IMG/VR virus record: IMGVR_UViG_3300049218_000295
Coordinates: 32,001 to 96,000 of that record
DNA length: 64,000 nucleotides
Reading direction: 5' to 3' (one strand)
From: a virus
Positions 1 through 64,000 of the stretch are shown piece after piece (position 1 is the stretch's first letter; each line of letters begins with the position of its first letter). Below the pieces are notes generated by a model, which made no database searches, had not been told where the DNA came from, and was given only the letters and a program-made list of their open reading frames with translations. Position numbers and translations under genes: made by a program.

Positions 1-404
1 GGGATGCGGACTGGCCTCCATGGACGCCATGCCGGATCATTTGAACCCTGTTTTTGAAGGGCTCTTGGAATAGCGTGCATAAGACCCGACTGGCGGGCTT
101 GCATGTCCTTGATCTTCTTAATAGGGCTGTTTTTGGGATCGAATTCTTCTTCGATCTTGCATCCAGAGCCGCTGAAATGCTGCGTCTTGGAGTCGTAGTT
201 GGTGCAAAGCAGAGGAAAGCGCTTCCCTGATTTGGTTTCCAACCAGTGGGCAGCCGTCATAAACAACGGACCGAAGAAGCGGTAGCGATACCACTGTCCG
301 TCCTTTGGAATGTCGTAGTAGGGGACCTTGTCGTCCCAGCGGGGTTTGCGGGCAGAAAGCCCTGAGAAGCCGGAGTTCTGTTGCGGTAATGGTGCGTTAT
401 TCAT
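1..404 (-). CDS. gp32-like single-stranded DNA-binding protein (partial, runs off the left edge)
   Basis: Not in the ORF track. Manual translation from ATG 404 (SD GAAAGGAA): MNNAPLPQQNSGFSG...WYRYRFFGP...HWLETKSGKRFPLLC...GC. The R-F-x-x-P / HW / C..C pattern resembles phage gp32-family SSBs. Confidence 0.55.
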   Translation of the reverse strand, partial: MNNAPLPQQNSGFSGLSARKPRWDDKVPYYDIPKDGQWYRYRFFGPLFMTAAHWLETKSGKRFPLLCTNYDSKTQHFSGSGCKIEEEFDPKNSPIKKIKDMQARQSGLMHAIPRALQKQGSNDPAWRPWRPVRI

Positions 405-520
405 AGCGTTTCCTTTCAATTGAGCGTTAACTGCGTTACCGACTTTACTGGACGTTTTATTTGCGTTACCAGTGCAATCGGACAAAGACAAAGTAACATC
501 GGCTTTTTATAAGAGCGTAA

Positions 521-2149
521 CTATGTTACTGCTTTAAAGTTGAAGCCCAAAGCCGCGAGGTTTTGTGTCAACGCTTCTGTAGTTCGAGTTTTAAGGTCGA
601 TTTCCCGGTTCGGGACCAAATCAAGCATGCCGTGGCGCAGCGCCAGAACTTGCAGCTCTTGGTGGGTTAAATCGGCCTTGTCGCAATATTCAACGAGGAG
701 TGCCGTAAAGTCTTCACCTTCATTGCCGATTTTGTCCTCATCGGTCATGATATCCTCTAGAGTGAGCTTCTCTTCGGAGTCATAAGTGCGATTGAGACTA
801 TAGACTTGGGCAATACGAATAGTGTGATAGACCGATTTAGCCTTCTTGATGGACATTTTCGCAGCAGTCGCGATCTTGTCAATATTTTCATCATCGGCCC
901 CAATTTTGGCTTTGGCCTTTTCGAGCTGAGTGTAGGCTTGCCAAGTCGAGACCGGCAATTTCACAAAGTTTGCATCTTCTTTGATGGAAAGCAAGATCAT
1001 TTGCTTAATCCACCACTTGGCCACTGAAGCGAAGGAAGCCGAGCGAATGGTAGAATAACAACTCACGGCCCTCATTAAACCCAAGGAGCCATTCTGAAAG
1101 TTGTCAAGCATTTGGTGCGCATTGCGAGCAGTGCTTCGGGCTGCTGAATAAACCGTGCGCAAATAAGGCTCGATGATGATAGCCCGTTTGCGGGTGTAAT
1201 CCGCGTGCACTTTGGCGGCATCGCGAGCTACTGCGAAAGCTGAACGTTGGAATAGCAACTTTTTGTCCAATTCGCGGATAAGTTCCACTAGGCGATGATG
1301 TTCATCAGCCCGCCCTGCGAGTTTTGCGTTGAGGGCCACCCAGTGTAGTTCTTCATAATAGGCCGTCTTCTCAACAAAATCACGTAGGATATCTTCATAG
1401 ACGCCGCGAATAAAAGCACACTTCTTAACCGCCTCATCGATTTCGCGAACCGAAGGCTTTTTCTTAGGTCCTGACTCCGCAAATAGCCGGAAGGTGTCAT
1501 AGGAGTTCCGAAGGAACCGGACCTCATGGTCCTTGAAGGTGCCCCTCGACTGCTGCTTGGCGTTTTCCTTTTCATCTTCAGAAAGGTCTTCGCGCTCGTA
1601 AATGTTTTTGCCATAAGTGTTACCAGCAGCGACCTTAACCACCACTTGATAAAGACTTTCGAGGTAGACCTCTGAAAGCTCTAGAATAGCATAAACCATT
1701 GGAAAGACAGCAGCATCGATTTCCAGAAATAGACGATGCACTTCCTTCTGAGGAAGGAGCGGAACAGAAAACACCAGTCTGCGCAAGTCACGTAAAATCT
1801 GCTCGTCAGAGCCACCAACAGGTCCACGATACTCAGGGTCAATGCGAGTGCGGGCAGCAATTTCGGCTGGGTGTAAGCCTTCCCAGGTTGGGGGCTCAGC
1901 CTCTTCGTCGGTCTCATCGGCTTCATCAATCGAGATGACTACCTTTTCTTCGAGTTCATCATCGTCGTCAGTGGAATCAAGCTCAATGTAGGCAGGCAGG
2001 AGGTCCGAGCTATCCTCACCGTCAATAGCTACAGAACGAATCCGGTTGCGGATGGTATCAAGATCATCAGGGCTCTGAAAATCCGTTTCACTAAATCCAA
2101 AATCTTCTTTGCCAAATTCACCCGACTTCCGGGTGGAGGGTTTAACCAT
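521..2149 (-). CDS. RNA polymerase sigma-70 family factor (RpoD-sized, degenerate region 4)
   Basis: Region 2 motif DNFQNGSLGLMRAV...FASVAKWWIKQMI, then VKLPV, acidic N-terminus, and LTHQELQVLALRHGM (region 4.1). Confidence 0.9.
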   Translation of the reverse strand: MVKPSTRKSGEFGKEDFGFSETDFQSPDDLDTIRNRIRSVAIDGEDSSDLLPAYIELDSTDDDDELEEKVVISIDEADETDEEAEPPTWEGLHPAEIAARTRIDPEYRGPVGGSDEQILRDLRRLVFSVPLLPQKEVHRLFLEIDAAVFPMVYAILELSEVYLESLYQVVVKVAAGNTYGKNIYEREDLSEDEKENAKQQSRGTFKDHEVRFLRNSYDTFRLFAESGPKKKPSVREIDEAVKKCAFIRGVYEDILRDFVEKTAYYEELHWVALNAKLAGRADEHHRLVELIRELDKKLLFQRSAFAVARDAAKVHADYTRKRAIIIEPYLRTVYSAARSTARNAHQMLDNFQNGSLGLMRAVSCYSTIRSASFASVAKWWIKQMILLSIKEDANFVKLPVSTWQAYTQLEKAKAKIGADDENIDKIATAAKMSIKKAKSVYHTIRIAQVYSLNRTYDSEEKLTLEDIMTDEDKIGNEGEDFTALLVEYCDKADLTHQELQVLALRHGMLDLVPNREIDLKTRTTEALTQNLAALGFNFKAVT

Positions 2150-2205
2150 AGCACTGCCTTCCTTGGATGTGACGGGGTTACACAGCCCCTACCTCTTTTT
2201 ACGGT

Positions 2206-2212
2206 TTATCTT
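2206..2212 (+). promoter_or_regulatory. putative phage promoter element TTATCTT
   Basis: Exact heptamer recurring upstream of several start codons; here 18 nt before ATG 2231. Confidence 0.55.
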
Positions 2213-2230
2213 TTATATAGGGACACCCAT

Positions 2231-2788
2231 ATGCTGACTGTGCGTCAACTCATCTTACTCACCCATAACCATCGCCGGTCCATAATGGACAAAGCGAAGT
2301 CTGTGGCTGTCCGTTTTGTTAAAATTACTGAGGACTATGACGACGATGGTGACCCCGTACGAGAAGTTTTAGCCATCTGCCATGGGGAAACCGTTGATCG
2401 ACGCGTTGTGATGCGCTTTTATGGAAAGGGTGCGAACGCCCACGTTTGGGTTTCTTGTGATTGCGAATACTTCCTATATCACTGCGAAGTGGCAGACCAG
2501 CGTAAGGGAAATACTGATATCGAATACTCCAATGGCCGTTGGCCAAAAGAGACCAATCCACGCGGTATCGCCCACCTCTGTAAGCACATTGTAGCGTGTA
2601 TATCACATGGGGCCGCTGATAAGCGAGCCCTCCCTAAAAAGGCTCCGCCCAAAAAAGTTACGAAACCCGGACCAAAAGAGGCACCGGAAACCGAAAAGAA
2701 AACCGCACCAAAGACCAGCACACCTAGCGGTCCGAGTGGTCCAGGATTACAGCGCCTAGGCCGTAGTGGGCGAATGGGCGGCAAGTAA
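2231..2788 (+). CDS. SWIM zinc-finger protein with basic Pro/Lys tail
   Basis: VSCDCEYF...LCKH (CxC...CxH) SWIM signature. Confidence 0.75.
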   Translation: MLTVRQLILLTHNHRRSIMDKAKSVAVRFVKITEDYDDDGDPVREVLAICHGETVDRRVVMRFYGKGANAHVWVSCDCEYFLYHCEVADQRKGNTDIEYSNGRWPKETNPRGIAHLCKHIVACISHGAADKRALPKKAPPKKVTKPGPKEAPETEKKTAPKTSTPSGPSGPGLQRLGRSGRMGGK

Positions 2789-3292
2789 GAAGGCGAGCTG
2801 GGCAAGACTCCACGGGTTCACCAGTCCGAGGTCATAACCATTAAACATCTGAATGTAGTCCACCGAGGTGGTCCCATCCCCATCCTTATCTATTATACCA
2901 CGGTTTAAGAAATCGACTAAGCCGCCAATTCCCAAAAGGTGGCAGCAGGCCAGAGCCCCAGACATTGTCACCAAAACTCCTTGAACCTCAGTCCCAATTT
3001 TGGGACCGCAGTCTTTATTGATGGAGCCTATCAAGTTGACAACATGGTTGTCAAAAACCGCGTCTTGGAGTTGGCTTGAATTTAGAAAACCTTCTTTAGA
3101 AAAGGGGGTGACCCATTGAAAATCACTGTTAGCGTAGCCCCTTGTTCCGGGTATTCTGCTGGCTAGACCAAAATCGGTAAGCCGAGCCATGCCAAATTGG
3201 TAGCGCCCCAAATAACCAAATTGGTTGGTGCACAGGTAGTTGTTACTGGATTCCTTCAGACCAATGGCATCTCGAAAATCGTCGTAGTTCAT
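2756..3292 (-). CDS. lysozyme-fold peptidoglycan hydrolase / lytic transglycosylase
   Basis: Catalytic ES motif (LKESSNNY) followed by N..GYLGRYQFG. Confidence 0.75.
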   Translation of the reverse strand: MNYDDFRDAIGLKESSNNYLCTNQFGYLGRYQFGMARLTDFGLASRIPGTRGYANSDFQWVTPFSKEGFLNSSQLQDAVFDNHVVNLIGSINKDCGPKIGTEVQGVLVTMSGALACCHLLGIGGLVDFLNRGIIDKDGDGTTSVDYIQMFNGYDLGLVNPWSLAQLAFLLAAHSPTTA

Positions 3293-3301
3293 ATATAAAA
3301 A

Positions 3302-5728
3302 TTAAGCAGCACTTTCGATGGTGAGCACCGTCCAGTGATTTTCTTTAGTGAGAAGCCAAGAACTTTCGTATACTGCGGCTTGCTTAATGACACTATCGTG
3401 CGAGATAATGAAGACGCTGGAGTATTTCTCTCGCAAAAAGGGTAATAGCTCATTTACAAACAAGTATTGTCCGGTGGCATCGAGGTTGGCATCTACTTCA
3501 TCCAAGATGAGTAAGTTGGTTTGCTTACTTCGTACTACGCAATCCGCAAGAGTGAGAACTAAAGCCACTGAAAGCCTCTTTTTCTCCCCACCTGAAAAAG
3601 TAGCAATATCATGAAAGAACTCATAAGGCACCATTTTGGCAGCGCCATTCTCATCTTCCTCTTCCTTCAAACCGGTCCGATGAGCATTAATAAAGATGTT
3701 ACCAGCGTCGCAGACGTGGGAGAAGCTCAAACCCTTTTCTCGGAATAGGAACTGCGCGTAGTAGGGTAATCGCGAGATCACCATGTCCATAATCTTTTTG
3801 AGTTGCTGGACCCGGAGCCCCTTAGGACCAAAGGCATCAACCATCCCTTCCCAGTAAGCTTGCATCTGCCGAAACTCAGGGAGCATCCCAAGTCGCTGGT
3901 TCAAAGAGTCTAGCTGGGAGCGAAGTCTGGTATAACGGTCGTTCTGTCCTTTTAATTCGCCATGTTTGGTGCGCAGTTCGGCCTCGGTCTGGGCGGCCTC
4001 GTTTTCTTGTTGGCAAAGCTCGCCATAGGTCACGTCCAGTAATTCTATGGTTCCTTTGGGAGTATAATTCAGCTTAGCCAATTCTTGCTGCGCTTGGACG
4101 CAAGTGCGGAGTTGCCTAATAATAGACTCACACTCGGCGATCTCCTTTACCAAGGAATCGCTAGAGGTCTCGCTCTCAATCGGTTGAAATTGCGAGCTGG
4201 TGAGGCGCAAAGACACGTCTTGGTACTTGCGCAAAGGCTGCTGGTAATCCAGAAACAAAAACAATTGGTCAGAATCTTGCTCAGTGAACAGTTCGAGTGA
4301 ACCAAGCTGCTTTTCAAGTTCTTTGCGCTTTAAGATTCCATTATTCTTGTTCTCAATAACTTTAAGGTCCTGCATGACATCAGTATACTGGGCTTGGAGT
4401 TCTGGGACGCGGTCCAATTCGGATTGCACTGTGCCAACATCGTGTTCGGAGCCACATGTAGGGCATTTGCCATCCTTGAGTGCTTCGGACCTTGTCTTGA
4501 TGTGCTGAATTTCGCTATACAGTCTCTGAGCCTCGCACACCAAATCCAAGGTAGAAATTTGCTCGGGGTTCTGAGGAAGACTCGCAATTTCTTTTTGGAG
4601 GGACTGCTGTCGTTGAACAAGATTTTTGCGGTTCTGTAGCTCCGCAATTTTGGTGGAAAGGTCAATCCCGCTAGACAAAATTTCTGGCAGCTTAGAGTAC
4701 TGAGACTCTAGAGACCTTTTAACGCTTTCAAGCTCTGCAATTTGAGCATTGTTTTGTTGGGCACGAGCATTGCGAACTTTAATTTGCTCGCAATCTTTGA
4801 GGCTCACTTGCAAGGTAGAACGCCGCTGCTCCATCTCGTTCAGGCTCTCTTGGGCCGAGTCAAAAGCTTCAGCCTCGGGCAAAAGCTCCAAATACCGGGC
4901 GAACAGGAGTCTTTCCTGCTGCAAGGCTCTTTGTTGTCCTGCAAGGTCTTTTCTGTTCAGTTCAATTTGCTTGATTTGGGACTCGATTGGTCCAAGATCC
5001 TGGTAGCTGTATTGGATGATTTCGGTCGCGAGGGTCTCCTGAGTGTGAACCAGACCGCCAAGCTTTTCAATCTCATCTGTCACTTTATTGCGCTCGGCTT
5101 TGGCCTCTTCAAGGACCTTGTCGTAACGGTCATCCAAGTTAAAAAAATCCGAAATGTAGGCTTTGCGTTCTGATGGTTTACCGTCAATCAAAACATGCAT
5201 ATTGTTTTGGGTAAGATGAACCGAACCTTCGAACTCTTCCTTGGTAAGACCAATGATTTTCGCGACCTGCTTTTTCTGGTCGGGATAGCCATGCGCGGTC
5301 TCGTCGCGACCAAGAAATTTGCAATCCTTCCGAGTACAAACCGCAGTCTTGTTCACCTTATCATATTTGAACTTATGGTCGCATTCGGGGGTGCCCATTC
5401 CGTTAACGGCAAGAACTTTATAGTTCCACTTGCCCTTTTGACGGAAATGGATGATATGGTAAATTTGTTCCGCTTCCTTTCGAAGCAATTCGACATGCAC
5501 CGCCGCGTCTTGGTCGTCGCGAATGAGAGCGTCGCCTTTGTGCCCACCGACTCCGGGCAACGAGCCGAAAAGGCAAGTCTCAACGAGCCCCCAAATCGAA
5601 CTTTTGCCTACTCCATTATCGCCCAAAATCGAGACAATACCTTGCTTGTCTAGGGGAAAATACTGATTGCGATAAACCAGGCTATTTTTGACACGAAGAG
5701 ACAGAAACTGAAGGTCTGGTGATGACAT
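3302..5728 (-). CDS. SbcC/Rad50/gp46-like recombination ATPase
   Basis: Walker A GDNGVGKSS, coiled coil with zinc hook CPTCG, signature FSGGEKKR, Walker B LILDEVD, H-loop IISH. Likely start is ATG 5728 (ORF track 5776). Confidence 0.92.
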   Translation of the reverse strand: MSSPDLQFLSLRVKNSLVYRNQYFPLDKQGIVSILGDNGVGKSSIWGLVETCLFGSLPGVGGHKGDALIRDDQDAAVHVELLRKEAEQIYHIIHFRQKGKWNYKVLAVNGMGTPECDHKFKYDKVNKTAVCTRKDCKFLGRDETAHGYPDQKKQVAKIIGLTKEEFEGSVHLTQNNMHVLIDGKPSERKAYISDFFNLDDRYDKVLEEAKAERNKVTDEIEKLGGLVHTQETLATEIIQYSYQDLGPIESQIKQIELNRKDLAGQQRALQQERLLFARYLELLPEAEAFDSAQESLNEMEQRRSTLQVSLKDCEQIKVRNARAQQNNAQIAELESVKRSLESQYSKLPEILSSGIDLSTKIAELQNRKNLVQRQQSLQKEIASLPQNPEQISTLDLVCEAQRLYSEIQHIKTRSEALKDGKCPTCGSEHDVGTVQSELDRVPELQAQYTDVMQDLKVIENKNNGILKRKELEKQLGSLELFTEQDSDQLFLFLDYQQPLRKYQDVSLRLTSSQFQPIESETSSDSLVKEIAECESIIRQLRTCVQAQQELAKLNYTPKGTIELLDVTYGELCQQENEAAQTEAELRTKHGELKGQNDRYTRLRSQLDSLNQRLGMLPEFRQMQAYWEGMVDAFGPKGLRVQQLKKIMDMVISRLPYYAQFLFREKGLSFSHVCDAGNIFINAHRTGLKEEEDENGAAKMVPYEFFHDIATFSGGEKKRLSVALVLTLADCVVRSKQTNLLILDEVDANLDATGQYLFVNELLPFLREKYSSVFIISHDSVIKQAAVYESSWLLTKENHWTVLTIESAA

Positions 5729-5736
5729 AGCTACTT

Positions 5737-6672
5737 TTAGGCAATCCCGAGTCGGAGTCGGGTCTCGGTCAACCATTCCTCGGGCATGTTTCCTGGGTCA
5801 AGTTCATTGCCAGGAATATGTGGAAGATACAGAATGTCGGTCGGAATTTCAGCTCTTAGAGTCAGAAAGATCTCCTGGGCCGCCTTATAACCCGCTGCGT
5901 CCCCATCCATCAAAATGAGCACTTTAGGTGGGTTCTTGGCAATTATGTAGCTTTTCTTGATGTCCGACCAGTTACTGGTCCCAAAAAGGGCTACGGCTGG
6001 GATGCCTTCTGCCATTAATCTTAGGGCATCAAAGTGGCCTTCGACCAATACGATTGGGGAGCCTGTTTTAATATAGTCATACAGAAACAAAACACTTTTG
6101 GTATCGGCGAAGGTCATGTACTTGGGAGTGTAAGGCTTTAGAGCGCACACCGTGTAGCCGAGATACCGCTGGTTCATGGTAAGGGGCAAGTGCATCCAAT
6201 CCATATCAATGTCTTGCTGCCACCAAAATTTAGCGCCAAAGCTTTCGTAGAAAGCTTTACCATAGCCACGCCATTTGAAGCCATCCGGGAGTGGTTCCAA
6301 TCCAGTGCGGACTTCAACTGTACTCTCCTTTAAAGGAGAGAGGTGCTTCAAGGAGGTCGCAAGCAGCTCGAAAGGGTTATCCTTGTCAGTGAGCTTGCCC
6401 GCTTGACCGTAATCAAGCGTTTGGAGTCTAAGCGCCCGAGCAAGAGTGTTCCAGTGCCCATGTGCTTTGCACGACCAACATTTGTAGATACCAGGCATCT
6501 TGGTGTGCCCGACATGGACTTCCAGACTGGGGTTGGAGTCGTTATGAAAACAACAGAGGATGACCATTTCCTCGCCGTTGCGTTTCATTTTTCCGCCTAC
6601 TCTGGACAGCTCGGAAATGACATGGTCCCGGATTTTCGGATAAGAAAGCTCAGTCAATCCATTCTCTCCCAA
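5737..6672 (-). CDS. dnaG: DNA primase (CHC2 zinc finger + TOPRIM)
   Basis: CCFHNDSNPS...CWSC, LVEGHFDAL, DGDAAG. Start may be TTG 6657. Confidence 0.88.
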   Translation of the reverse strand: MGENGLTELSYPKIRDHVISELSRVGGKMKRNGEEMVILCCFHNDSNPSLEVHVGHTKMPGIYKCWSCKAHGHWNTLARALRLQTLDYGQAGKLTDKDNPFELLATSLKHLSPLKESTVEVRTGLEPLPDGFKWRGYGKAFYESFGAKFWWQQDIDMDWMHLPLTMNQRYLGYTVCALKPYTPKYMTFADTKSVLFLYDYIKTGSPIVLVEGHFDALRLMAEGIPAVALFGTSNWSDIKKSYIIAKNPPKVLILMDGDAAGYKAAQEIFLTLRAEIPTDILYLPHIPGNELDPGNMPEEWLTETRLRLGIA

Positions 6673-7174
6673 GCAGGCTTTTGCACAGCTCTTCGCCTCT
6701 CGGGGTCTTCTTATCCCCTTTAGAGAGATTATCCGCTTGCGTCAACCATTGAAGATTGCTGTAGTGCCAGAGCCTAAGCATTTCAGCCTCGTTTTTAGCC
6801 TGTGATAATGGGCAAACGTGGTCTATGTGGGCTCCACTGTGTGGTTTCGGTCCTAACGTCTGGTTCACTTGCTGCGGGGTGGCGCACAGCAAGTCAAAAG
6901 TTTTGCTGCGTTTAACAAGTCCCAGCCGTCTAAAGGTCTCTCTGACCAAATGCCTAATTTGCCTGGTTCTACCGCCAATGGTGTCTTTGTCTTCTGTTTC
7001 TAGCCGCTTAGACCGCGCCATCGAGGCCTGAACTTTGCGTTTCTTTACCTCAGGATTCTCACAGTGCTCTTTATCCCAAGCGCGTTTTCTGGCGGCAGCC
7101 GCCATTCGCTCTTCGATTGGGCGTGATGCTCGATAGGCCCTCTGTTGGGCGTTGAATTCCCCGCATGAGCACAT
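6650..7174 (-). CDS. free-standing HNH homing endonuclease
   Basis: HIDHVCPLS...HYSNLQWL...DNLSK. Likely start is ATG 7174, right after the upstream stop. Confidence 0.8.
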   Translation of the reverse strand: MCSCGEFNAQQRAYRASRPIEERMAAAARKRAWDKEHCENPEVKKRKVQASMARSKRLETEDKDTIGGRTRQIRHLVRETFRRLGLVKRSKTFDLLCATPQQVNQTLGPKPHSGAHIDHVCPLSQAKNEAEMLRLWHYSNLQWLTQADNLSKGDKKTPRGEELCKSLLGREWID

Positions 7175-7175
7175 G

Positions 7176-7706
7176 TTACTCTTTTGGGGTTCCGACGTCG
7201 ACTTCCAAGGTGGTGATTTGGTCGGGGACCAAGTGTTGTTCATAAGCTACCGCATTTTGAGGTTTAAACCCACCGTGGGCTAACAAGATAGTTTTACCTC
7301 CAACCGCAATAAGGCAACCTACTTGTTCTGGTGTTTTCCCAGGTATGACGGTAAAATATTTGGATTTGTTGTCGACTTTGTAGAATGTCTCTAGGGTAGT
7401 CAAGAAGATGTTGTTCCGGACCTTGACGGATGAGAGAGCCGCTTTCATACCACCATCATAAAGCCGTCGGGCCAAGAATTCGGATGTCAGGAGGGTTTGA
7501 GGACCGTCCGCTAAAACTCGACTCACCACTGCTGGATGAGAAAGACCATAAACGCTGTGTTGGTCGAGTGAAAGCAGAATAACTGGGCCGCGATGGTTTG
7601 CAGTATTGCCATCCACTGTTGCCAGCGTCCGAGACGTGGAACCGTCTTTCAAAGAGACCGAGAAGCCTTCGTGTTTCTGTTCAAGCCGGGTCAGTACGAA
7701 TTGCAT
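7176..7706 (-). CDS. hypothetical protein, possibly a degenerate metallo-beta-lactamase fold
   Basis: In-operon ORF. VILLSLDQHSVYGL and GCLIAVGGKTILLAHG loosely echo MBL motifs but lack the HxHxDH ligands. Confidence 0.45.
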   Translation of the reverse strand: MQFVLTRLEQKHEGFSVSLKDGSTSRTLATVDGNTANHRGPVILLSLDQHSVYGLSHPAVVSRVLADGPQTLLTSEFLARRLYDGGMKAALSSVKVRNNIFLTTLETFYKVDNKSKYFTVIPGKTPEQVGCLIAVGGKTILLAHGGFKPQNAVAYEQHLVPDQITTLEVDVGTPKE

Positions 7707-7911
7707 TGGTCTCTCCGAGACGCTGTTTCATTTCACCAATCCACACCTCAAAAACGTAAATTAGGTCTTCTGCGGAGAGTGGGTTGGCCGAGTTCATGAC
7801 AACTGTGGCCTTTTTCTGGTCCTCTGAAATTTGGATATCAAAGTCCACATTGAAACCCTCATCGATTTCAGTGACTGGGTCTACTTGAGGACTCGGGGCA
7901 GCATCTTCCAT
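7681..7911 (-). CDS. small acidic hypothetical protein (76 aa)
   Basis: 3' part of ORF 7681..8355, taken from ATG 7911 (MEDAAPSPQ...). This start avoids overlap with the Cas4-like gene. Confidence 0.55.
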   Translation of the reverse strand: MEDAAPSPQVDPVTEIDEGFNVDFDIQISEDQKKATVVMNSANPLSAEDLIYVFEVWIGEMKQRLGETNAIRTDPA

Positions 7912-7915
7912 GACA

Positions 7916-7932
7916 GTTTTTATCGTAAAAAC
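7916..7932. promoter_or_regulatory. palindromic element in a 27-nt divergent intergenic gap
   Basis: GTTTTTA-TCG-TAAAAAC between ATG 7911(-) and ATG 7939(+). Confidence 0.5.
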
Positions 7933-7938
7933 CAAAAG

Positions 7939-8769
7939 ATGATTAAGCCTGCCTTGCATCAGACCATCACGGATACTCTCAACCACATGTTTATCGAGCC
8001 ACACAGATATTCTTTCCGTGGCTCCTCTCTTCCGTATTGCGCTGTGCATGATTGCATCGTGCGTTGTCAAACCAAAACCAATACCGTTCCGATGCGCCAG
8101 ACCAAATTTGAATGGCGATTGGCTGCGGACATCGGAACCACTATCCACGCACTGCTCCAAAAGGCAATGAGCGAACGTGGAACCATTTATGGCACTTGGA
8201 AGTGTCCTCACTGCAAGGCAGTTTATGGTATGTCCGTAGGTCCGGTGCGTTGCACTCAAACCGAATGTTCGCGTCCAATTTGTGAGTATGTTGAACTTGA
8301 AGTACTTGACCCAGCCTCTGGTTTTTCGGGCCACGTCGACTGTCTGATACCGCACGAGGGCGGGTTTATTTTGTGCGACTTCAAGACCATTTATCGCAAA
8401 AAACTATCCAAACTGCAACTCGACCACAAACACCGCTGTCAAGTTTTTGCCTACAAGTATCTCCTTCAGCGCCCACCCTATAACTTGGACATCCGAGGAC
8501 AGGCTGTGGTTTACTTCCCACGCGAGGATGTATCCCTTTTCGAAATCATTGAGATGGAGAACGACGACCTTTCTGAGGCTGAGTTCACCCGCTACACCAA
8601 GCACAAAGCCGCTGCAGACGCGGCAATGTTAAGCGGAAAGCTTTCGGGGCTCACCGGACTCTGCTCGAACCGCACCGACCAACCTTTCTGCCCCTATAAC
8701 GCCCTTTGCTTTGGTCCCGACCGCAGCACCAACCTGGATGGAGTCTGGCAACGCACCGTTCAGGGTTAA
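7939..8769 (+). CDS. Cas4-like PD-(D/E)XK exonuclease
   Basis: N-terminal Cys, GTTIH, GHVDCL...DFKT, QVFAY, and C-terminal C...CPYNALC (Fe-S ligands), with an inserted CPHC...C..EC ribbon. Likely start is ATG 7939. Confidence 0.85.
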   Translation: MIKPALHQTITDTLNHMFIEPHRYSFRGSSLPYCAVHDCIVRCQTKTNTVPMRQTKFEWRLAADIGTTIHALLQKAMSERGTIYGTWKCPHCKAVYGMSVGPVRCTQTECSRPICEYVELEVLDPASGFSGHVDCLIPHEGGFILCDFKTIYRKKLSKLQLDHKHRCQVFAYKYLLQRPPYNLDIRGQAVVYFPREDVSLFEIIEMENDDLSEAEFTRYTKHKAAADAAMLSGKLSGLTGLCSNRTDQPFCPYNALCFGPDRSTNLDGVWQRTVQG

Positions 8770-8778
8770 TTTAGGTGG

Positions 8779-9027
8779 ATGAGCAGTGTCAAATTACGTG
8801 CCAGTTATGATAGTGCGCCGCTGCATGGACGCATAAGCGTCTCCCAAGCATCTAGCACTTTCCCGACCCAATACACCCTCAAACTTCTGCACGAAGTTAA
8901 CGGACTCATCACCCCGCGCCTTTCCACTTTCCGGACCATGAATGAAGCTATTGCGCACGCGAGTCACTACGGCTTCTTATCGCAAAATTGGGTGGTCCAA
9001 ACTCTACAGATTCCGGACCAGGTGTAA
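8779..9027 (+). CDS. hypothetical protein
   Basis: 82-aa ORF with TTAATTT 6 nt upstream; leads into the fibre genes. Confidence 0.6.
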
Positions 9028-9029
9028 CG

Positions 9030-10730
9030 ATGCTTACTACACCAGTCTTCATTTCAAACTCTGACGGCCCATTTAATGGGAACCAATACATTCTAAATCT
9101 GACGTTCCAAGACGCAACTCGCGCTCAATTTCTCAATATTGGCGACTACCTCCAAGACAGCGCGGGTAACATTTACGACATCATCTCGTTAACTCTTCCT
9201 TTTGTCAACACGAGCGTCTTGACCGTTCGATACGTCAATCACAATACGCTACCAGTAGTTGACACGACTGTTTATGGCTCCGTTGCCTATACGCCCGGTG
9301 AAGTATCGTTGGCACCGCCTTATCAAGCCGTGGGTAGTATTAGTACTGCAAGTCTATACTACGCGCCCTCATATTTGTGGACAGTGGAAGCCTCCTTTAC
9401 CAGTCCTCCTAATCTGCAAAATATTGTGCAAATTGGGGACCAGCTTCTGGACTCTGAGGGGACCGCTTTTAATGTGGAGTATATCGACCCAGTTCTAGGG
9501 TTCTCCAACATGCGAGTTGCGGAAATCATCCGCATCGGCTACCCTCCTGCGACAGGGGCATGTTCTGTCTATCGAGGGTCGGAAGGCCATGGGTTTTTCC
9601 AAGGCTTACCACCCAACCCCCAAGCACTTCTTATTGCTCAAGAGCGAGATATTGCTCGCATCGACACCTTGCTTTCGTATCCAGGCCCACAAGGCACGAC
9701 TGGCGCAGTTGGCGAAACTGGGGTTGGGGCCACCGGCCCACGCGGCAGCATAGGTTTCACTGGCGCACAAGGCTTACAAGGGGTAACTGGACCCGTTGGA
9801 GTTGATGGGACCACAGGCCGTACCGGAATGCAGGGGGCCACCGGTCTCCATGGCCCCACCGGCGGTCACGGGCCGCGAGGGCAACAGGGTGCTACGGGCA
9901 ACGGCGGTTCTCTTGGTTCTACCGGCGTACAAGGTGTTCGAGGCGAAACCGGGGCTCTAGGGCTACGCGGCTCGCGCGGATTCGATGGAATTCAAGGACA
10001 AACTGGTTATCAGGGTGTCACTGGCGTCCGAGGCGAAACCGGATTCCAGGGTGAGCAGGGCTACCAAGGTGATACCGGCCTTCAAGGCTACACTGGGGTC
10101 ATTGGTGCCACGGGCCTCCCCGGAATCCAAGGAAAGCAAGGTCCAACGGGTTATCAGGGCAATACCGGAGCACAGGGCGCGACGGGCGCGCACGGACTTC
10201 GCGGCGAAACTGGTATCCAAGGTGAACAAGGAAACCAGGGCGAACAGGGCATTCAAGGTGTCACCGGTCTCAACGGCACCACCGGATTCCAGGGCGAAAC
10301 TGGGGCACAAGGCGCGACGGGCGTCCGTGGCTATCAGGGCATAACGGGCTATCAAGGAACAACGGGCGTACAGGGTTCGACTGGACCTGGGGCTACTGGT
10401 CTGCGCGGTCCAACCGGACCTCCTGGCGGTCCTCCCGGAGCAACCGGGGTGCCTGGACCATCGGGTACCACTTACACCCCCAAAAAAGAACGTTTCACAC
10501 TGCAATCTTCGGATATCTCAAATCAGTACATTGACCTCTCCGAACTGGTAGTGGCTGAGAGTCTTATTTTTAGTTTCGACGGTTTAATTCAGGACGAGAG
10601 TCTGGAATATACGACAAGTAGTGTTGGTGGTGTGACCAGAGTCACCTTTATTGGAGACCTAGCGACCGGAGGGTTTTCAGCATTGGTGACGGGGGACCTA
10701 GTCTCCTTTCAATATTTGTATTTGGGGTGA
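9030..10730 (+). CDS. collagen-like virion fibre protein
   Basis: About 260 aa of G-X-Y repeats rich in GxT/GxQ between globular domains. Likely start is ATG 9030. Confidence 0.85.
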
Positions 10731-10734
10731 TTAG

Positions 10735-13700
10735 ATGGGCAAGATTCAAGACAAAGATATTAAATCCGCAGCAGACCTTGCCCTCGAAGGTTTTCCAATA
10801 TCCGACCTCCCCAACGATGATAAGATCTACATCGCTTCACTAGGAAAGACTCTCGCCAACGCCATCACCAGCAACGACCTCCTCGGCCCAACCGGTCCTC
10901 AGGGTACTACAGGTGTTGCCGGAGCAACCGGTCTTGTGGGTAGTCAAGGGACAACAGGCATTCAGGGCGTTACGGGCGTAGCGGGCACCGCAGGCTCACA
11001 AGGTAGTACGGGACTTCGGGGAACCACAGGAGTTGCGGGAAACCAAGGCTCCACAGGCGTTGCCGGAGCAACTGGGGTTCAGGGCAACCAAGGCGTTACG
11101 GGTGTAGCGGGCGTTAATGGTGTAACTGGTGTTGCAGGTGTTAACGGGGCTACTGGTGCCCAAGGAACGACCGGACTGACTGGTACTCAGGGTGCGACTG
11201 GCGTAGCGGGTGTTAACGGTGTAACTGGTGTTGCTGGAATTAACGGGGCTACCGGTGTCCAAGGGACCCAGGGCGCGACGGGTATTGCGGGTGTTAACGG
11301 AGTTACTGGAATCGCAGGCGCGACAGGCGTACAGGGTGTTACCGGAATCCGGGGCTATACCGGCATCGAAGGCACCACTGGCGTTGCGGGAAATCAAGGT
11401 TTAACCGGAACCCAGGGTCTACAGGGTTTAACCGGAGTCTCCGGTTCTAACGGAGTCACTGGGGTGCAAGGCGCAACAGGCGTCGCGGGTGCAACCGGGC
11501 GCGACGGCCCAACAGGTTTTCAGGGAGTCACAGGCGTTCAGGGCTCGACCGGCGTTGCCGGAGCCACGGGATACCAGGGCGTAACAGGAATCCAAGGCCA
11601 AACAGGCGTTGCCGGTATGACCGGCGTTCAAGGTATCACTGGTCTTTTTTCGTCAGCAGGCTATACAACCCAAACTCCAACGGTTCAGAAGTTTCTCACT
11701 GCAACTTCGGGAACGTACACGACGCCATCCAACGTCGCCTATATTATCGTTGAAATGGTCGGTGGCGGTGGTGGGGGCGCACCAGGGGGGACTCAATCTG
11801 TAGCTGCAACTTCGGGGGGAACTACAACTTTTGGCACTTCGTTTTTAAGTGCTACTGGTGGTGGCGGTGGTGGTCAGCCTCCTGGAGGTTCGGGAGGAAC
11901 AGTTTCTATTGGCTCTGGGGCCATTATTCTTGCTCAACTAACCGGAGGCCAAGGTTCTGCTGGCTCTTCGGTGGCGTTTTCTGCAGGCGGCGGCGGAGCG
12001 GCCTCTCCTTTTGGCGGTGCGGGTGGTGGCGGTCAAAACAGTGGTGGTGGCTATTACGGGATTGCGAATACTGGTTCAGGTGCGGGTGGTGGTGGAGCAA
12101 CAGCCACAAATCCTTCCGGCGGTGGTGGTGGGGCTGGTGGATATTTAAAAGTTTTAGTGCCAACTCCAGCGACTTATTATTCATACGCTATTGGTGGCGG
12201 CGGCGCATCTGGCACTGGATCGACCTCTGGCGGAGCTGGTGGTTCGGGCGTAATCATTGTTACCGAGTATTACAACCAGACTGTCGCGTCGGGCATCACG
12301 GTTACAGCTTCGACTCCTCCAACTAAGACTATTTACCTGACTGCTGGCGCGACGGGCACTTACACAACTCCTAAGGGCGTACAGTATATCTCTGTTCGGA
12401 TGGTGGGCGGTGGTGGTGGCGGTGCGGGGTCATCAACAGTAGCTGCAAATGGCGGCAGCGGCGGAACAGGTGGAACTTCATCTTTTGGTACAAACCTTCT
12501 AACTGCAAACGGTGGTTCAGGTGGTGGCGGTGGAGGAGCAGGTGGTGGACCTGGCGGCAGCGCATCTTTGGGGACTGGACCCATTGGGATTGGCGTAACT
12601 GGTGGTAACGGCGACAGTGCGTCAACATCAATCAGTGGTTTTTCTCCTGAAAGCGGCGAGGGTGGATCATCCGCTTTGGGTGGTGGCGGTTCAGGCGGTG
12701 CAATCAATTTTGGGGTCGGGGGCTCAGGAAATCCCAATACCGGCGGTGGAGGCGGTGGAGCTGGAGGCGGAAACATTTCAGGCGGCTCTATCGCAGGAAG
12801 TGGAGGTGGCGCAGGTGGGTACATTGAAGCAATTATTTCAAACCCAAGCGCTACATATTCTTACACAGTAGGCGCAGCGGGCACTGCTGGCGCAGCGGGA
12901 ACCAGCGGTAGTGCTGGTGGAATTGGTGGCACCGGACTCATCGAAGTGACTGAGTACTATACGGCTTATGCGACCGGCGGCTTCTCTGCTGGCGGTGCAA
13001 ACGTCCCCACAGTTCAGAAATTCTTAACTGCTACTTCTGGGACCTACACGACACCATCCAACGTCATCTACATTGAGGTGGAGCTGGTGGGCGGTGGTGG
13101 CGGTGGCTCTGGCTCCGGCACAACTGCTGGAGCAGGCGGCACGGGCGGAAATGGTTCTGCTTCTACTTTTGGTACAAGCCTGTTATCTGCAGGCGGCGGA
13201 ACGGGCGGAACTTGGGCGGGCGCGGGTGGCGCAGGGTCTACATCGACAACAATAAACACCCCCGCTATACAAGTAACCGCCGTAGGCGGAGGATCGGGCA
13301 GCGGAGCCGGAAACTCAAGTTCCGTAGCCCAATCAACAACTCCCGGCGCAGGCGGAAGTTCTTTTTTTGGCGGCAACGGCGGCGGCGGCGACCAAGCAAC
13401 GGGTGTCGGACATAGCGCGGCCTCTAACTCTGGTTCAGGCGGCGGCGGCGCTTTAGGCGCTAACCAAGCAAGTGACTACCCTGGATCGGGTGGCGGCGCT
13501 GGTGCCTACGTGAAAGCCGTCATCACCAACCCTTTGTCGTCTTATTCATGGACGGTTGGTTCAGGCGGTGCGGCTGGGACTGCGGGCTCGGCAGGATATG
13601 CAGGCGGCGCGGGTGGCTCTGGTGCGATCATCGTCACTGAATACTATGCAAATGGAACCGTGGGCACAGCAACTAATGTTACTGGGGTTGTAGCTCAAAT

Positions 13701-14172
13701 AAACGGCGGAACTGGGACCACATCACAAGCCGGTGGCATACTAACAGGAACAATAACTACCCAATCGACCGCCGTCACGGCAACAAGTTATACAACCTTC
13801 AGCAACAGTCCTGGGTTCTCGTTCACACCTGTTGTTAGTGGTACATACAAAATTCGTTGCAACGCCACCGTGGATTGCTACAACTCAAGTTCTAGTGGTC
13901 CTACTGGCGTTGTTAGAGTGTACAACACAAGCGGTGGTGCAAGTTTGCTGGCGGAGTCTGCAGGCTGCATTGCAAATACCGGTTTCAGCGGAGCGTCGGC
14001 CTCTCAGCCGACAATACCTATTGAAAGCTGGTACACCCTTACTGCAGGCGTGGCCTACGTATTCGATGTCCAAGGCAAGGCGGTAACAGACATCTATGGA
14101 GGTAGCGGAACACAATTATATCTAAGTGGAGGCGACGCGCCACTCCATATGTTCGCAGAGCGCATCTTATAG
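10735..14172 (+). CDS. collagen-like fibre with three glycine-rich tail-fibre modules
   Basis: GVT/GAT collagen repeat, then three modules of TSGTYTTP..V.YI.V.MVGGGGGG...G.IIVTEYY. Confidence 0.85.
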   Translation: MGKIQDKDIKSAADLALEGFPISDLPNDDKIYIASLGKTLANAITSNDLLGPTGPQGTTGVAGATGLVGSQGTTGIQGVTGVAGTAGSQGSTGLRGTTGVAGNQGSTGVAGATGVQGNQGVTGVAGVNGVTGVAGVNGATGAQGTTGLTGTQGATGVAGVNGVTGVAGINGATGVQGTQGATGIAGVNGVTGIAGATGVQGVTGIRGYTGIEGTTGVAGNQGLTGTQGLQGLTGVSGSNGVTGVQGATGVAGATGRDGPTGFQGVTGVQGSTGVAGATGYQGVTGIQGQTGVAGMTGVQGITGLFSSAGYTTQTPTVQKFLTATSGTYTTPSNVAYIIVEMVGGGGGGAPGGTQSVAATSGGTTTFGTSFLSATGGGGGGQPPGGSGGTVSIGSGAIILAQLTGGQGSAGSSVAFSAGGGGAASPFGGAGGGGQNSGGGYYGIANTGSGAGGGGATATNPSGGGGGAGGYLKVLVPTPATYYSYAIGGGGASGTGSTSGGAGGSGVIIVTEYYNQTVASGITVTASTPPTKTIYLTAGATGTYTTPKGVQYISVRMVGGGGGGAGSSTVAANGGSGGTGGTSSFGTNLLTANGGSGGGGGGAGGGPGGSASLGTGPIGIGVTGGNGDSASTSISGFSPESGEGGSSALGGGGSGGAINFGVGGSGNPNTGGGGGGAGGGNISGGSIAGSGGGAGGYIEAIISNPSATYSYTVGAAGTAGAAGTSGSAGGIGGTGLIEVTEYYTAYATGGFSAGGANVPTVQKFLTATSGTYTTPSNVIYIEVELVGGGGGGSGSGTTAGAGGTGGNGSASTFGTSLLSAGGGTGGTWAGAGGAGSTSTTINTPAIQVTAVGGGSGSGAGNSSSVAQSTTPGAGGSSFFGGNGGGGDQATGVGHSAASNSGSGGGGALGANQASDYPGSGGGAGAYVKAVITNPLSSYSWTVGSGGAAGTAGSAGYAGGAGGSGAIIVTEYYANGTVGTATNVTGVVAQINGGTGTTSQAGGILTGTITTQSTAVTATSYTTFSNSPGFSFTPVVSGTYKIRCNATVDCYNSSSSGPTGVVRVYNTSGGASLLAESAGCIANTGFSGASASQPTIPIESWYTLTAGVAYVFDVQGKAVTDIYGGSGTQLYLSGGDAPLHMFAERIL

Positions 14173-14179
14173 GGCTAGT

Positions 14180-16528
14180 TTAAAGCCACTTTGACCAATG
14201 GTCGTCCCAGACGGACTGCCAATCGATACGTTCAGTACCTGCTAACGCTTGGTCACTGCGGAGCTTGTAGTAGTCTTTATCTACGTGAAGTCGAATAATT
14301 TCTTCCATTAAGGCGATTCGGCCTTCTTTAGTGTAGGGGTGCTCTTTTATGATTTTGCCATAAGGGCCTACCGTCGTTGTTAGGGCACCAACATTGGAGC
14401 AGACGATTGGGGTTGCCGAAAGTTGAGCCTCTTTCGCTGTGATACAGTAAGTTTCGGTGAACAGAGTTGGATAGGCCCAAACATAAGCTTTCTTCCACTC
14501 CTTAGCAAGTTCCGGCTGAGAAACCCTATCATGGAAAACCACTGAATCCCCAGCACCCTCAATCAACTTTTCCATTTCGTTGATTCTGCCTAACTCGTCT
14601 GGGTTATTTCGATGCTTTGCAGCCGAAATCCAGTTGAACATTCCATAGTAAACGTGAAGCTTGATTTCAGGAACATGCTGCTTAAGGAATGGTAAGCAAT
14701 ATAAAAGATTGTCCAATCCTCTGTCTGGCGACGAAGAATAATGAAGCCTGCCGTATTCCTTGACACTTAAATCCATTCTCTCGAAAAGTTCCACGTTGAT
14801 ACCATTTGGTATGATAACAATTTTGCTCTCAGGGAGATTGGGATAGTAACTAAGAAGAAATTGCTTGTGCCACTCGGATAAGGCAATGAAACCGTCCACC
14901 TTCTTCAACAGAAAATCGGAGAACATGTTGTTGGGCTGAACATGACTTAGGGCAAAGATATCATGAATCCAAACTAGGACCTTTTTTGCTCTAAGTTTCT
15001 CTGTAATTGGAGACAGGTTTCTTGAAGCTACAAATAAGTCATAGTACTCTTGGTCCGGTTGAAACTGGTTGAAAGGCCGAAGCATTACGCCGTTTTGTTC
15101 TTGCTCGGCATGCTGACCATACATCGTGACTTGATGACCGTTGGCCACAGCGATTTCGGCCAAACGGCCCGCGCAAGTTTCACTCCCACCGATGCCGGTG
15201 GTCTTGTAAGTATTGAGGTCCCAGGTCTCCCAGGCCGGGCCGGTCCAAATCGCGACCCGCTTGACCCGCTTCTGGTTCCGAATCCACTTCTTTTGTAGAA
15301 GAGAATTATTATGCTGATCTTCGACCAGGTGCAAATTGGGGTCTTGGTCCTGCGCGAACTTGCGTGTTCTTCCTCCGAAATGGAAAATGAACGCTGAACG
15401 CGTCCAGAAAGTTTGGACTCCGAGGGATTGGGCGCGATAGGAATAGTCCGCGTCCTCGCCACCATTACTGAAATCCTCAGCCAAGAAGCCAATTTTTTCA
15501 AAAACAGACTTCGGCATCATGGTGCCGTACATCGCACAAAAGGGAACTTGGATAAGAGTACGGTCCGAACTTGGAGTGTACTCACGCAGCAACGTGAGTT
15601 CGCCTGGTGAAAATTGCTCAAGTGCCATTCCGGGGTGCAGTGGATGTGCACCTACTGCTAATGAGTCACGGTGCAACCAACCTTGGTCACAGTTCGAGTA
15701 AGGATTGAGGATAATTTCGTTGTCACCAACGAGTTGAACCATATTGCTTAAGGCATGTTTCGAGACAATCGTATCATCGTTCAACAGCAAAATGTGGGTG
15801 GTTGAAGCGTGGAGCATTTTCAGACCAACATTATTGGCTGCGGAGAAGGAGAGACGATGCGGGCTGTGGTGGATGCGAAGGTTTGGGTGTCTTTCGGTCA
15901 ATTCTCGAACCGCGTGACTGTGGCGAAGGTCAGTATGGGCGCTCGAAACGATTAAAACATTCCGGGACGGGCCTTCGGCAAGTAAAGCTGATTCCGCCGC
16001 ATGAACCACATAATCTACTCGTTCAGAATAATGGGGAATAATGATTTGCAGGAAGTGCTCATCAACCTGAACTGCTGAGATGAAGTGGTTTACCAAGTCC
16101 CGAGGATGCAAATATTTGTTGACAACATCTCGGCCCTCTTTGCCCAGTCTTTGACGAAGCTGAGGGTCATTTTTGAGGGCGAGAGCATGTTCTAGCCAAT
16201 CCGACCGGTCCGAAACTACCAAAGCGTTCTCACCATGACGAGCATATTTGAGATATGCAGGTAACGGGGCCACAATACAAGCCTTGCCTCGACTCCAAGC
16301 TTGACCGAGGCGGTTGACACTCTTGGACGGCTGCATCTCCACTCGTGCTGGGAGAATAATGGCGTCCATACTATCGATGAAAGGTATGAGGCCGTTTACA
16401 CTAAATTTCACGTCGGCATTTGGATGCTCATGGCAAGTGAAGAGCTTGATACCATTCAGCTCGAACTCGTCACGAAATTGGTCCGCCTGCCAAGCGTTAC
16501 CACCATAACCAAACCACCCGCAGCGCAT
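14180..16528 (-). CDS. multidomain glycosyltransferase (GT-B C-half + GT2 + GT4-like)
   Basis: N-terminal GWFG...KSVNRL...LRQRLG; GT2 IIIPHY...LLLNDD...GEDADY; GT4-like IGGSE...YSSSPDRGL...ETYCITAKEA. Confidence 0.88.
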   Translation of the reverse strand: MRCGWFGYGGNAWQADQFRDEFELNGIKLFTCHEHPNADVKFSVNGLIPFIDSMDAIILPARVEMQPSKSVNRLGQAWSRGKACIVAPLPAYLKYARHGENALVVSDRSDWLEHALALKNDPQLRQRLGKEGRDVVNKYLHPRDLVNHFISAVQVDEHFLQIIIPHYSERVDYVVHAAESALLAEGPSRNVLIVSSAHTDLRHSHAVRELTERHPNLRIHHSPHRLSFSAANNVGLKMLHASTTHILLLNDDTIVSKHALSNMVQLVGDNEIILNPYSNCDQGWLHRDSLAVGAHPLHPGMALEQFSPGELTLLREYTPSSDRTLIQVPFCAMYGTMMPKSVFEKIGFLAEDFSNGGEDADYSYRAQSLGVQTFWTRSAFIFHFGGRTRKFAQDQDPNLHLVEDQHNNSLLQKKWIRNQKRVKRVAIWTGPAWETWDLNTYKTTGIGGSETCAGRLAEIAVANGHQVTMYGQHAEQEQNGVMLRPFNQFQPDQEYYDLFVASRNLSPITEKLRAKKVLVWIHDIFALSHVQPNNMFSDFLLKKVDGFIALSEWHKQFLLSYYPNLPESKIVIIPNGINVELFERMDLSVKEYGRLHYSSSPDRGLDNLLYCLPFLKQHVPEIKLHVYYGMFNWISAAKHRNNPDELGRINEMEKLIEGAGDSVVFHDRVSQPELAKEWKKAYVWAYPTLFTETYCITAKEAQLSATPIVCSNVGALTTTVGPYGKIIKEHPYTKEGRIALMEEIIRLHVDKDYYKLRSDQALAGTERIDWQSVWDDHWSKWL

Positions 16529-16662
16529 TATTTAGTCCCCCATGGAGCTTTGCCATGCTCTCTTATGTATGCTTCTCTATAGGCTAATTTTGCTTGTTCT
16601 GAAGTATCAAAATATCCTAAATGGTCTACTTGACGGAACAAGTAATTCAGAATCTCTTTCAT
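16528..16662 (-). CDS. 44-aa AP2-domain remnant (HNH-AP2 endonuclease fragment)
   Basis: Manual translation MKEILNYLFRQVDHLGYFDTSEQAKLAYREAYIREHGKAPWGTK matches the AP2 tail LGxFxTxEEAxxAY..A...HG. ATGA and TAATG overlaps couple it to both neighbours. Confidence 0.65.
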   Translation of the reverse strand: MKEILNYLFRQVDHLGYFDTSEQAKLAYREAYIREHGKAPWGTK

Positions 16663-18533
16663 AGCCATTCCTCAGCAGTAAATTCAAAGTGGTCTTCGAG
16701 CACCACAGTCCGCTTTTGTGGATAAAGCTTCTGAAGGTGACTTTGTAAGGATTCGGTGCAAACTGTAATAACATCCGCGTACTGAACTCCTTTGTGCTCG
16801 TAGTATTCCCGAGGAAGCTCCTCACAAAGGTCCAGAATTTTCACTTTACCACGGTCGGTCCGACTCAGATAGGGACTAAAGTAGTAGTCCGTCTGGTCTG
16901 GGTCTTCTCCAACTTGAACCACATTGCCGACCACGACCCTGAAGCCTGCCTTAATGGCCGAAAGTTCTAGGTTTCGCTGACGAATACGGTAAGGGCCAAA
17001 AGTGGCATCACCTTCTGCGATTCGAATTTGGGGCTTGGTAGGGTAGGGCTTAACAAAATTGTTAACTTCCTGTCCGTTGTATTTTGCAGGTCCCAAGTAT
17101 TGAATTCCATGAACTATCAAGTCTTCGGCTTTGTTGCTGACTACCCAGACAAAACCACCTGGCTTTACAAAGTTTACCAGCGCTTTGGGATTACCACTAA
17201 CCACTATACCATCAAGGCTCTCAGGATCTAAATTGATGGTGGAGGCGTCATCGACTCTAGTGGAGTCATTGCGCAGCTTCGTGCCACATTCAAGGACTTT
17301 GAGACCACCTTTAGGCTCCACTTTGACTTTAGGGCGTAAACTCTCGAACCAACGGAGGGTGTCGGAGTCCGTAGGGAGTAAGTCTATGACCTTCTGACCC
17401 CATTCGACTGCTTTCTTGATGTCCCCCATTGCCTGATAGCACTCGGCAATCCGACGAGAGGGGTTCCAAGTGTAATATTCCAGACTCAAAACCCGTGGTG
17501 GCGGTGGTGGGGTATCAATGCAGCGTTGGTACCATTTAATTGCGACTTCGAAGTTGTGCAGGTCCTGTTCAACCTTACCCCAGAGCCAATAAGCCTCGGC
17601 CCGTTTGCGAGTAGAGTCAAGATGATAAATCTCCTCTGCCATTCGGACCGCCTCGCGGTGGCGTCCACGAACTTCGTAAGCCTTGCCTAGACGGAAACGA
17701 GCATTGACTTCATCATCATACCAGCGTCCGGGCAAAGTGAGATAGCGTTCGAGGACTTCGATGCCCCTGTCATCAACCATATCGAATAACTCTTTGCCAT
17801 AATAATAGCAAATGCGGGGGTCATTGGGATTCTTGTCGAATTCTTTGGCCAAAATCGTGACATTTCGTCGCGGGTCGATGACTTTACCACTTCGATTGTG
17901 GATCACCTTGAGGTCTTTGTAGTCTCGCTGGCGCATACAGGCGATGTCCACGGTCTCATGCACAGAGCCAATCCAGCGCGGCCCTGTAGAGCGCCTAATA
18001 AAGCGCTCTCGGCCTAACGTCGTTTGAGGGCTGCCATCGGAGAAGCGACTGTAGATGTAATCGAGAAGCCAAGCATCGACGTTGGGGTTATCGAGGAAAT
18101 TGTCCTTAAATTTACGGAGTTCAGCCGGATCAATTTGGTCGTCGCCGTCCAACCAAAAATAGAACGCAGTACCTGGTTTTGCTAATGAAAATGAAAAGTT
18201 CCTGGCTTCTGAAAAATTGTCGACCCACTTAAAATGGTCAATTCTAAGGTTGCTATACTCTTTTTGCAGGCCTTGAAGCACGCTTAAAGTGCCATCAGTG
18301 GACCCAGTGTCCACAACCACAACGTCCTCTATGATAGGACAGACCTGGTGCATGAGAGTTTTTATATTCGCAGCCTCATTTCTGACTATCATGCATAAAG
18401 AAACTGTGTTACCACCGTTTGCAGCATTACCTATAACCACGTTGTTGCTGCCAGAAACGCTTCTGCCGTTCCCAATAACCACATTGTTGTTTCCGGAGAC
18501 AGTCGAATCCCCAATAACCACATTGTTATTCAT
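16659..18533 (-). CDS. GT2 glycosyltransferase with TPR repeats and C-terminal GT-B N-half
   Basis: SLCMIVRNEA, DTGSTDGT, FSEARN, WLDGDD, VHE, then TPR helices; C-terminal LDLCE...ADVITVCTESL...LEDHFE. Confidence 0.9.
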   Translation of the reverse strand: MNNNVVIGDSTVSGNNNVVIGNGRSVSGSNNVVIGNAANGGNTVSLCMIVRNEAANIKTLMHQVCPIIEDVVVVDTGSTDGTLSVLQGLQKEYSNLRIDHFKWVDNFSEARNFSFSLAKPGTAFYFWLDGDDQIDPAELRKFKDNFLDNPNVDAWLLDYIYSRFSDGSPQTTLGRERFIRRSTGPRWIGSVHETVDIACMRQRDYKDLKVIHNRSGKVIDPRRNVTILAKEFDKNPNDPRICYYYGKELFDMVDDRGIEVLERYLTLPGRWYDDEVNARFRLGKAYEVRGRHREAVRMAEEIYHLDSTRKRAEAYWLWGKVEQDLHNFEVAIKWYQRCIDTPPPPPRVLSLEYYTWNPSRRIAECYQAMGDIKKAVEWGQKVIDLLPTDSDTLRWFESLRPKVKVEPKGGLKVLECGTKLRNDSTRVDDASTINLDPESLDGIVVSGNPKALVNFVKPGGFVWVVSNKAEDLIVHGIQYLGPAKYNGQEVNNFVKPYPTKPQIRIAEGDATFGPYRIRQRNLELSAIKAGFRVVVGNVVQVGEDPDQTDYYFSPYLSRTDRGKVKILDLCEELPREYYEHKGVQYADVITVCTESLQSHLQKLYPQKRTVVLEDHFEFTAEEWL

Positions 18534-19308
18534 GCGCCCACTCCCGTCCCAATAGTTTGATGCATAGAACTACGCCCTCTGGTGTGGCTTTGTTGGACTT
18601 CGTAGCATTTGCTTCTTTGGTGATTAGGCGGAGATTGCGGTAGGTTTGGAGTTTGAGAACTTCTTCTGCATTTTGGGCTTGGGAAACTGGTACAATGTGG
18701 TCAATGGAAAGGATTTGAGGGTTGTAACTGATAGTGCCGTTATTGGTAAGGTGGTTCCAAAGAGTGGGATAGTCACATCCAATAATGTCGACCAGACTGG
18801 ATTCCTTAGGGATGCGCCCCTTTTCGAAAACAAGTCGCACTCTTCTCTTAATGTTTTTCTTGAAGCGCAGAAAGGGGTCTTGCTGAACAAGCGACCTGCG
18901 GTATTTGACATGGCAATCCTTGCAATAAACCGCCAGACCGTCCGGTCTGGCGCTATTCTTGTGAAAGTAGAAAGAGTTCCTGTCGCGGTTGCATTTGGTA
19001 CACAGCTTGGTTCCCGGTTCTGTCTGGCCAGCTCTCGACCTAGACTGTTCTAGGGCACAGGTCCTGCAGGTACCTGTTCGTACCTCTGCGACTGGCTTTT
19101 TGGACCGGCACACTGCGCACCAATCGAACCCGGCGGCCCTGAGTGATGCGCGTTCCATTGGAGTAAGTCTTTGTCTCGCGGGCTTGAAAGAAGACAATGA
19201 GACGTATTCTGCCAAGTACAACCACTGACCGCATTCTTTGCAGTTCTTGGAGATTTTGGTAGAAGCGACAGTCTTCTCGCAGTTGTTGCAGTAGGCTATT
19301 CTGCTCAT
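18526..19308 (-). CDS. free-standing HNH homing endonuclease with N-terminal zinc fingers
   Basis: Multiple CxxC pairs, DGLAVYCKDC, IDHIVPVS...NLRLI...ANATK. Paralogous to 6650..7174. Confidence 0.82.
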   Translation of the reverse strand: MSRIAYCNNCEKTVASTKISKNCKECGQWLYLAEYVSLSSFKPARQRLTPMERASLRAAGFDWCAVCRSKKPVAEVRTGTCRTCALEQSRSRAGQTEPGTKLCTKCNRDRNSFYFHKNSARPDGLAVYCKDCHVKYRRSLVQQDPFLRFKKNIKRRVRLVFEKGRIPKESSLVDIIGCDYPTLWNHLTNNGTISYNPQILSIDHIVPVSQAQNAEEVLKLQTYRNLRLITKEANATKSNKATPEGVVLCIKLLGREWAHE

Positions 19309-19315
19309 CTACATT

Positions 19316-19322
19316 AAGATAA
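19316..19322 (-). promoter_or_regulatory. putative phage promoter element TTATCTT
   Basis: 7 nt upstream of ATG 19308, no SD sequence. Confidence 0.6.
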
Positions 19323-19398
19323 ATACGGAGAGATACAAAACTCCAAATTAAACAATAAGCGTCAGTGGCACTTGACAGACGTGCTACACCATTCCACT

Positions 19399-19426
19399 CA
19401 CGGGCGGTGTCGCTGGCACCCCCGTG
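19399..19426 (-). terminator. GC-rich hairpin after the exonuclease gene
   Basis: CACGGG(C)GGTGTC-gct-GGCACC-CCCGTG immediately 3' of stop 19430. No clear U tract. Confidence 0.35.
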
Positions 19427-19429
19427 AGG

Positions 19430-20155
19430 TCAAACTGTGGGTGGCGCGACGACCTCGGTCACCGTAAATGGGCACTTGCTCCGTTCGTGCTCGAGCAAAC
19501 AGGCCCGGATATTCTTGAACCAAGAACGGGTGTTGTTGTCGTAATAGTAGCCGCGAGTCTTAGCCTCATCCTTGGTGTTGAAGTCTACTCCGGCGTGGAC
19601 TTTAATCATCGGATGACGAGCAAGTTCGATTGCAGCTTTAATATCGTAATGCGAGGCAATGTAGATGGTAGCCATCGAATCAAAAAGACCACGGTGGGCA
19701 AAGTCCAAGGTGTACCGGTGGTCTGCCGCCAAATACTTTAAAGCTCGCATTTTCATCTGCTCGGGATAGGCAAAATCCACCTGGGTGTCCACCCAGGGAA
19801 TTTGAGGCAATTCTCCGACAAGCGCCGTGTACTTTTGCTCAATCATAGCCTTATCGAGCGCAATTCCACCGTGGACGATGACAGCTACCGAGTGCCGAAG
19901 AAGCAGGCCGAGCCGCCCCAAGGCTTGGCCAAGGGGCACTCCAAAGGTTTCAAGCATCTTATCGTCGATACCTGTAAGTTCCGTGATTTCGGGTTTGAGC
20001 GGTGGACAGTTGGGGTCCTGATCATAAATAAGTTCACTTAGGAATGTCACCGGCTTGCGCGTCTCGACATTCCAAAGCACCGCTCCGACTTCGGTAATGC
20101 GGTCCGTGTTCGGGTCAAGGCCCGAAGTTTCTAGGTCCAGCGCTGTAACAAACAT
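19430..20155 (-). CDS. DEDDh 3'-5' exonuclease, DNA Pol III epsilon-like
   Basis: LDLETSG, ELTGI, WVDT, HRGLFDS, plus a short C-terminal KDEAKTRGYYYD...W domain. Confidence 0.88.
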   Translation of the reverse strand: MFVTALDLETSGLDPNTDRITEVGAVLWNVETRKPVTFLSELIYDQDPNCPPLKPEITELTGIDDKMLETFGVPLGQALGRLGLLLRHSVAVIVHGGIALDKAMIEQKYTALVGELPQIPWVDTQVDFAYPEQMKMRALKYLAADHRYTLDFAHRGLFDSMATIYIASHYDIKAAIELARHPMIKVHAGVDFNTKDEAKTRGYYYDNNTRSWFKNIRACLLEHERSKCPFTVTEVVAPPTV

Positions 20156-20385
20156 TAGATGGTGAAACCTTTGAAGCCGGTTTCATCATAATGAAAGTAT
20201 TCGGCCTCGTCAAATTCGTTCGGAGTAAGCGAGATGTTGGGTTGCGGCGGATAAAGCACCTGCAAAATGATATGCTTACCCTTCTCAACCACGGTATAGA
20301 GAGCCTCTTTATCACTCTTACAAATCAGAGTGTCGTCTTGGCTGATATTTTGAGCGGTTGCGGGCTTAGTGAAAGTTGCGGGCAT
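20155..20385 (-). CDS. hypothetical protein (76 aa)
   Basis: SD GGAG; stop overlaps the next ATG. Confidence 0.65.
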   Translation of the reverse strand: MPATFTKPATAQNISQDDTLICKSDKEALYTVVEKGKHIILQVLYPPQPNISLTPNEFDEAEYFHYDETGFKGFTI

Positions 20386-20397
20386 AATGCTTCTCCT

Positions 20398-21528
20398 TTA
20401 TTCGAGCCAAATATAATCTTCGTGGTCCGGGCCAGAGCCAATCATCGCAACGGGCAGTTCGGTAACTTCTTGCATCTTGTCCACATATTGACGCACACTC
20501 TTGTGCAAGTTGCGGTATTCTTTAATGCCACCACGAACCTTATAGGAAGACCAATCAATGTACTGTGGAAAGTTAAGAACGAGCTTGGTGGCCCCGCAGA
20601 AATCCGCAGAATCTTTAAGTAATTTCCAGGATGGGGTAAAGACTCGGCGAATCTTTTTGGTCACAGTGGTGCGCTCGCGCTCGGCCAGAATTGCAATTTC
20701 ACTCTCTGGCATACCAGCCTCACGTCCAACTTGCTCCCAGGTCAGCTCTTTTTGGTCGTCAAGAACATCACCCGAGTAACCAATTTGTTTGCCGTCGGCG
20801 TCAAAATTGGAACCCACCCGGATTGGGAAACTACGGACATTGAGATAGACGTCTCCTACCATTTCAGGTAGGATGCCGAAGTCAGCATACGCCTGTTGAG
20901 GCGTGCAATCGCGGAAAGTGCAATGCGGATAGTGTGTTCCGTAGTTGACAGAGAGAGCAAAACCTTGGGAAACTTCGTGCAGAAAAGTATGCATACTTGC
21001 AAACTCGGCGCGGACCGCTCGCATGAACGCCATTGGCTTGATAGCCCGTTCTGGGTTAACTCTGCCCCAGGTTTTGAGTTCTTGTCCACGCATAGCTTTA
21101 TCCGTAAAGGCGGCCCCACTGCCCGACATCGTGGAAGAAATATGTAGAGTAGATTGCGAACCGGTTGGTGACTCGGCCTCGATGTGGCGGTCCTCGACTA
21201 CAATGGCGCGTTCATGAATTTCGAGATCTTCAACTCTATAGCCTGTTTCTTCCAGCTCCTTATGAAGCTGCTTCATCTGGAAACCAGAATTTGGACCTAC
21301 CCAAAGTGTTGGGCGTTTGCCCACCAGTTTGGGTAAGATGGCTCCCGTTGGGAGCGCTTTGGCTACAAATTTCACTTCGCCCTTGAGAGCGGTGTGTCCG
21401 GCGTTCGGGAAATTGCCCGATGAGAGATTAGGGATATCAAAAATGTCTGCCAGACGACAGGACACGGCTCCCTTGGCCGAGCTTCCCCAGGCTGAATCAA
21501 CAATAGTGTTAAACTTTCCTTTTTGCAT
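20398..21528 (-). CDS. purZ: PurZ-like N6-succino-2-amino-2'-deoxyadenylate synthase (adenylosuccinate synthetase family)
   Basis: P-loop WGSSAKG has Ser at the PurA Asp13 site. Also PNAGHT, EVSQGFALS, FPIRVG, TTVTKKIRRVF, and LNFPQY replacing the GTP-specifying TKLD. Confidence 0.78.
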   Translation of the reverse strand: MQKGKFNTIVDSAWGSSAKGAVSCRLADIFDIPNLSSGNFPNAGHTALKGEVKFVAKALPTGAILPKLVGKRPTLWVGPNSGFQMKQLHKELEETGYRVEDLEIHERAIVVEDRHIEAESPTGSQSTLHISSTMSGSGAAFTDKAMRGQELKTWGRVNPERAIKPMAFMRAVRAEFASMHTFLHEVSQGFALSVNYGTHYPHCTFRDCTPQQAYADFGILPEMVGDVYLNVRSFPIRVGSNFDADGKQIGYSGDVLDDQKELTWEQVGREAGMPESEIAILAERERTTVTKKIRRVFTPSWKLLKDSADFCGATKLVLNFPQYIDWSSYKVRGGIKEYRNLHKSVRQYVDKMQEVTELPVAMIGSGPDHEDYIWLE

Positions 21529-21982
21529 TTTGGCTCCTAGGTCCTTTTTTAGGGTGTTGTGACTTTGCGCGAATAAGTTCTTCTTCCAAGGCGCGAAAAG
21601 AGTAGGATTCGAAACTGCGTGATATTGGAAGCTTTTTCTCTCCTACAGTACCGCCCGCTAGAGACGCATCCCAAGCTCGACGTAAGTCGCCAAGCGTGAA
21701 AAGCGTCGGCTCATGGTCTGGCGAATTTTCTGCCGGGGTTCTACCATGATTAAATGCGTCCATCATCTGCTCTTTTAGTTTCCTGGAATACCTCTTGTGG
21801 AGTTCTGGAAATCTTTTGCGGACACGCATAATAAGTTCATGCACCCGCTCTTCGGTGGAAGTCGCGGGCGGAACAAACCCATCAGTAAGACTGTCCATTT
21901 CGTCAAGGAGCATCCACATCCAGCGGATTAGAATATGCTCGCGGTCGGTCTTGGCGGCAAATTCACTTTTCCGTAACTTCAA
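21509..21982 (-). CDS. hypothetical protein
   Basis: In-operon ORF overlapping both neighbours. Confidence 0.6.
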   Translation of the reverse strand: MKLRKSEFAAKTDREHILIRWMWMLLDEMDSLTDGFVPPATSTEERVHELIMRVRKRFPELHKRYSRKLKEQMMDAFNHGRTPAENSPDHEPTLFTLGDLRRAWDASLAGGTVGEKKLPISRSFESYSFRALEEELIRAKSQHPKKGPRSQNAKRKV

Positions 21983-22427
21983 TCTTCACCCCCGTGGGCA
22001 CGATTCCTGTCTTTTGGATTTTCAGAGTCAAAACGCCGCGCCGAAGTGTTGCCAGACACATTTTGGCATCAATCTGTTGTGGTAGCTCGTAGTCGTGCTT
22101 TTCCTTGGTTGCAGCCTTAGATACTGCGATCCGAACTTTATTTGCAAACACACGGACTTCGAGGTCTGTTGGAGCAATCCCAGGAACTGGGATTTCCAGC
22201 ACATAATGCTCAGTCTCAGTTTTCAGCGTCCCGGTCCAATTCTTGCTGGACTTGTCTCCGGTATTCCAATTGATAGTGGAAGTTGACGACTTAAAAATTG
22301 GGTCGAACCCCTCAAAAATTTGCGCCGCGCCTTCAGCCAATTCTTCGGTGCCTTTGGCCAAATCTTCTCCCATTTTGCGGAAATCCTCGCCCATTTTGCG
22401 GAAATCCTTAAACATGTCCTTCATCAA
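21963..22427 (-). CDS. small heat-shock protein (Hsp20/alpha-crystallin)
   Basis: ETEHYVLEIPVPGI...LEVRV...LPQQID...ATLRRGVLTLKIQK. Confidence 0.85.
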   Translation of the reverse strand: MMKDMFKDFRKMGEDFRKMGEDLAKGTEELAEGAAQIFEGFDPIFKSSTSTINWNTGDKSSKNWTGTLKTETEHYVLEIPVPGIAPTDLEVRVFANKVRIAVSKAATKEKHDYELPQQIDAKMCLATLRRGVLTLKIQKTGIVPTGVKIEVTEK

Positions 22428-22773
22428 GTGGTCCCTTCATACTTAGTGCATAAAGCACTGTCTTACAAACTTTTCTATTGCCTTCGTCAATCCATTGGGT
22501 ATCACCATGCTGCTGGACCGCCGAAGTGCCGACCGAATAAATCGCGAACTGTTCTCTGCCAATCAGGATATCCTTATTCTTGGGTTCATTGGGACCCAGA
22601 GCAGCTAAGGATTCACGTAGTTCTGCTTCTTTGCTGGTAAATTCGACTTCGGTTCCCACCGAACGAATCCACCGACTGAACCACTTTTGAGCCTCTTCAG
22701 GCTCTGCAATTTCGCACAATTCTTTAATGCACTGTTGCAGGATTTGTTCGGGCGTTTTCCGTTCACTAGACAT
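22408..22773 (-). CDS. hypothetical protein
   Basis: 121-aa ORF between nrdA and hsp20. Confidence 0.6.
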   Translation of the reverse strand: MSSERKTPEQILQQCIKELCEIAEPEEAQKWFSRWIRSVGTEVEFTSKEAELRESLAALGPNEPKNKDILIGREQFAIYSVGTSAVQQHGDTQWIDEGNRKVCKTVLYALSMKGPLDEGHV

Positions 22774-22795
22774 CCCAGTTTTTATAATAATTGGG

Positions 22796-24490
22796 TCATC
22801 CGTGGCAGGCAGCGCATTCTTCCTTTGAACGGGAAGCCAAGTCGCCCTTCAAAACCCCTTCAGTACGGAGATAGTAGAGCGTTTTCAAACCGGCCTCCCA
22901 GGCTGCAATATGAACCTCGTGAATGTACTTGGCGCTAGAATTGCTAGCGAAAAAGAGGTTCAAGCTCTGAGCTTGGTCGATGTGTTTCTGACGCTGAGCC
23001 GCTTGCTTTACCAAGGCATGCTGATTGATTTCGCGAGCGGTCAGAAATACCTCGCGTTCCTGGTCCGTAAGAAAAGCCAAATGCTGCACTGAACCCGATT
23101 GCGCATTAATGGTTTTCCAGACTTCGGTCGTGTTCTTGCCGTAGGCTTCAAGAACTTCAAGTAGTTTGGGGTTCTTACGGATGAAAGTACCTTTGGCCGA
23201 CTTCTGAGAGAAAACGTTGGCCGGGAGCGGCTCAATTCCTGCACTGTGACCACCGGAAATGGTGGAATTGGATACAGTCGGAGCCACAGCAAGCAAGTGT
23301 GTATTGCGACGACCAAAGCCCTTACACCACTCGGGTTCGCCCATCTCTTTTGCCAATTCTGCTGTTGCCTTTTCAGCTTTGTCGCGCATCGTTTTGAAAA
23401 CAAGATTGTTGAGCATCATGGCATCAAAGGAGTCAAAAGGCATCATATTGTTTTGGAGAAGAGTGTGCCAGCCGAGAACACCAATTCCAATGGCCCGACC
23501 CTTGACCGCAGAGCGCAGGCTGTTTTCAAGGCCCGGTTTGCCTTTAGCTTTCAAGATGTACTCGTCAAGAACAGCATCGAGAAAACGAACTGCGGTCTCG
23601 ACCAAGTCTGTATCTCTCCATTCGTTCCAACGAACAAGGTTGAGCGAGGAAAGACAACAAACGAATGAATGCTGGCCGTCCGTATAAAGAGTGATTTCGG
23701 TGCAAATATTGCTGGTGCGGACGCGGAGGTCGTGTTTGGCATAGCAGTCAGGGTTGGCTCGGTTCACATTGTCCGAGAAAAAGAGATAGGGCTCCCCAGT
23801 AGTCACCCTAGCGTCAAGAACATCTAACCAAATTTTCCTTTTGCTAGAATCTCCATCCAACATCTCCTTCATCCATTTATCGCTAATGCACACTCCGTGG
23901 TTGGTATTCAAACAGCGCCGATTCATGTCGCCCGTCGGGCGGCGAATGTTAATGAATTCGTCAATATCTAGATGGTCAATATCTAAATAGAGTGCCGAGG
24001 CCGCGCCTCGAGTTTTTCCTTGTTTCACCGAGTGGGTAGTGGAATCGTAAACTTTTGCCCAGGGAATCACGCCTTCGGACTCGCCATTACCCGCAACTTG
24101 CTTACCGCGACCACGAATATCACCTAGATAGACACCAACGCCCGCGCCATTCTTAGAAAGCATAGCGAGTTCGTGATTCTTCTGAAAGATGCTGTCAATA
24201 CTATCCTCAACGTGAATCGAATTGCAGGAAATGGGCAAGCCGCGAGAGGTTCCCATGTTGGAAAGGATGGGCGAGGCCGGACACAGCCAATTTTTCCACA
24301 TGGCATCGAAGTACTTCTTTTCCCAAACTTTCGGTTCTTTGGAATAACTCGCAGCAGCTTTAGCCACGCGTTTGTACATGCCACGGGGAGTCTCGCCATC
24401 AAGTAGGTAGCCACCCTGTAAGGTCGCTAGTCCTGGTTCGTCAAGCCACACGGGGGCCTCATTGGCCTGCTTCAATTCATCAAGTATCAT
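22796..24490 (-). CDS. nrdA: class I ribonucleotide reductase alpha subunit (short, no ATP cone)
   Basis: PASPIL, LPISC, SNICTEI, CCLSSLN, VAPT, LKTLYY, and C-terminal CAACHG. Confidence 0.95.
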   Translation of the reverse strand: MILDELKQANEAPVWLDEPGLATLQGGYLLDGETPRGMYKRVAKAAASYSKEPKVWEKKYFDAMWKNWLCPASPILSNMGTSRGLPISCNSIHVEDSIDSIFQKNHELAMLSKNGAGVGVYLGDIRGRGKQVAGNGESEGVIPWAKVYDSTTHSVKQGKTRGAASALYLDIDHLDIDEFINIRRPTGDMNRRCLNTNHGVCISDKWMKEMLDGDSSKRKIWLDVLDARVTTGEPYLFFSDNVNRANPDCYAKHDLRVRTSNICTEITLYTDGQHSFVCCLSSLNLVRWNEWRDTDLVETAVRFLDAVLDEYILKAKGKPGLENSLRSAVKGRAIGIGVLGWHTLLQNNMMPFDSFDAMMLNNLVFKTMRDKAEKATAELAKEMGEPEWCKGFGRRNTHLLAVAPTVSNSTISGGHSAGIEPLPANVFSQKSAKGTFIRKNPKLLEVLEAYGKNTTEVWKTINAQSGSVQHLAFLTDQEREVFLTAREINQHALVKQAAQRQKHIDQAQSLNLFFASNSSAKYIHEVHIAAWEAGLKTLYYLRTEGVLKGDLASRSKEECAACHG

Positions 24491-24505
24491 GCTGAGATTT
24501 GCTCC

Positions 24506-25468
24506 CTACGCATTAAAAACCTCCAGCCAATTTTTGGTTCCTTTGGCATAATCACTGACGCGGCTCGCGAAAAAATCACTGTGCGAGACGCCGCCCGAGA
24601 GCACATCAAACCAGTCCATGTTAAGGAGTAACGCCTTATCAATATTGGTCCACTTCGATTTCAGACCCAGGTCGTGCAGCTTCGTGTTGCAGCGGAAGCG
24701 GATGAAAGCCTTGAGGTCCTTAACCGACAGTCCTTCCACCGGGCCGAGTTCGAATGCTTTGTCGATGAAAGCGTCTTCGAGGGCGATAGTGAGCTTGGCA
24801 GCGTCGTAAATTTCACCTTTTAGCTCGTCGGTCCACACTTCTGGATATTCCGCGATAAACTGCTTAAATAACCGACAACCTGCTTCCGAGTGGAGCGATT
24901 CGTCCTTGATACTGAACGCGATGATTTGCCCCAGGCTCTTCATTTTGTTAAAGCGCGAAAAGTTGAGTAAGACTGCAAAGGAAGAGAAGAGGTTCACGCC
25001 TTCATTGAAGGCGGAGAAGATGGCGATAGAGCGAGCGATTTCTTGTTTCGTTTTGCCTTTGGTTTCGATTAGCCTATCGATTTTGGCTTTGGCCGTCGGC
25101 TCGTGAAGGAACGCCGAAAAGTCCTCGAGACCGAGCGATTGATTGAGGTAGGCATAAGAAACTGCGTGTACGGACTCCATAGAGCCAAATGCCGCCGCCA
25201 TCATCTGAATTTCAGGCTTTTTGAACCATTTGGCCACCATCTGGGTCCAGTACTCTTGGATGAAGATTTCAGACTGCGTGAAACCCTTCAGGATGTTGCC
25301 AATAACGGAACGCTCAGCATCGGTGAGCTTGGTCTTCCAATCATTGATGTCATCCGACATCGCGATTTCAGTATGAAGCCAGTGCGACTGCTGCTGCTGC
25401 TCCCAGTAAGTGTAGGCCCAATCGTACTCAAAAGGGCTATAGGTAGCTCTAGGAGTTAATAACGGCAT
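24506..25468 (-). CDS. nrdB: class I ribonucleotide reductase beta subunit
   Basis: HWLHTEI, ESVHAVSY, EGVNLFSSF, DESLH, DFFASRVSDY. Confidence 0.95.
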   Translation of the reverse strand: MPLLTPRATYSPFEYDWAYTYWEQQQQSHWLHTEIAMSDDINDWKTKLTDAERSVIGNILKGFTQSEIFIQEYWTQMVAKWFKKPEIQMMAAAFGSMESVHAVSYAYLNQSLGLEDFSAFLHEPTAKAKIDRLIETKGKTKQEIARSIAIFSAFNEGVNLFSSFAVLLNFSRFNKMKSLGQIIAFSIKDESLHSEAGCRLFKQFIAEYPEVWTDELKGEIYDAAKLTIALEDAFIDKAFELGPVEGLSVKDLKAFIRFRCNTKLHDLGLKSKWTNIDKALLLNMDWFDVLSGGVSHSDFFASRVSDYAKGTKNWLEVFNA

Positions 25469-25638
25469 TCGGGTCTCTCAGCTTTCCTTGAAATATGTTC
25501 ACCATGCGCAGCAAGTCCCCCGTAACCGAGTTACGGTGAACATTTTTAAGGTTCATCGCGGTCGCTCGACGAAAATTCCTCAAACAATTTAAGCAGTACC
25601 CCTTTACGTGCGAAGTCATGATACAGCATCGTACATTT

Positions 25639-25647
25639 TGCTATACT
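25639..25647 (+). promoter_or_regulatory. extended -10 host-type promoter (TGcTATACT)
   Basis: TGnTATACT 8 nt before ATG 25656. Confidence 0.4.
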
Positions 25648-25655
25648 TTAGAAAA

Positions 25656-25973
25656 ATGTGGCAGAATGTAAAATATGATATGAAGCAGGCTTATATTCCA
25701 GCAAAGGAATTCAAAGTGAACCATACCGTCGAACAACTTCAGGCACAATGCCCTTTCCGAATTGATAGCAGCACCCAGCTTGCTATCACAGGCGTAGTCA
25801 GCCCTCGGCAACAGTGCTATGGACTTATTTGCACTGTTACCGCAGACAGTGGCGAAACTCACAATGTGGTTGTTCGTGTTTCACTGGTTTATTATCTCGC
25901 CGCAAAAGCTCTGCTCGAGTTCGTTCGTTCTGTGACTGGACTCAGCCGGGCCACCCTGCCCTACCTACACTAA
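25656..25973 (+). CDS. hypothetical protein
   Basis: ORF filling the gap up to the convergent gene at 25976. Confidence 0.5.
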   Translation: MWQNVKYDMKQAYIPAKEFKVNHTVEQLQAQCPFRIDSSTQLAITGVVSPRQQCYGLICTVTADSGETHNVVVRVSLVYYLAAKALLEFVRSVTGLSRATLPYLH

Positions 25974-25975
25974 TC

Positions 25976-26443
25976 CTACAGAAGTTTGGCTTTGACATCC
26001 TTGACTTCGTTGCCTGGGATTCGGATTTCATTTTCGGAATCACCAACTCCGGCACCGGAATATTCATGATAGAGCTTCAAAGTTTCAAGCCAATGCACTT
26101 TGCTCTTCGGGGCGTAACCGCGCAGCAAGGCCCAGGGTTTTGGTATACCATTGCCACCAGCAAAACCAATTGCCGATTCTTTTTCCCACGACCAAGACCA
26201 GCCGGGATTATCTAGGTCGACGTCTTTAATTTGTTTAACTCCAATAACGCGATAGACCGGTAATGGGTCCGGAAAGCCTTTAACCATATCCAGAAGGTCC
26301 TCGGCATCCGCTATTGCGGTATCTTTGTCTTCGAACATGCATTCGGCGTCCTCTTTCATCGGCTTGGAATAGCCCGGATAGAGGTCGTAGTAGGAATCTC
26401 GCCAGTTGTAGGTTTTGAGGATATCCGCGAGTTTGAGATTCAT
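25976..26443 (-). CDS. putative ADP-ribosyltransferase (R-S-E type)
   Basis: PVYR...GWSWSW...SENEIRI. Paralog of an internal domain of 40841..42826. Confidence 0.55.
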
Positions 26444-27075
26444 GCGTGCTGATAGATGGAAAGCACCCGGTCGCCTGCTGCTAATGCGGACGACCCACCA
26501 GTTGCAAGGTCATTGAGAAAAGTGACGCGAGTGGTACCCGCCAAGTTAGTGCTAATAGAGTAATCTTCGCCCAAGTACTGGATAAGACCATCAAAAACAA
26601 ACGAAAGTGTGTTTGGTGTTACGAGATAGGCCAAGTCAATATATTGGTTCGCAATATCTGCACTCTGCAAAATATACAGTTCTTGGTTTGGAGTGTTGCC
26701 GACAATCCCAATTCCAGTAACGCCCTGCATTCCTTGGGCACCGGTTAGACCGCCATAACCCGTCTCGCCTTGCATTCCAATGCCGGTAACACCCTGAGGC
26801 CCCTGAAGTCCAGTTACACCATCGAGTGCCACCGCTCCCGTCACACCTTGCAAGCCGGTAACACCCATTGGACCGATATATGCCGCATTGTTGCTATTAA
26901 AGGCAATGACACCAAGTCCACGATAGCGGTTGAAGTCATTGATGTTGGCCGTGATAATGGCTTGGTCGACTAGCACCCTTGAATCGGAGTTGATGCGGAG
27001 AGTAGCCTTGGTCGCTGAAAGTTGCAACACCAGCAGTCCATTGGTCAAATTGGTTACAATAACGTCTGATGCCAT
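26440..27075 (-). CDS. short collagen-like virion protein
   Basis: GVTG repeats; C-terminal domain paralogous to 9030..10730. Start at ATG 27075 is supported by an upstream TTATCTT. Confidence 0.8.
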
Positions 27076-27081
27076 ATCCCC

Positions 27082-27088
27082 AAGATAA
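27082..27088 (-). promoter_or_regulatory. putative phage promoter element TTATCTT
   Basis: 6 nt upstream of ATG 27075. Confidence 0.6.
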
Positions 27089-27154
27089 GCGTCGCCTTGG
27101 TATTTTTGTCGCGGGTGCGGGGAAATCGGTGGGCCTTTGTGTTGTGCGTCATGG

Positions 27155-27280
27155 GAACGGAAGCGGGTTCGGGGAGGGAAATACAACCCCCCAAACCCCC
27201 CTTACGCGTTCGCAGCATGTGCGAGATGGGTGTTTTGGGGTTCTGGTCTAGTCTCAATACTAGAACAGAAGCGGGTTCGG
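27155..27280. repeat. 18-nt direct repeat pair in a non-coding strand-switch region
   Basis: GAACRGAAGCGGGTTCGG at 27155-27172 and 27263-27280 (one mismatch). Confidence 0.7.
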
Positions 27281-27376
27281 TACAGGCAGAACAACCTCCC
27301 AGGCCCAGGTGGCCTGGTACAAAGAAAAGCGAGCATGCTAATTTTAACACCGAGCCGATATGCCTAAAAGGGAGCC

Positions 27377-27658
27377 ATGAACGTACACGTTGTCAAAAGT
27401 TGGTGTTTCCTTTATTCCGCTGCAATTGCAGGTTATAAGACTCATGACTTCCGGGACATGACTGAAAGAGATTACAAGGTTGGAGACCAGCTCCACTTTC
27501 GAGAATTTGACCAAACTACCGGCCAATACACTGGCCGCGAGGCTTTGTTCGAAATCACCTACATTACTGACAATAGAACACCCTGTGCTATGTCGAGCTG
27601 TGCATTAGATAAGAAATACGGAGTTCTAAGCATCAAGCTGCTAAAAATTTTGAGATGA
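27377..27658 (+). CDS. ASCH/PUA-like (DUF3850-type) protein
   Basis: G.KTHDFR..ERDYKVGD.L.FREFD...YTGRE. Confidence 0.8.
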   Translation: MNVHVVKSWCFLYSAAIAGYKTHDFRDMTERDYKVGDQLHFREFDQTTGQYTGREALFEITYITDNRTPCAMSSCALDKKYGVLSIKLLKILR

Positions 27659-27873
27659 CTCTCTTTACTGAACAAGAAATCCGCACTGCTATTCGTGAAA
27701 ACAAGCAATTAAAAGAGTTAACCAAGTTATTCCGAAACACAATGCAGCAGATTTCGGAGCTTCCTGGGGTTTGTTATTGTTCTGGAAGCCACGACAATCG
27801 GGAGTGGTGCGCGGTGTGCGCCAAGGGTCGCGAAGCACTTGACAAGTTAGACAAGATTTTGGAGTCCAAGTGA
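27655..27873 (+). CDS. hypothetical protein (Cys-rich)
   Basis: Translationally coupled ORF with CYC...H...CAVC. Confidence 0.6.
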   Translation: MTLFTEQEIRTAIRENKQLKELTKLFRNTMQQISELPGVCYCSGSHDNREWCAVCAKGREALDKLDKILESK

Positions 27874-28160
27874 AAGAGCTTACCTATACTGACCTCACCA
27901 ACTTCTATTTGAAATCCACTGTGAAGGGAACTTCAGTGGTCATTCATAATCCCAACGTGGAGCCTGGTAGCGCAGAGGCACTCAGCCAACTTTTTGGCGT
28001 GGAAATCACACCTTCTGACGAAGTCCAGATTGTAGTCATAAAAGTGGACTCACTCAAAAAGGCACGATTCCAATGTGAGCAGGCCTCACAGGAGTATACT
28101 CATTGCGCTTTCGACCTTTGGCAAAAAGGGCGACAAATTGAGGGATGGCCCAAGAAGTAA
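27870..28160 (+). CDS. hypothetical protein
   Basis: GTGA-coupled ORF with SD GGAG. Confidence 0.6.
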   Translation: MKELTYTDLTNFYLKSTVKGTSVVIHNPNVEPGSAEALSQLFGVEITPSDEVQIVVIKVDSLKKARFQCEQASQEYTHCAFDLWQKGRQIEGWPKK

Positions 28161-28169
28161 AAAGCTGCC

Positions 28170-28790
28170 ATGGAATGCTCCCAATGTGCAGTTGAAATGA
28201 GAGAACTACCAAACGGCGATTGGCTTTGTTCAGTTTGCAAAGCCCGGTATGGTGAAGTGCTCCCCAATGACTTGAGCCCGTTTGAAATCGAGAAACCTCG
28301 GGAGGAATTGCCACCTGTCGCAATTTTCCCCGGTTCCTTCAACCCCTGGCATGAAGGACATCAGGACGTGCTTGATAAAGCACTCGCCATCTTCCATAAA
28401 GTCATTATCCTGCAAACCCAAAACTCCAAGAAGGGTCAATCGACCCCATTGCTAGTCGCAATTGAGAAGTACCCAGGTCTCAAATGGAGGTTGGCCGCCG
28501 AGATTGAAAAGGGTCGAGTAGTAATCTATGAAATGCAGGGCTTTCTTACTGATTCTATTCGGAGAGTCGAAGAGGTGGAAAAAGTCAAAATTACTGCGGT
28601 GGTACGAGGCCTTCGCAACGGGTATGACTTGCAGACCGAAATGGTCCAGCAATATTGGTATGAAGACCTTAAAATGACGACTCCAATAGTTTACATCATC
28701 ACCGACCGCAAGCATGCCCATATTTCGAGTTCCGCTATTCGTGAAGTCGAAGGTTTGCAGGAACAGTTCAGGAAGCCCGAGACCCAATGA
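28170..28790 (+). CDS. coaD: phosphopantetheine adenylyltransferase-like protein with N-terminal zinc ribbon
   Basis: AIFPGSFNPWHEGH, VRGLRNGYD..E, HISSSAIR; N-terminal CSQC...CSVC. Confidence 0.8.
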   Translation: MECSQCAVEMRELPNGDWLCSVCKARYGEVLPNDLSPFEIEKPREELPPVAIFPGSFNPWHEGHQDVLDKALAIFHKVIILQTQNSKKGQSTPLLVAIEKYPGLKWRLAAEIEKGRVVIYEMQGFLTDSIRRVEEVEKVKITAVVRGLRNGYDLQTEMVQQYWYEDLKMTTPIVYIITDRKHAHISSSAIREVEGLQEQFRKPETQ

Positions 28791-30448
28791 GCGACGATTT
28801 TGAAGATTTCCATGATAGCGAGGAGAAAGCAACCAGAAAGGTGCCGAAAACCTTTCCGGCACCGGACTATGCGGATTTGGCTCAGTACAACCCCTTTCCT
28901 GGAATCCGACCCGGACAGGAGCAGATTCTAAAGCAACTCGAACAGTTTTTGCAAGATCCGAAAATTAAGACTATCATTCTTGAAGCGCCAACGGGTGTCG
29001 GGAAGTCGATGTTTGCGATGGCTGCCGCTCGTGCCTCCAAGGGTGCTTACGTCACTACTGCCAACAAACTTCTGCAAGACCAATATCAGCGCGATTTTGC
29101 ATCTTTTCTTACTGACTTAAAAGGTCGGGCTAATTACGAGTGCCGTCGCTATAAGCAACCCAATGGTTTCCCCTACAATTGTGGCAATTCCCCTTGCCGC
29201 AAGACCCTGACGGAACAAAAAGAATGCTCCAAACGCAAAGAGTGTGAGTATCATGAGGCGCTGCAAGCGGCAGGCAACTCATCTCTCACGGCCTTCAATT
29301 TTGCAGCCTATCTCGCTTTTCTCGACCATGTCAAGACGCTATTCGGCAAACGCAATATGCTCATTGCTGATGAAGGCCACTCCCTCGCCAATTGGCTAAC
29401 CAATTTTGTGGAAGTGCGTTTCTCGCGCAATAGCCTTCTCAGTCTTGGTCTCGCTCCGGACCTACCTGATTTTGAGTCGGTAGATTTCTATCAGAACTTT
29501 ATTGAGCAGGTGCACGCTGAAATCAATCGGCAGCTCGGCTCGGACGACGAACGCGAAAACATGGACCCCAATTTTCTCTATGACTTGGAGACCATGAGCC
29601 ACAAAATTTTTGTCTTTAAGAAATTGCTTGAGGCACCCGATGGCTCAAACAACTTCGTACTCTATAAGGAGTACGACAAGAAGATGACCCATCTTCTAAG
29701 CTCGGTGGCTTTCAAACCGGTGGTCGTGAACAAGATTGCCAATGACTACATGTTTCGGTACGCGGACAAGACCCTCATTCTCTCTGCAACCATTCTGGAT
29801 TTCACTACTTTCTGTAGCATGATGGGCTTGGAACACGAGGAAACAGCCATTATTCGCGTAGGGTCACCTTTTCCCAAAGAAAATCGCCCCTTTTATCTCG
29901 GAATGGCGGGGCCAGCGCTCAACATGTCCAATTTGGACCAAAACATGCCGCAGCTCGTCCAAAAAATTGAGCAGATTATGGACCACTATCCAAATTACAA
30001 AGGCATCATCCACGGCAACTCCTACAAGATTTGTAACTACATTGCAGAGAACATTAAGTCCAAATATGTCCAGCGGCTCATTTATCCGCGAGCCTCTAAG
30101 GAACAGAAGGACATGCTAAAAATGCATGCCAATTCCACACAACCGACAGTCCTCCTTTCACCTTCGATGGAAGAAGGTGTAGATTTAAAGGATGATTTGG
30201 CGCGTTTCTCTATTCTCTGTAAAGTCCCTTATCCGTACTTGGGCGACCCTATCATGCGACGACGCATGGACGTTTATCCGGGCTACTATGAATGGGAGAC
30301 TGCTCTAACTATTGTCCAGGCCTATGGGCGCGGCGTTCGTCACGAGGCGGATTGGTGCCATACCTATGGACTCGATGGTGGTTTTGTGAACTTCATAGGA
30401 CGTGCTAAACACATACTACCCTCATGGTTCTTGGAGGCAGTCCAGTAA
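28787..30448 (+). CDS. DinG/XPD-family Fe-S helicase
   Basis: EAPTGVGKS, KGRANYEC plus a Cys cluster, DEGH, LSAT, EGVD, KVPYP, QAYGRGVRH. Confidence 0.9.
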   Translation: MSDDFEDFHDSEEKATRKVPKTFPAPDYADLAQYNPFPGIRPGQEQILKQLEQFLQDPKIKTIILEAPTGVGKSMFAMAAARASKGAYVTTANKLLQDQYQRDFASFLTDLKGRANYECRRYKQPNGFPYNCGNSPCRKTLTEQKECSKRKECEYHEALQAAGNSSLTAFNFAAYLAFLDHVKTLFGKRNMLIADEGHSLANWLTNFVEVRFSRNSLLSLGLAPDLPDFESVDFYQNFIEQVHAEINRQLGSDDERENMDPNFLYDLETMSHKIFVFKKLLEAPDGSNNFVLYKEYDKKMTHLLSSVAFKPVVVNKIANDYMFRYADKTLILSATILDFTTFCSMMGLEHEETAIIRVGSPFPKENRPFYLGMAGPALNMSNLDQNMPQLVQKIEQIMDHYPNYKGIIHGNSYKICNYIAENIKSKYVQRLIYPRASKEQKDMLKMHANSTQPTVLLSPSMEEGVDLKDDLARFSILCKVPYPYLGDPIMRRRMDVYPGYYEWETALTIVQAYGRGVRHEADWCHTYGLDGGFVNFIGRAKHILPSWFLEAVQ

Positions 30449-30458
30449 AAGGAAGCTT

Positions 30459-31010
30459 ATGATAGTTTATTTAGGAGCAGCAATCGACACTTCGCTGGGT
30501 TCGCCCGCAGACCAGTTCAACATGTTGAGCGAATTAGTGTTGAAGGCAAATAAGGGTTCTGTCATTTTCTTCAATCCGCTCACGGCGTTTATCAACGCTC
30601 ACGCGATTACTCGTGAACAGGACATGCAATTCCTTATTGATATCAATAACACCGCGCTGGACCGTGCCGACCTCGCAGTTTTCTCCTGGACCTCGTCGCC
30701 CTCCATGGGCGTTCCGCTGGAAATTCAGCGTTGCAAGGAACAGAAGAAACCAATGGTAATTTGGAATCGCACTCCCAAGAAACTGGGGATTTATTTGCGC
30801 AGTGGAATGGGACGTAACCAAATCATTGTAGAAAGTGAAGAGGACGTAGTAGCCGCCATTCGGGCTTGGCCTGGCCATCCAGAGAGCCTGATGGAGTTAC
30901 CACCAAAGCCAGAACCACATCTAACTCTACCTCTTCCTCCTCCAACACTTAATCAAGAACATAAGAAAACTTTTATGCGGGAGTATCCGCCAAAGATCAA
31001 TGACCAATAA
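30459..31010 (+). CDS. nucleoside 2-deoxyribosyltransferase / nucleotide N-glycosidase family protein
   Basis: IVYLGAAID, FFNP, ALDRADL, SMGVPLEI, KKPMV. Likely start is ATG 30459. Confidence 0.7.
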   Translation: MIVYLGAAIDTSLGSPADQFNMLSELVLKANKGSVIFFNPLTAFINAHAITREQDMQFLIDINNTALDRADLAVFSWTSSPSMGVPLEIQRCKEQKKPMVIWNRTPKKLGIYLRSGMGRNQIIVESEEDVVAAIRAWPGHPESLMELPPKPEPHLTLPLPPPTLNQEHKKTFMREYPPKINDQ

Positions 31011-31665
31011 TTGGACCCTTCTTGACCAGAAGGAATCGTTGTACTATTATTGGCTTGGCTGGATGGTCACAGATGGTTGTATCATGCATCGATTCCGAGA
31101 AGGCAGAAATCGAGGCATAATAGTTGCGCTGACCATGCACCGGAACGACGAACACATTTTAGACTTCTTCAGAGATCAGATTCGACCGGACGCTAAATAC
31201 GCAATTAATGGCAATTGCAGCATGCTCAGTCTGGCATTGCCTAGGCGCTACGCGAATGAATTAGCAAAATTTGGGTTAGTACAGCGTAAGACAATAAATC
31301 TGAAAGTCACCAACACTCTCAAATCTATGCCAAAAGAAGCATTCCTTCAGTATTTAGTGGGGATTATTGAAGGCGATGGCTGTGTTGATATAAGGATGCT
31401 GAAGAGCAAGGGCTATGAATATAGTGTGCCGCGCATAAGGGTGACAAACAACAGCAAGCCTTTTCTTGAATGGATTGCTAGGAAATGTGAGTATTATTGC
31501 GGTGTGAAACGAAGAAAGCCTTATAAAAGACAGGGTTGCGAGTGCTGGGAATTGGGCATCGCCGGTAAAGACGCAATAGAGCTGCATAAGCAGCTCAGTT
31601 CTTGCCAATACCGTTTGCTGGAGAGAAAATGGAAGTTAATAGAACCTTTAGACCAACATCAATAG
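31000..31665 (+). CDS. free-standing LAGLIDADG homing endonuclease
   Basis: Two motifs, YWLGWMVTDGCI and YLVGIIEGDGCV. Confidence 0.88.
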   Translation: MTNNWTLLDQKESLYYYWLGWMVTDGCIMHRFREGRNRGIIVALTMHRNDEHILDFFRDQIRPDAKYAINGNCSMLSLALPRRYANELAKFGLVQRKTINLKVTNTLKSMPKEAFLQYLVGIIEGDGCVDIRMLKSKGYEYSVPRIRVTNNSKPFLEWIARKCEYYCGVKRRKPYKRQGCECWELGIAGKDAIELHKQLSSCQYRLLERKWKLIEPLDQHQ

Positions 31666-32546
31666 GACATTTATTTGGGCAGGAGCATGTTTTAAACATG
31701 CTGGTCTCATGGGTCGAGCGCCCAGAAACTATTCCATCAACCATCATGTTCTCTGGCCCCTATGGGACAGGAAAGACATCAATTGCCAGAATTCTATCCG
31801 GTATTCTGACAAACGGATCAACTTGTGATATCGACGAAATCAATGCTGCTGCGTCTCGTGGCATCGATGATGTGCGCGAAATTGCGGACTCGGTCCGCAT
31901 TCGGCCTTTTGGCCCGGCTAAAGTATACATTCTGGACGAGTTTCACCAATTGACAGATGCTGCTCAGAAGGCTCTCCTTAAAGTGGTCGAAGAGCCACCT
32001 CAAGGCGTGTATTTCTTCTTTTGCACAACTGAACCTTCCAAGATTGTTCCAATGCTGAGATCGCGTTGCTTTCCGGTAGAGATGAAACTCCTTACCAGAG
32101 AGTCTACTCAAGAACTATTGTCGTTCTTAACTAAGGGCAGAATTACTGAGGAATTTGCTGAGGCCATTTATTTCCGATCTGGCGGGCACGCCCGTGATGC
32201 TGTGAAGCTTGCGGAGGCATCCTTATCCGCTGGGATCTCCACAGTAGAACAGTTGGAGCAGGCCGTTCAAGGCACCGATTATCAAACGGCTCGGCATCTT
32301 CTGGCCCAGCTTATTGGAGGAGTCAGGCCCGCAACCGCTGACCTACTTAAAGTGGCCCAAATGTCGGATGACCGAGCGTTGGCCGAATTACTTGATAGTA
32401 CAATTGACCAAGCAGCATTCGCGGGCCATGAAAAAGCACTGCGATATTACCCCGAATTCCTAACAATGCGGGCTTACCGCAAAGAGTACAAAATTACCCC
32501 TCGCGAACAGGCCATCCACCTAATTTCCAGGTTTATTCACGAGTAA
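31629..32546 (+). CDS. dnaX: clamp loader, DNA Pol III gamma/tau-like
   Basis: FRP...GQEHV, GPYGTGKTS, EINAAASRGIDDVR, ILDEFHQL, ALLKVVEEPP, SRC, SGGHARDA. Confidence 0.9.
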   Translation: MEVNRTFRPTSIGHLFGQEHVLNMLVSWVERPETIPSTIMFSGPYGTGKTSIARILSGILTNGSTCDIDEINAAASRGIDDVREIADSVRIRPFGPAKVYILDEFHQLTDAAQKALLKVVEEPPQGVYFFFCTTEPSKIVPMLRSRCFPVEMKLLTRESTQELLSFLTKGRITEEFAEAIYFRSGGHARDAVKLAEASLSAGISTVEQLEQAVQGTDYQTARHLLAQLIGGVRPATADLLKVAQMSDDRALAELLDSTIDQAAFAGHEKALRYYPEFLTMRAYRKEYKITPREQAIHLISRFIHE

Positions 32547-32549
32547 AAC

Positions 32550-32762
32550 ATGGGCAAGACCGAAAAGGACAAGATTAACTGGCACCGCTTTCATAACAAG
32601 GTGGACAAATTGCCTACAGAGCAAAAAGAGAAAGTTAAAATTATGGACCAGAATGGCGCTGGTCTTCGCCATGGCAACAAACGTGCATACGAGTCTGTTA
32701 TGAAAGTCAAAAAGCGACGCGTTGAAAAGCGAATCAAAAAGGATGAAGATGCTGAAAGCTGA
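32550..32762 (+). CDS. small basic hypothetical protein
   Basis: 70-aa Lys/Arg-rich in-operon ORF. Confidence 0.6.
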   Translation: MGKTEKDKINWHRFHNKVDKLPTEQKEKVKIMDQNGAGLRHGNKRAYESVMKVKKRRVEKRIKKDEDAES

Positions 32763-32964
32763 GGTCACTACCATCTCAGTCTGCCAGGACGGTTCTATGA
32801 TCCCTGTTGGTTGTGTGTTGTCAACCAATGATGGACAACAGTTCATAGTGACCGAAAGAGCCGCCCTGTCAACGCTTGTACTCCGACCCAATACTCGGTG
32901 GGGTCGTTTTCTATACAACTTCTGGGACCGGCCCAGAATGTGGATCAAACAAAAGTTCGCATGA
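32749..32964 (+). CDS. hypothetical protein
   Basis: In-operon ORF, ATGA-coupled to the next gene; start uncertain. Confidence 0.5.
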   Translation: MLKAEVTTISVCQDGSMIPVGCVLSTNDGQQFIVTERAALSTLVLRPNTRWGRFLYNFWDRPRMWIKQKFA

Positions 32965-33608
32965 ACAAGACCGAAGAAATTCGCAAAATCAAGAAGCTCC
33001 AGGCTTTGGCCACCAGCTCTTACCCGCACGAGGCCCAGGCCGCTCGCAGCAAGGCCGACATTCTCATGAAGGTACATGGGGTTACCCAGGCCGAAGTTGA
33101 TGCGCATGATTTGCATGAGGGTGATGTGAGTCATCTTGTTCTCCGGGCGAAATTCAAGCTAGCGGTTGAGGACAAATTCCTGGCTCCTCTACTCGAGAAG
33201 TTTTTCCATGTCATCATTCTCACTCGTCGAAAAGGGCACCAAAAAGAAGTCTTCGCAGTAGGGAGACCGCAGCAGTTACCTAAGGCCAAAAAAGCTTATG
33301 ACCACCTCCAACAAGAATTTCGTTCCAAATGGCGGAGCTATCGCAAAATTTCAGGCAAGCCTGAGGTCTCTCGCCAGTCGTTTTATCTGGGCCTATTCGA
33401 GGCGGTTAAGAAAGTTCTCGGAGACATGGATGTGGAAACCCAGGCCCTACAAGTCTGCGTTACTGACATTGTTGAGAAAATGGGTGCAGATGAACCTACG
33501 GGTAAGGGCTTTGATTTTCCGATGGACGACATGGAAGCGATGAAAGAGGGTTACTTCCAGGGATTGAAGTCGGGAATCCTAAAAGTTTATTTGAACCGTG
33601 ATATCTAA
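32961..33608 (+). CDS. DUF2786-domain protein
   Basis: KIKKLQALATSSYPHEAQAARSKADILMKVHGV...RQSFYLG. Confidence 0.8.
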   Translation: MNKTEEIRKIKKLQALATSSYPHEAQAARSKADILMKVHGVTQAEVDAHDLHEGDVSHLVLRAKFKLAVEDKFLAPLLEKFFHVIILTRRKGHQKEVFAVGRPQQLPKAKKAYDHLQQEFRSKWRSYRKISGKPEVSRQSFYLGLFEAVKKVLGDMDVETQALQVCVTDIVEKMGADEPTGKGFDFPMDDMEAMKEGYFQGLKSGILKVYLNRDI

Positions 33609-33631
33609 CCAATATTACGTCTAAAGTAAAT

Positions 33632-33790
33632 CAGTTGGGTGACCGACTGTAGAGTCTAAGTTTGGGCTTCCAGCCGCACTTTTTCTCTCCGACTCTTTGG
33701 GGGACGTTCCGTCGCCGCAAGAGGTTACTGAGTTGGATTGCAGGCCACCAGGTATTAGGAAACGACTCTCAGCGTTTCGCATATCGGCCA
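33632..33790 (+). ncRNA. candidate structured RNA leader upstream of the vWA gene
   Basis: Four consecutive stems, including a GNRA-capped CAGTTGG-GTGA-CCGACTG, in a 214-nt intergenic gap. Confidence 0.45.
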
Positions 33791-33822
33791 GAAACCAAAA
33801 ATGCTAACTAGGAGATATTACC

Positions 33823-35499
33823 ATGAAACTGTCTACGAAATTTGATTACTCGTCTGTCGCTTACAACGTCGATAACACAGTGCATTTGCTTGTCCAGGCA
33901 ACGGCACCCAAACTCGATCTTGAAAAGAATCGCGTTCCGCTTAACCTTGTTGCCACACTCGACGTTTCACCATCTATGTATGGTGCGAAAATTGAGTATG
34001 CTCGCAAGTCTCTAATGAAACTCATCGACCATTTGTCACCTAACGACACCCTAGGTCTTGTGTCCTTTGACTCCGACGTCCGTACTTTGGCCCCTGTGAC
34101 CAAAATGGACCAGAAAGCCAAAGACAACTTGAAACAAATTGTCCAGAAAACTGGCATCGGTGGTGGCGGAACGAACCTATCAGGAGCAATGCTTGAAAGC
34201 ATTCGGCATGCAAACCAAATTGATGGGGCTTCTCGGGTGATTTTGTTCACTGATGGGCAACCAAATGTTGGTGTTCGGGAACCGGATAAACTGTCGGACC
34301 TTTTGCGCCAAAACATGCGCAAGAACCTGAGCCTCACCAGTTTCGGTTATGGAAATGACCATGATGCCAATTTGTTAACCGCTCTCGCGGAAATTGGCAA
34401 AGGAAACTATGCTTATCTACAAAATCCTGATGATGCTCTTACCGCATTTGCACGGGAACTTGGAGGATTGCTTTCCTGCTACGGACAAAATCTCAAATTT
34501 GCGATTACGCCAAAAGAGAAGACTGAAATCCTCGAAGTCATGAGCGACGTCGACGTGGAAGAGATTCCAGAAGGCGGAGTTCTGGTTTCGGTCGCGGACC
34601 TTTATAGTGAAGAAACCCGAAACATCGTCCTCAAAGTGAAACTTGATCGCCAGCCCAAATCCCACCCACGTGCGACTTCGGTTGCTGAGGTCGTTCTCAA
34701 GTATGATCGCATGCCTGAGGGCAAGCGCCAAACCGAGGATGTGCGGGCCAAAATACAGTTTGTAAAGGTGCAGGACGTACAGAAAAACGCGGACCAAGAG
34801 GTAGTGGACCAAGTTGGTCTTTGCCAACTTATGAAAGCACAGGAAGAAGCAACGGTTTATGCGGCTTCCGGAAATCTTTCTATGGCCAATTCCGTTCTAA
34901 ACAGCACTACTTTGGGTGTTCAAGGCGTCTTTGGAGCTGCGGGACCACAAGGTGCTTCTGGGCTAGTTGGAGCAGCTATGGCTACCACGCAAGGCTATTA
35001 TGCGGACCAGGCCTCCTTTACTAACTCAGTGCACCTGCGAGCAGCAAGTGCACATTCACATTCAACAGGTCGCGGTAGTCACACTTCCAATATGGGGCTC
35101 TACACGACAAATACCGCAATGGCAAGTATGGTGGATGCTTTCAAAGCAGATGATGACCAGCTCAACGACGCGCTGAACAGTCATAACCATTCGCTTGGGT
35201 CGGCAGGAGCGCCAGGTATCAGCAGTCACACCCACAACCCTGGTTTAGCCTCCGGTACAATTACGGGCGGGCAGGGCATGTCGGGTATTGGGGCTATCCA
35301 ACTTGACCAGAGCCGAATTGGCGGTGGTTTCAATAACTCTATTGGAAGCACCACAGGCACGCTGGTTTTGAACAATGGGATTGGTGGCGGTGGTATCGTT
35401 CATTGTGCAGATAGCACTGTGACAGTGCAGCCTGCTGAAACCAAGGTCACCGAAAGCAAAGCCAGCAAGACCAAATCCCGTTCTAAAAAGGAGTGGTAA
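33823..35499 (+). CDS. von Willebrand factor A domain protein with Gly/Ser/His-rich tail
   Basis: MIDAS motif DVSPSM, GGTNLSG, LFTDGQPN, FGYGNDHD; SD AGGAG. Confidence 0.9.
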   Translation: MKLSTKFDYSSVAYNVDNTVHLLVQATAPKLDLEKNRVPLNLVATLDVSPSMYGAKIEYARKSLMKLIDHLSPNDTLGLVSFDSDVRTLAPVTKMDQKAKDNLKQIVQKTGIGGGGTNLSGAMLESIRHANQIDGASRVILFTDGQPNVGVREPDKLSDLLRQNMRKNLSLTSFGYGNDHDANLLTALAEIGKGNYAYLQNPDDALTAFARELGGLLSCYGQNLKFAITPKEKTEILEVMSDVDVEEIPEGGVLVSVADLYSEETRNIVLKVKLDRQPKSHPRATSVAEVVLKYDRMPEGKRQTEDVRAKIQFVKVQDVQKNADQEVVDQVGLCQLMKAQEEATVYAASGNLSMANSVLNSTTLGVQGVFGAAGPQGASGLVGAAMATTQGYYADQASFTNSVHLRAASAHSHSTGRGSHTSNMGLYTTNTAMASMVDAFKADDDQLNDALNSHNHSLGSAGAPGISSHTHNPGLASGTITGGQGMSGIGAIQLDQSRIGGGFNNSIGSTTGTLVLNNGIGGGGIVHCADSTVTVQPAETKVTESKASKTKSRSKKEW

Positions 35500-35500
35500 A

Positions 35501-35806
35501 ATGCACATCCAAAATTGCATTGTTCCGCTCCAAATAGGGTGCGGATGCGGTGGACTTGCATGCAGTTGCCAGAATAAGGTCCGCACCAAATGCGGGGCCT
35601 GTCCCAAGTGCGGTGCCCCAATCTATGAGGTCTCGCAGGTAACGTATCAGTGGTGGGGGTACAACCATTCGAAGCCGCAGATTGAATACAGTTGCGCTTG
35701 CAGGTTTGACTACTGCGCCCCGTGTATTCCAGCAATACCGCTTAAAATCACAGTCGAGTATCAACCACGCAAGCTATCAAAGAAAAGAAGTGGAAAAGAG
35801 TGGTGA
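35501..35806 (+). CDS. Cys-rich small protein (zinc ribbon)
   Basis: CGCGGLACSC, CGACPKCGAP, CAC. Confidence 0.55.
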   Translation: MHIQNCIVPLQIGCGCGGLACSCQNKVRTKCGACPKCGAPIYEVSQVTYQWWGYNHSKPQIEYSCACRFDYCAPCIPAIPLKITVEYQPRKLSKKRSGKEW

Positions 35807-35809
35807 AAT

Positions 35810-35836
35810 GAGGCCCCGGCGAGCTGCCGGGGCCTC
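35810..35836. terminator. strong hairpin between convergent genes
   Basis: GAGGCCCCGGC-gagct-GCCGGGGCCTC, a perfect 11-bp stem. Confidence 0.7.
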
Positions 35837-35841
35837 CATCT

Positions 35842-36036
35842 TTAGGCAGATTTGCGGCGTTGAGCATGAAGCTCATTGTCGACTTCTTCGGCAATGTCCT
35901 CACCGTTCTCTTCTGCGGCTGCCTTGCCAAGCTCAATGAGCTTTTTCGTAGTAAGACCGCCGCGTTTGCCGTTCTCGGCCAAATAGCGACGGACTTCATC
36001 TGTAACCATACCATCGTCTGTTTGTTTCTTTGCCAT
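35842..36036 (-). CDS. KGG-type small stress protein, paralog 2
   Basis: LAENGKRGGLTT; SD AGGAG. Confidence 0.7.
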   Translation of the reverse strand: MAKKQTDDGMVTDEVRRYLAENGKRGGLTTKKLIELGKAAAEENGEDIAEEVDNELHAQRRKSA

Positions 36037-36047
36037 TTGCTTTCTCC

Positions 36048-36251
36048 TTATGCCGCACGTCGGCGGTTTCGTTGCGTTTGTTCGACTTCGCTTGCTACGT
36101 CCTCGCCGCTTTCAATCGCGGCTTGTTTTCCGAGTTCGACAAGACGGCGCGTCACAGCGCCACCTTTTTTCGCTCCCAGCTTTCCGTTCTCTGAAAGAAA
36201 ACGGCGGATTTCGGGCGTCAGCTTTTCGCTTTGCATTGCCTTTTTTGCCAT
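36048..36251 (-). CDS. KGG-type small stress protein, paralog 1
   Basis: LSENGKLGAKKGGAVT; SD GGAGGT before ATG 36251. Confidence 0.7.
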   Translation of the reverse strand: MAKKAMQSEKLTPEIRRFLSENGKLGAKKGGAVTRRLVELGKQAAIESGEDVASEVEQTQRNRRRAA

Positions 36252-36474
36252 ATGTGATACCTCCACCTTCAAAAATGCAATACCCGCGCCAAACATCGCG
36301 AACGGTCTCGACGCGATGTACTACACTCAACGTGGACATTCGTTATGTTAAAAGGGAAAGGAGGGCCTATGAGATTAATACTCCTAATCCTCTTCATTTC
36401 TTGCCTCACAGGATGCGCTACCACTGGCACCTATCAGCACGACAGCATTAATGAAGTGATGGGCCGAGACAACC

Positions 36475-36681
36475 GTGAGCACCGCCATCACTGCTAAGAA
36501 ATTTCGACAGAGCGTCGCTGAAGCAATTAGGGACGGCTTCTTAAAGGATCTTGCAAGGGAATTCGAGGTCTTGGATTCGACAGTTTCAATGTGGGCTGAC
36601 GGAACCGACAGACCACCCTTAGTCCTTCAAGAGGTAATCCTCCTCGTGATTGAGCGAATGCGAAAGGCCAATAAGATTTAA
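36475..36681 (+). CDS. small XRE-like helix-turn-helix protein
   Basis: KDLAREFEVLDSTVSMWADGTDRP. Confidence 0.7.
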   Translation: MSTAITAKKFRQSVAEAIRDGFLKDLAREFEVLDSTVSMWADGTDRPPLVLQEVILLVIERMRKANKI

Positions 36682-36735
36682 TATTGCGGAGAGGCCTATC
36701 AAAGCACTTCTTTTGCTCCAGTCTATTCTTCCGGC

Positions 36736-37269
36736 ATGACAGATTACATAGACTATTTGACCGCTGACGAAAAACCAAACGCGAAGCTCATGATCCAAAG
36801 GTTAAGTGAAGCCGGAAAGTGCATTATTTCCGGTGAGACCGACGACCTGGTGGAAATGCCAGTCGACATGAACCCAGACAACGTACTGGCCAACAACATG
36901 GCTTGCATCACCAAGGCGCTCGCTAGAGAGTCCCTCTATACATCCTTCTACACCGTCACGGTTAAGGACTTTGAGGTCACTTTTTGTACCGCACCTGTCT
37001 TTCAAAATTACAACATCGAACTCTGTGGTTTGCTTGATAAGGATGTGAGCCCAGAGGCTGCTGAAGCGCTGAAAATGGACGGCTATGATTTTACCAAAAT
37101 CTATGCCTACCTAACAGCCAGACACTGCAAAGGAATCACACGAGTTCTAGTTCCTGACAAAGTCGGCTCCTATATGGAGTGGAATCAATATTTGGGTTTT
37201 GTCATGAGAAGCAGAATCCGAATGAAAGCTTCCGGAATTATCAAACCACCGACATTAGTCTCGGTATAA
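36736..37269 (+). CDS. hypothetical protein
   Basis: 177-aa ORF on the dominant strand. Confidence 0.65.
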   Translation: MTDYIDYLTADEKPNAKLMIQRLSEAGKCIISGETDDLVEMPVDMNPDNVLANNMACITKALARESLYTSFYTVTVKDFEVTFCTAPVFQNYNIELCGLLDKDVSPEAAEALKMDGYDFTKIYAYLTARHCKGITRVLVPDKVGSYMEWNQYLGFVMRSRIRMKASGIIKPPTLVSV

Positions 37270-37284
37270 CGAAAGGACCCTAAC

Positions 37285-38157
37285 ATGAAATGGAAAACGA
37301 TGCCTCCAGGCAAATTAGACAGTCTCGTGAACGCAAACAAAGCTGTTTACGTTCTTAATTCCTCAGTTCTCCCATCGGGGGACAAGGGCACCATCGTCAT
37401 CAATTTCTATGATGGCACACGCCGTGAATTTCTCAAAATTCCTCCGACGTTCATTCCTATTGCTGCTTCGGATGTTATTCCTCCTAAGAAGCTCAGCGAA
37501 TCCCGCGATTTCAAACAATCGCTAGTTAAGGGAATGTTGACACTGGTGGACCCAGACCAGGCAGCTGACTACTTGGAAACCAAAGAAGCTCGCGAAGAGT
37601 ATGAGAATCTCATGCTCTCTGAGCACTCTGCTAAATCTCGTAGCATCACCACCGAAGCGGAAATTGCGAAGCGCACACGCGTTTCTCATCAATCCAATGC
37701 TTCGGCTGGTCCTCGCGATGAAACCGGACCTGGTGATACGGTATCGAACCGCGTTCGTGGTTTCATGGAAAGCCTGACCTCCAAAACGATGGACGCCAAG
37801 GAAGTATTGATTAGCCTTAAGCGGCATCAAACTGCTCTTTCAGATGGCGATTTGTCTTATGTCATCGCCAATGCCGAAGACCGCGAATTGAAGCAATGGG
37901 CAACTAAGGCTTTGTCTGAACAAGCCGGTGAAGTCCCTGCAAAAGTAGCTAAAAAGGTAGTGGCCGCCGCCGAAAAAGCTGTTCCTCTTTCCAAAAAGAA
38001 GGATGCAGATGCCGCTTTCGACTTCGACAAGCCGATGTCCGCTGAAGAGCAACGAGCAGAAGCTGAGGCTATGTCCAGAGCTGCTTCCCAGCAAGCTCTC
38101 CACGGCGAATCCAAAGTTGATGAAGAGATCGACCGCCTTCTCGCCGGAAAACGATAA
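37285..38157 (+). CDS. hypothetical protein
   Basis: 290-aa ORF; SD GAAAGGA. Confidence 0.75.
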   Translation: MKWKTMPPGKLDSLVNANKAVYVLNSSVLPSGDKGTIVINFYDGTRREFLKIPPTFIPIAASDVIPPKKLSESRDFKQSLVKGMLTLVDPDQAADYLETKEAREEYENLMLSEHSAKSRSITTEAEIAKRTRVSHQSNASAGPRDETGPGDTVSNRVRGFMESLTSKTMDAKEVLISLKRHQTALSDGDLSYVIANAEDRELKQWATKALSEQAGEVPAKVAKKVVAAAEKAVPLSKKKDADAAFDFDKPMSAEEQRAEAEAMSRAASQQALHGESKVDEEIDRLLAGKR

Positions 38158-38168
38158 AAGAAATGTTG

Positions 38169-38192
38169 GGGCAGGTCATCCTTGACCTGCCC
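38169..38192 (+). terminator. hairpin after 37285..38157
   Basis: GGGCAGGTCA-tcct-TGACCTGCCC. Confidence 0.5.
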
Positions 38193-38272
38193 TAGCCTTC
38201 CGTGGCCTACTTCCAAAGTAAATAGGAAGCAGACCATTTCGAAATAGCGCGTAGCGCGGAGAGGAGGATACC

Positions 38273-38422
38273 ATGGCAAAGAAACCAGCAAAAGCAAAAT
38301 CATCGAAGAAGCCCGCTGCAAAGGCGGCTAAGAAACCGGCGGCCAAAGCCGCTAAGAAGTCTGTAGCAAAAGCTCCCAAAAAGAGCCTCGCTCAGAAGCA
38401 TACGTCACCCTTTACGGTTTGA
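38273..38422 (+). CDS. 49-aa histone H1-like Lys/Ala-rich protein
   Basis: Below the ORF-track cutoff. SD GAGGAGG; MAKKPAKAKSSKKPAAKAAKKPAAKAAKKSVAKAPKKSLAQKHTSPFTV. Confidence 0.85.
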   Translation: MAKKPAKAKSSKKPAAKAAKKPAAKAAKKSVAKAPKKSLAQKHTSPFTV

Positions 38423-38428
38423 TACGGT

Positions 38429-38454
38429 GCGATAGCAGGCATAGCTGCTATCGC
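38429..38454 (+). terminator. hairpin after the H1-like gene
   Basis: GCGATAGCAG-gcatag-CTGCTATCGC. Confidence 0.55.
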
Positions 38455-38468
38455 CCCTAAAAATTCCC

Positions 38469-38822
38469 ATGTACCAGGCAATATTACAAAAAATCGCGAG
38501 TATTCCGCAACCGTCTGCGGTTCCTCCCACCCGTATTGCTCTTGAAGATGGACAGGCCCTATCTATCGAGTTTACAGTCCTCCCCAAAGAAGGCCGTGGC
38601 TTCTTTCTAAGTAGCGAAGTCGGTATGACTTACACCTCGGAAGTAATTGAAGTCTGGAGCCCCACTAAACCCACCGACAAGTTTAAGACCCATGGAATCG
38701 AGGTTGGTCCCTTTCTGGGACCTGATCTCTCCCTTGGAGATGTTGTATTTGTTACCGAAAATACTATCTACGCCCTACGTAGCATTACAGAAAGCAAAAG
38801 GAATGGCCAAGAAACTGAGTGA
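38469..38822 (+). CDS. hypothetical protein
   Basis: 117-aa ORF ending in ..FVTENTIYAL. Confidence 0.65.
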   Translation: MYQAILQKIASIPQPSAVPPTRIALEDGQALSIEFTVLPKEGRGFFLSSEVGMTYTSEVIEVWSPTKPTDKFKTHGIEVGPFLGPDLSLGDVVFVTENTIYALRSITESKRNGQETE

Positions 38823-39201
38823 AAAAGGAAAGCTTGCTTTACATAAATTGTATGGAATCGGTGAGGTTATTGCCAAAAATCGCCCCGATGTCCCGCCTAC
38901 TCGGGATGAGCTTGCAAGCCTCGGAGTCACAAAACAGGAACTCAAGGACTTAGAAGCACTCGGACTCATTAAAAGCCGAACTATGATTGTTACCCAGACT
39001 TTCAGAAACCTGAATAAGACAACTACAGGTCGGCCCGTTTACACTATCACCTCCTTGGGCAAAGAAGTTTGCGCCCAGCTAGGGTTTATTCCTCCCAAAG
39101 ACGAATCACCCGCTCCTATTATTCTGCCGCCCGAGGCCTCTTCCGCACCGGTTGCAGAGCAACCGAAGGACATTGTCATTGACAGTACCCCCCAGGCCTG
39201 A
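38803..39201 (+). CDS. winged helix-turn-helix protein
   Basis: PTRDEL...ELKDLEALGLIKS...YTITSLGKEV. Likely start is ATG 38803. Confidence 0.6.
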   Translation: MAKKLSEKGKLALHKLYGIGEVIAKNRPDVPPTRDELASLGVTKQELKDLEALGLIKSRTMIVTQTFRNLNKTTTGRPVYTITSLGKEVCAQLGFIPPKDESPAPIILPPEASSAPVAEQPKDIVIDSTPQA

Positions 39202-39382
39202 GAACGATAGCTTACGTGAGGATACCATCTCCGCCCTAGAAAAGGCGGGTTACGACAATATCAAGGTCGAGGTGGACCCCCGAGATCCTACACAATTCAA
39301 TGTGAGCTTTACCTATCGGCCCATTGAACCCTACCTCTTGATAGATTTGACTCTCGACGAGACTAATAGCAGCAAGGCATAG
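39152..39382 (+). CDS. small protein resembling a tail-sheath C-terminus
   Basis: IKVEVDPRDPTQFNVSFTYRPIEPYLLIDLTL. Start uncertain. Confidence 0.45.
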   Translation: MQSNRRTLSLTVPPRPENDSLREDTISALEKAGYDNIKVEVDPRDPTQFNVSFTYRPIEPYLLIDLTLDETNSSKA

Positions 39383-39392
39383 CGCGACAAGT

Positions 39393-39399
39393 TTATCTT
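39393..39399 (+). promoter_or_regulatory. putative phage promoter element TTATCTT
   Basis: 6 nt upstream of ATG 39406, no SD sequence. Confidence 0.6.
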
Positions 39400-39405
39400 G
39401 TCCAT

Positions 39406-40203
39406 ATGGCAGGTTTTCCAGGCTCTTTTAATCCAGCAGGTACGTCGAATAGCAATGCTGCGAACGCCCAGTTCCAGAAGATTGTTGATGACCTAACTGC
39501 TTTGCAGAAAACAAGCACCATCTCCAGTAATGCTGGTACGTCCGGACACGACATACCGCTTGCTAACCAGACCTCCTTTTCATCCATTATTGCGGCCCAA
39601 AACGCCGTAAACCGTACGGCCTGGGTGATGAGCACTACGGAGTGGCTTTCTGCTTCGCCACAGAGGGGAATAGTTTGGACGGCCAACCCTTCGGACATCA
39701 CTTGGAATATGGCACAGCGCTCGACTCATTCCAAAAACCTGTTTGGAACAGTGATGCATGTCTGGCCTGATAATGGGCGCGATACCTTTTTCGATGAATT
39801 AAGGCTAACGCTCAACTTACAGTCTTCAAATATCCTACCAGTGCGCAGTAAATCCGCCGCCAGTGGTTGGGTAGCTCCTCCTGGGATGGGAAACTTCTAC
39901 GACTTCATGCAACTAGTAGATGCGCCCAAGCTCACTTCTAATGGCCGAGCTAACTTGGTTTCAATACAATACAACAGCGCGTTATTCCCGCAGCTCACTC
40001 TTCTGGGGATGTTCGATTCATCCGGCATTCGGTTTACAGATTCTAGTGCTACACCTAATCAAGTAAGCTCTTGGACGGCGGACTTTATAGTATATGATAC
40101 AGCTCCCCGTCTCACCAGCCTGTCTTCAGGTACTCAGAGTAACTCATCTTTATTGGACCTTTGGTTCAGGCAGAGAGTCACGAACAACGCTGTGCCTACA
40201 TAA
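39406..40203 (+). CDS. putative baseplate / tail-tube-initiator-like protein
   Basis: ANPSDITWNMAQRSTHSKNLFGTVMHVW pattern typical of tube-fold baseplate proteins. Confidence 0.5.
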   Translation: MAGFPGSFNPAGTSNSNAANAQFQKIVDDLTALQKTSTISSNAGTSGHDIPLANQTSFSSIIAAQNAVNRTAWVMSTTEWLSASPQRGIVWTANPSDITWNMAQRSTHSKNLFGTVMHVWPDNGRDTFFDELRLTLNLQSSNILPVRSKSAASGWVAPPGMGNFYDFMQLVDAPKLTSNGRANLVSIQYNSALFPQLTLLGMFDSSGIRFTDSSATPNQVSSWTADFIVYDTAPRLTSLSSGTQSNSSLLDLWFRQRVTNNAVPT

Positions 40204-40217
40204 ATAGTAGCAGAGGG

Positions 40218-40224
40218 TTATCTT
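40218..40224 (+). promoter_or_regulatory. putative phage promoter element TTATCTT
   Basis: Upstream of SD AAGGAG and ATG 40248. Confidence 0.55.
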
Positions 40225-40247
40225 TTAATTTTAAGGAGAGTGAAAGC

Positions 40248-40823
40248 ATGGCCACATTGACGTTGCTCAAAGAAAAGGGTATCTACTCGTACTACGACTT
40301 TACGATTCCGAGGGCTGCTCTCCGTTTGGACGAGTTGCAATCCGACAACGTAATGGCGATTGCACGCACTGACAATGGACCCGTGGTGGCCTATTTGATT
40401 AGCGCTGCTTGGTATACTGGACAGCTCGCTCTCATTTCTTCGAACCAGGGGACTGCTCCATCGGTAAGCATCACCACTCGTGCTGATGACTATCTCGGTG
40501 GCAATGTTTCCACTCTTGTGAACCTCGTGAACGGAACGCCTGAAGTGGCTTCCGAACAGCCTTGGTTCAACAACGCAGGTACCACCTATAGTGCTTATAA
40601 GATGTTTGGTTTCGTCCGCACTGCTCAATTCTGGGAAGACCCAGATAAAGCGAAGCTCGAAGCTTTGAACCAAGAAGGTGGCAACTACGACCCTAAAGTG
40701 GCTGTAGATGGCGGACCTAACGTCCCTAACGTTCAAGGTACACCAGACAACATGAGCATCGGTGGAACAATCCTCGGATACTTGATTAGCCCAGCTCTTT
40801 ACGCGATCTTAGCGGCGGCTTAA
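40248..40823 (+). CDS. hypothetical, probable virion protein
   Basis: Start ATG 40248 with strong SD and promoter motif. Confidence 0.65.
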   Translation: MATLTLLKEKGIYSYYDFTIPRAALRLDELQSDNVMAIARTDNGPVVAYLISAAWYTGQLALISSNQGTAPSVSITTRADDYLGGNVSTLVNLVNGTPEVASEQPWFNNAGTTYSAYKMFGFVRTAQFWEDPDKAKLEALNQEGGNYDPKVAVDGGPNVPNVQGTPDNMSIGGTILGYLISPALYAILAAA

Positions 40824-40840
40824 TCTCCAAGGAGGCTTCC

Positions 40841-42826
40841 TTGGCGTCCCACTCTCGTGCTCTGATTTTTGATACCAAGGGCAATGTCTTACTCGGCCTC
40901 GAAGCCCACTCACAAGAGTATGGTCTGGTTGGCGGCCATTGCAAAGAAAATGAACACCCTGTCGACGCTTTGCTGCGTGAAATCCACGAAGAGACTAAAC
41001 TCGGACCCAATTTCCGCCATCTCGAATATCTAAGAGACTACCTCGATAATTCAATTTTTCTGGTTATTGTCGACCCACCCCCCGCCATTCCGGACCCATC
41101 GCAGGACCCAGACTGTGAATTTTTGTCTTTCATCTGGGCTGACCCTGCCCATCCTCCCGATAATATTTCGGAGTTCGCTTCCGATGTTCTTTTCCATTAC
41201 TTATGTGGACTAGTGGGCAAAGTTACTGCTTCAGTGCAATGGAGTGATTACGTCAAAGGTGAATGGTGGCTGACCAAAAACGGCTCAGAATTCGCTGATA
41301 TTGACGCAGGAGACGCTGGGCATGAACAAATTGCGCTCCAAAACCTTCTAGGTGAACATTTCGACGAGTTTAAAGAAGCTCTCGACCCTAATGATAAAGA
41401 CAAGAACCTTCAAGAAACTGACGATTTAGTGGCATATTACTGGAACGAAGGGAAAATACCGGACGACGTAGGCTCTAAGATCATGGGTCCGGAGTTATGG
41501 AAAGACCTTAAAAGTGACGTCCGTCTAGCTTACGCCAAACATCGCGGCGCAATTCTAGCTATTGATTTTAATTTTGCGGCCTATAAGGTCACAGCAAATA
41601 CTATCTCAACCATTCAAGACCATATCTATGAACAGGTCTCGGGCTCCGAAATTTCGGAGCTTGAGGGTGATGTTACCGTCGTCGTAGAAGAGTATTCCAC
41701 AGGTAAGTCGTCCAGCCTACCGGTCAATGATTTCTTAAACATCAAGAACCCCGGCCAGCTTTGGCGAGCTGTAGCTGGTGTAATCGAAGTCCTAGTAGAC
41801 GGTGAAAAAATTGGTGAGTTCGCGGACGACCAGGTTTGGGAAACTATTCCTAGACTGGCCCAGGAGCGAGCTAGGGGCAAAAAGGTCTCCTTCAGACAAG
41901 TTCTTGATTCGGGCGAAATTGTTGATATGAACTTGGGTGTCGGATTGCCGGGTCTCTCTGAATCTGCTATCAACGACCTAGAATCTGCGATTGATGAATT
42001 TCGAGACCACCAGGCCGACTATGTAGGATATCTAAAAATGACTGACAGCGTAGCCCAGGACCTACGAAATGATTTGGAAAGAGCAGATCGCATCCCAATC
42101 TACCGCTGTGTATCCTTTGATGATAAAGATTTGTTTCTTAAAGGTCTGCAGTCTCATGGGACGGGAATTTTTTGGTCCTTCAACCCGGACAAAGCGGTTT
42201 GCTATTGGGGCGACAAAGACAACCCCTTTTACGCTATCCTAACGGGCATAGCGGGTGATTCTGTCGATTGGCTCGGAACTGTTGAGCAACACATGCGACC
42301 TTCCACAGCCGGGGAAGATGAAATTCGCCTCTTGCCGCACAAATCTGTCCAAGTAAAAGAAGTCGAAATCTTCGAGCGTTCTACTAGAGAATCTACAGTG
42401 GTCCCTATCAATAAACGCCTGAACACTGGAAGTCGTGAACAAGATAGAAGCGAGCCACCCGCCCAGCTTTCTGCGTCGCTAAGCCTTGAAGGTGTAATCC
42501 TAAAGATCGTGAACTATTACTTCGAGAACTACTTCGGCGTTGATTGCCCGCAAATTCTAGTAACGACAATAACGACCTCTGAGCCTTGGCTAGCAAAGAC
42601 CGAAAACTCGGATAAAGGTATCGAGTTGATTGTTAATAGGGCTATCGCACAAGTCCCGAAGGTCCTGAAGCAGGCAGTAGCACATGAATCAATACACATA
42701 TTTCTGTATTCTCAGGGCAAGTTCGAAGACCCACACGGCTCTGAATTTAGTAAGTGGGCCGAGATTATCAACTCCGACGAAGGACCCAATTACATCTCCA
42801 AAACCGCAAACGAGACGTCCTTCTAA
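40841..42826 (+). CDS. polyvalent protein: Nudix + unknown + ART-like + SprT-like metallopeptidase
   Basis: Nudix box GGHCKENEHPVDALLREIHEET; IYR...FWS...GEDEIRL; HESIH...PHG.EF. Confidence 0.8.
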   Translation: MASHSRALIFDTKGNVLLGLEAHSQEYGLVGGHCKENEHPVDALLREIHEETKLGPNFRHLEYLRDYLDNSIFLVIVDPPPAIPDPSQDPDCEFLSFIWADPAHPPDNISEFASDVLFHYLCGLVGKVTASVQWSDYVKGEWWLTKNGSEFADIDAGDAGHEQIALQNLLGEHFDEFKEALDPNDKDKNLQETDDLVAYYWNEGKIPDDVGSKIMGPELWKDLKSDVRLAYAKHRGAILAIDFNFAAYKVTANTISTIQDHIYEQVSGSEISELEGDVTVVVEEYSTGKSSSLPVNDFLNIKNPGQLWRAVAGVIEVLVDGEKIGEFADDQVWETIPRLAQERARGKKVSFRQVLDSGEIVDMNLGVGLPGLSESAINDLESAIDEFRDHQADYVGYLKMTDSVAQDLRNDLERADRIPIYRCVSFDDKDLFLKGLQSHGTGIFWSFNPDKAVCYWGDKDNPFYAILTGIAGDSVDWLGTVEQHMRPSTAGEDEIRLLPHKSVQVKEVEIFERSTRESTVVPINKRLNTGSREQDRSEPPAQLSASLSLEGVILKIVNYYFENYFGVDCPQILVTTITTSEPWLAKTENSDKGIELIVNRAIAQVPKVLKQAVAHESIHIFLYSQGKFEDPHGSEFSKWAEIINSDEGPNYISKTANETSF

Positions 42827-42853
42827 ACAAATACACAGACCACGTCTCAGGAA

Positions 42854-42860
42854 TTATCTT
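42854..42860 (+). promoter_or_regulatory. putative phage promoter element TTATCTT
   Basis: Upstream of SD GGAGGT and ATG 42881. Confidence 0.55.
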
Positions 42861-42880
42861 AAAAAAGTCACGGAGGTCTT

Positions 42881-43201
42881 ATGTTCATTGTTCTTGGAGC
42901 AGTAGCAGTTCTAGCCATCGTAGTAGCGCTCTACAAGCATTTCAAGCCAGCTTGTTTTGGGGATTCTTTCCCTGTCAGCGGGGCGGGAAATGTAGTTGTC
43001 AACCTGGACGATAAGCCTTACAACATCTCGGCGGGTTTTGTTGATGCTGCCGGTCAGATTCCGAGCTGTGCGCAATATGATGATTCAGTGATGATTGAGC
43101 TTGTTTCAGGAGCTAACGGCTACGCTGCGAAGATTTCTTGGAATGTTATCAATCCCCGCATGTTGAAGTATCAAATCTGCGGGTGCGGTCCCAAACTCTA
43201 A
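42881..43201 (+). CDS. small protein with N-terminal transmembrane segment
   Basis: MFIVLGAVAVLAIVVALYKH. Confidence 0.65.
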   Translation: MFIVLGAVAVLAIVVALYKHFKPACFGDSFPVSGAGNVVVNLDDKPYNISAGFVDAAGQIPSCAQYDDSVMIELVSGANGYAAKISWNVINPRMLKYQICGCGPKL

Positions 43202-43226
43202 CTGGCGGTTAATATGAAGGGCCAAT

Positions 43227-44519
43227 ATGTTTGTAGGTTATCGAGGTCGAAATATTCTATGGGCAAGTCCTACTAGATATTCTACGGACGCTCAGCATGA
43301 AGTCTTAGAGACCCCTCCTGACTTTCCTGTCTCTGACCCCGCAGTTATTGTACGTGAATACACCATCCACCGAGGACAACTTTTCAAAATTTCTGACCTT
43401 TACAACTGTGTTCCTGCTGATTGTAAAGTCGCCATGATTTCCCAATATGGCATCAATTGTGGGATAGCTACTTACACTAAGTATCTTTGTGACCAAATGC
43501 GGCCTATGGTTCGTGAGCTAAGAATTTTTGCTGAAGACGCAGACCCTGCCGACTGCCAAAATGATAGCAATGAAAATGTGGTTCGTTGCTGGAAGCGTTC
43601 CGGAGACTACAATCGGATTTTGGCGGAAATTGAAAAATTTGAACCCGATGTGGTCTTTGTGCAGCATGAGTATGGCAGCTTCAGCCACGGGGCGAACTGG
43701 AATACCTTAATCGGGCACCTCAATGCCAAATGGCGCACTGTGGTTGTGTTACACTCTGTCTATGACCACCCCGACAAGTTGATTTTTGAGGCTCCTTGTT
43801 CCGAAATTGTCGTCCATTCAAGCTCCGGTAGAGACCTTCTTAGACAACGTGGGGTTACCCACGCAACTATCAACCATATACCACATGGCTGCATGGAGCC
43901 AATCCTAACCAACGTCAAATTCTCTCGAATTGAGTCTAAACACGTCATCTTTCAGTACGGTTTCGGTTTTGAATACAAGGGCTGGGAAAATGCTTTAGCA
44001 ATTGTTGATAAACTCAAAGACAAATATGAAGACCTAGTTTACATCGGTGTCTTCAATGTATCCAAGTTTTCTGAATCTTTTAACAATATGTATTACGACA
44101 AGCTCATGGAACTGGCTCGGGAGAAGAAACTCGAGAAGCACTTTGTGCTACACAAAGGCTTCCGTTCTGAGCCCATACTACTTAGCTATATGGCGCAATC
44201 CCATATCAATCTTTTCCCTTATTGGAACCACCACGAGTGGAGAGTACATGGAGCCTCGGGCGCGGTGCGCCTAGCTCTAGCTAGCGGGACTCCTACAATT
44301 GTGGGCGATGTCCCATTCTTCTCCGAGTTTAAAGGCCACATCCCCGTTTGTTCTTCTATTGATGAATACGTGAGTACCATTGCTTCCATCTTTGAGGACC
44401 CAGCGGCGAAAGCGGACGTTCTTCAAAAGACACACAAGTTTATTTCGGACCGCACCTGGAACAAAATCGCCCAAGGCTATTTACAGGTGCGACCGGGAAG
44501 AGAATTAACGGCTATATGA
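43227..44519 (+). CDS. GT4-family glycosyltransferase
   Basis: CGIATYT, VQHEYG, IPHG, FGFGFEYKG-like motif, ASGAVRLALASGTPTI. Confidence 0.9.
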   Translation: MFVGYRGRNILWASPTRYSTDAQHEVLETPPDFPVSDPAVIVREYTIHRGQLFKISDLYNCVPADCKVAMISQYGINCGIATYTKYLCDQMRPMVRELRIFAEDADPADCQNDSNENVVRCWKRSGDYNRILAEIEKFEPDVVFVQHEYGSFSHGANWNTLIGHLNAKWRTVVVLHSVYDHPDKLIFEAPCSEIVVHSSSGRDLLRQRGVTHATINHIPHGCMEPILTNVKFSRIESKHVIFQYGFGFEYKGWENALAIVDKLKDKYEDLVYIGVFNVSKFSESFNNMYYDKLMELAREKKLEKHFVLHKGFRSEPILLSYMAQSHINLFPYWNHHEWRVHGASGAVRLALASGTPTIVGDVPFFSEFKGHIPVCSSIDEYVSTIASIFEDPAAKADVLQKTHKFISDRTWNKIAQGYLQVRPGRELTAI

Positions 44520-45526
44520 AAGTCAACTTCCTGGGCTGGTATGGCCGCGACAATCTCGGGGATGAGGCCTTTAAACTCGCCCATAATGAGCTTTTCCCGT
44601 CAGTAGAGCGAGTCTATACGGTTGACCATTTGGACAAATCCGCAGACCTGGTGGTTCTTGGCGGTGGGGATGTTGTTAAAAGTTTCTATCTTAATAAGAT
44701 ACCAGAAAGGGTTCCTTATTATGCTTTCGGAGTCGGAATGGGCTACGACTCGGAAGTGGAACTCTTTAAAAAGAAACCGCCCGTTCATGCCTACATGCGT
44801 AGCCACCACGACACAAACTTGGCTTCGGACAATGGGATTAAAGCAAACTTCACACCAGACATCACTTTCATTTTGAACCCTCCTGGCAAAGGCTACCCGC
44901 TTCCTAATCGCTCTCAGGATGGTCGCAAAGCCATGGCGGTCATTTTAACCGACAGTATCAACCCAAGTTTTGGTAACAACAAAATCAAAGAGTTATCCTA
45001 TTCTGAATACTTCAAATGGGAAATGGCCCAATCCCTTTCAGAATTGTCCCAGTGGTACCAAATCTACTTCTTGCTCTACTCCTGGGATCAGTATTCCAAC
45101 GACCTCAGAATGGCGCTGGATGTGAAAGCTCGGATGAGTGGGGACTCCGCCCCCATTATCATCGAAAAGCAATTTGACACTCTGGAATCACTTGACGCCA
45201 TGGGAGAGTTTGATCTGGTGGTTTCTATGAAGTTTCACGGGGTCATATTCTCAACGATTGCCGCGACTCCTTTTGTCAACATTGGTCTCACCAAAAAGAC
45301 AGAACTCTTTTGTTTTGAAAACAACCTTTCGAACATTGCCATCCCTCCCCGGTCTTTCACCCATGAACGACTCATGGCTGCCATCAAAGAAGCTGAAGCT
45401 CCGGGGGTGTCGGAAAAGCTCCAAGCTATTACTCAGCGAAACCAGCTTGACCTCATAGCTATTCGAGACCAGATTGCTAAGGACTGGTTATCTTCAAAAG
45501 GTGACCAGACCAAAAGTTCTAAGTAG
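44516..45526 (+). CDS. polysaccharide pyruvyltransferase family protein
   Basis: GWYGRDNLGDEA, LGGGD, GVG, PD, VSMKFHG. Confidence 0.88.
   Translation: MKVNFLGWYGRDNLGDEAFKLAHNELFPSVERVYTVDHLDKSADLVVLGGGDVVKSFYLNKIPERVPYYAFGVGMGYDSEVELFKKKPPVHAYMRSHHDTNLASDNGIKANFTPDITFILNPPGKGYPLPNRSQDGRKAMAVILTDSINPSFGNNKIKELSYSEYFKWEMAQSLSELSQWYQIYFLLYSWDQYSNDLRMALDVKARMSGDSAPIIIEKQFDTLESLDAMGEFDLVVSMKFHGVIFSTIAATPFVNIGLTKKTELFCFENNLSNIAIPPRSFTHERLMAAIKEAEAPGVSEKLQAITQRNQLDLIAIRDQIAKDWLSSKGDQTKSSK
45488..45494 (+). promoter_or_regulatory. putative phage promoter element TTATCTT
   Basis: 6 nt upstream of the in-frame GTG 45501; embedded in the upstream gene. Confidence 0.55.
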
Positions 45527-46370
45527 TATCCTCGACTTCCCACGGAAGACTCTATCCCAGAAGCTCTGGGTTTATGACTCCCCCGAGGACTTGCCCCACC
45601 TGGACCCCCAGTTGCGTGACCTCATACTTTCCAAGGCCAAAGAAAGTCTATCTCACTTCAACGCGGACCTCTTAGGTTGTCTGCTCTATGGCGGTTCGGC
45701 ATCCTATCAGTGGACCGATGGGGCGGATGTCGATTGCTCTCTGTATATAGATTGGTCAAAGGTTAAACACTCCTTTGAGGAAATCGAGCCATACTTTAAA
45801 GAGATTGAAATCCCATTCCGGGGACATCCAGTCCATCTCTTTGTGAAACCACCGGACCAGAAGGACCAGTTCGAAGTTGCAGACGCCTACTATGATGTTC
45901 TCCACGATGAGTGGGTTCTACCCCCTTTAGTTCTACCAAAAGATTTCGACCCCGATGAGTACTTCAAGCCCCTAATCAAGGCCGCGCACAAGAAGGCCGA
46001 GAAAATTGACCTCAAAATAGGTGAGCTGCGGAGATCTTGGAAAGTCTTGGAGAAGGCCCATGACGCGTTGCCAGAAGCAAGGGACATGAAAGCCGTGCAG
46101 GAGCGTATCGAGATCGAGCGTAAAAAGGCCCTTGAAACGGCTAAGTGGCTGGCCGATGAATTCATTAAGGTCCGGGAAAAGCGGTATGCTTTACACGACA
46201 AGATCCGCGAGCAAATCAACCAGGGAAAAGACGTTGGTAGACTGGCTCGTTTCCAAGAACCCGAGGTGATTTGGAAGTATTTGGACCGGGCTGGCTATAA
46301 TGACTTCCTCTATAAGGTCCGCAAGGCTCTTGACTCCGGTGCTCTAGAAGCTATTCTCAAAGCATATTAG
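45501..46370 (+). CDS. Pol-beta superfamily nucleotidyltransferase
   Basis: GGSASYQWTDGADVD (GS...DxD) and YYDVLHDEW. Start GTG 45501 inferred from the promoter motif. Confidence 0.7.
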   Translation: MTRPKVLSSILDFPRKTLSQKLWVYDSPEDLPHLDPQLRDLILSKAKESLSHFNADLLGCLLYGGSASYQWTDGADVDCSLYIDWSKVKHSFEEIEPYFKEIEIPFRGHPVHLFVKPPDQKDQFEVADAYYDVLHDEWVLPPLVLPKDFDPDEYFKPLIKAAHKKAEKIDLKIGELRRSWKVLEKAHDALPEARDMKAVQERIEIERKKALETAKWLADEFIKVREKRYALHDKIREQINQGKDVGRLARFQEPEVIWKYLDRAGYNDFLYKVRKALDSGALEAILKAY

Positions 46371-46400
46371 TCGGACTTGCCATGTTTAAATTAAAGCCAT

Positions 46401-48566
46401 ATGGCTATCCAACCAGCACAAAATTGTCTCTTCCCTCAGGATTTGGACGCGGCTACTGCCGCGTTGCTCCAAGACCTTGGAGACCGGTTTAACTCCGCAA
46501 ACGCTGATATTCAGGCCATCAAGAATTCCGCTGCTGCACAAGCAATACCTTCCCTGCTTGAGCAAGGCAATCTCATCCTAAACCAGCTTCTACAACAAGG
46601 CGACGGTACGTCGGATCTCAAAACGACCACGGACCTCGAAACGCAATATGGACTTGAAGTAGCAAACGCTACCCCCTGTCAGCGAGAACAATTTCTATAT
46701 TACGCTGGCGTGCTCATGGTCGGTGGAGTCCTATTTGTGGATGGAAGTCTCTCACCAAATTCCGCCGATGCCGACAACATTGAAGTTCTGAGAACGATTT
46801 ACTACGCCTGCGGTAGAGACCTAACCCGGATGCGGAAGTTTCTTGCTTACCAGCGCCCGCTCATTTTCAACAATTCTTTCACCATCGCTCAAATCCCAGC
46901 GGCAGATGTTAATACTCCTTACACGGCAGCACAGATCCAACGCCTCTTGAACCTCTCCTATGTCCCTGACATTGCCTATAACCCCGACAATTCCGCAGTA
47001 GCGCTGGTCTCTCAATTTGTGGCCGAGAATCAGTCCTTATATCAAACTTCTCAGCAGACGGGTTTACCAATCGAGAATTTGGTTGTGGTCTACGTGCACT
47101 ATTTACAGGTGGACAACAGTCAGGCCAACATTAACAAATTGACCTCTTGGGGTTATTCGGGTGATACTTTAAACGCAATCCTTTCGGATACAAACTTAAT
47201 CGACCTTTCGGACGACCCAATCCAAGCGGATATTAAGAGTTCTCAGACCCTTGCAAGTAGTTTGGTAAACGCTATTGACTTTGTTACCCAACGTTTGAGC
47301 GTTCTCACTTACGTAGACTCTCAGAACATTATCAAGAACCTGCAGAATAAGCTTAACGCCATTATTACCGCCCACAATCAAACCATTGCTCAGTCAAAGT
47401 TTAGAGTAACGACTCAACTAGAAACTAATGCGTTCTCCCAACTGGACCAGTACCTGTCTGATGAAGATCTTATTTGCTTATTTGAGGTCCGGACTGAGGT
47501 CAAGGGAATTTGGTTTGGAGCTTCTGACCAGGATAAACTCAATGCTATCAACAGTCCGGCTACTCCCGGCAGCAGCTCCATTTCAAACCTCTATGTAAAT
47601 TCGCAACCAACACCTCCAATTGATCAAACAACGCTTTTGCAAATGGCTTCTTATCTGGTCCAAGCACAAAAGGGCATCAACACTTTCACCTATAACTCCT
47701 TACTCACTGCTCGCCAAGCCCTAGTTAACTTTGGGGCTTCGGACCCTATTCCAGCAACTTCGACCAACTCTACCCCCCTGCAGGGTGGAGTAACGATGTC
47801 CACCCCAGCGGATGGCATCATCCAAAATATGAACTTTAATGACTCCTTCGAAATTGACGCCAAACTGGGCGCAATAGACGCCGCACTTAGTACTCTTGGT
47901 AACTTCCTAGAGAGCACCATCGCCGGACCGCTCGCAAGCGTCATTAACATTTTGGTTGGAATTATCAAGGCCGCCTATGCTGCCTGTGACACTTTGGAGG
48001 CCTCACTTAGGGCTGCGATTCTGCCACTGAAACAACAAGTGGACTCATTCACAAGCAAGTACCTTACTTTGGTAGGCTCCGGAACCTTCAACAGTTCGTT
48101 ACTAAAATGCGCTATCAACTTCAACATCGGAGTCTCGGCTCCGATTTTAGATGATTTATTAGGCATTATTGACCAGCTTTCGCAGGCCATCCAAAATTTA
48201 ATTTCCCAATTTGCGAATTTGATTGACAAAATGCTGGAAAACATTTTGTGTTTGCCCATCAATCTACTCAATTCTTTCCTGGGTTCAGTGAGTGCCAATC
48301 TGCCGTCGGTCTGCCAAGCCCCGAAAGTCAATCTAGGTAATCCTCTTGAAACTGCGCTTACCAACCTCCGGAACGCTTCAATGTATCGCAACCAAGTTTA
48401 TTACAACTATTCCAGAGATTTGCTCACCTATCACGCGCTTGTAACCAATGCACCCGAAATTTTGCAGCAGTTCAACAGTTCTTCGGTTTGTAACACCAAA
48501 GGAACTAATCAATTCTACAACACGGCCATGCTGAACATCGGCGGCGGAATTAAGAGCCCCTTCTAA
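46401..48566 (+). CDS. putative virion structural protein (helical)
   Basis: 721 aa; first gene of the baseplate operon, with TTAAATT 8 nt upstream. Confidence 0.6.
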   Translation: MAIQPAQNCLFPQDLDAATAALLQDLGDRFNSANADIQAIKNSAAAQAIPSLLEQGNLILNQLLQQGDGTSDLKTTTDLETQYGLEVANATPCQREQFLYYAGVLMVGGVLFVDGSLSPNSADADNIEVLRTIYYACGRDLTRMRKFLAYQRPLIFNNSFTIAQIPAADVNTPYTAAQIQRLLNLSYVPDIAYNPDNSAVALVSQFVAENQSLYQTSQQTGLPIENLVVVYVHYLQVDNSQANINKLTSWGYSGDTLNAILSDTNLIDLSDDPIQADIKSSQTLASSLVNAIDFVTQRLSVLTYVDSQNIIKNLQNKLNAIITAHNQTIAQSKFRVTTQLETNAFSQLDQYLSDEDLICLFEVRTEVKGIWFGASDQDKLNAINSPATPGSSSISNLYVNSQPTPPIDQTTLLQMASYLVQAQKGINTFTYNSLLTARQALVNFGASDPIPATSTNSTPLQGGVTMSTPADGIIQNMNFNDSFEIDAKLGAIDAALSTLGNFLESTIAGPLASVINILVGIIKAAYAACDTLEASLRAAILPLKQQVDSFTSKYLTLVGSGTFNSSLLKCAINFNIGVSAPILDDLLGIIDQLSQAIQNLISQFANLIDKMLENILCLPINLLNSFLGSVSANLPSVCQAPKVNLGNPLETALTNLRNASMYRNQVYYNYSRDLLTYHALVTNAPEILQQFNSSSVCNTKGTNQFYNTAMLNIGGGIKSPF

Positions 48567-49183
48567 TGCCAAATTTTTCTGACGCCCAATTAGCTTTGAT
48601 TCAGGAGCAGATGCTACCAGCAGACGAGCTTCCTTCATACTTCGATGCGCAGACCGGACAAGAAGTGGTCATCAGTAGAGATTTTGAAGCTTACTTGATT
48701 CTGCAGACGCAACAGCAAAAGCAGGCCACACTTACCTGGATCAATCAGGCCCTAAATTTTCAAGAAGACCGCTTAGACCGAGACGCTATTCTGACTAGGT
48801 ACTTAGTTAACAGAAACACTGACGACGTAGCCCGACTAGCAGAAATCAACACGAGACTTATGAACTTTGATGCTTTCCGAGCTGGGTTGCTTCTCGGAAG
48901 CACAGGCGGTTCAAATGTCTCAATCGATTGGTCTGACGTCATCGAAATCGACCTGCTTGCACAATCTCTCCAAGCTCCTCTCGACGAGATTGTTTTGCTA
49001 TATGATTTGACGTTTAATGAGCAGAACATGGTTGCAGTACTACAGCAGAGAATGTCGAACACATCTTACACACAAGCTGAAAAAGAAGAACTTCAATCCT
49101 GGCAGACGGTCATTTCTGACTATCAAGGGCAGAGTTCTGGCAGCCCTGCTCCTTCTACTCAGATTGGGGGTCCTACTACATGA
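48566..49183 (+). CDS. putative virion protein
   Basis: Coupled ORF in the baseplate operon. Confidence 0.6.
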   Translation: MPNFSDAQLALIQEQMLPADELPSYFDAQTGQEVVISRDFEAYLILQTQQQKQATLTWINQALNFQEDRLDRDAILTRYLVNRNTDDVARLAEINTRLMNFDAFRAGLLLGSTGGSNVSIDWSDVIEIDLLAQSLQAPLDEIVLLYDLTFNEQNMVAVLQQRMSNTSYTQAEKEELQSWQTVISDYQGQSSGSPAPSTQIGGPTT

Positions 49184-49614
49184 AGACTTTGCAAGTGGCA
49201 AACGGTGACCTTTACGTCGATGAGGCCATTGGAGACTTAGTTTATATCGAAGGTCTTAGCAAGGGCAATCAGGATGTAGCACGTCATTTGCTTTGTGCTT
49301 TGAACACATATTTCAATGAGGGCGATGAACTTTTGAATCTCTTATTTGATGGCGGAGCGGAGTTTTCAGATGCTCTCGCCTCGCAATATATTTACGAGTG
49401 CATCAATAGACTCATTGTCAAGCAACGCAATTCGGGTGCGGACCAAATGGTTCTGAAGGTACAACAAGTTCTGACACGTACAATCGGGCTTTCTACGCTA
49501 GTATTTTTAGTGGAGTGCCTATTCAACGATGGTTCTACCATCGCCGTGGTGGACACAATAACGCAAACCCCTGTAGCGCTAAACCAAATGCTACCGTCGG
49601 GATACGGGCAGTGA
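49180..49614 (+). CDS. gp25/GPW-like baseplate wedge protein
   Basis: MKTLQVANGDL...LVYIEGLSK..QD; size and position before baseplate J. Confidence 0.65.
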   Translation: MKTLQVANGDLYVDEAIGDLVYIEGLSKGNQDVARHLLCALNTYFNEGDELLNLLFDGGAEFSDALASQYIYECINRLIVKQRNSGADQMVLKVQQVLTRTIGLSTLVFLVECLFNDGSTIAVVDTITQTPVALNQMLPSGYGQ

Positions 49615-49621
49615 GGATATA

Positions 49622-51022
49622 ATGGCTAGGACCCCAGATCAAGTAGCGGCAGACCTCGCAAGTAGTATTAATACCACAGACCCAACTCTGGACACTACCC
49701 AGGGTCCTATTCCCGATGTAATGATTCGTCCACAGGCAAATCAAATTTCAATCGTTGAACAAGAAGCCGTTGATGTTCGAACTCTCTTTACTCTTCAGTT
49801 CCCCACGGTTGCCACTACTGATGAAATTCAGCAGGCACTTCTTAACTATGGCTGTGTTCCTGGCGGCGGTTCTTATGCCACAGTCCTCCAATATTTCATG
49901 CGCTATAGCGTCCCAACCACCGACATCACTATTAGCGCCGGTACGTTAGTGTCAAACAACGATGGTACTTTGGTTTACCAGGTTTTGAACCCCGGAACCA
50001 TTTCCGCTGAGAACGTCAACGCTTATTACAACCCAACCCGCAACACCTACGAAATAGCCCTTTTGGTCCAGGCAGTTGGAACGGGCACGGCCTATAACCT
50101 TCCACAATATCGGATCAACACTCTAGCGACCACAGTAGTGGGCATCGATGGGACTGAAAACCGCTCCCAGGCCTCAGGGGGTGAACCGTCAGAATCCACT
50201 GATTCTCAATCGGCCCGTCTGGTTACAGCTCTGCAGGGGACCAACCTAGGTGCTCCGGGAGGGATTTCCAAGCAGATTTTGAACACTTTGGCCAACGAGG
50301 TCACAGACGTCAGCATTATTCAGCCCTCCCAACCGGAATTCGCAAGAATTACTGCCGGTCCGGCTCTTGACGTTTATGTCATAGGACAAACTAATGCAAC
50401 TATCACCGAAACTACCGTTGGCATCGGTGGGCAAACCATTATCACCGTCTCAAACCATCCTGTGGTCCAGGTGGACAGTCTCACAATCAATAATACCAGC
50501 GTTTCGACCTACACATTGGTTCCTGATACAAGCCCGGAAACAGGTTATTCTCTCGATGCCAACGATGTTATTGTGCTCGCATCACCACTTCTGGCAGGAG
50601 ACAATATTGTTATCACATACGAGTACAATAAAGTTCCTTCGGATGTTTACACCCAAGTTCTGAACAGCGGGGAGGGATATTTTTTCAATACGGATATGCT
50701 TGTTCGCTCCCCATTCCCGGTCTATCCAGTAATTACCGGCACCATCCAAATCCTACCATCTTACTCTACCACAACGGTTCAAAACAATGTTATTGCCTAT
50801 CTAACTTCGCTCTTAACTTTCACCACTTTCAGCACCGACCAGGTATTGCCATCCATCGTGGTTCAAAACACTATCAGCAATGTTCCTGGAATCCAAACCT
50901 TCACCCTTTCGGTTTTTCATCGAAACGTTGGTGCGCTTTCGGATGTAGAAGCAATCATTCTCGCAGCAAACGAGACTCTTAGCTATAACCCGACCTATAT
51001 CAATATTACGGTGGTTTCGTGA
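49622..51022 (+). CDS. baseplate J-like (gp6) protein
   Basis: GPIPDVMIRP, DITISAGTLV, A.GTG.AYN, ASGGEPSES...RL, ALDVYVIG. Confidence 0.85.
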   Translation: MARTPDQVAADLASSINTTDPTLDTTQGPIPDVMIRPQANQISIVEQEAVDVRTLFTLQFPTVATTDEIQQALLNYGCVPGGGSYATVLQYFMRYSVPTTDITISAGTLVSNNDGTLVYQVLNPGTISAENVNAYYNPTRNTYEIALLVQAVGTGTAYNLPQYRINTLATTVVGIDGTENRSQASGGEPSESTDSQSARLVTALQGTNLGAPGGISKQILNTLANEVTDVSIIQPSQPEFARITAGPALDVYVIGQTNATITETTVGIGGQTIITVSNHPVVQVDSLTINNTSVSTYTLVPDTSPETGYSLDANDVIVLASPLLAGDNIVITYEYNKVPSDVYTQVLNSGEGYFFNTDMLVRSPFPVYPVITGTIQILPSYSTTTVQNNVIAYLTSLLTFTTFSTDQVLPSIVVQNTISNVPGIQTFTLSVFHRNVGALSDVEAIILAANETLSYNPTYINITVVS

Positions 51023-52641
51023 TCACACTTTCTCTAAATCCCAGCGTTTATGCTGAGGTCTTAGATAGCATGCAAAATGACTCGGTTTGGGGTGCCCCTC
51101 AGGGGAATTTCTATCTCCTGCAGGGTAATGCCGTTCCTTATTCGCCAAAGCCTACGGTCATTAATATCGTTACCGACCAAATCAACGAGCCTATTGTTGT
51201 CTCGATTTTTCAAGCGGGTCCTGCCGCTGTAGGGGTAGACCCGAGAAACAATTCTACAAATGTTACTATCGTCCCTGCTTCCGCCAATTCTAGTTTTTCT
51301 GTTCAACTTGGTCGCGGTGCTAACCTAATTCAAGCTTCAGCTCTCAACGACCCGAGCGATGTTGGGTATTTGATTGTTAATGCTACCACGATTTGGGGTT
51401 TATGGGAAGCTTATGCCCGCGTTCTCTATAATGGAGCCAATTCCATTATTGACGAGCAGAATCAAGCTATTTCGTCTCCTCTTGCGACCCGATTGATTGA
51501 GCCTTTTATTTCTTTTCAGGACATGCTGCCGGACATTCAGTCTTTGCAAATCATGGCAACACGTTTTGTGGCCCGTGGTTTTGTCAGCAGCCCTGGAACC
51601 GTTGCCGGAGTCAATGACCTTCTCCAAGCTTTGACACTCAGCACTCCCGTCTATCATCCGATGGATAAAGATACCTATGACTTGTATCCTGCTTTAGACC
51701 CTTGGACCAAATGTGCGTCTCAATATGGCGGGCAGGAAGCACATGTCTGGATGCCCAACGTTGGTGTCATGGGTTGGCTAGCCTTTTTGGGGTTCATTAA
51801 TAACCAGCCCGACCTTTACGATGTTCTTAAAGTTAATGAATACCAGGTCGCCTTCGATTATCAAGGCATTCAGCAGAGCCACATGTTCAATTTTGACCTC
51901 TTTGGGACCAATTTTCTCACCACATTGGCTAGGTCTCAATGCTTTAAGTCCATTCAGGTCTCAATGACCATGACTTCGAGACTAGTACTGGCTCTGTGTG
52001 CGGCATCTTACACCTTTGATTTATTTATAACCAACTTGACTCCCATTGGTCGAGATCGCGTAAGCTTCGATTTGGGCATTCCTTTTGACTCGGGGCTGAA
52101 TTTTGACTCGGACCCTGTAGACCCTTTTTCGGATGGCTGGGTCGGACTTTCTCTTTCGGGAAGATTTGAACAAGACGCAAACAAACCCCACACTCTTGAT
52201 ACGTTTGTTATGCCTTCGGCCTCCTATACTGGGGCACCATGCGGCTATCCTTCTTACTATACCCAAATGTTGGCCAACAACAAGTACGATGTTTGGATCA
52301 ACTACGAGGAAGACGTAACCTCAGGTGGCCTAGTCTACACTTGGGTCCTCTTTACTTTGCAAAGTCCTGACCTCACTCTTTGGGATATTAGTGTCGACAC
52401 CTCTGGACAAATTGTCGCAACAGCCGGTTCATCAAGAAATCCTGACAACTTTATGGTAACCGAGCCCAATCTCACACAAGTTGGGTTCGAAATTGATAAC
52501 AATGGGCAAATTCAAACTGTATCCCCGCCGCCTGCCGGAGCTACCCAAAACAACGCCATCGTCCTTATTGACGACGTCGATTACACTTTCTGGCTACTCA
52601 CGGTCGACAACAATGGGGAAATCGTAACAGTCCAACAATGA
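51019..52641 (+). CDS. baseplate wedge / tail protein
   Basis: Follows baseplate J; PGTVAGVNDLL motif as in P2 gpI-like proteins. Confidence 0.55.
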   Translation: MITLSLNPSVYAEVLDSMQNDSVWGAPQGNFYLLQGNAVPYSPKPTVINIVTDQINEPIVVSIFQAGPAAVGVDPRNNSTNVTIVPASANSSFSVQLGRGANLIQASALNDPSDVGYLIVNATTIWGLWEAYARVLYNGANSIIDEQNQAISSPLATRLIEPFISFQDMLPDIQSLQIMATRFVARGFVSSPGTVAGVNDLLQALTLSTPVYHPMDKDTYDLYPALDPWTKCASQYGGQEAHVWMPNVGVMGWLAFLGFINNQPDLYDVLKVNEYQVAFDYQGIQQSHMFNFDLFGTNFLTTLARSQCFKSIQVSMTMTSRLVLALCAASYTFDLFITNLTPIGRDRVSFDLGIPFDSGLNFDSDPVDPFSDGWVGLSLSGRFEQDANKPHTLDTFVMPSASYTGAPCGYPSYYTQMLANNKYDVWINYEEDVTSGGLVYTWVLFTLQSPDLTLWDISVDTSGQIVATAGSSRNPDNFMVTEPNLTQVGFEIDNNGQIQTVSPPPAGATQNNAIVLIDDVDYTFWLLTVDNNGEIVTVQQ

Positions 52642-52651
52642 GGCAATACTT

Positions 52652-53326
52652 ATGACTACACACACGCACCTTACATACCAAGAAGAAGGCGTCCAGGAAT
52701 CCGGAGTACAGCAAGTTGCATCCGACCCTATAAGCCCCACAGGCGGACAACTCTGGATTAATACTACCACAAACGAGCTGAAGACCTACGACGGAAGCGC
52801 TATTGTTCGCATTGGAGCGGGCGTAACCGGATTGCAGGGCGACACTGGCGTTATAGGCCCAACCGGAGCCTACGGGGGACCCCAAGGTGTAACTGGAATT
52901 CAAGGTGTTACCGGCTATGCTGGAACTACAGGACTACAAGGTCCCCAGGGCAATACAGGAGTCATGGGAACAACTGGGTATGAGGGAGTCCAAGGAGTTA
53001 CAGGTATTTCTGGTGTCTCGTCCGAGTATGAAGTTGGGGACGGCGGAGCCACCTACACCATCAACTGGACCAACGGCGCTTCACAGGCAATTATTCTCAA
53101 TGACAACCTGACTTTGACTCTTACTAACCCTTTTGTGGGTGGAGCTTACATTCTACGTTTAGTTCAAACCACTGGTGGACAGACAGTGACCTGGCCTTCA
53201 AGCGTGATTTGGCCAGGAGGTGCTACCCCAGTTTTGTCTACAGGGGCCGGTCTCACTGATATGGTCAGTTTGTACTTTGATGGCACCTATTACTATGGGA
53301 CTTATGCCCTTGGATACCCGACATGA
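52652..53326 (+). CDS. short collagen-like fibre with tail-tip domain
   Basis: P.SPT.GQLWINTT, GxT collagen repeats, TVTWPSSVIWPGGATP. Confidence 0.8.
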   Translation: MTTHTHLTYQEEGVQESGVQQVASDPISPTGGQLWINTTTNELKTYDGSAIVRIGAGVTGLQGDTGVIGPTGAYGGPQGVTGIQGVTGYAGTTGLQGPQGNTGVMGTTGYEGVQGVTGISGVSSEYEVGDGGATYTINWTNGASQAIILNDNLTLTLTNPFVGGAYILRLVQTTGGQTVTWPSSVIWPGGATPVLSTGAGLTDMVSLYFDGTYYYGTYALGYPT

Positions 53327-54294
53327 GTTATTACTTCAAGGTCATCAACTCCGACTTTACTTGGCCTTTTGGGAGCCACGGACCCTTGGTGGTGAATAGT
53401 GGAGCACTTGTTACTTTAGAGGCCAATCAGGTCTACGATTTTTCTTCTATCACCATCGAGAATGGTGGCATCCTTCAATTCACTCAGTCACAAGGCGGTT
53501 GGACCATTCTTGGATGCGCGGGTGATGCGATTATTAATGGCACCATCCAAGCCATCAATGGTGGCCACAATTCCGGGAACTTTACTGCTTATGCTCCCGC
53601 TTCCAATGGCAACTCCGCCGGTGAAGAACTGACATATTCAATCGTCCAATCAACCGGTGGTTCCGGTGGTGGTAGTGACGTTACAGGCGGCTACATTGGT
53701 GGAACAGACCCCGGACCCTACGGTAATGGTGGTGGCGGAGGGGGGTTTGGAGCCGGAGTTAATGGGTCAATCGGCAAAGGCGGCGACGGCTCGATTAACA
53801 CCGAACAACAAGCAGGCGGGCTCGGGGCGTTGGTCTTCTTTCAAAATGGTACCAATGGTCCAGCCTCAAGTTATCAAAACACAGGAATGGCTCCTTATGG
53901 TGGGGGCGGTGGTGGGGGTTCTCGCGGTTTGCACGGCACGGGCCTTTATCTGCGAGCACAGGGTAGCATTTTGGGCAGCGGCACCATAACAGTTGCTGGA
54001 CAAAACGGTGGTAAAGGCGGCAATGGTGGCTCGGCTACCGATAGCGCCGGTAGCGGACAAGCTTTCTATAGTGGTGGCGGCGGTGGTGGCGGTGCGGGAG
54101 GTTCGGGTGGTTCAATCGTACTGCGTTATAAAGGAACTTTTTCGAACACTCTTACCCTTGGCGCTGCCGAAGGAATGGGTGGTTCCGGTGGTGCGGCTGG
54201 GTCTGTAACCGGGACTGGCGGAAGTATTGGGGTCCCAGGGTCCACCGGACAAAACGGTTCAACAGGTTCAATCAACTATGAGCAAATCAGCTAA
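53323..54294 (+). CDS. glycine-rich adhesin / receptor-binding protein
   Basis: Polyglycine motifs GGGGGGGAGGSGG. Confidence 0.7.
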   Translation: MSYYFKVINSDFTWPFGSHGPLVVNSGALVTLEANQVYDFSSITIENGGILQFTQSQGGWTILGCAGDAIINGTIQAINGGHNSGNFTAYAPASNGNSAGEELTYSIVQSTGGSGGGSDVTGGYIGGTDPGPYGNGGGGGGFGAGVNGSIGKGGDGSINTEQQAGGLGALVFFQNGTNGPASSYQNTGMAPYGGGGGGGSRGLHGTGLYLRAQGSILGSGTITVAGQNGGKGGNGGSATDSAGSGQAFYSGGGGGGGAGGSGGSIVLRYKGTFSNTLTLGAAEGMGGSGGAAGSVTGTGGSIGVPGSTGQNGSTGSINYEQIS

Positions 54295-54320
54295 GCTCCA
54301 CCACCTTATTTTGGTCTAGT

Positions 54321-54533
54321 ATGGAATATTACTACCTTGGTCTAGAAGCTCGTGTGGCGCATAACAAATTTTCCGACCTCAACTTGGCTACCAATGCCGC
54401 TGCACACTGTGCTCGAACAAACCTCATCCCCGTGCGTATCTTTAAGATGCTCCCAAGCAACATCTCGGAGCTAGTAAAGATTGTTGACCCGAGTGATTCG
54501 GCTCCGGAACCAAAACGGGTTAAAGCACTTTAA
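54321..54533 (+). CDS. hypothetical protein
   Basis: 70 aa, with TTATTTT 8 nt upstream. Confidence 0.55.
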   Translation: MEYYYLGLEARVAHNKFSDLNLATNAAAHCARTNLIPVRIFKMLPSNISELVKIVDPSDSAPEPKRVKAL

Positions 54534-54541
54534 GGGGTACT

Positions 54542-54973
54542 ATGGCTCAGTCAGTAATTGCCACTATCACAGATATCGCCCGAACCAAGTTCGCGGGTAT
54601 GCTCTCGACGGGACAAGCGTTCACTATCACAGATTTCGTCACGGGCTCTGGCGGGCATGACCCCAGCGACCCTGCAGTAGCTTTAACCCCCGACCCTTCG
54701 GACACGACTTTGCCTGACCAAAGCTTTGGGCCAGTTCCGATTACTTCAGCCACACTAATTACGCCTTTTTGCGTGCAGTATCAGGCAGACCAGTCGCCAA
54801 CGGACGCCGTTGGCGAACTATCAAACATTGGGTTAATCGCCACCGTAACTTACAGCCCAATTCCAGATGACCCAACAGTGGGAACGACATTTCTGTTCGC
54901 CGTAGCCAATTTCCCTTTACAAATTAAGACAGATAGCCAGGGCAATACTTTCCTGATCCAAGTATCTTTTTAA
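54542..54973 (+). CDS. baseplate/tail-fibre attachment protein (tail-collar-fibre N-terminal-like)
   Basis: ITD.AR...ITDFVTGSGG...ELSNIGL...LFAVANFP..IK. Confidence 0.65.
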   Translation: MAQSVIATITDIARTKFAGMLSTGQAFTITDFVTGSGGHDPSDPAVALTPDPSDTTLPDQSFGPVPITSATLITPFCVQYQADQSPTDAVGELSNIGLIATVTYSPIPDDPTVGTTFLFAVANFPLQIKTDSQGNTFLIQVSF

Positions 54974-55176
54974 GTAAATTTAGCCCAACTATCACTTTCC
55001 GCATCCCAGTGCCAACCGAGCGCGTCGAGAAGCTTCCTGTCTTCCTCGGAAATTTTGTTCCAAAGAGTCTTGCTGCTACCTGCGTAAATTATGTCATGTT
55101 GGGCATCAGCTTCGCTCTCCGCATCATATTTCAGTAGTAGAGCCAGACCCGCTATCACTTTAGCTACTTTCGCCAT
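54970..55176 (-). CDS. small phage protein on the opposite strand inside the tail operon
   Basis: MAKVAKVIAGL...AQHDIIY...LGWHWDAESDSWAKFT from ATG 55176. Confidence 0.65.
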   Translation of the reverse strand: MAKVAKVIAGLALLLKYDAESEADAQHDIIYAGSSKTLWNKISEEDRKLLDALGWHWDAESDSWAKFT

Positions 55177-55271
55177 GTTGCACCCCGTAATGCCTTTTAG
55201 AGGTTCTCGGCGGCGCTGACCACAGTTACCTTTATGTAGTAGGAAAACCATACACAAAGTCTAGGTGAAGA

Positions 55272-58200
55272 ATGACATTAAGAGCACTCCTTCAGTTCCG
55301 CAATCTCGACAGCACTTCCGACATCAATACGCGATATGTCAATCTTATTGGTCCCGGCGTCTACCATGGTGGACAAGTAACGCCCGTTCCGGCCCAGCTT
55401 GCGGTGAGTCTTGCTCCTTGGCAACTTGTTAACGTAGATGGTATGGTCGCTGAAGAAACCAGTGATACGGTAATCTTACAATGCCCTGCGGGACAAACGA
55501 CTGTTATTGCAGTGTATGCAGTGTACGTCGAAAATGGCGCACCCATTCTACAGACTGTCGCTTACGAGCGCGATGCCTTCTATTTACTCCCTGATCTTGA
55601 GCATTATGTCATTATGGCGATGGTCACCGTTCCTATTGGTGCCACTTCTATTTTGTCTTCCTACATCAGTTACGAATACCGCCAAAGCATCGACCCGCTC
55701 GGAAGGTCGCCTTTCCGTGGGTTCACGAACGCCACTCCGACCGACACTGTGGACAACCAAGTCGGCGATTTCTATATTGTAGTGACCGGCGGTGTTGCAA
55801 ATCTCTGGGCTTGGACTGGTACACAGTGGCAAGTCATGACAGACTTTGTTGCCCTATCGGCGGAACTGGCTAACCACATTGCCAACCTTGATGTCAACGT
55901 CAAGCATATTACTGATAACGAACTCGCAGCAGTTGTTGGTACTTCTGGGGTAGAGGCATCAGCAGTCATACAAGATATTACTTACTCTGCTGCTGCTGTC
56001 GGTGTCGCTGGGAATTTAATCAGTATAGCCTACACCAGTGGTGGTGTTGCCGGTAGTGAACTTGTTACCGTTACAGGCAATGCTATTTCGGTCAAAATTG
56101 CCGATGGCGTATCAACAGCACTTCAGATTAAAACGGCGATTGATAACAGTCCCGCTGCAGATTTGGTAACAGACCAAATCACTGGAATTGGAAGCAATCC
56201 CCAATACACTACGGCTGCAGTTCTACTAACTGATGGGGCAGGAGAACCAGTCAGCGCCGCCAACAAATTGGTGGACAATGCCGACCCTCGGATTCCTCTC
56301 CTCAACGAAGCACAGGCCCTTCCTGGTTCAAATGGCATCCCAGGCCCAGACAACCTTTATATCACTCAAGATTACCCATTAGCGATTCCGGAAGAACAGG
56401 CTTTCGTTCTTCCTCTTGCTCAGTTCCCACCGTTAGCAGTGAGTCCGCAAGCGGTCTATCTAACGGTTTCAGATGGACCGATTTACGTTGGTCTCTCTTC
56501 AATCGGTTCGGCCAACATTTACTTCAGATTCTACGACCCCTCCGACAATCGAGAATTTACAACTGCGTCAGAACTCACGGTCAACTGCACCGGCGTTTAC
56601 AAGGATGCTAACCTTACTATTGAACTTGACCCGAGTACGGACTCCAATGTTGATGAGTACGGTTTCTTTAACAACGCTGGCCTCTACATCAAGTTCAGTA
56701 CCCTACCTGATACCAACTTCAGACTGATTTATGGTCAGGGGTTCACTCTTGGCTCACTACCAAACGGTGCGCTACTTCGTCGCAATATTTATGACGCCCA
56801 AACCACTGGTGAGACAGTTATTGCTATTGAGCAGATTAAGGGCCGACCGTACACTACTGAGCCACCGACCGATGAGCAAAATATCAACCTTCGGTCCAGC
56901 CAAGTCCAATTGCAAGAATACATGGCCACGGTTTTCAACGCTGACCATGTGGTATCTAATTTTGCCAATGCAGCTAGCGTTCCCGATTTTGGAACTGATT
57001 TTGTCGAAAACGTAGGAATACCCACCGGTGCCACGTTTACCAACACCAATTTGGTCGGCTTCACCTATAATAGCACTACTGGGGTCGTCACTTACAACAG
57101 CTCGGTCGATCTTTCCGCCGTCACAGCAGGAAACATCTTTCTTGACGGCGCAGGAAACGCCTTTACAATTCAGTCAGCACCTTCTGGTTTCTCATTAACC
57201 ATTCGAACTCGCGATGGCTATATTCCGCAGTCCTCTACTCAGAACCCCCTAGGTGGAGTTAACACCTCGGTCACAACAGCCTTAAACGGCTCTTGCCAGC
57301 CGGATAACAACCCACGCAATATCAATCTGAGTACACTGCAATACGTTTCCGGACGCGAACGTATTAATATCCGCAACATCTCAGTAGCCCCGAATGAGTA
57401 TCACCCAATTACGAACAACGTGGCCTATCAAATAATCACGCCAGTACGTTCTGAAAACTTCGGTGAGCCACGTGTTCGACTGTACGGCGGACTCGAAGTC
57501 ATTAACACCGGTAGACTTCAAAGGGTCATCGCTGCCGGTTCTTCTCGGATGTTAGTGACGGGTTTTTTCACAGAGCTTTACTTGCTTTGCGACTTTACTT
57601 CGCCTCTACAGACCTCGCTCCCCTCAGTGACAGTCAAAGTGGATGGGTCGCTTACCGGTACAACTGTTGACCTCAGTCGCAGTGGCACCGAAATCAACTT
57701 TATTACAATGCAGAGTCTACCAGGAATTCGGGCGAAATCCGTTGCTATGGTCAACGGTCTCTCCGATGGAGTTCCTCATACAGTCGAGATTGTAGTGGCT
57801 GCAGGTAGCTCCATGGTTTGCTATGGTTTTGACCTTATTCGCTACGCGGTAACCTCAGGGCTTGTAATTCCTGGGCGTGCCTTTGTCCAAGCTGACTTGT
57901 ATAAAAACGACATTGTCCAAACGCTCCTTACCCCGGCGATTGGAGCCCAGCAGCGCGGTGGCGTTTCGGTTCGCTACGTCAATCGCGAGCAAGCCCTATC
58001 TTCAGAAACGTACCTTCTCACCGATTTTGATGGTACACTTCAAGGTCCGGCGGGAACTGCCGTTCCTTCAACACCGAACTTTACCGTCGGCAGCGGACTT
58101 TCTAAATTTTCCTACTACAAGGTCGGCGATGTTGTTAAGTTAGTGACTTCCTCTACCGAAGAAATCAAGCAGATTCTTTCAATTGGACCGGGTGCTGGTC

Positions 58201-60230
58201 AGGTGGTCTTCACTACCAATGTGACTTCATCGGGTTCGGCAGCTCTACTCCACATCGCAAGTACTCAGGGCGATTCAATTGACCCGACGCAAGAATACAA
58301 AAGGTATTCACCGACGGATTTCGGTCTCGGCATAACCAATGGCCCAATCACCGACTTCTCTACACCAACTTCGGCGACTCAAAACCGGATGTTCACGATG
58401 GAAGATGGCTGCACGACCATGGCGGGACAGCAGCTTAGTTTCACCAACGTAAACGTAGAAAGCACCAACTACGCGCTGTATCTTCCGAATTCTTCTTCGA
58501 CTTTGTTCATCCGGGCGCTGTGCAGTCGCATGGACATCCTGGTACCAAACTTATCGCCTTGTACCATGAATGTCTCAGTTGACGGCTGCCCTCCTTTCGC
58601 CGTTTCCATTGCAGGAGTTGGTCTACAACGAGTCACACTCTTAGTGAATGCTCGCTACCAGACCCATGAAATTACCATCACCAATAGTGCTGGCCTCACA
58701 GTTTCTGGTATCATTCTTCACGAACCTGCTATTTCCCCTGCGATTCAGGGCGCGGCTCTTGGAACCCAGAACTTGTTGGCCCGCTACGCCGCCGGTAATA
58801 ACCCCGATGGTACGATTATACCAATCGGAGCTGTGGCGCTTGACCCAACAACTACCGAGGGACGTTTCTACAGTGGGTCTGGTCTAGGTAATACCTGGAC
58901 GGACGTTCAAGACTTTGTAAATGCCCCCGCGACTGGGCGGTACATTTCCTCGAACCAGGCTGGTTCATATTTTGAATACGAATTCTTCGGCGACGGCTTT
59001 GAAATCGAATTTTCTTGCGGACCAGATCGCGGACAGGCCCTCATTGAACTGAATGGCTTAGTGGCAAATAGCACCAACTATTCCGCCACCTTCCGAAATG
59101 TAAACGCCACGACTGGTGTCGTGGACATGTACTCCTCTACTGTAAGCAGACAGCGGTTTGGCATCTCCTCACTAACCTATGGTAAGTTCACATTAAGAGT
59201 TAGCGTACAAAATCCAGCCCAGAAAAATTCTGCAAGCTCTGGCTACAACATCAACATTGCTACCATCTACTTGCTTAATACCAGTGGCTACAACAGCGTC
59301 ACTCCGTTGCAGGACTACTCCCAGGAGTTTGTTATCGGTCAAGAGACGGTTCGCGATTCTCGCCAATTCGAATCCGGCGCTACTGCTCCCATTACTCTTA
59401 CCCAAGTCCAGCAGGTTCTTGCCTATCCACGTGACGGTTCCTACTCGGTCGGCTTTGAGTCAGATGATGATTTCCCCGTTCTCCCCGATGGCTCAAACGG
59501 TGGTGCGCAGATCATAGCGGCCCTTGCTGCCGCAGCCGCAACCCCAGACAGTCTCGACCCTCGAACCATACGCAAAATTTGGATTAAGCCAGGAACCTAT
59601 CAAATCACGTCGTTAATCCAGGTACCTACAAGTATTGAAATTGAAGGGATAGGGTTCCCTGTATTGAACAACAATGGGGCGGGAAGCACATGCTTCCAGG
59701 CTACTGGCACGCAGATTAGAATCCGTTCTCTTGACTTCAGTGGCTTCACGATTGCGGTCGATGTAAACAACAACACTGGCATCTCCATGTTCTTCAACCG
59801 GAACATGACTCATGCTAACATGCTGTTGGCTGACACGATTGTAACTCCAACTGATGCGCAAGCAGTGGTTGGTACCACGGCTTCACTCCAAGCAGGATTT
59901 GCCACTCATACGGACTTGCAGGCTGCTCACGATGCCGTCCCTGCTGGAAGCAAAATCATTTTGCTCGCTGGTACCAACATCACCAACCCCGTCACCATCA
60001 GCAAGAACAATATCTTGATTGAAGGTATGGGCAATGCGGCAGTGGTGAACACCACAATCACAATCACATCCAATAACTGTATGGTGAAGTATTTGCGTTG
60101 TGCGGGAACCGCGCCGTCACTTGTTGTGAGTGGAAACTACAACATCCTGAAAGAGATTTGGATTCCGAGCACAGGTGGTATTTCGGATTCCGGAGTGGAC
60201 AACGTCTACGAGGTAATTCAGGAGTTATAA
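55272..60230 (+). CDS. large tail fibre/spike protein with carbohydrate-binding-like domains and C-terminal beta-helix
   Basis: 1652 aa, beta-rich; FEYEFFGDGFEI..GPDRG; IWIKPGTYQI and LQAAHDAVPAGSKI pectin-lyase-like caps. Confidence 0.75.
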   Translation: MTLRALLQFRNLDSTSDINTRYVNLIGPGVYHGGQVTPVPAQLAVSLAPWQLVNVDGMVAEETSDTVILQCPAGQTTVIAVYAVYVENGAPILQTVAYERDAFYLLPDLEHYVIMAMVTVPIGATSILSSYISYEYRQSIDPLGRSPFRGFTNATPTDTVDNQVGDFYIVVTGGVANLWAWTGTQWQVMTDFVALSAELANHIANLDVNVKHITDNELAAVVGTSGVEASAVIQDITYSAAAVGVAGNLISIAYTSGGVAGSELVTVTGNAISVKIADGVSTALQIKTAIDNSPAADLVTDQITGIGSNPQYTTAAVLLTDGAGEPVSAANKLVDNADPRIPLLNEAQALPGSNGIPGPDNLYITQDYPLAIPEEQAFVLPLAQFPPLAVSPQAVYLTVSDGPIYVGLSSIGSANIYFRFYDPSDNREFTTASELTVNCTGVYKDANLTIELDPSTDSNVDEYGFFNNAGLYIKFSTLPDTNFRLIYGQGFTLGSLPNGALLRRNIYDAQTTGETVIAIEQIKGRPYTTEPPTDEQNINLRSSQVQLQEYMATVFNADHVVSNFANAASVPDFGTDFVENVGIPTGATFTNTNLVGFTYNSTTGVVTYNSSVDLSAVTAGNIFLDGAGNAFTIQSAPSGFSLTIRTRDGYIPQSSTQNPLGGVNTSVTTALNGSCQPDNNPRNINLSTLQYVSGRERINIRNISVAPNEYHPITNNVAYQIITPVRSENFGEPRVRLYGGLEVINTGRLQRVIAAGSSRMLVTGFFTELYLLCDFTSPLQTSLPSVTVKVDGSLTGTTVDLSRSGTEINFITMQSLPGIRAKSVAMVNGLSDGVPHTVEIVVAAGSSMVCYGFDLIRYAVTSGLVIPGRAFVQADLYKNDIVQTLLTPAIGAQQRGGVSVRYVNREQALSSETYLLTDFDGTLQGPAGTAVPSTPNFTVGSGLSKFSYYKVGDVVKLVTSSTEEIKQILSIGPGAGQVVFTTNVTSSGSAALLHIASTQGDSIDPTQEYKRYSPTDFGLGITNGPITDFSTPTSATQNRMFTMEDGCTTMAGQQLSFTNVNVESTNYALYLPNSSSTLFIRALCSRMDILVPNLSPCTMNVSVDGCPPFAVSIAGVGLQRVTLLVNARYQTHEITITNSAGLTVSGIILHEPAISPAIQGAALGTQNLLARYAAGNNPDGTIIPIGAVALDPTTTEGRFYSGSGLGNTWTDVQDFVNAPATGRYISSNQAGSYFEYEFFGDGFEIEFSCGPDRGQALIELNGLVANSTNYSATFRNVNATTGVVDMYSSTVSRQRFGISSLTYGKFTLRVSVQNPAQKNSASSGYNINIATIYLLNTSGYNSVTPLQDYSQEFVIGQETVRDSRQFESGATAPITLTQVQQVLAYPRDGSYSVGFESDDDFPVLPDGSNGGAQIIAALAAAAATPDSLDPRTIRKIWIKPGTYQITSLIQVPTSIEIEGIGFPVLNNNGAGSTCFQATGTQIRIRSLDFSGFTIAVDVNNNTGISMFFNRNMTHANMLLADTIVTPTDAQAVVGTTASLQAGFATHTDLQAAHDAVPAGSKIILLAGTNITNPVTISKNNILIEGMGNAAVVNTTITITSNNCMVKYLRCAGTAPSLVVSGNYNILKEIWIPSTGGISDSGVDNVYEVIQEL

Positions 60231-60878
60231 ATGCCTTTTATTGGTACCAGCGAAAATACCGGTATGATTAAGGAATGGACAAGTGCCACCTTACCGGCTG
60301 GTTATTTGTTTTGTGATGGAACTTTGTATCCGACCGCCACATATCCAAGTCTATTTTCAATCATAGGCACTAATTACAACATAGTTGGCGATGCTGCTGG
60401 ATATTTCCGGGTGCCTGACCTACGTGGTAAGACGCCGTTAGGTACAGGACAAGATGTGTACCAAGGACTCACCAACCGCTCTTTGGCTGAGTATGTTGGC
60501 GAGGAGCTGCATGTGCTGGGGACCAGTGAACTCGGTCTACACACTCACTCGCAGGGCACGATGCAAACCGAGACCCAAGCTCACGGTCATACGGCGACCA
60601 CGAACCAATACGATTTGAATCACACACACTCATACACGGAGTACCCAAATTCGGGTAGTGATAATGGACCTTCTGGCGGCGGAACTAGTGCCGGGCAAAA
60701 TAATGCAGGCACCGGAGCGGCACAAGAAAGCTTGTATCATAACCACAATAGCACAATGGGTGACAATATTGGCGACCACACACATACATTAACTACAGGG
60801 ACAGGAGATGGAGTTACGGACACTGGGCACAACAATATGCAGCCCTTTCTGGTCCTCAACTTCATAATTAAATACTGA
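60231..60878 (+). CDS. tail collar domain fibre protein 1
   Basis: GYLFCDG...YPSLFSIIGT..FRVPDLRG, HxH repeats, HNNMQP..NFIIKY. Confidence 0.9.
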   Translation: MPFIGTSENTGMIKEWTSATLPAGYLFCDGTLYPTATYPSLFSIIGTNYNIVGDAAGYFRVPDLRGKTPLGTGQDVYQGLTNRSLAEYVGEELHVLGTSELGLHTHSQGTMQTETQAHGHTATTNQYDLNHTHSYTEYPNSGSDNGPSGGGTSAGQNNAGTGAAQESLYHNHNSTMGDNIGDHTHTLTTGTGDGVTDTGHNNMQPFLVLNFIIKY

Positions 60879-60879
60879 T

Positions 60880-61560
60880 ATGCCGATTTTGAGGAACTCA
60901 GCCGATGTTACCGGAACGATCAAGTATTTATCGAATACTTTGATTGTGAACGGTTACATACCTTGCGACGGTTCCGTCTATCCAATCGCTACTTATCCTT
61001 CGCTTGCTAGCGTCATTGGGACGACTTACAACATCGGTGGTGAGGGTTCTTCCAACTTCCGTGTTCCGGATCTTCGGAGCAAAACGCCGGTCGGTGCTGG
61101 TCAGGACAGCGCCCATAACCTGAGTAACCGCGTGCTTGGTTATTACGGCGTGGGTTTCGACGTTGGGGAAGAAACCCACGTTCTGGTGGTTGATGAGTTG
61201 GCCGAACACGTGCACACTGCTACCACCGGGATTGAATCTCCTCTTCATGCCCACCCCAATAGCATTAACTACACTACGACTAACATTAGTGGTCAGGATC
61301 TCAATTCACATGCTCACTACTATACCCACACCAATACTGCTTTTGATGGCGACAGCGGTGGTGGTAGCACCATGCCTAATGGAGACCGAGGGGCGACTAC
61401 TGGTGGGTCGGGTAGCTTAAATCATGGTCACACTTATACAACTAGCAACGCAAGTTACAGTCACAACCATCAATATCAAACTGACGAAGGGACTGGTTTG
61501 GGAGACAGTCACAACAATATGCAGCCAAGTTTAGTCTGCTGCTTTTATATAAAGTATTAA
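60880..61560 (+). CDS. tail collar domain fibre protein 2
   Basis: Same architecture as protein 1. Confidence 0.9.
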   Translation: MPILRNSADVTGTIKYLSNTLIVNGYIPCDGSVYPIATYPSLASVIGTTYNIGGEGSSNFRVPDLRSKTPVGAGQDSAHNLSNRVLGYYGVGFDVGEETHVLVVDELAEHVHTATTGIESPLHAHPNSINYTTTNISGQDLNSHAHYYTHTNTAFDGDSGGGSTMPNGDRGATTGGSGSLNHGHTYTTSNASYSHNHQYQTDEGTGLGDSHNNMQPSLVCCFYIKY

Positions 61561-61563
61561 CTT

Positions 61564-62214
61564 ATGCCACTACTTACAGTTGACGCCACAGGAAATATTA
61601 AGACTTTTGCACCAGGGGTGACTACTGTTGGCTATCTTCCATGCGATGGCAGTCAATACCCCCAAACCCAATACCCTAGTCTCTTTGCGGTTATTGGAAC
61701 CACCTTCAATCTGGGTACTGAAACTGCTGGCAATTTTAGGGTCCCGAACATGCAGGGCAAGGTGAAGCTCGGGGCAGGACAAGATGCAACTCGAGGATTG
61801 AGTGCCCGCACATTAGGGGAATTTCTGGGTGAAGAAAACCATTCTCTAGCTACTGCTGAAATGCCACCCCATACTCATAGTGGTTATACCGACTACAACA
61901 GCACCGATAATCATTATCACAATGGTAATTCAGTTAGCGACAACTTGAACCTCAACCATACACATTCCTACACTGCCATTAACACACACGGTGCGGGTAG
62001 CGGTGGTGGTAACGCGGGAGCTAACGCTTCGGGGCAAAACACCACTGGTGCATATAATATTTCGCTGGTGCATGACCATGGTGTTTCAATCACTTCCTTG
62101 GCCAATACCCATACCAACAATTCATACACCACCGACACTGGAACTGGAGTCGCCGGTGATCCCCACAACAACATGCAACCTTCATTAGGAATTCCGTACT
62201 ATATTAAATACTAA
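61564..62214 (+). CDS. tail collar domain fibre protein 3
   Basis: Same architecture as protein 1. Confidence 0.9.
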   Translation: MPLLTVDATGNIKTFAPGVTTVGYLPCDGSQYPQTQYPSLFAVIGTTFNLGTETAGNFRVPNMQGKVKLGAGQDATRGLSARTLGEFLGEENHSLATAEMPPHTHSGYTDYNSTDNHYHNGNSVSDNLNLNHTHSYTAINTHGAGSGGGNAGANASGQNTTGAYNISLVHDHGVSITSLANTHTNNSYTTDTGTGVAGDPHNNMQPSLGIPYYIKY

Positions 62215-62216
62215 CT

Positions 62217-63062
62217 ATGTCAAATCCATTTACCTACGAACCTACCGACTACACTTTTGAATCCACGGAGCCCGCTGACCTACAGCAACATCCTGAGTAC
62301 CTCCGCAATTTGGAGGTCATCAAAAAGCAGCCACATGAGTTAGTCTGTGACGACTTAATTAATTGGGGCCAAGTGGAGAGCAACCGCAGGGAGTATGTAA
62401 GGAAATTAGAACGAGGACCGCATGCCACAATTTGGGACTATATCGAGCCCCCAGTGGGAACGTACCTATGGTATCAACAATACGTCAATGAAGATACTGG
62501 ACTCGCGAGGCTTGAGCATGTCCATGTGAACAACTTGTTGTATTACTCTGGCGGTATTTCTCAGTGGGACCTTAATGAGAGCTACAAGATTGAGCGCTAT
62601 CGGTCGATGTACCGTAACGGGAGTACGATTTCAACCGGAAACTTGACCAAGATCAAAAGCACTTACATCAACCCAATTCGGGTTTTCCGGGACAAGCAAA
62701 AGAGGCTGTTCATCCTAGATGGTTACAAACGTCACCGTGCAGCCGAACTAGAAAAAGTTAAAGTTTTATCCGCCTGGGTTTTTGAAGTAAATGGAGATTT
62801 CTTGGCCAACCGGACTCACTATATTGAACAAGCAATCAAAGAGGGTAAAGAAGTTCCGAAGCATGAGCTGAGCCTAGTTGGGGAGTCGTATCCCTTGTAT
62901 GTACCCCCGGTGGGATATCAAGATTTGCGTAAACGTTACTACCCACCAGTAGGAAAACAAATTGACGCAATGTTGAAAGCGGTGATGGAAGGAGACAAAT
63001 CTGACTTGAAAGCACTGTATGAAACTATCAAACAGGTTAAAGCCAGATTTCCTAAAGAATGA
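62217..63062 (+). CDS. ParB/Srx-like domain fused to a tail-fibre-assembly-like C-terminus
   Basis: NPIRV...ILDGYKRHRAA; C-terminal YQDLRKRYYPPVGKQIDAM...IKQVKARFPK. Confidence 0.6.
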   Translation: MSNPFTYEPTDYTFESTEPADLQQHPEYLRNLEVIKKQPHELVCDDLINWGQVESNRREYVRKLERGPHATIWDYIEPPVGTYLWYQQYVNEDTGLARLEHVHVNNLLYYSGGISQWDLNESYKIERYRSMYRNGSTISTGNLTKIKSTYINPIRVFRDKQKRLFILDGYKRHRAAELEKVKVLSAWVFEVNGDFLANRTHYIEQAIKEGKEVPKHELSLVGESYPLYVPPVGYQDLRKRYYPPVGKQIDAMLKAVMEGDKSDLKALYETIKQVKARFPKE

Positions 63063-63730
63063 AGAAACCGCATGAACTAGTTACTTCAGAGTTTGTTCCC
63101 TTTCGAGAGTATTCTATTCTCAAAAGGGACCTCAGTTCCATACCCGTCGGTTCCTACGCCTGGAACCGCCAGGGCCTAGCTCGTGACTCTGCAGTTCTCG
63201 AACTAGTAGAACTTGACCCCAAAGCATTGCTCTACCACGCAGTAGACGCTATGGAGAACGAGTGGGCACTAGAATGTCGATATCGTAATATTGGAAGAGT
63301 GAACCACCAGCTCCAAAAAACAGGGCAACTCCCGCCCATCACCGCCTACCTGGATAAGAACAAAAATATTAGGTGCGTTTATTTGTCGAGCTATATTGCC
63401 AAAGTAGCCCAGTCTCATCAACTTCCAAAAGTGAAAGTTTGGCTGATGGACGCGACCAAAGGCTACGCCCTTAACAGGACTTTATATTTGCAGCAAGCCG
63501 CCAAGGATGGTTTATCAATCCCCGCTGAAGTATTGGAGGAATATGACTCCGGTGCTTTCGGTCTTTCGTTGCCTCTTCACTGTCCAACCTTGACTGAAAC
63601 CGATAGCGCGTTTGTTGGGAAACCCAACGTCGGAGATCATTTAGAGAGGCTTTACGAGGCTCTATTGAAAGAAGACAAGGCTAACAATCTAACAGAAATC
63701 CAAAAAAGACTGAGAGCGCTCGATGAATAA
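63059..63730 (+). CDS. degenerate paralog of 62217..63062
   Basis: KKPHELV...LPPI...KVKVW...NRTLYLQQAAKDG..IP...PNVGDHL. Confidence 0.6.
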   Translation: MKKPHELVTSEFVPFREYSILKRDLSSIPVGSYAWNRQGLARDSAVLELVELDPKALLYHAVDAMENEWALECRYRNIGRVNHQLQKTGQLPPITAYLDKNKNIRCVYLSSYIAKVAQSHQLPKVKVWLMDATKGYALNRTLYLQQAAKDGLSIPAEVLEEYDSGAFGLSLPLHCPTLTETDSAFVGKPNVGDHLERLYEALLKEDKANNLTEIQKRLRALDE

Positions 63731-64000
63731 GATCTTCATTGGGTACGAGGAAAAGCAGAAGATTGCGGCTGACGTCCTAAAATTCAGTCTTCTGAAGCAT
63801 AGTACAATTCCTCTAGACATTCAATACCTCAAGTTGTCAGAACTCGACTTCCCTCGACCCATAGACCCGCTGCAGTCTACTGAGTTCACTTATTCACGTT
63901 TCTTAGTGCCCAGCATTTGCAACTACCAGGGCACGGCGCTGTTCTTGGACTGCGACATCTTATGCCTAAGCGATGTCAAAGAAATTTTTGAGCTTCCGAT
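63723..64000 (+). CDS. GT-A (GT8/CDI-like) glycosyltransferase (partial, runs off the right edge)
   Basis: Manual translation MNKIFIGYE...QSTEFTYSRFLVP...ALFLDCDIL (DxD motif). Confidence 0.8.
   Translation, partial: MNKIFIGYEEKQKIAADVLKFSLLKHSTIPLDIQYLKLSELDFPRPIDPLQSTEFTYSRFLVPSICNYQGTALFLDCDILCLSDVKEIFELP

Follow-up and report, generated by a model that had tools for sequence, protein, structure and literature searches.

The closest described relatives of the enzyme analysed here are the PurZ proteins of phage phiVC8 (DgsS; PDB 6FM1/6FKO/6TNH) and of cyanophage S-2L (PDB 7ODX), both ATP/dATP-dependent succino-amino-deoxyadenylate synthases of phages with 2-aminoadenine (Z) in their DNA. 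Another described set of proteins, found in actinophages such as Wayne and Ghobes, consists of PurZ0, DutZ, DmtZ and DUF5664 (PMC12884076). In the searchable open literature, Z-genomes appear only in small sipho- and podoviruses, with either a purZ-mazZ-datZ cluster or the actinophage DutZ/DmtZ system, and the described Z-phages replicate by DpoZ or PrimPol (PMC8599892, PMC12884076). An NCBI-wide survey of 2026 recognizes seven Z-phage groups, each with machinery of the DpoZ type or similar to it (PMC12884076). A description of PurZ from jumbo phages, or from phages of the Pol III type, was not found in the searchable literature.

The window, a stretch of 64,000 bases, spans positions 32001-96000 of a single linear IMG/VR virus contig of 168,948 bp that is 66% complete according to the CheckV estimate. 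At 20398..21528, on the minus strand, it contains an uninterrupted ORF with an ATG start and exactly these bounds, coding for a 376-aa homologue (P0001, hereinafter window PurZ) of the PurZ-type N6-succino-2-amino-2'-deoxyadenylate synthase. Homology to the adenylosuccinate synthetase family is far beyond chance, with E-values of 2e-23 for Pfam PF00709 and 2.7e-46 for PHROG 1211 ('2-aminooxy adenylosuccinate synthetase'). Among the relatives with solved structures, phiVC8 PurZ (6FM1) is the best match (E = 2e-30), followed by Pyrococcus horikoshii PurA (2e-24), S-2L PurZ (7ODX, 1.6e-23) and PurZ0 (1e-13). An earlier note on this DNA considered the protein to be of the PurZ rather than the PurA type, and this assignment holds: Ser16, Thr287 and NFxxY are all present, and the protein belongs to the clade of Ser-type enzymes.

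The motifs on which that assignment had been based (WGSSAKG, NFxQ in place of TKLD, TTVTK..RRV, PIRV, STMSGSG, EVSQG and CTFR) could all be located. WGSSAKG occupies residues 14-20, so that Ser16 takes the position of PurA Asp13; PIRV is found at 235-238, TTVTKKIRRV at 287-296 and NFPQY at 319-323, where PurA has TKLD; STMSGSG, HEVSQG and CTFRD are present as well. In the alignment with phiVC8 PurZ, for which the roles of the specificity residues are taken from a recent study (bioRxiv 10.1101/2025.10.22.683976), S14 and T262 correspond to Ser16 and Thr287, both retained, and N319-F320-P-Q-Y323 aligns with NFCNY, in which Phe295 and Tyr298 grip the adenine of ATP (bioRxiv 10.1101/2025.10.22.683976). 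Ser16, Thr287 and N319/F320/Y323 are invariant in 40 clade members, and the residues that grip the 2-amino group appear to be conserved in the family alignment. Of 267 relatives retrieved, 223 have a readable P-loop, which shows G-S in every case and G-D in none. PurZ0 of Wayne, Ghobes, Galactica and Zanella, as well as PurA, have T-x-x-D at the site of NFxxY, the PurZ0 variants being TMLDQ or SFADQ compared with NFPQY here. Because NFxxY is present instead of T-x-x-D, window PurZ is read as an ATP-using enzyme. The position of VC8 Phe12 is variable across the clade (W/H/F/Y), and window PurZ has Trp14 there, as does PurA.

The NCBIfam PurZ model NF038379 is the top family but the score of 180.3 bits lies below the cut-off of 300, which six reference PurZ and PurZ0 proteins of known Z-phages exceed (VC8, 397; ZP6, 384; Wayne, 367; S-2L, 350; Ghobes, 346; Bm1, 320), so that, by this criterion, window PurZ represents an unclassified sister subfamily and not a listed PurZ member. 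It is not a PurA either: the catalytic Asp13 and TKLD are missing, and the PurA models yield 96 bits against a cut-off of 395 (TIGR00184) and 141 against 368 (NF003295). Nor does it have the T-x-x-D guanine pocket or the clade membership that define PurZ0. Window PurZ is most likely a divergent PurZ.

The fold does not separate PurA from PurZ, because archaeal PurA, PurZ and PurZ0 match the AF2 model (pLDDT 94.8) about equally in the Foldseek search. In particular, the short PurA of P. horikoshii (PH0438; PDB 2D7U/5K7X), noted above for its sequence match, is retrieved with an E-value of 6e-27 and TM-scores of 0.77-0.90. Together with the PurA-like Trp14, the fact that the fold is as close to this protein as to PurZ is compatible with a role in auxiliary adenylate supply, whereby a PurA-like enzyme acting on IMP (or dIMP) would, with the PurB-like protein and APRT described below and ribonucleotide reductase, boost (d)AMP for an A-containing genome. 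However, P. horikoshii PurA has the catalytic Asp and the GTP pocket, and window PurZ has neither; Asp13 is replaced by Ser in all clade members, NFxxY takes the place of the guanine-specifying TKLD, and the PurA model scores fall far short of their cut-offs. We consider adenylate supply improbable.

Phylogenetic trees were built with FastTree (164 rows) and in the quick mode of IQ-TREE (LG+C20+F+G4; 72, 73 and 31 rows; supports are SH-aLRT values), all rooted on bacterial PurA and with archaeal PurA left out. Such a comparison with PurA, PurZ and PurZ0, which the earlier note had called for, places window PurZ inside the Ser-type group (support 100 against bacterial PurA) and outside the PurZ0 clade (99). 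PurZ0 is the first to branch (99), and the remaining Ser-type proteins, canonical PurZ and window PurZ among them, form one group (95-97), on which FastTree and IQ-TREE agree. Within this group, canonical PurZ (phiVC8, ZP6, Bm1, S-2L, JeffCo) and a branch of large-phage proteins are separate, well-supported clades, and window PurZ falls in a 12-row subclade of the latter with a support of 100. The AU test disfavours the topology in which PurZ and PurZ0 are united and the large-phage branch is excluded (p-AU 0.027, for a grouping chosen after seeing the tree); long branches connect PurZ0 with PurA. Thus, in the trees, the large-phage branch appears nearer to canonical PurZ than PurZ0 is, and by virtue of these positions it is bracketed by two groups of biochemically proven dGMP-using enzymes.

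Among the phages in GenBank, the nearest proteins are those of ordinary Z-phages, with 28-36% identity, and a megablast search of the GenBank phages with 20 kb of the window gave no match. A collection of 5.8 billion proteins contains more than 120 clusters that are 46-80% identical to window PurZ, many of them on contigs of 100-436 kb, and in an exhaustive HMMER search 161 clusters, defined at 50% identity, had E-values below 1e-30. A scan of IMG/VR with window PurZ as a single protein gave no match; with an alignment as the query, about 40 such purZ loci were recovered, including complete genomes of 118-436 kb with terminal repeats. The scan of genome contigs for relatives of window PurZ retrieved phage-like and myxobacterial copies only. 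Window PurZ is thus part of a large, unclassified branch that is spread among phages of 100-436 kb and is missed as a whole by the PurZ model of NCBI. The contig itself is almost entirely represented in one moss metagenome, probably its source, with smaller shares in peat and moss runs; the phage is a large, uncultured one from moss and peat.

The genes found next to purZ in other phages of the branch are informative with respect to function. In L016, a complete 118-kb genome of the same subclade, the genes after purZ are first a mazZ-like and then a YfbR/HD_3 datZ-like one, and in L014 a DUF5664 gene (dGTP_diPhyd_N, E = 2e-23) lies directly downstream of purZ. A Dut-like gene is located 0.6 kb from purZ in L020, NDT genes are 1-2.4 kb away in three more subclade mates (L012, L013 and L017), and G001 has an adjacent NDT+Dut pair at 10 kb. 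In a neighbouring group, a Dut-like gene abuts purZ in L039 and in the chromosomal copies of Sorangium and Chondromyces. Across different phages of the 12-row subclade, every kind of nucleotide-pool enzyme known from the Z pathway is represented by a gene linked to purZ; relatives in the subclade also go with genes for Pol III alpha and NDT. We infer the function of window PurZ from this association, which makes no sense under adenylate supply.

The same loci bear on the possibility that the enzyme has another substrate or product, for instance, that it uses GMP instead of dGMP, or that the succinylated purine is kept, which would result in a different modification or a nucleotide signal and not in Z-DNA. 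Such a deviation could be read from the score well under the PurZ family cut-off, from the lack of the canonical Z cluster on the contig, and from two subclade-specific features adjacent to the substrate-contacting motifs, namely the Phe of CT-F-R (Phe205) and residues inserted, in comparison with VC8, at about 240-285. The earlier suggestion that the additional motif deviations may signify altered substrate use does not stand, however, given that SSAKG/SSGKG, STMSG and HEVSQG are common to the subclade, STMxG occurs also in the canonical PurZ of ZP6 and Bm1, and the CT-F-R Phe is shared with L016 and L014, where the genes that follow purZ are mazZ-like and datZ-like or DUF5664. The apparently conserved residues around the 2-amino group, and a PurB-like lyase on the contig, which argues that the succinyl group is removed, also speak against a different product, an explanation that we find unlikely although marginally less so than adenylate supply. 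The reading that we prefer, with a probability of about 0.7, is that window PurZ functions as an ATP-dependent PurZ and belongs to a divergent subfamily so far seen only in metagenomic large phages.

The neighbourhood of purZ on the contig conforms to what the earlier note had described, with nrdAB, hsp20 and an epsilon-like exonuclease nearby and DnaX-like and DnaG genes elsewhere in the window, all confirmed by domain matches. Hsp20 is encoded at 21963-22427 (-), and the two subunits of ribonucleotide reductase at 22796..24490 (-) (NrdA, large subunit; PF02867, E = 3e-40 at genome positions 54868-56229) and 24506..25468 (-) (NrdB, small subunit; PF00268, E = 8e-66), that is, 1.3-3 kb from purZ, with nrdA 1.3 kb upstream. 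The order nrdA-nrdB-purZ recurs in G001, a 160.7-kb genome with terminal repeats that is otherwise unrelated: only 10 of the 231 proteins are common, so G001 was rejected as a proxy for the missing third of the genome of the window phage, and still the purZ products are 66% identical. Such conservation between phages with so few common proteins implies strong selection on purZ, which moves between unrelated genomes as a gene.

Outside the window, the contig encodes a PurB-like lyase (genome 3325-4545, minus strand; Lyase_1 and ASL_C domains), for which adenylosuccinate lyase is the best NCBIfam family but which has diverged strongly, scoring 128 bits where the cut-off is 446, and a bona fide APRT (genome 4686-5225, minus strand; NF002636, 201 bits, above the cut-off of 125). 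Of 24 large purZ phages, 10 have PurB-like genes, compared with none of three small Z-phage controls. APRT was rejected as a conserved partner of purZ, being present in the window phage alone among the 27 genomes checked. Two ORFs beside PurB and APRT were considered as dNMP kinases and discarded, one without a match and the other with a weak polynucleotide-kinase-like match. An adenosine-deaminase-type gene is found in G001, G012 and G014, and none on the 169-kb contig.

In addition, the window carries at 30402..31010 (+) a gene for a 202-aa DmtZ-like protein of the NDT superfamily (PF05014 and alignment), a candidate dAMP N-glycosidase or deoxyribose-5-phosphate transferase. The match to PF05014 (E = 0.0037, 17.8 bits) is under the cut-off of 28.8 bits, but the characterized DmtZ of Ghobes, gp53, itself scores 18.3. 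The protein is homologous to the NDT of G001 (blastp, 4e-11; phmmer, 1.5e-11), which scores over the PF05014 cut-off (E = 1.6e-11) and is encoded directly beside a Dut gene, whereas the contig of the window phage has no dUTPase. The residues that matter for catalysis in DmtZ, Tyr6, Asp12, Asn77 and Glu103 in the Ghobes numbering (PMC12884076), correspond to Y23, D29, N82 and E107, all of them kept, and this set is invariant in the alignment of the NDT proteins of Ghobes, Wayne, Galactica and G001 with the 202-aa protein. The earlier view that helper genes are lacking was therefore right as regards datZ and mazZ but not as regards the DmtZ-like NDT, the PurB-like lyase and APRT. The joint presence of the PurB-like and APRT genes, the adjacency of purZ and nrdAB and the lack of a dATP-removing enzyme on the contig would also suit adenylate supply; conversely, the DmtZ-like gene points to dAMP destruction.

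The search of the remaining genome that the earlier note had called for produced neither datZ, mazZ nor dpoZ on the 169-kb contig, and no member of the polymerase families A, B and C from which the replicase type could be read. The failure to recognize an HD-domain dATPase or a MazG-like gene in the window extends to the full 168,948-bp contig, where the Pfam models detected no HD, HD_3, MazG, DUF550, DUF5664 or dUTPase domain and phmmer searches with real DatZ, MazZ, DutZ and DUF5664 proteins were negative as well. Hence datZ and mazZ, or their equivalents, do not flank purZ on this contig as they do in L016 and L014. No enzyme for the dATP to dAMP or dGTP to dGMP step was identified on the 169-kb contig, so the replacement may be partial, or the enzyme may be encoded in the missing third of the genome. 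A NUDIX-SprT fusion protein at 40841..42826 (+) (NUDIX, E = 1.7e-9; SprT-like, E = 5.8e-7; PHROG MutT/NUDIX, E = 7e-9) might, speculatively, perform the dATP to dAMP step, but this is a guess.

A DEDD (RNase_T/epsilon-like) 3'-5' exonuclease, a candidate proofreading subunit, is encoded downstream of purZ at 19430..20155 (-) (PF00929, E = 3.6e-10; PHROG 192, 'DNA polymerase exonuclease subunit', E = 1.8e-19), a clamp-loader subunit (DnaX/delta'-like) at 31602..32546 (+) (an AAA domain and PF13177, the latter with E = 2.4e-20; PHROG 5846, 'clamp loader of DNA polymerase', E = 9e-51), and a DnaG-type primase at 5737..6672 (-) (Zn_ribbon_DnaG, E = 1e-8; Toprim_2, E = 4.5e-8); a beta-clamp-like protein and DnaB are also encoded on the 169-kb contig. 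Genes for DNA polymerases of families A, B and C, Pol III alpha and DpoZ included, were not detected on the contig; a 1145-aa ORF at 10735-14172, considered as a possible Pol III alpha, turned out to be collagen-like. With the clamp loader, the beta-clamp-like protein, the exonuclease, DnaG and DnaB but no polymerase, a family-C replisome is plausible although incomplete on the contig; the Pol III-like replisome proposed previously stands with respect to its accessory subunits and not with respect to Pol III alpha. As pointed out there, a large phage that has accessory genes of a family-C-type replisome is a setting unlike that of the described sipho- and podoviruses (PMC8599892). The designation of the phage as jumbo has to be taken as an estimate of the size class, given a 169-kb contig with an estimated completeness of 66%. 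As to virion type, the phage is at most a putative myovirus, as the earlier note had called it: the PHROG scan of six ORFs of the structural region recognized no tail sheath and yielded a single tail-fibre-like match.

From a contig with no known dATPase, MazZ/DUF550 or polymerase of families A, B and C, taken alone, adenine exclusion and Z incorporation cannot be argued for. An active PurZ could feed a minor or transient dZTP pool, with partial or no substitution, if there is no dATPase and the replicase is not Z-selective. According to published work, DatZ, and not the polymerase alone, explains the total lack of A (PMC8599892), and neither DatZ nor Dut, DUF5664 or DpoZ is encoded on the contig. 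On the other hand, a third of the genome is unseen, the DmtZ-like protein with its conserved catalytic residues is present, and the selection on purZ implied by the comparison with G001 speaks against it as well. We regard a minor dZTP pool as possible, if doubtful, and the genome of the window phage as probably containing Z, whether as a full or a partial replacement of adenine.

The pathway that we infer, in all its enzymatic steps and up to the presence of Z in the DNA, would begin with the condensation of dGMP and aspartate by PurZ into N6-succino-2-amino-2'-deoxyadenylate, from which the phage PurB-like lyase (or host PurB) would release dZMP. Kinases would then make dZTP, and the phage replicase would place Z opposite T. 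Adenine would probably be kept low by a route unlike that of DatZ: the DmtZ-like NDT would cleave dAMP, yielding adenine plus deoxyribose 5-phosphate, and might also pass the sugar phosphate to the free Z base, and the phage APRT could return adenine to AMP. The contig thus points to a mosaic pathway of PurZ and PurB, DmtZ-like removal of dAMP and recycling of adenine by APRT. The full proposal is a tentative one: Z-DNA would be made in a large phage whose replisome is of the family C type, with a PurZ of the ATP type, a PurB encoded by the phage, APRT and a dAMP glycosidase resembling DmtZ, but no dATP triphosphohydrolase, such that adenine would be excluded through the destruction of dAMP and the base would go back to the ribonucleotide pool. 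If true, the mosaic pathway would represent a new logic of adenine exclusion and the first use of Z-DNA with a replicase that is neither of family A nor PrimPol. If Z is truly present in these genomes, the base substitution would extend beyond small phages, the helper set would be interchangeable and Z:T pairs would need to be copied by a replisome of the Pol III type. Window PurZ, the DmtZ-like NDT and the divergent PurB are concrete proteins that can be assayed.

Compared with the PurZ of phiVC8 and S-2L, window PurZ has the same compact PurA fold, Ser in place of Asp13, TTVTKK..RR, PIRVG and NFxxY, and lies on the same side of the PurZ0/PurZ split; it differs in belonging to a separate, well-supported clade, with 31-36% identity and 180 compared with 350-397 bits (NF038379), and in being longer, with Trp for Phe12, extra residues ahead of TTVTKK and a C-terminal segment like that of PurA. 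Canonical PurZ and PurZ0 are encoded in phage genomes of 35-85 kb but the branch of window PurZ on contigs of 100-436 kb, and the window phage lacks adjacent mazZ and datZ as well as DpoZ. With the PurZ0 systems of Wayne and Ghobes, the window phage shares a DmtZ-like NDT with the same four catalytic residues, its relative G001 shares the adjacent NDT+Dut pair, and a PurB-like gene is found also in Galactica; unlike PurZ0, window PurZ has NFxxY instead of T-x-x-D and sits outside the PurZ0 clade, and its contig has no DutZ, DUF5664 or family A polymerase. A further parallel is with the purZ genes of uncultured phages of 240-445 kb in IMG/VR, which belong to the same broad branch (41-48% identity) and are likewise detached from the helpers. 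Those phages, however, mostly have a polymerase gene of family A and, at a distance of about 10 kb from this gene, an HD_3 gene, in contrast to the subclade relatives of window PurZ with their Pol III alpha and NDT, to which the window phage adds APRT.

The window phage has a block of nrdA, nrdB and purZ genes (window 20398-25468) in common with G001, a large purZ phage (G001:147703-152356), and the two phages otherwise share almost nothing. Within this block, the identity between the two phages is 66% for purZ compared with only 22-28% for NrdA and NrdB, which suggests that purZ itself either has been recently exchanged or is under unusually strong constraint. Elsewhere in the window, a pair of long genes with collagen repeats, encoding 580 and 1145 aa, makes up a stretch (8988-14172) with a G+C content of 57% compared with 48.7% for the genome and adjoins large, multi-domain glycosyltransferase genes (14180-18533), and an ORF resembling LAGLIDADG-type homing endonucleases (31000-31665) is located between the NDT-like and clamp-loader genes.

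Three purZ phages encode a protein of the adenosine deaminase family (PF00962, E-values from 1e-48 to 1e-66; G001:121318-122391, G012:326239-327195 and G014:134670-135623), and all three carry Pol III alpha as well; no gene of this family is present on the contig of the window phage. In several purZ phages (G002, G003, G012, G014 and G021), Pol III alpha is represented by two separate ORFs (G002:61537-63385 and G003:105042-107226, among others), with an HD_3 gene 2.5 kb upstream of the split polymerase in G003. The purZ phages of 257-436 kb (IMG/VR contigs G004, G005, G008, G010, G011, G017 and G018) encode a family A polymerase of 950-1000 aa, with an HD_3 gene about 10 kb away that, in G018, also adjoins a MazG gene. 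In 20 loci, a gene for a 264-aa protein without a family match lies immediately upstream of purZ (e.g. L018:9162-9956).

PurZ-type genes are found also in two myxobacteria, Chondromyces apiculatus and Sorangium sp. So ce131 (chromosome, about 9.767 Mb), with 39-40% identity and, in Sorangium, the P-loop GSSGKA. The myxobacterial gene has a 4-bp overlap with a gene whose 253-aa product ends in a dUTPase domain, an ERCC4 nuclease is encoded nearby, and each of the two genomes also contains a normal purA; the PurZ-type locus is probably a prophage.

Several PurZ homologues are 750-1200 aa long and contain insertions of 370-410 aa, beyond query residue 201-202 (P0121, P0124 and P0130), beyond residue 45 (P0125, split into 121 + 281 aa) or beyond residues 20-27 (P0122 and P0130). 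These sites fall within the active-site motifs HYP|CT(F/S)R and NAGH|T, and also behind the P-loop GKG. The insertions look like inteins; Cys is their first residue, and some have a final Asn that precedes a Cys.
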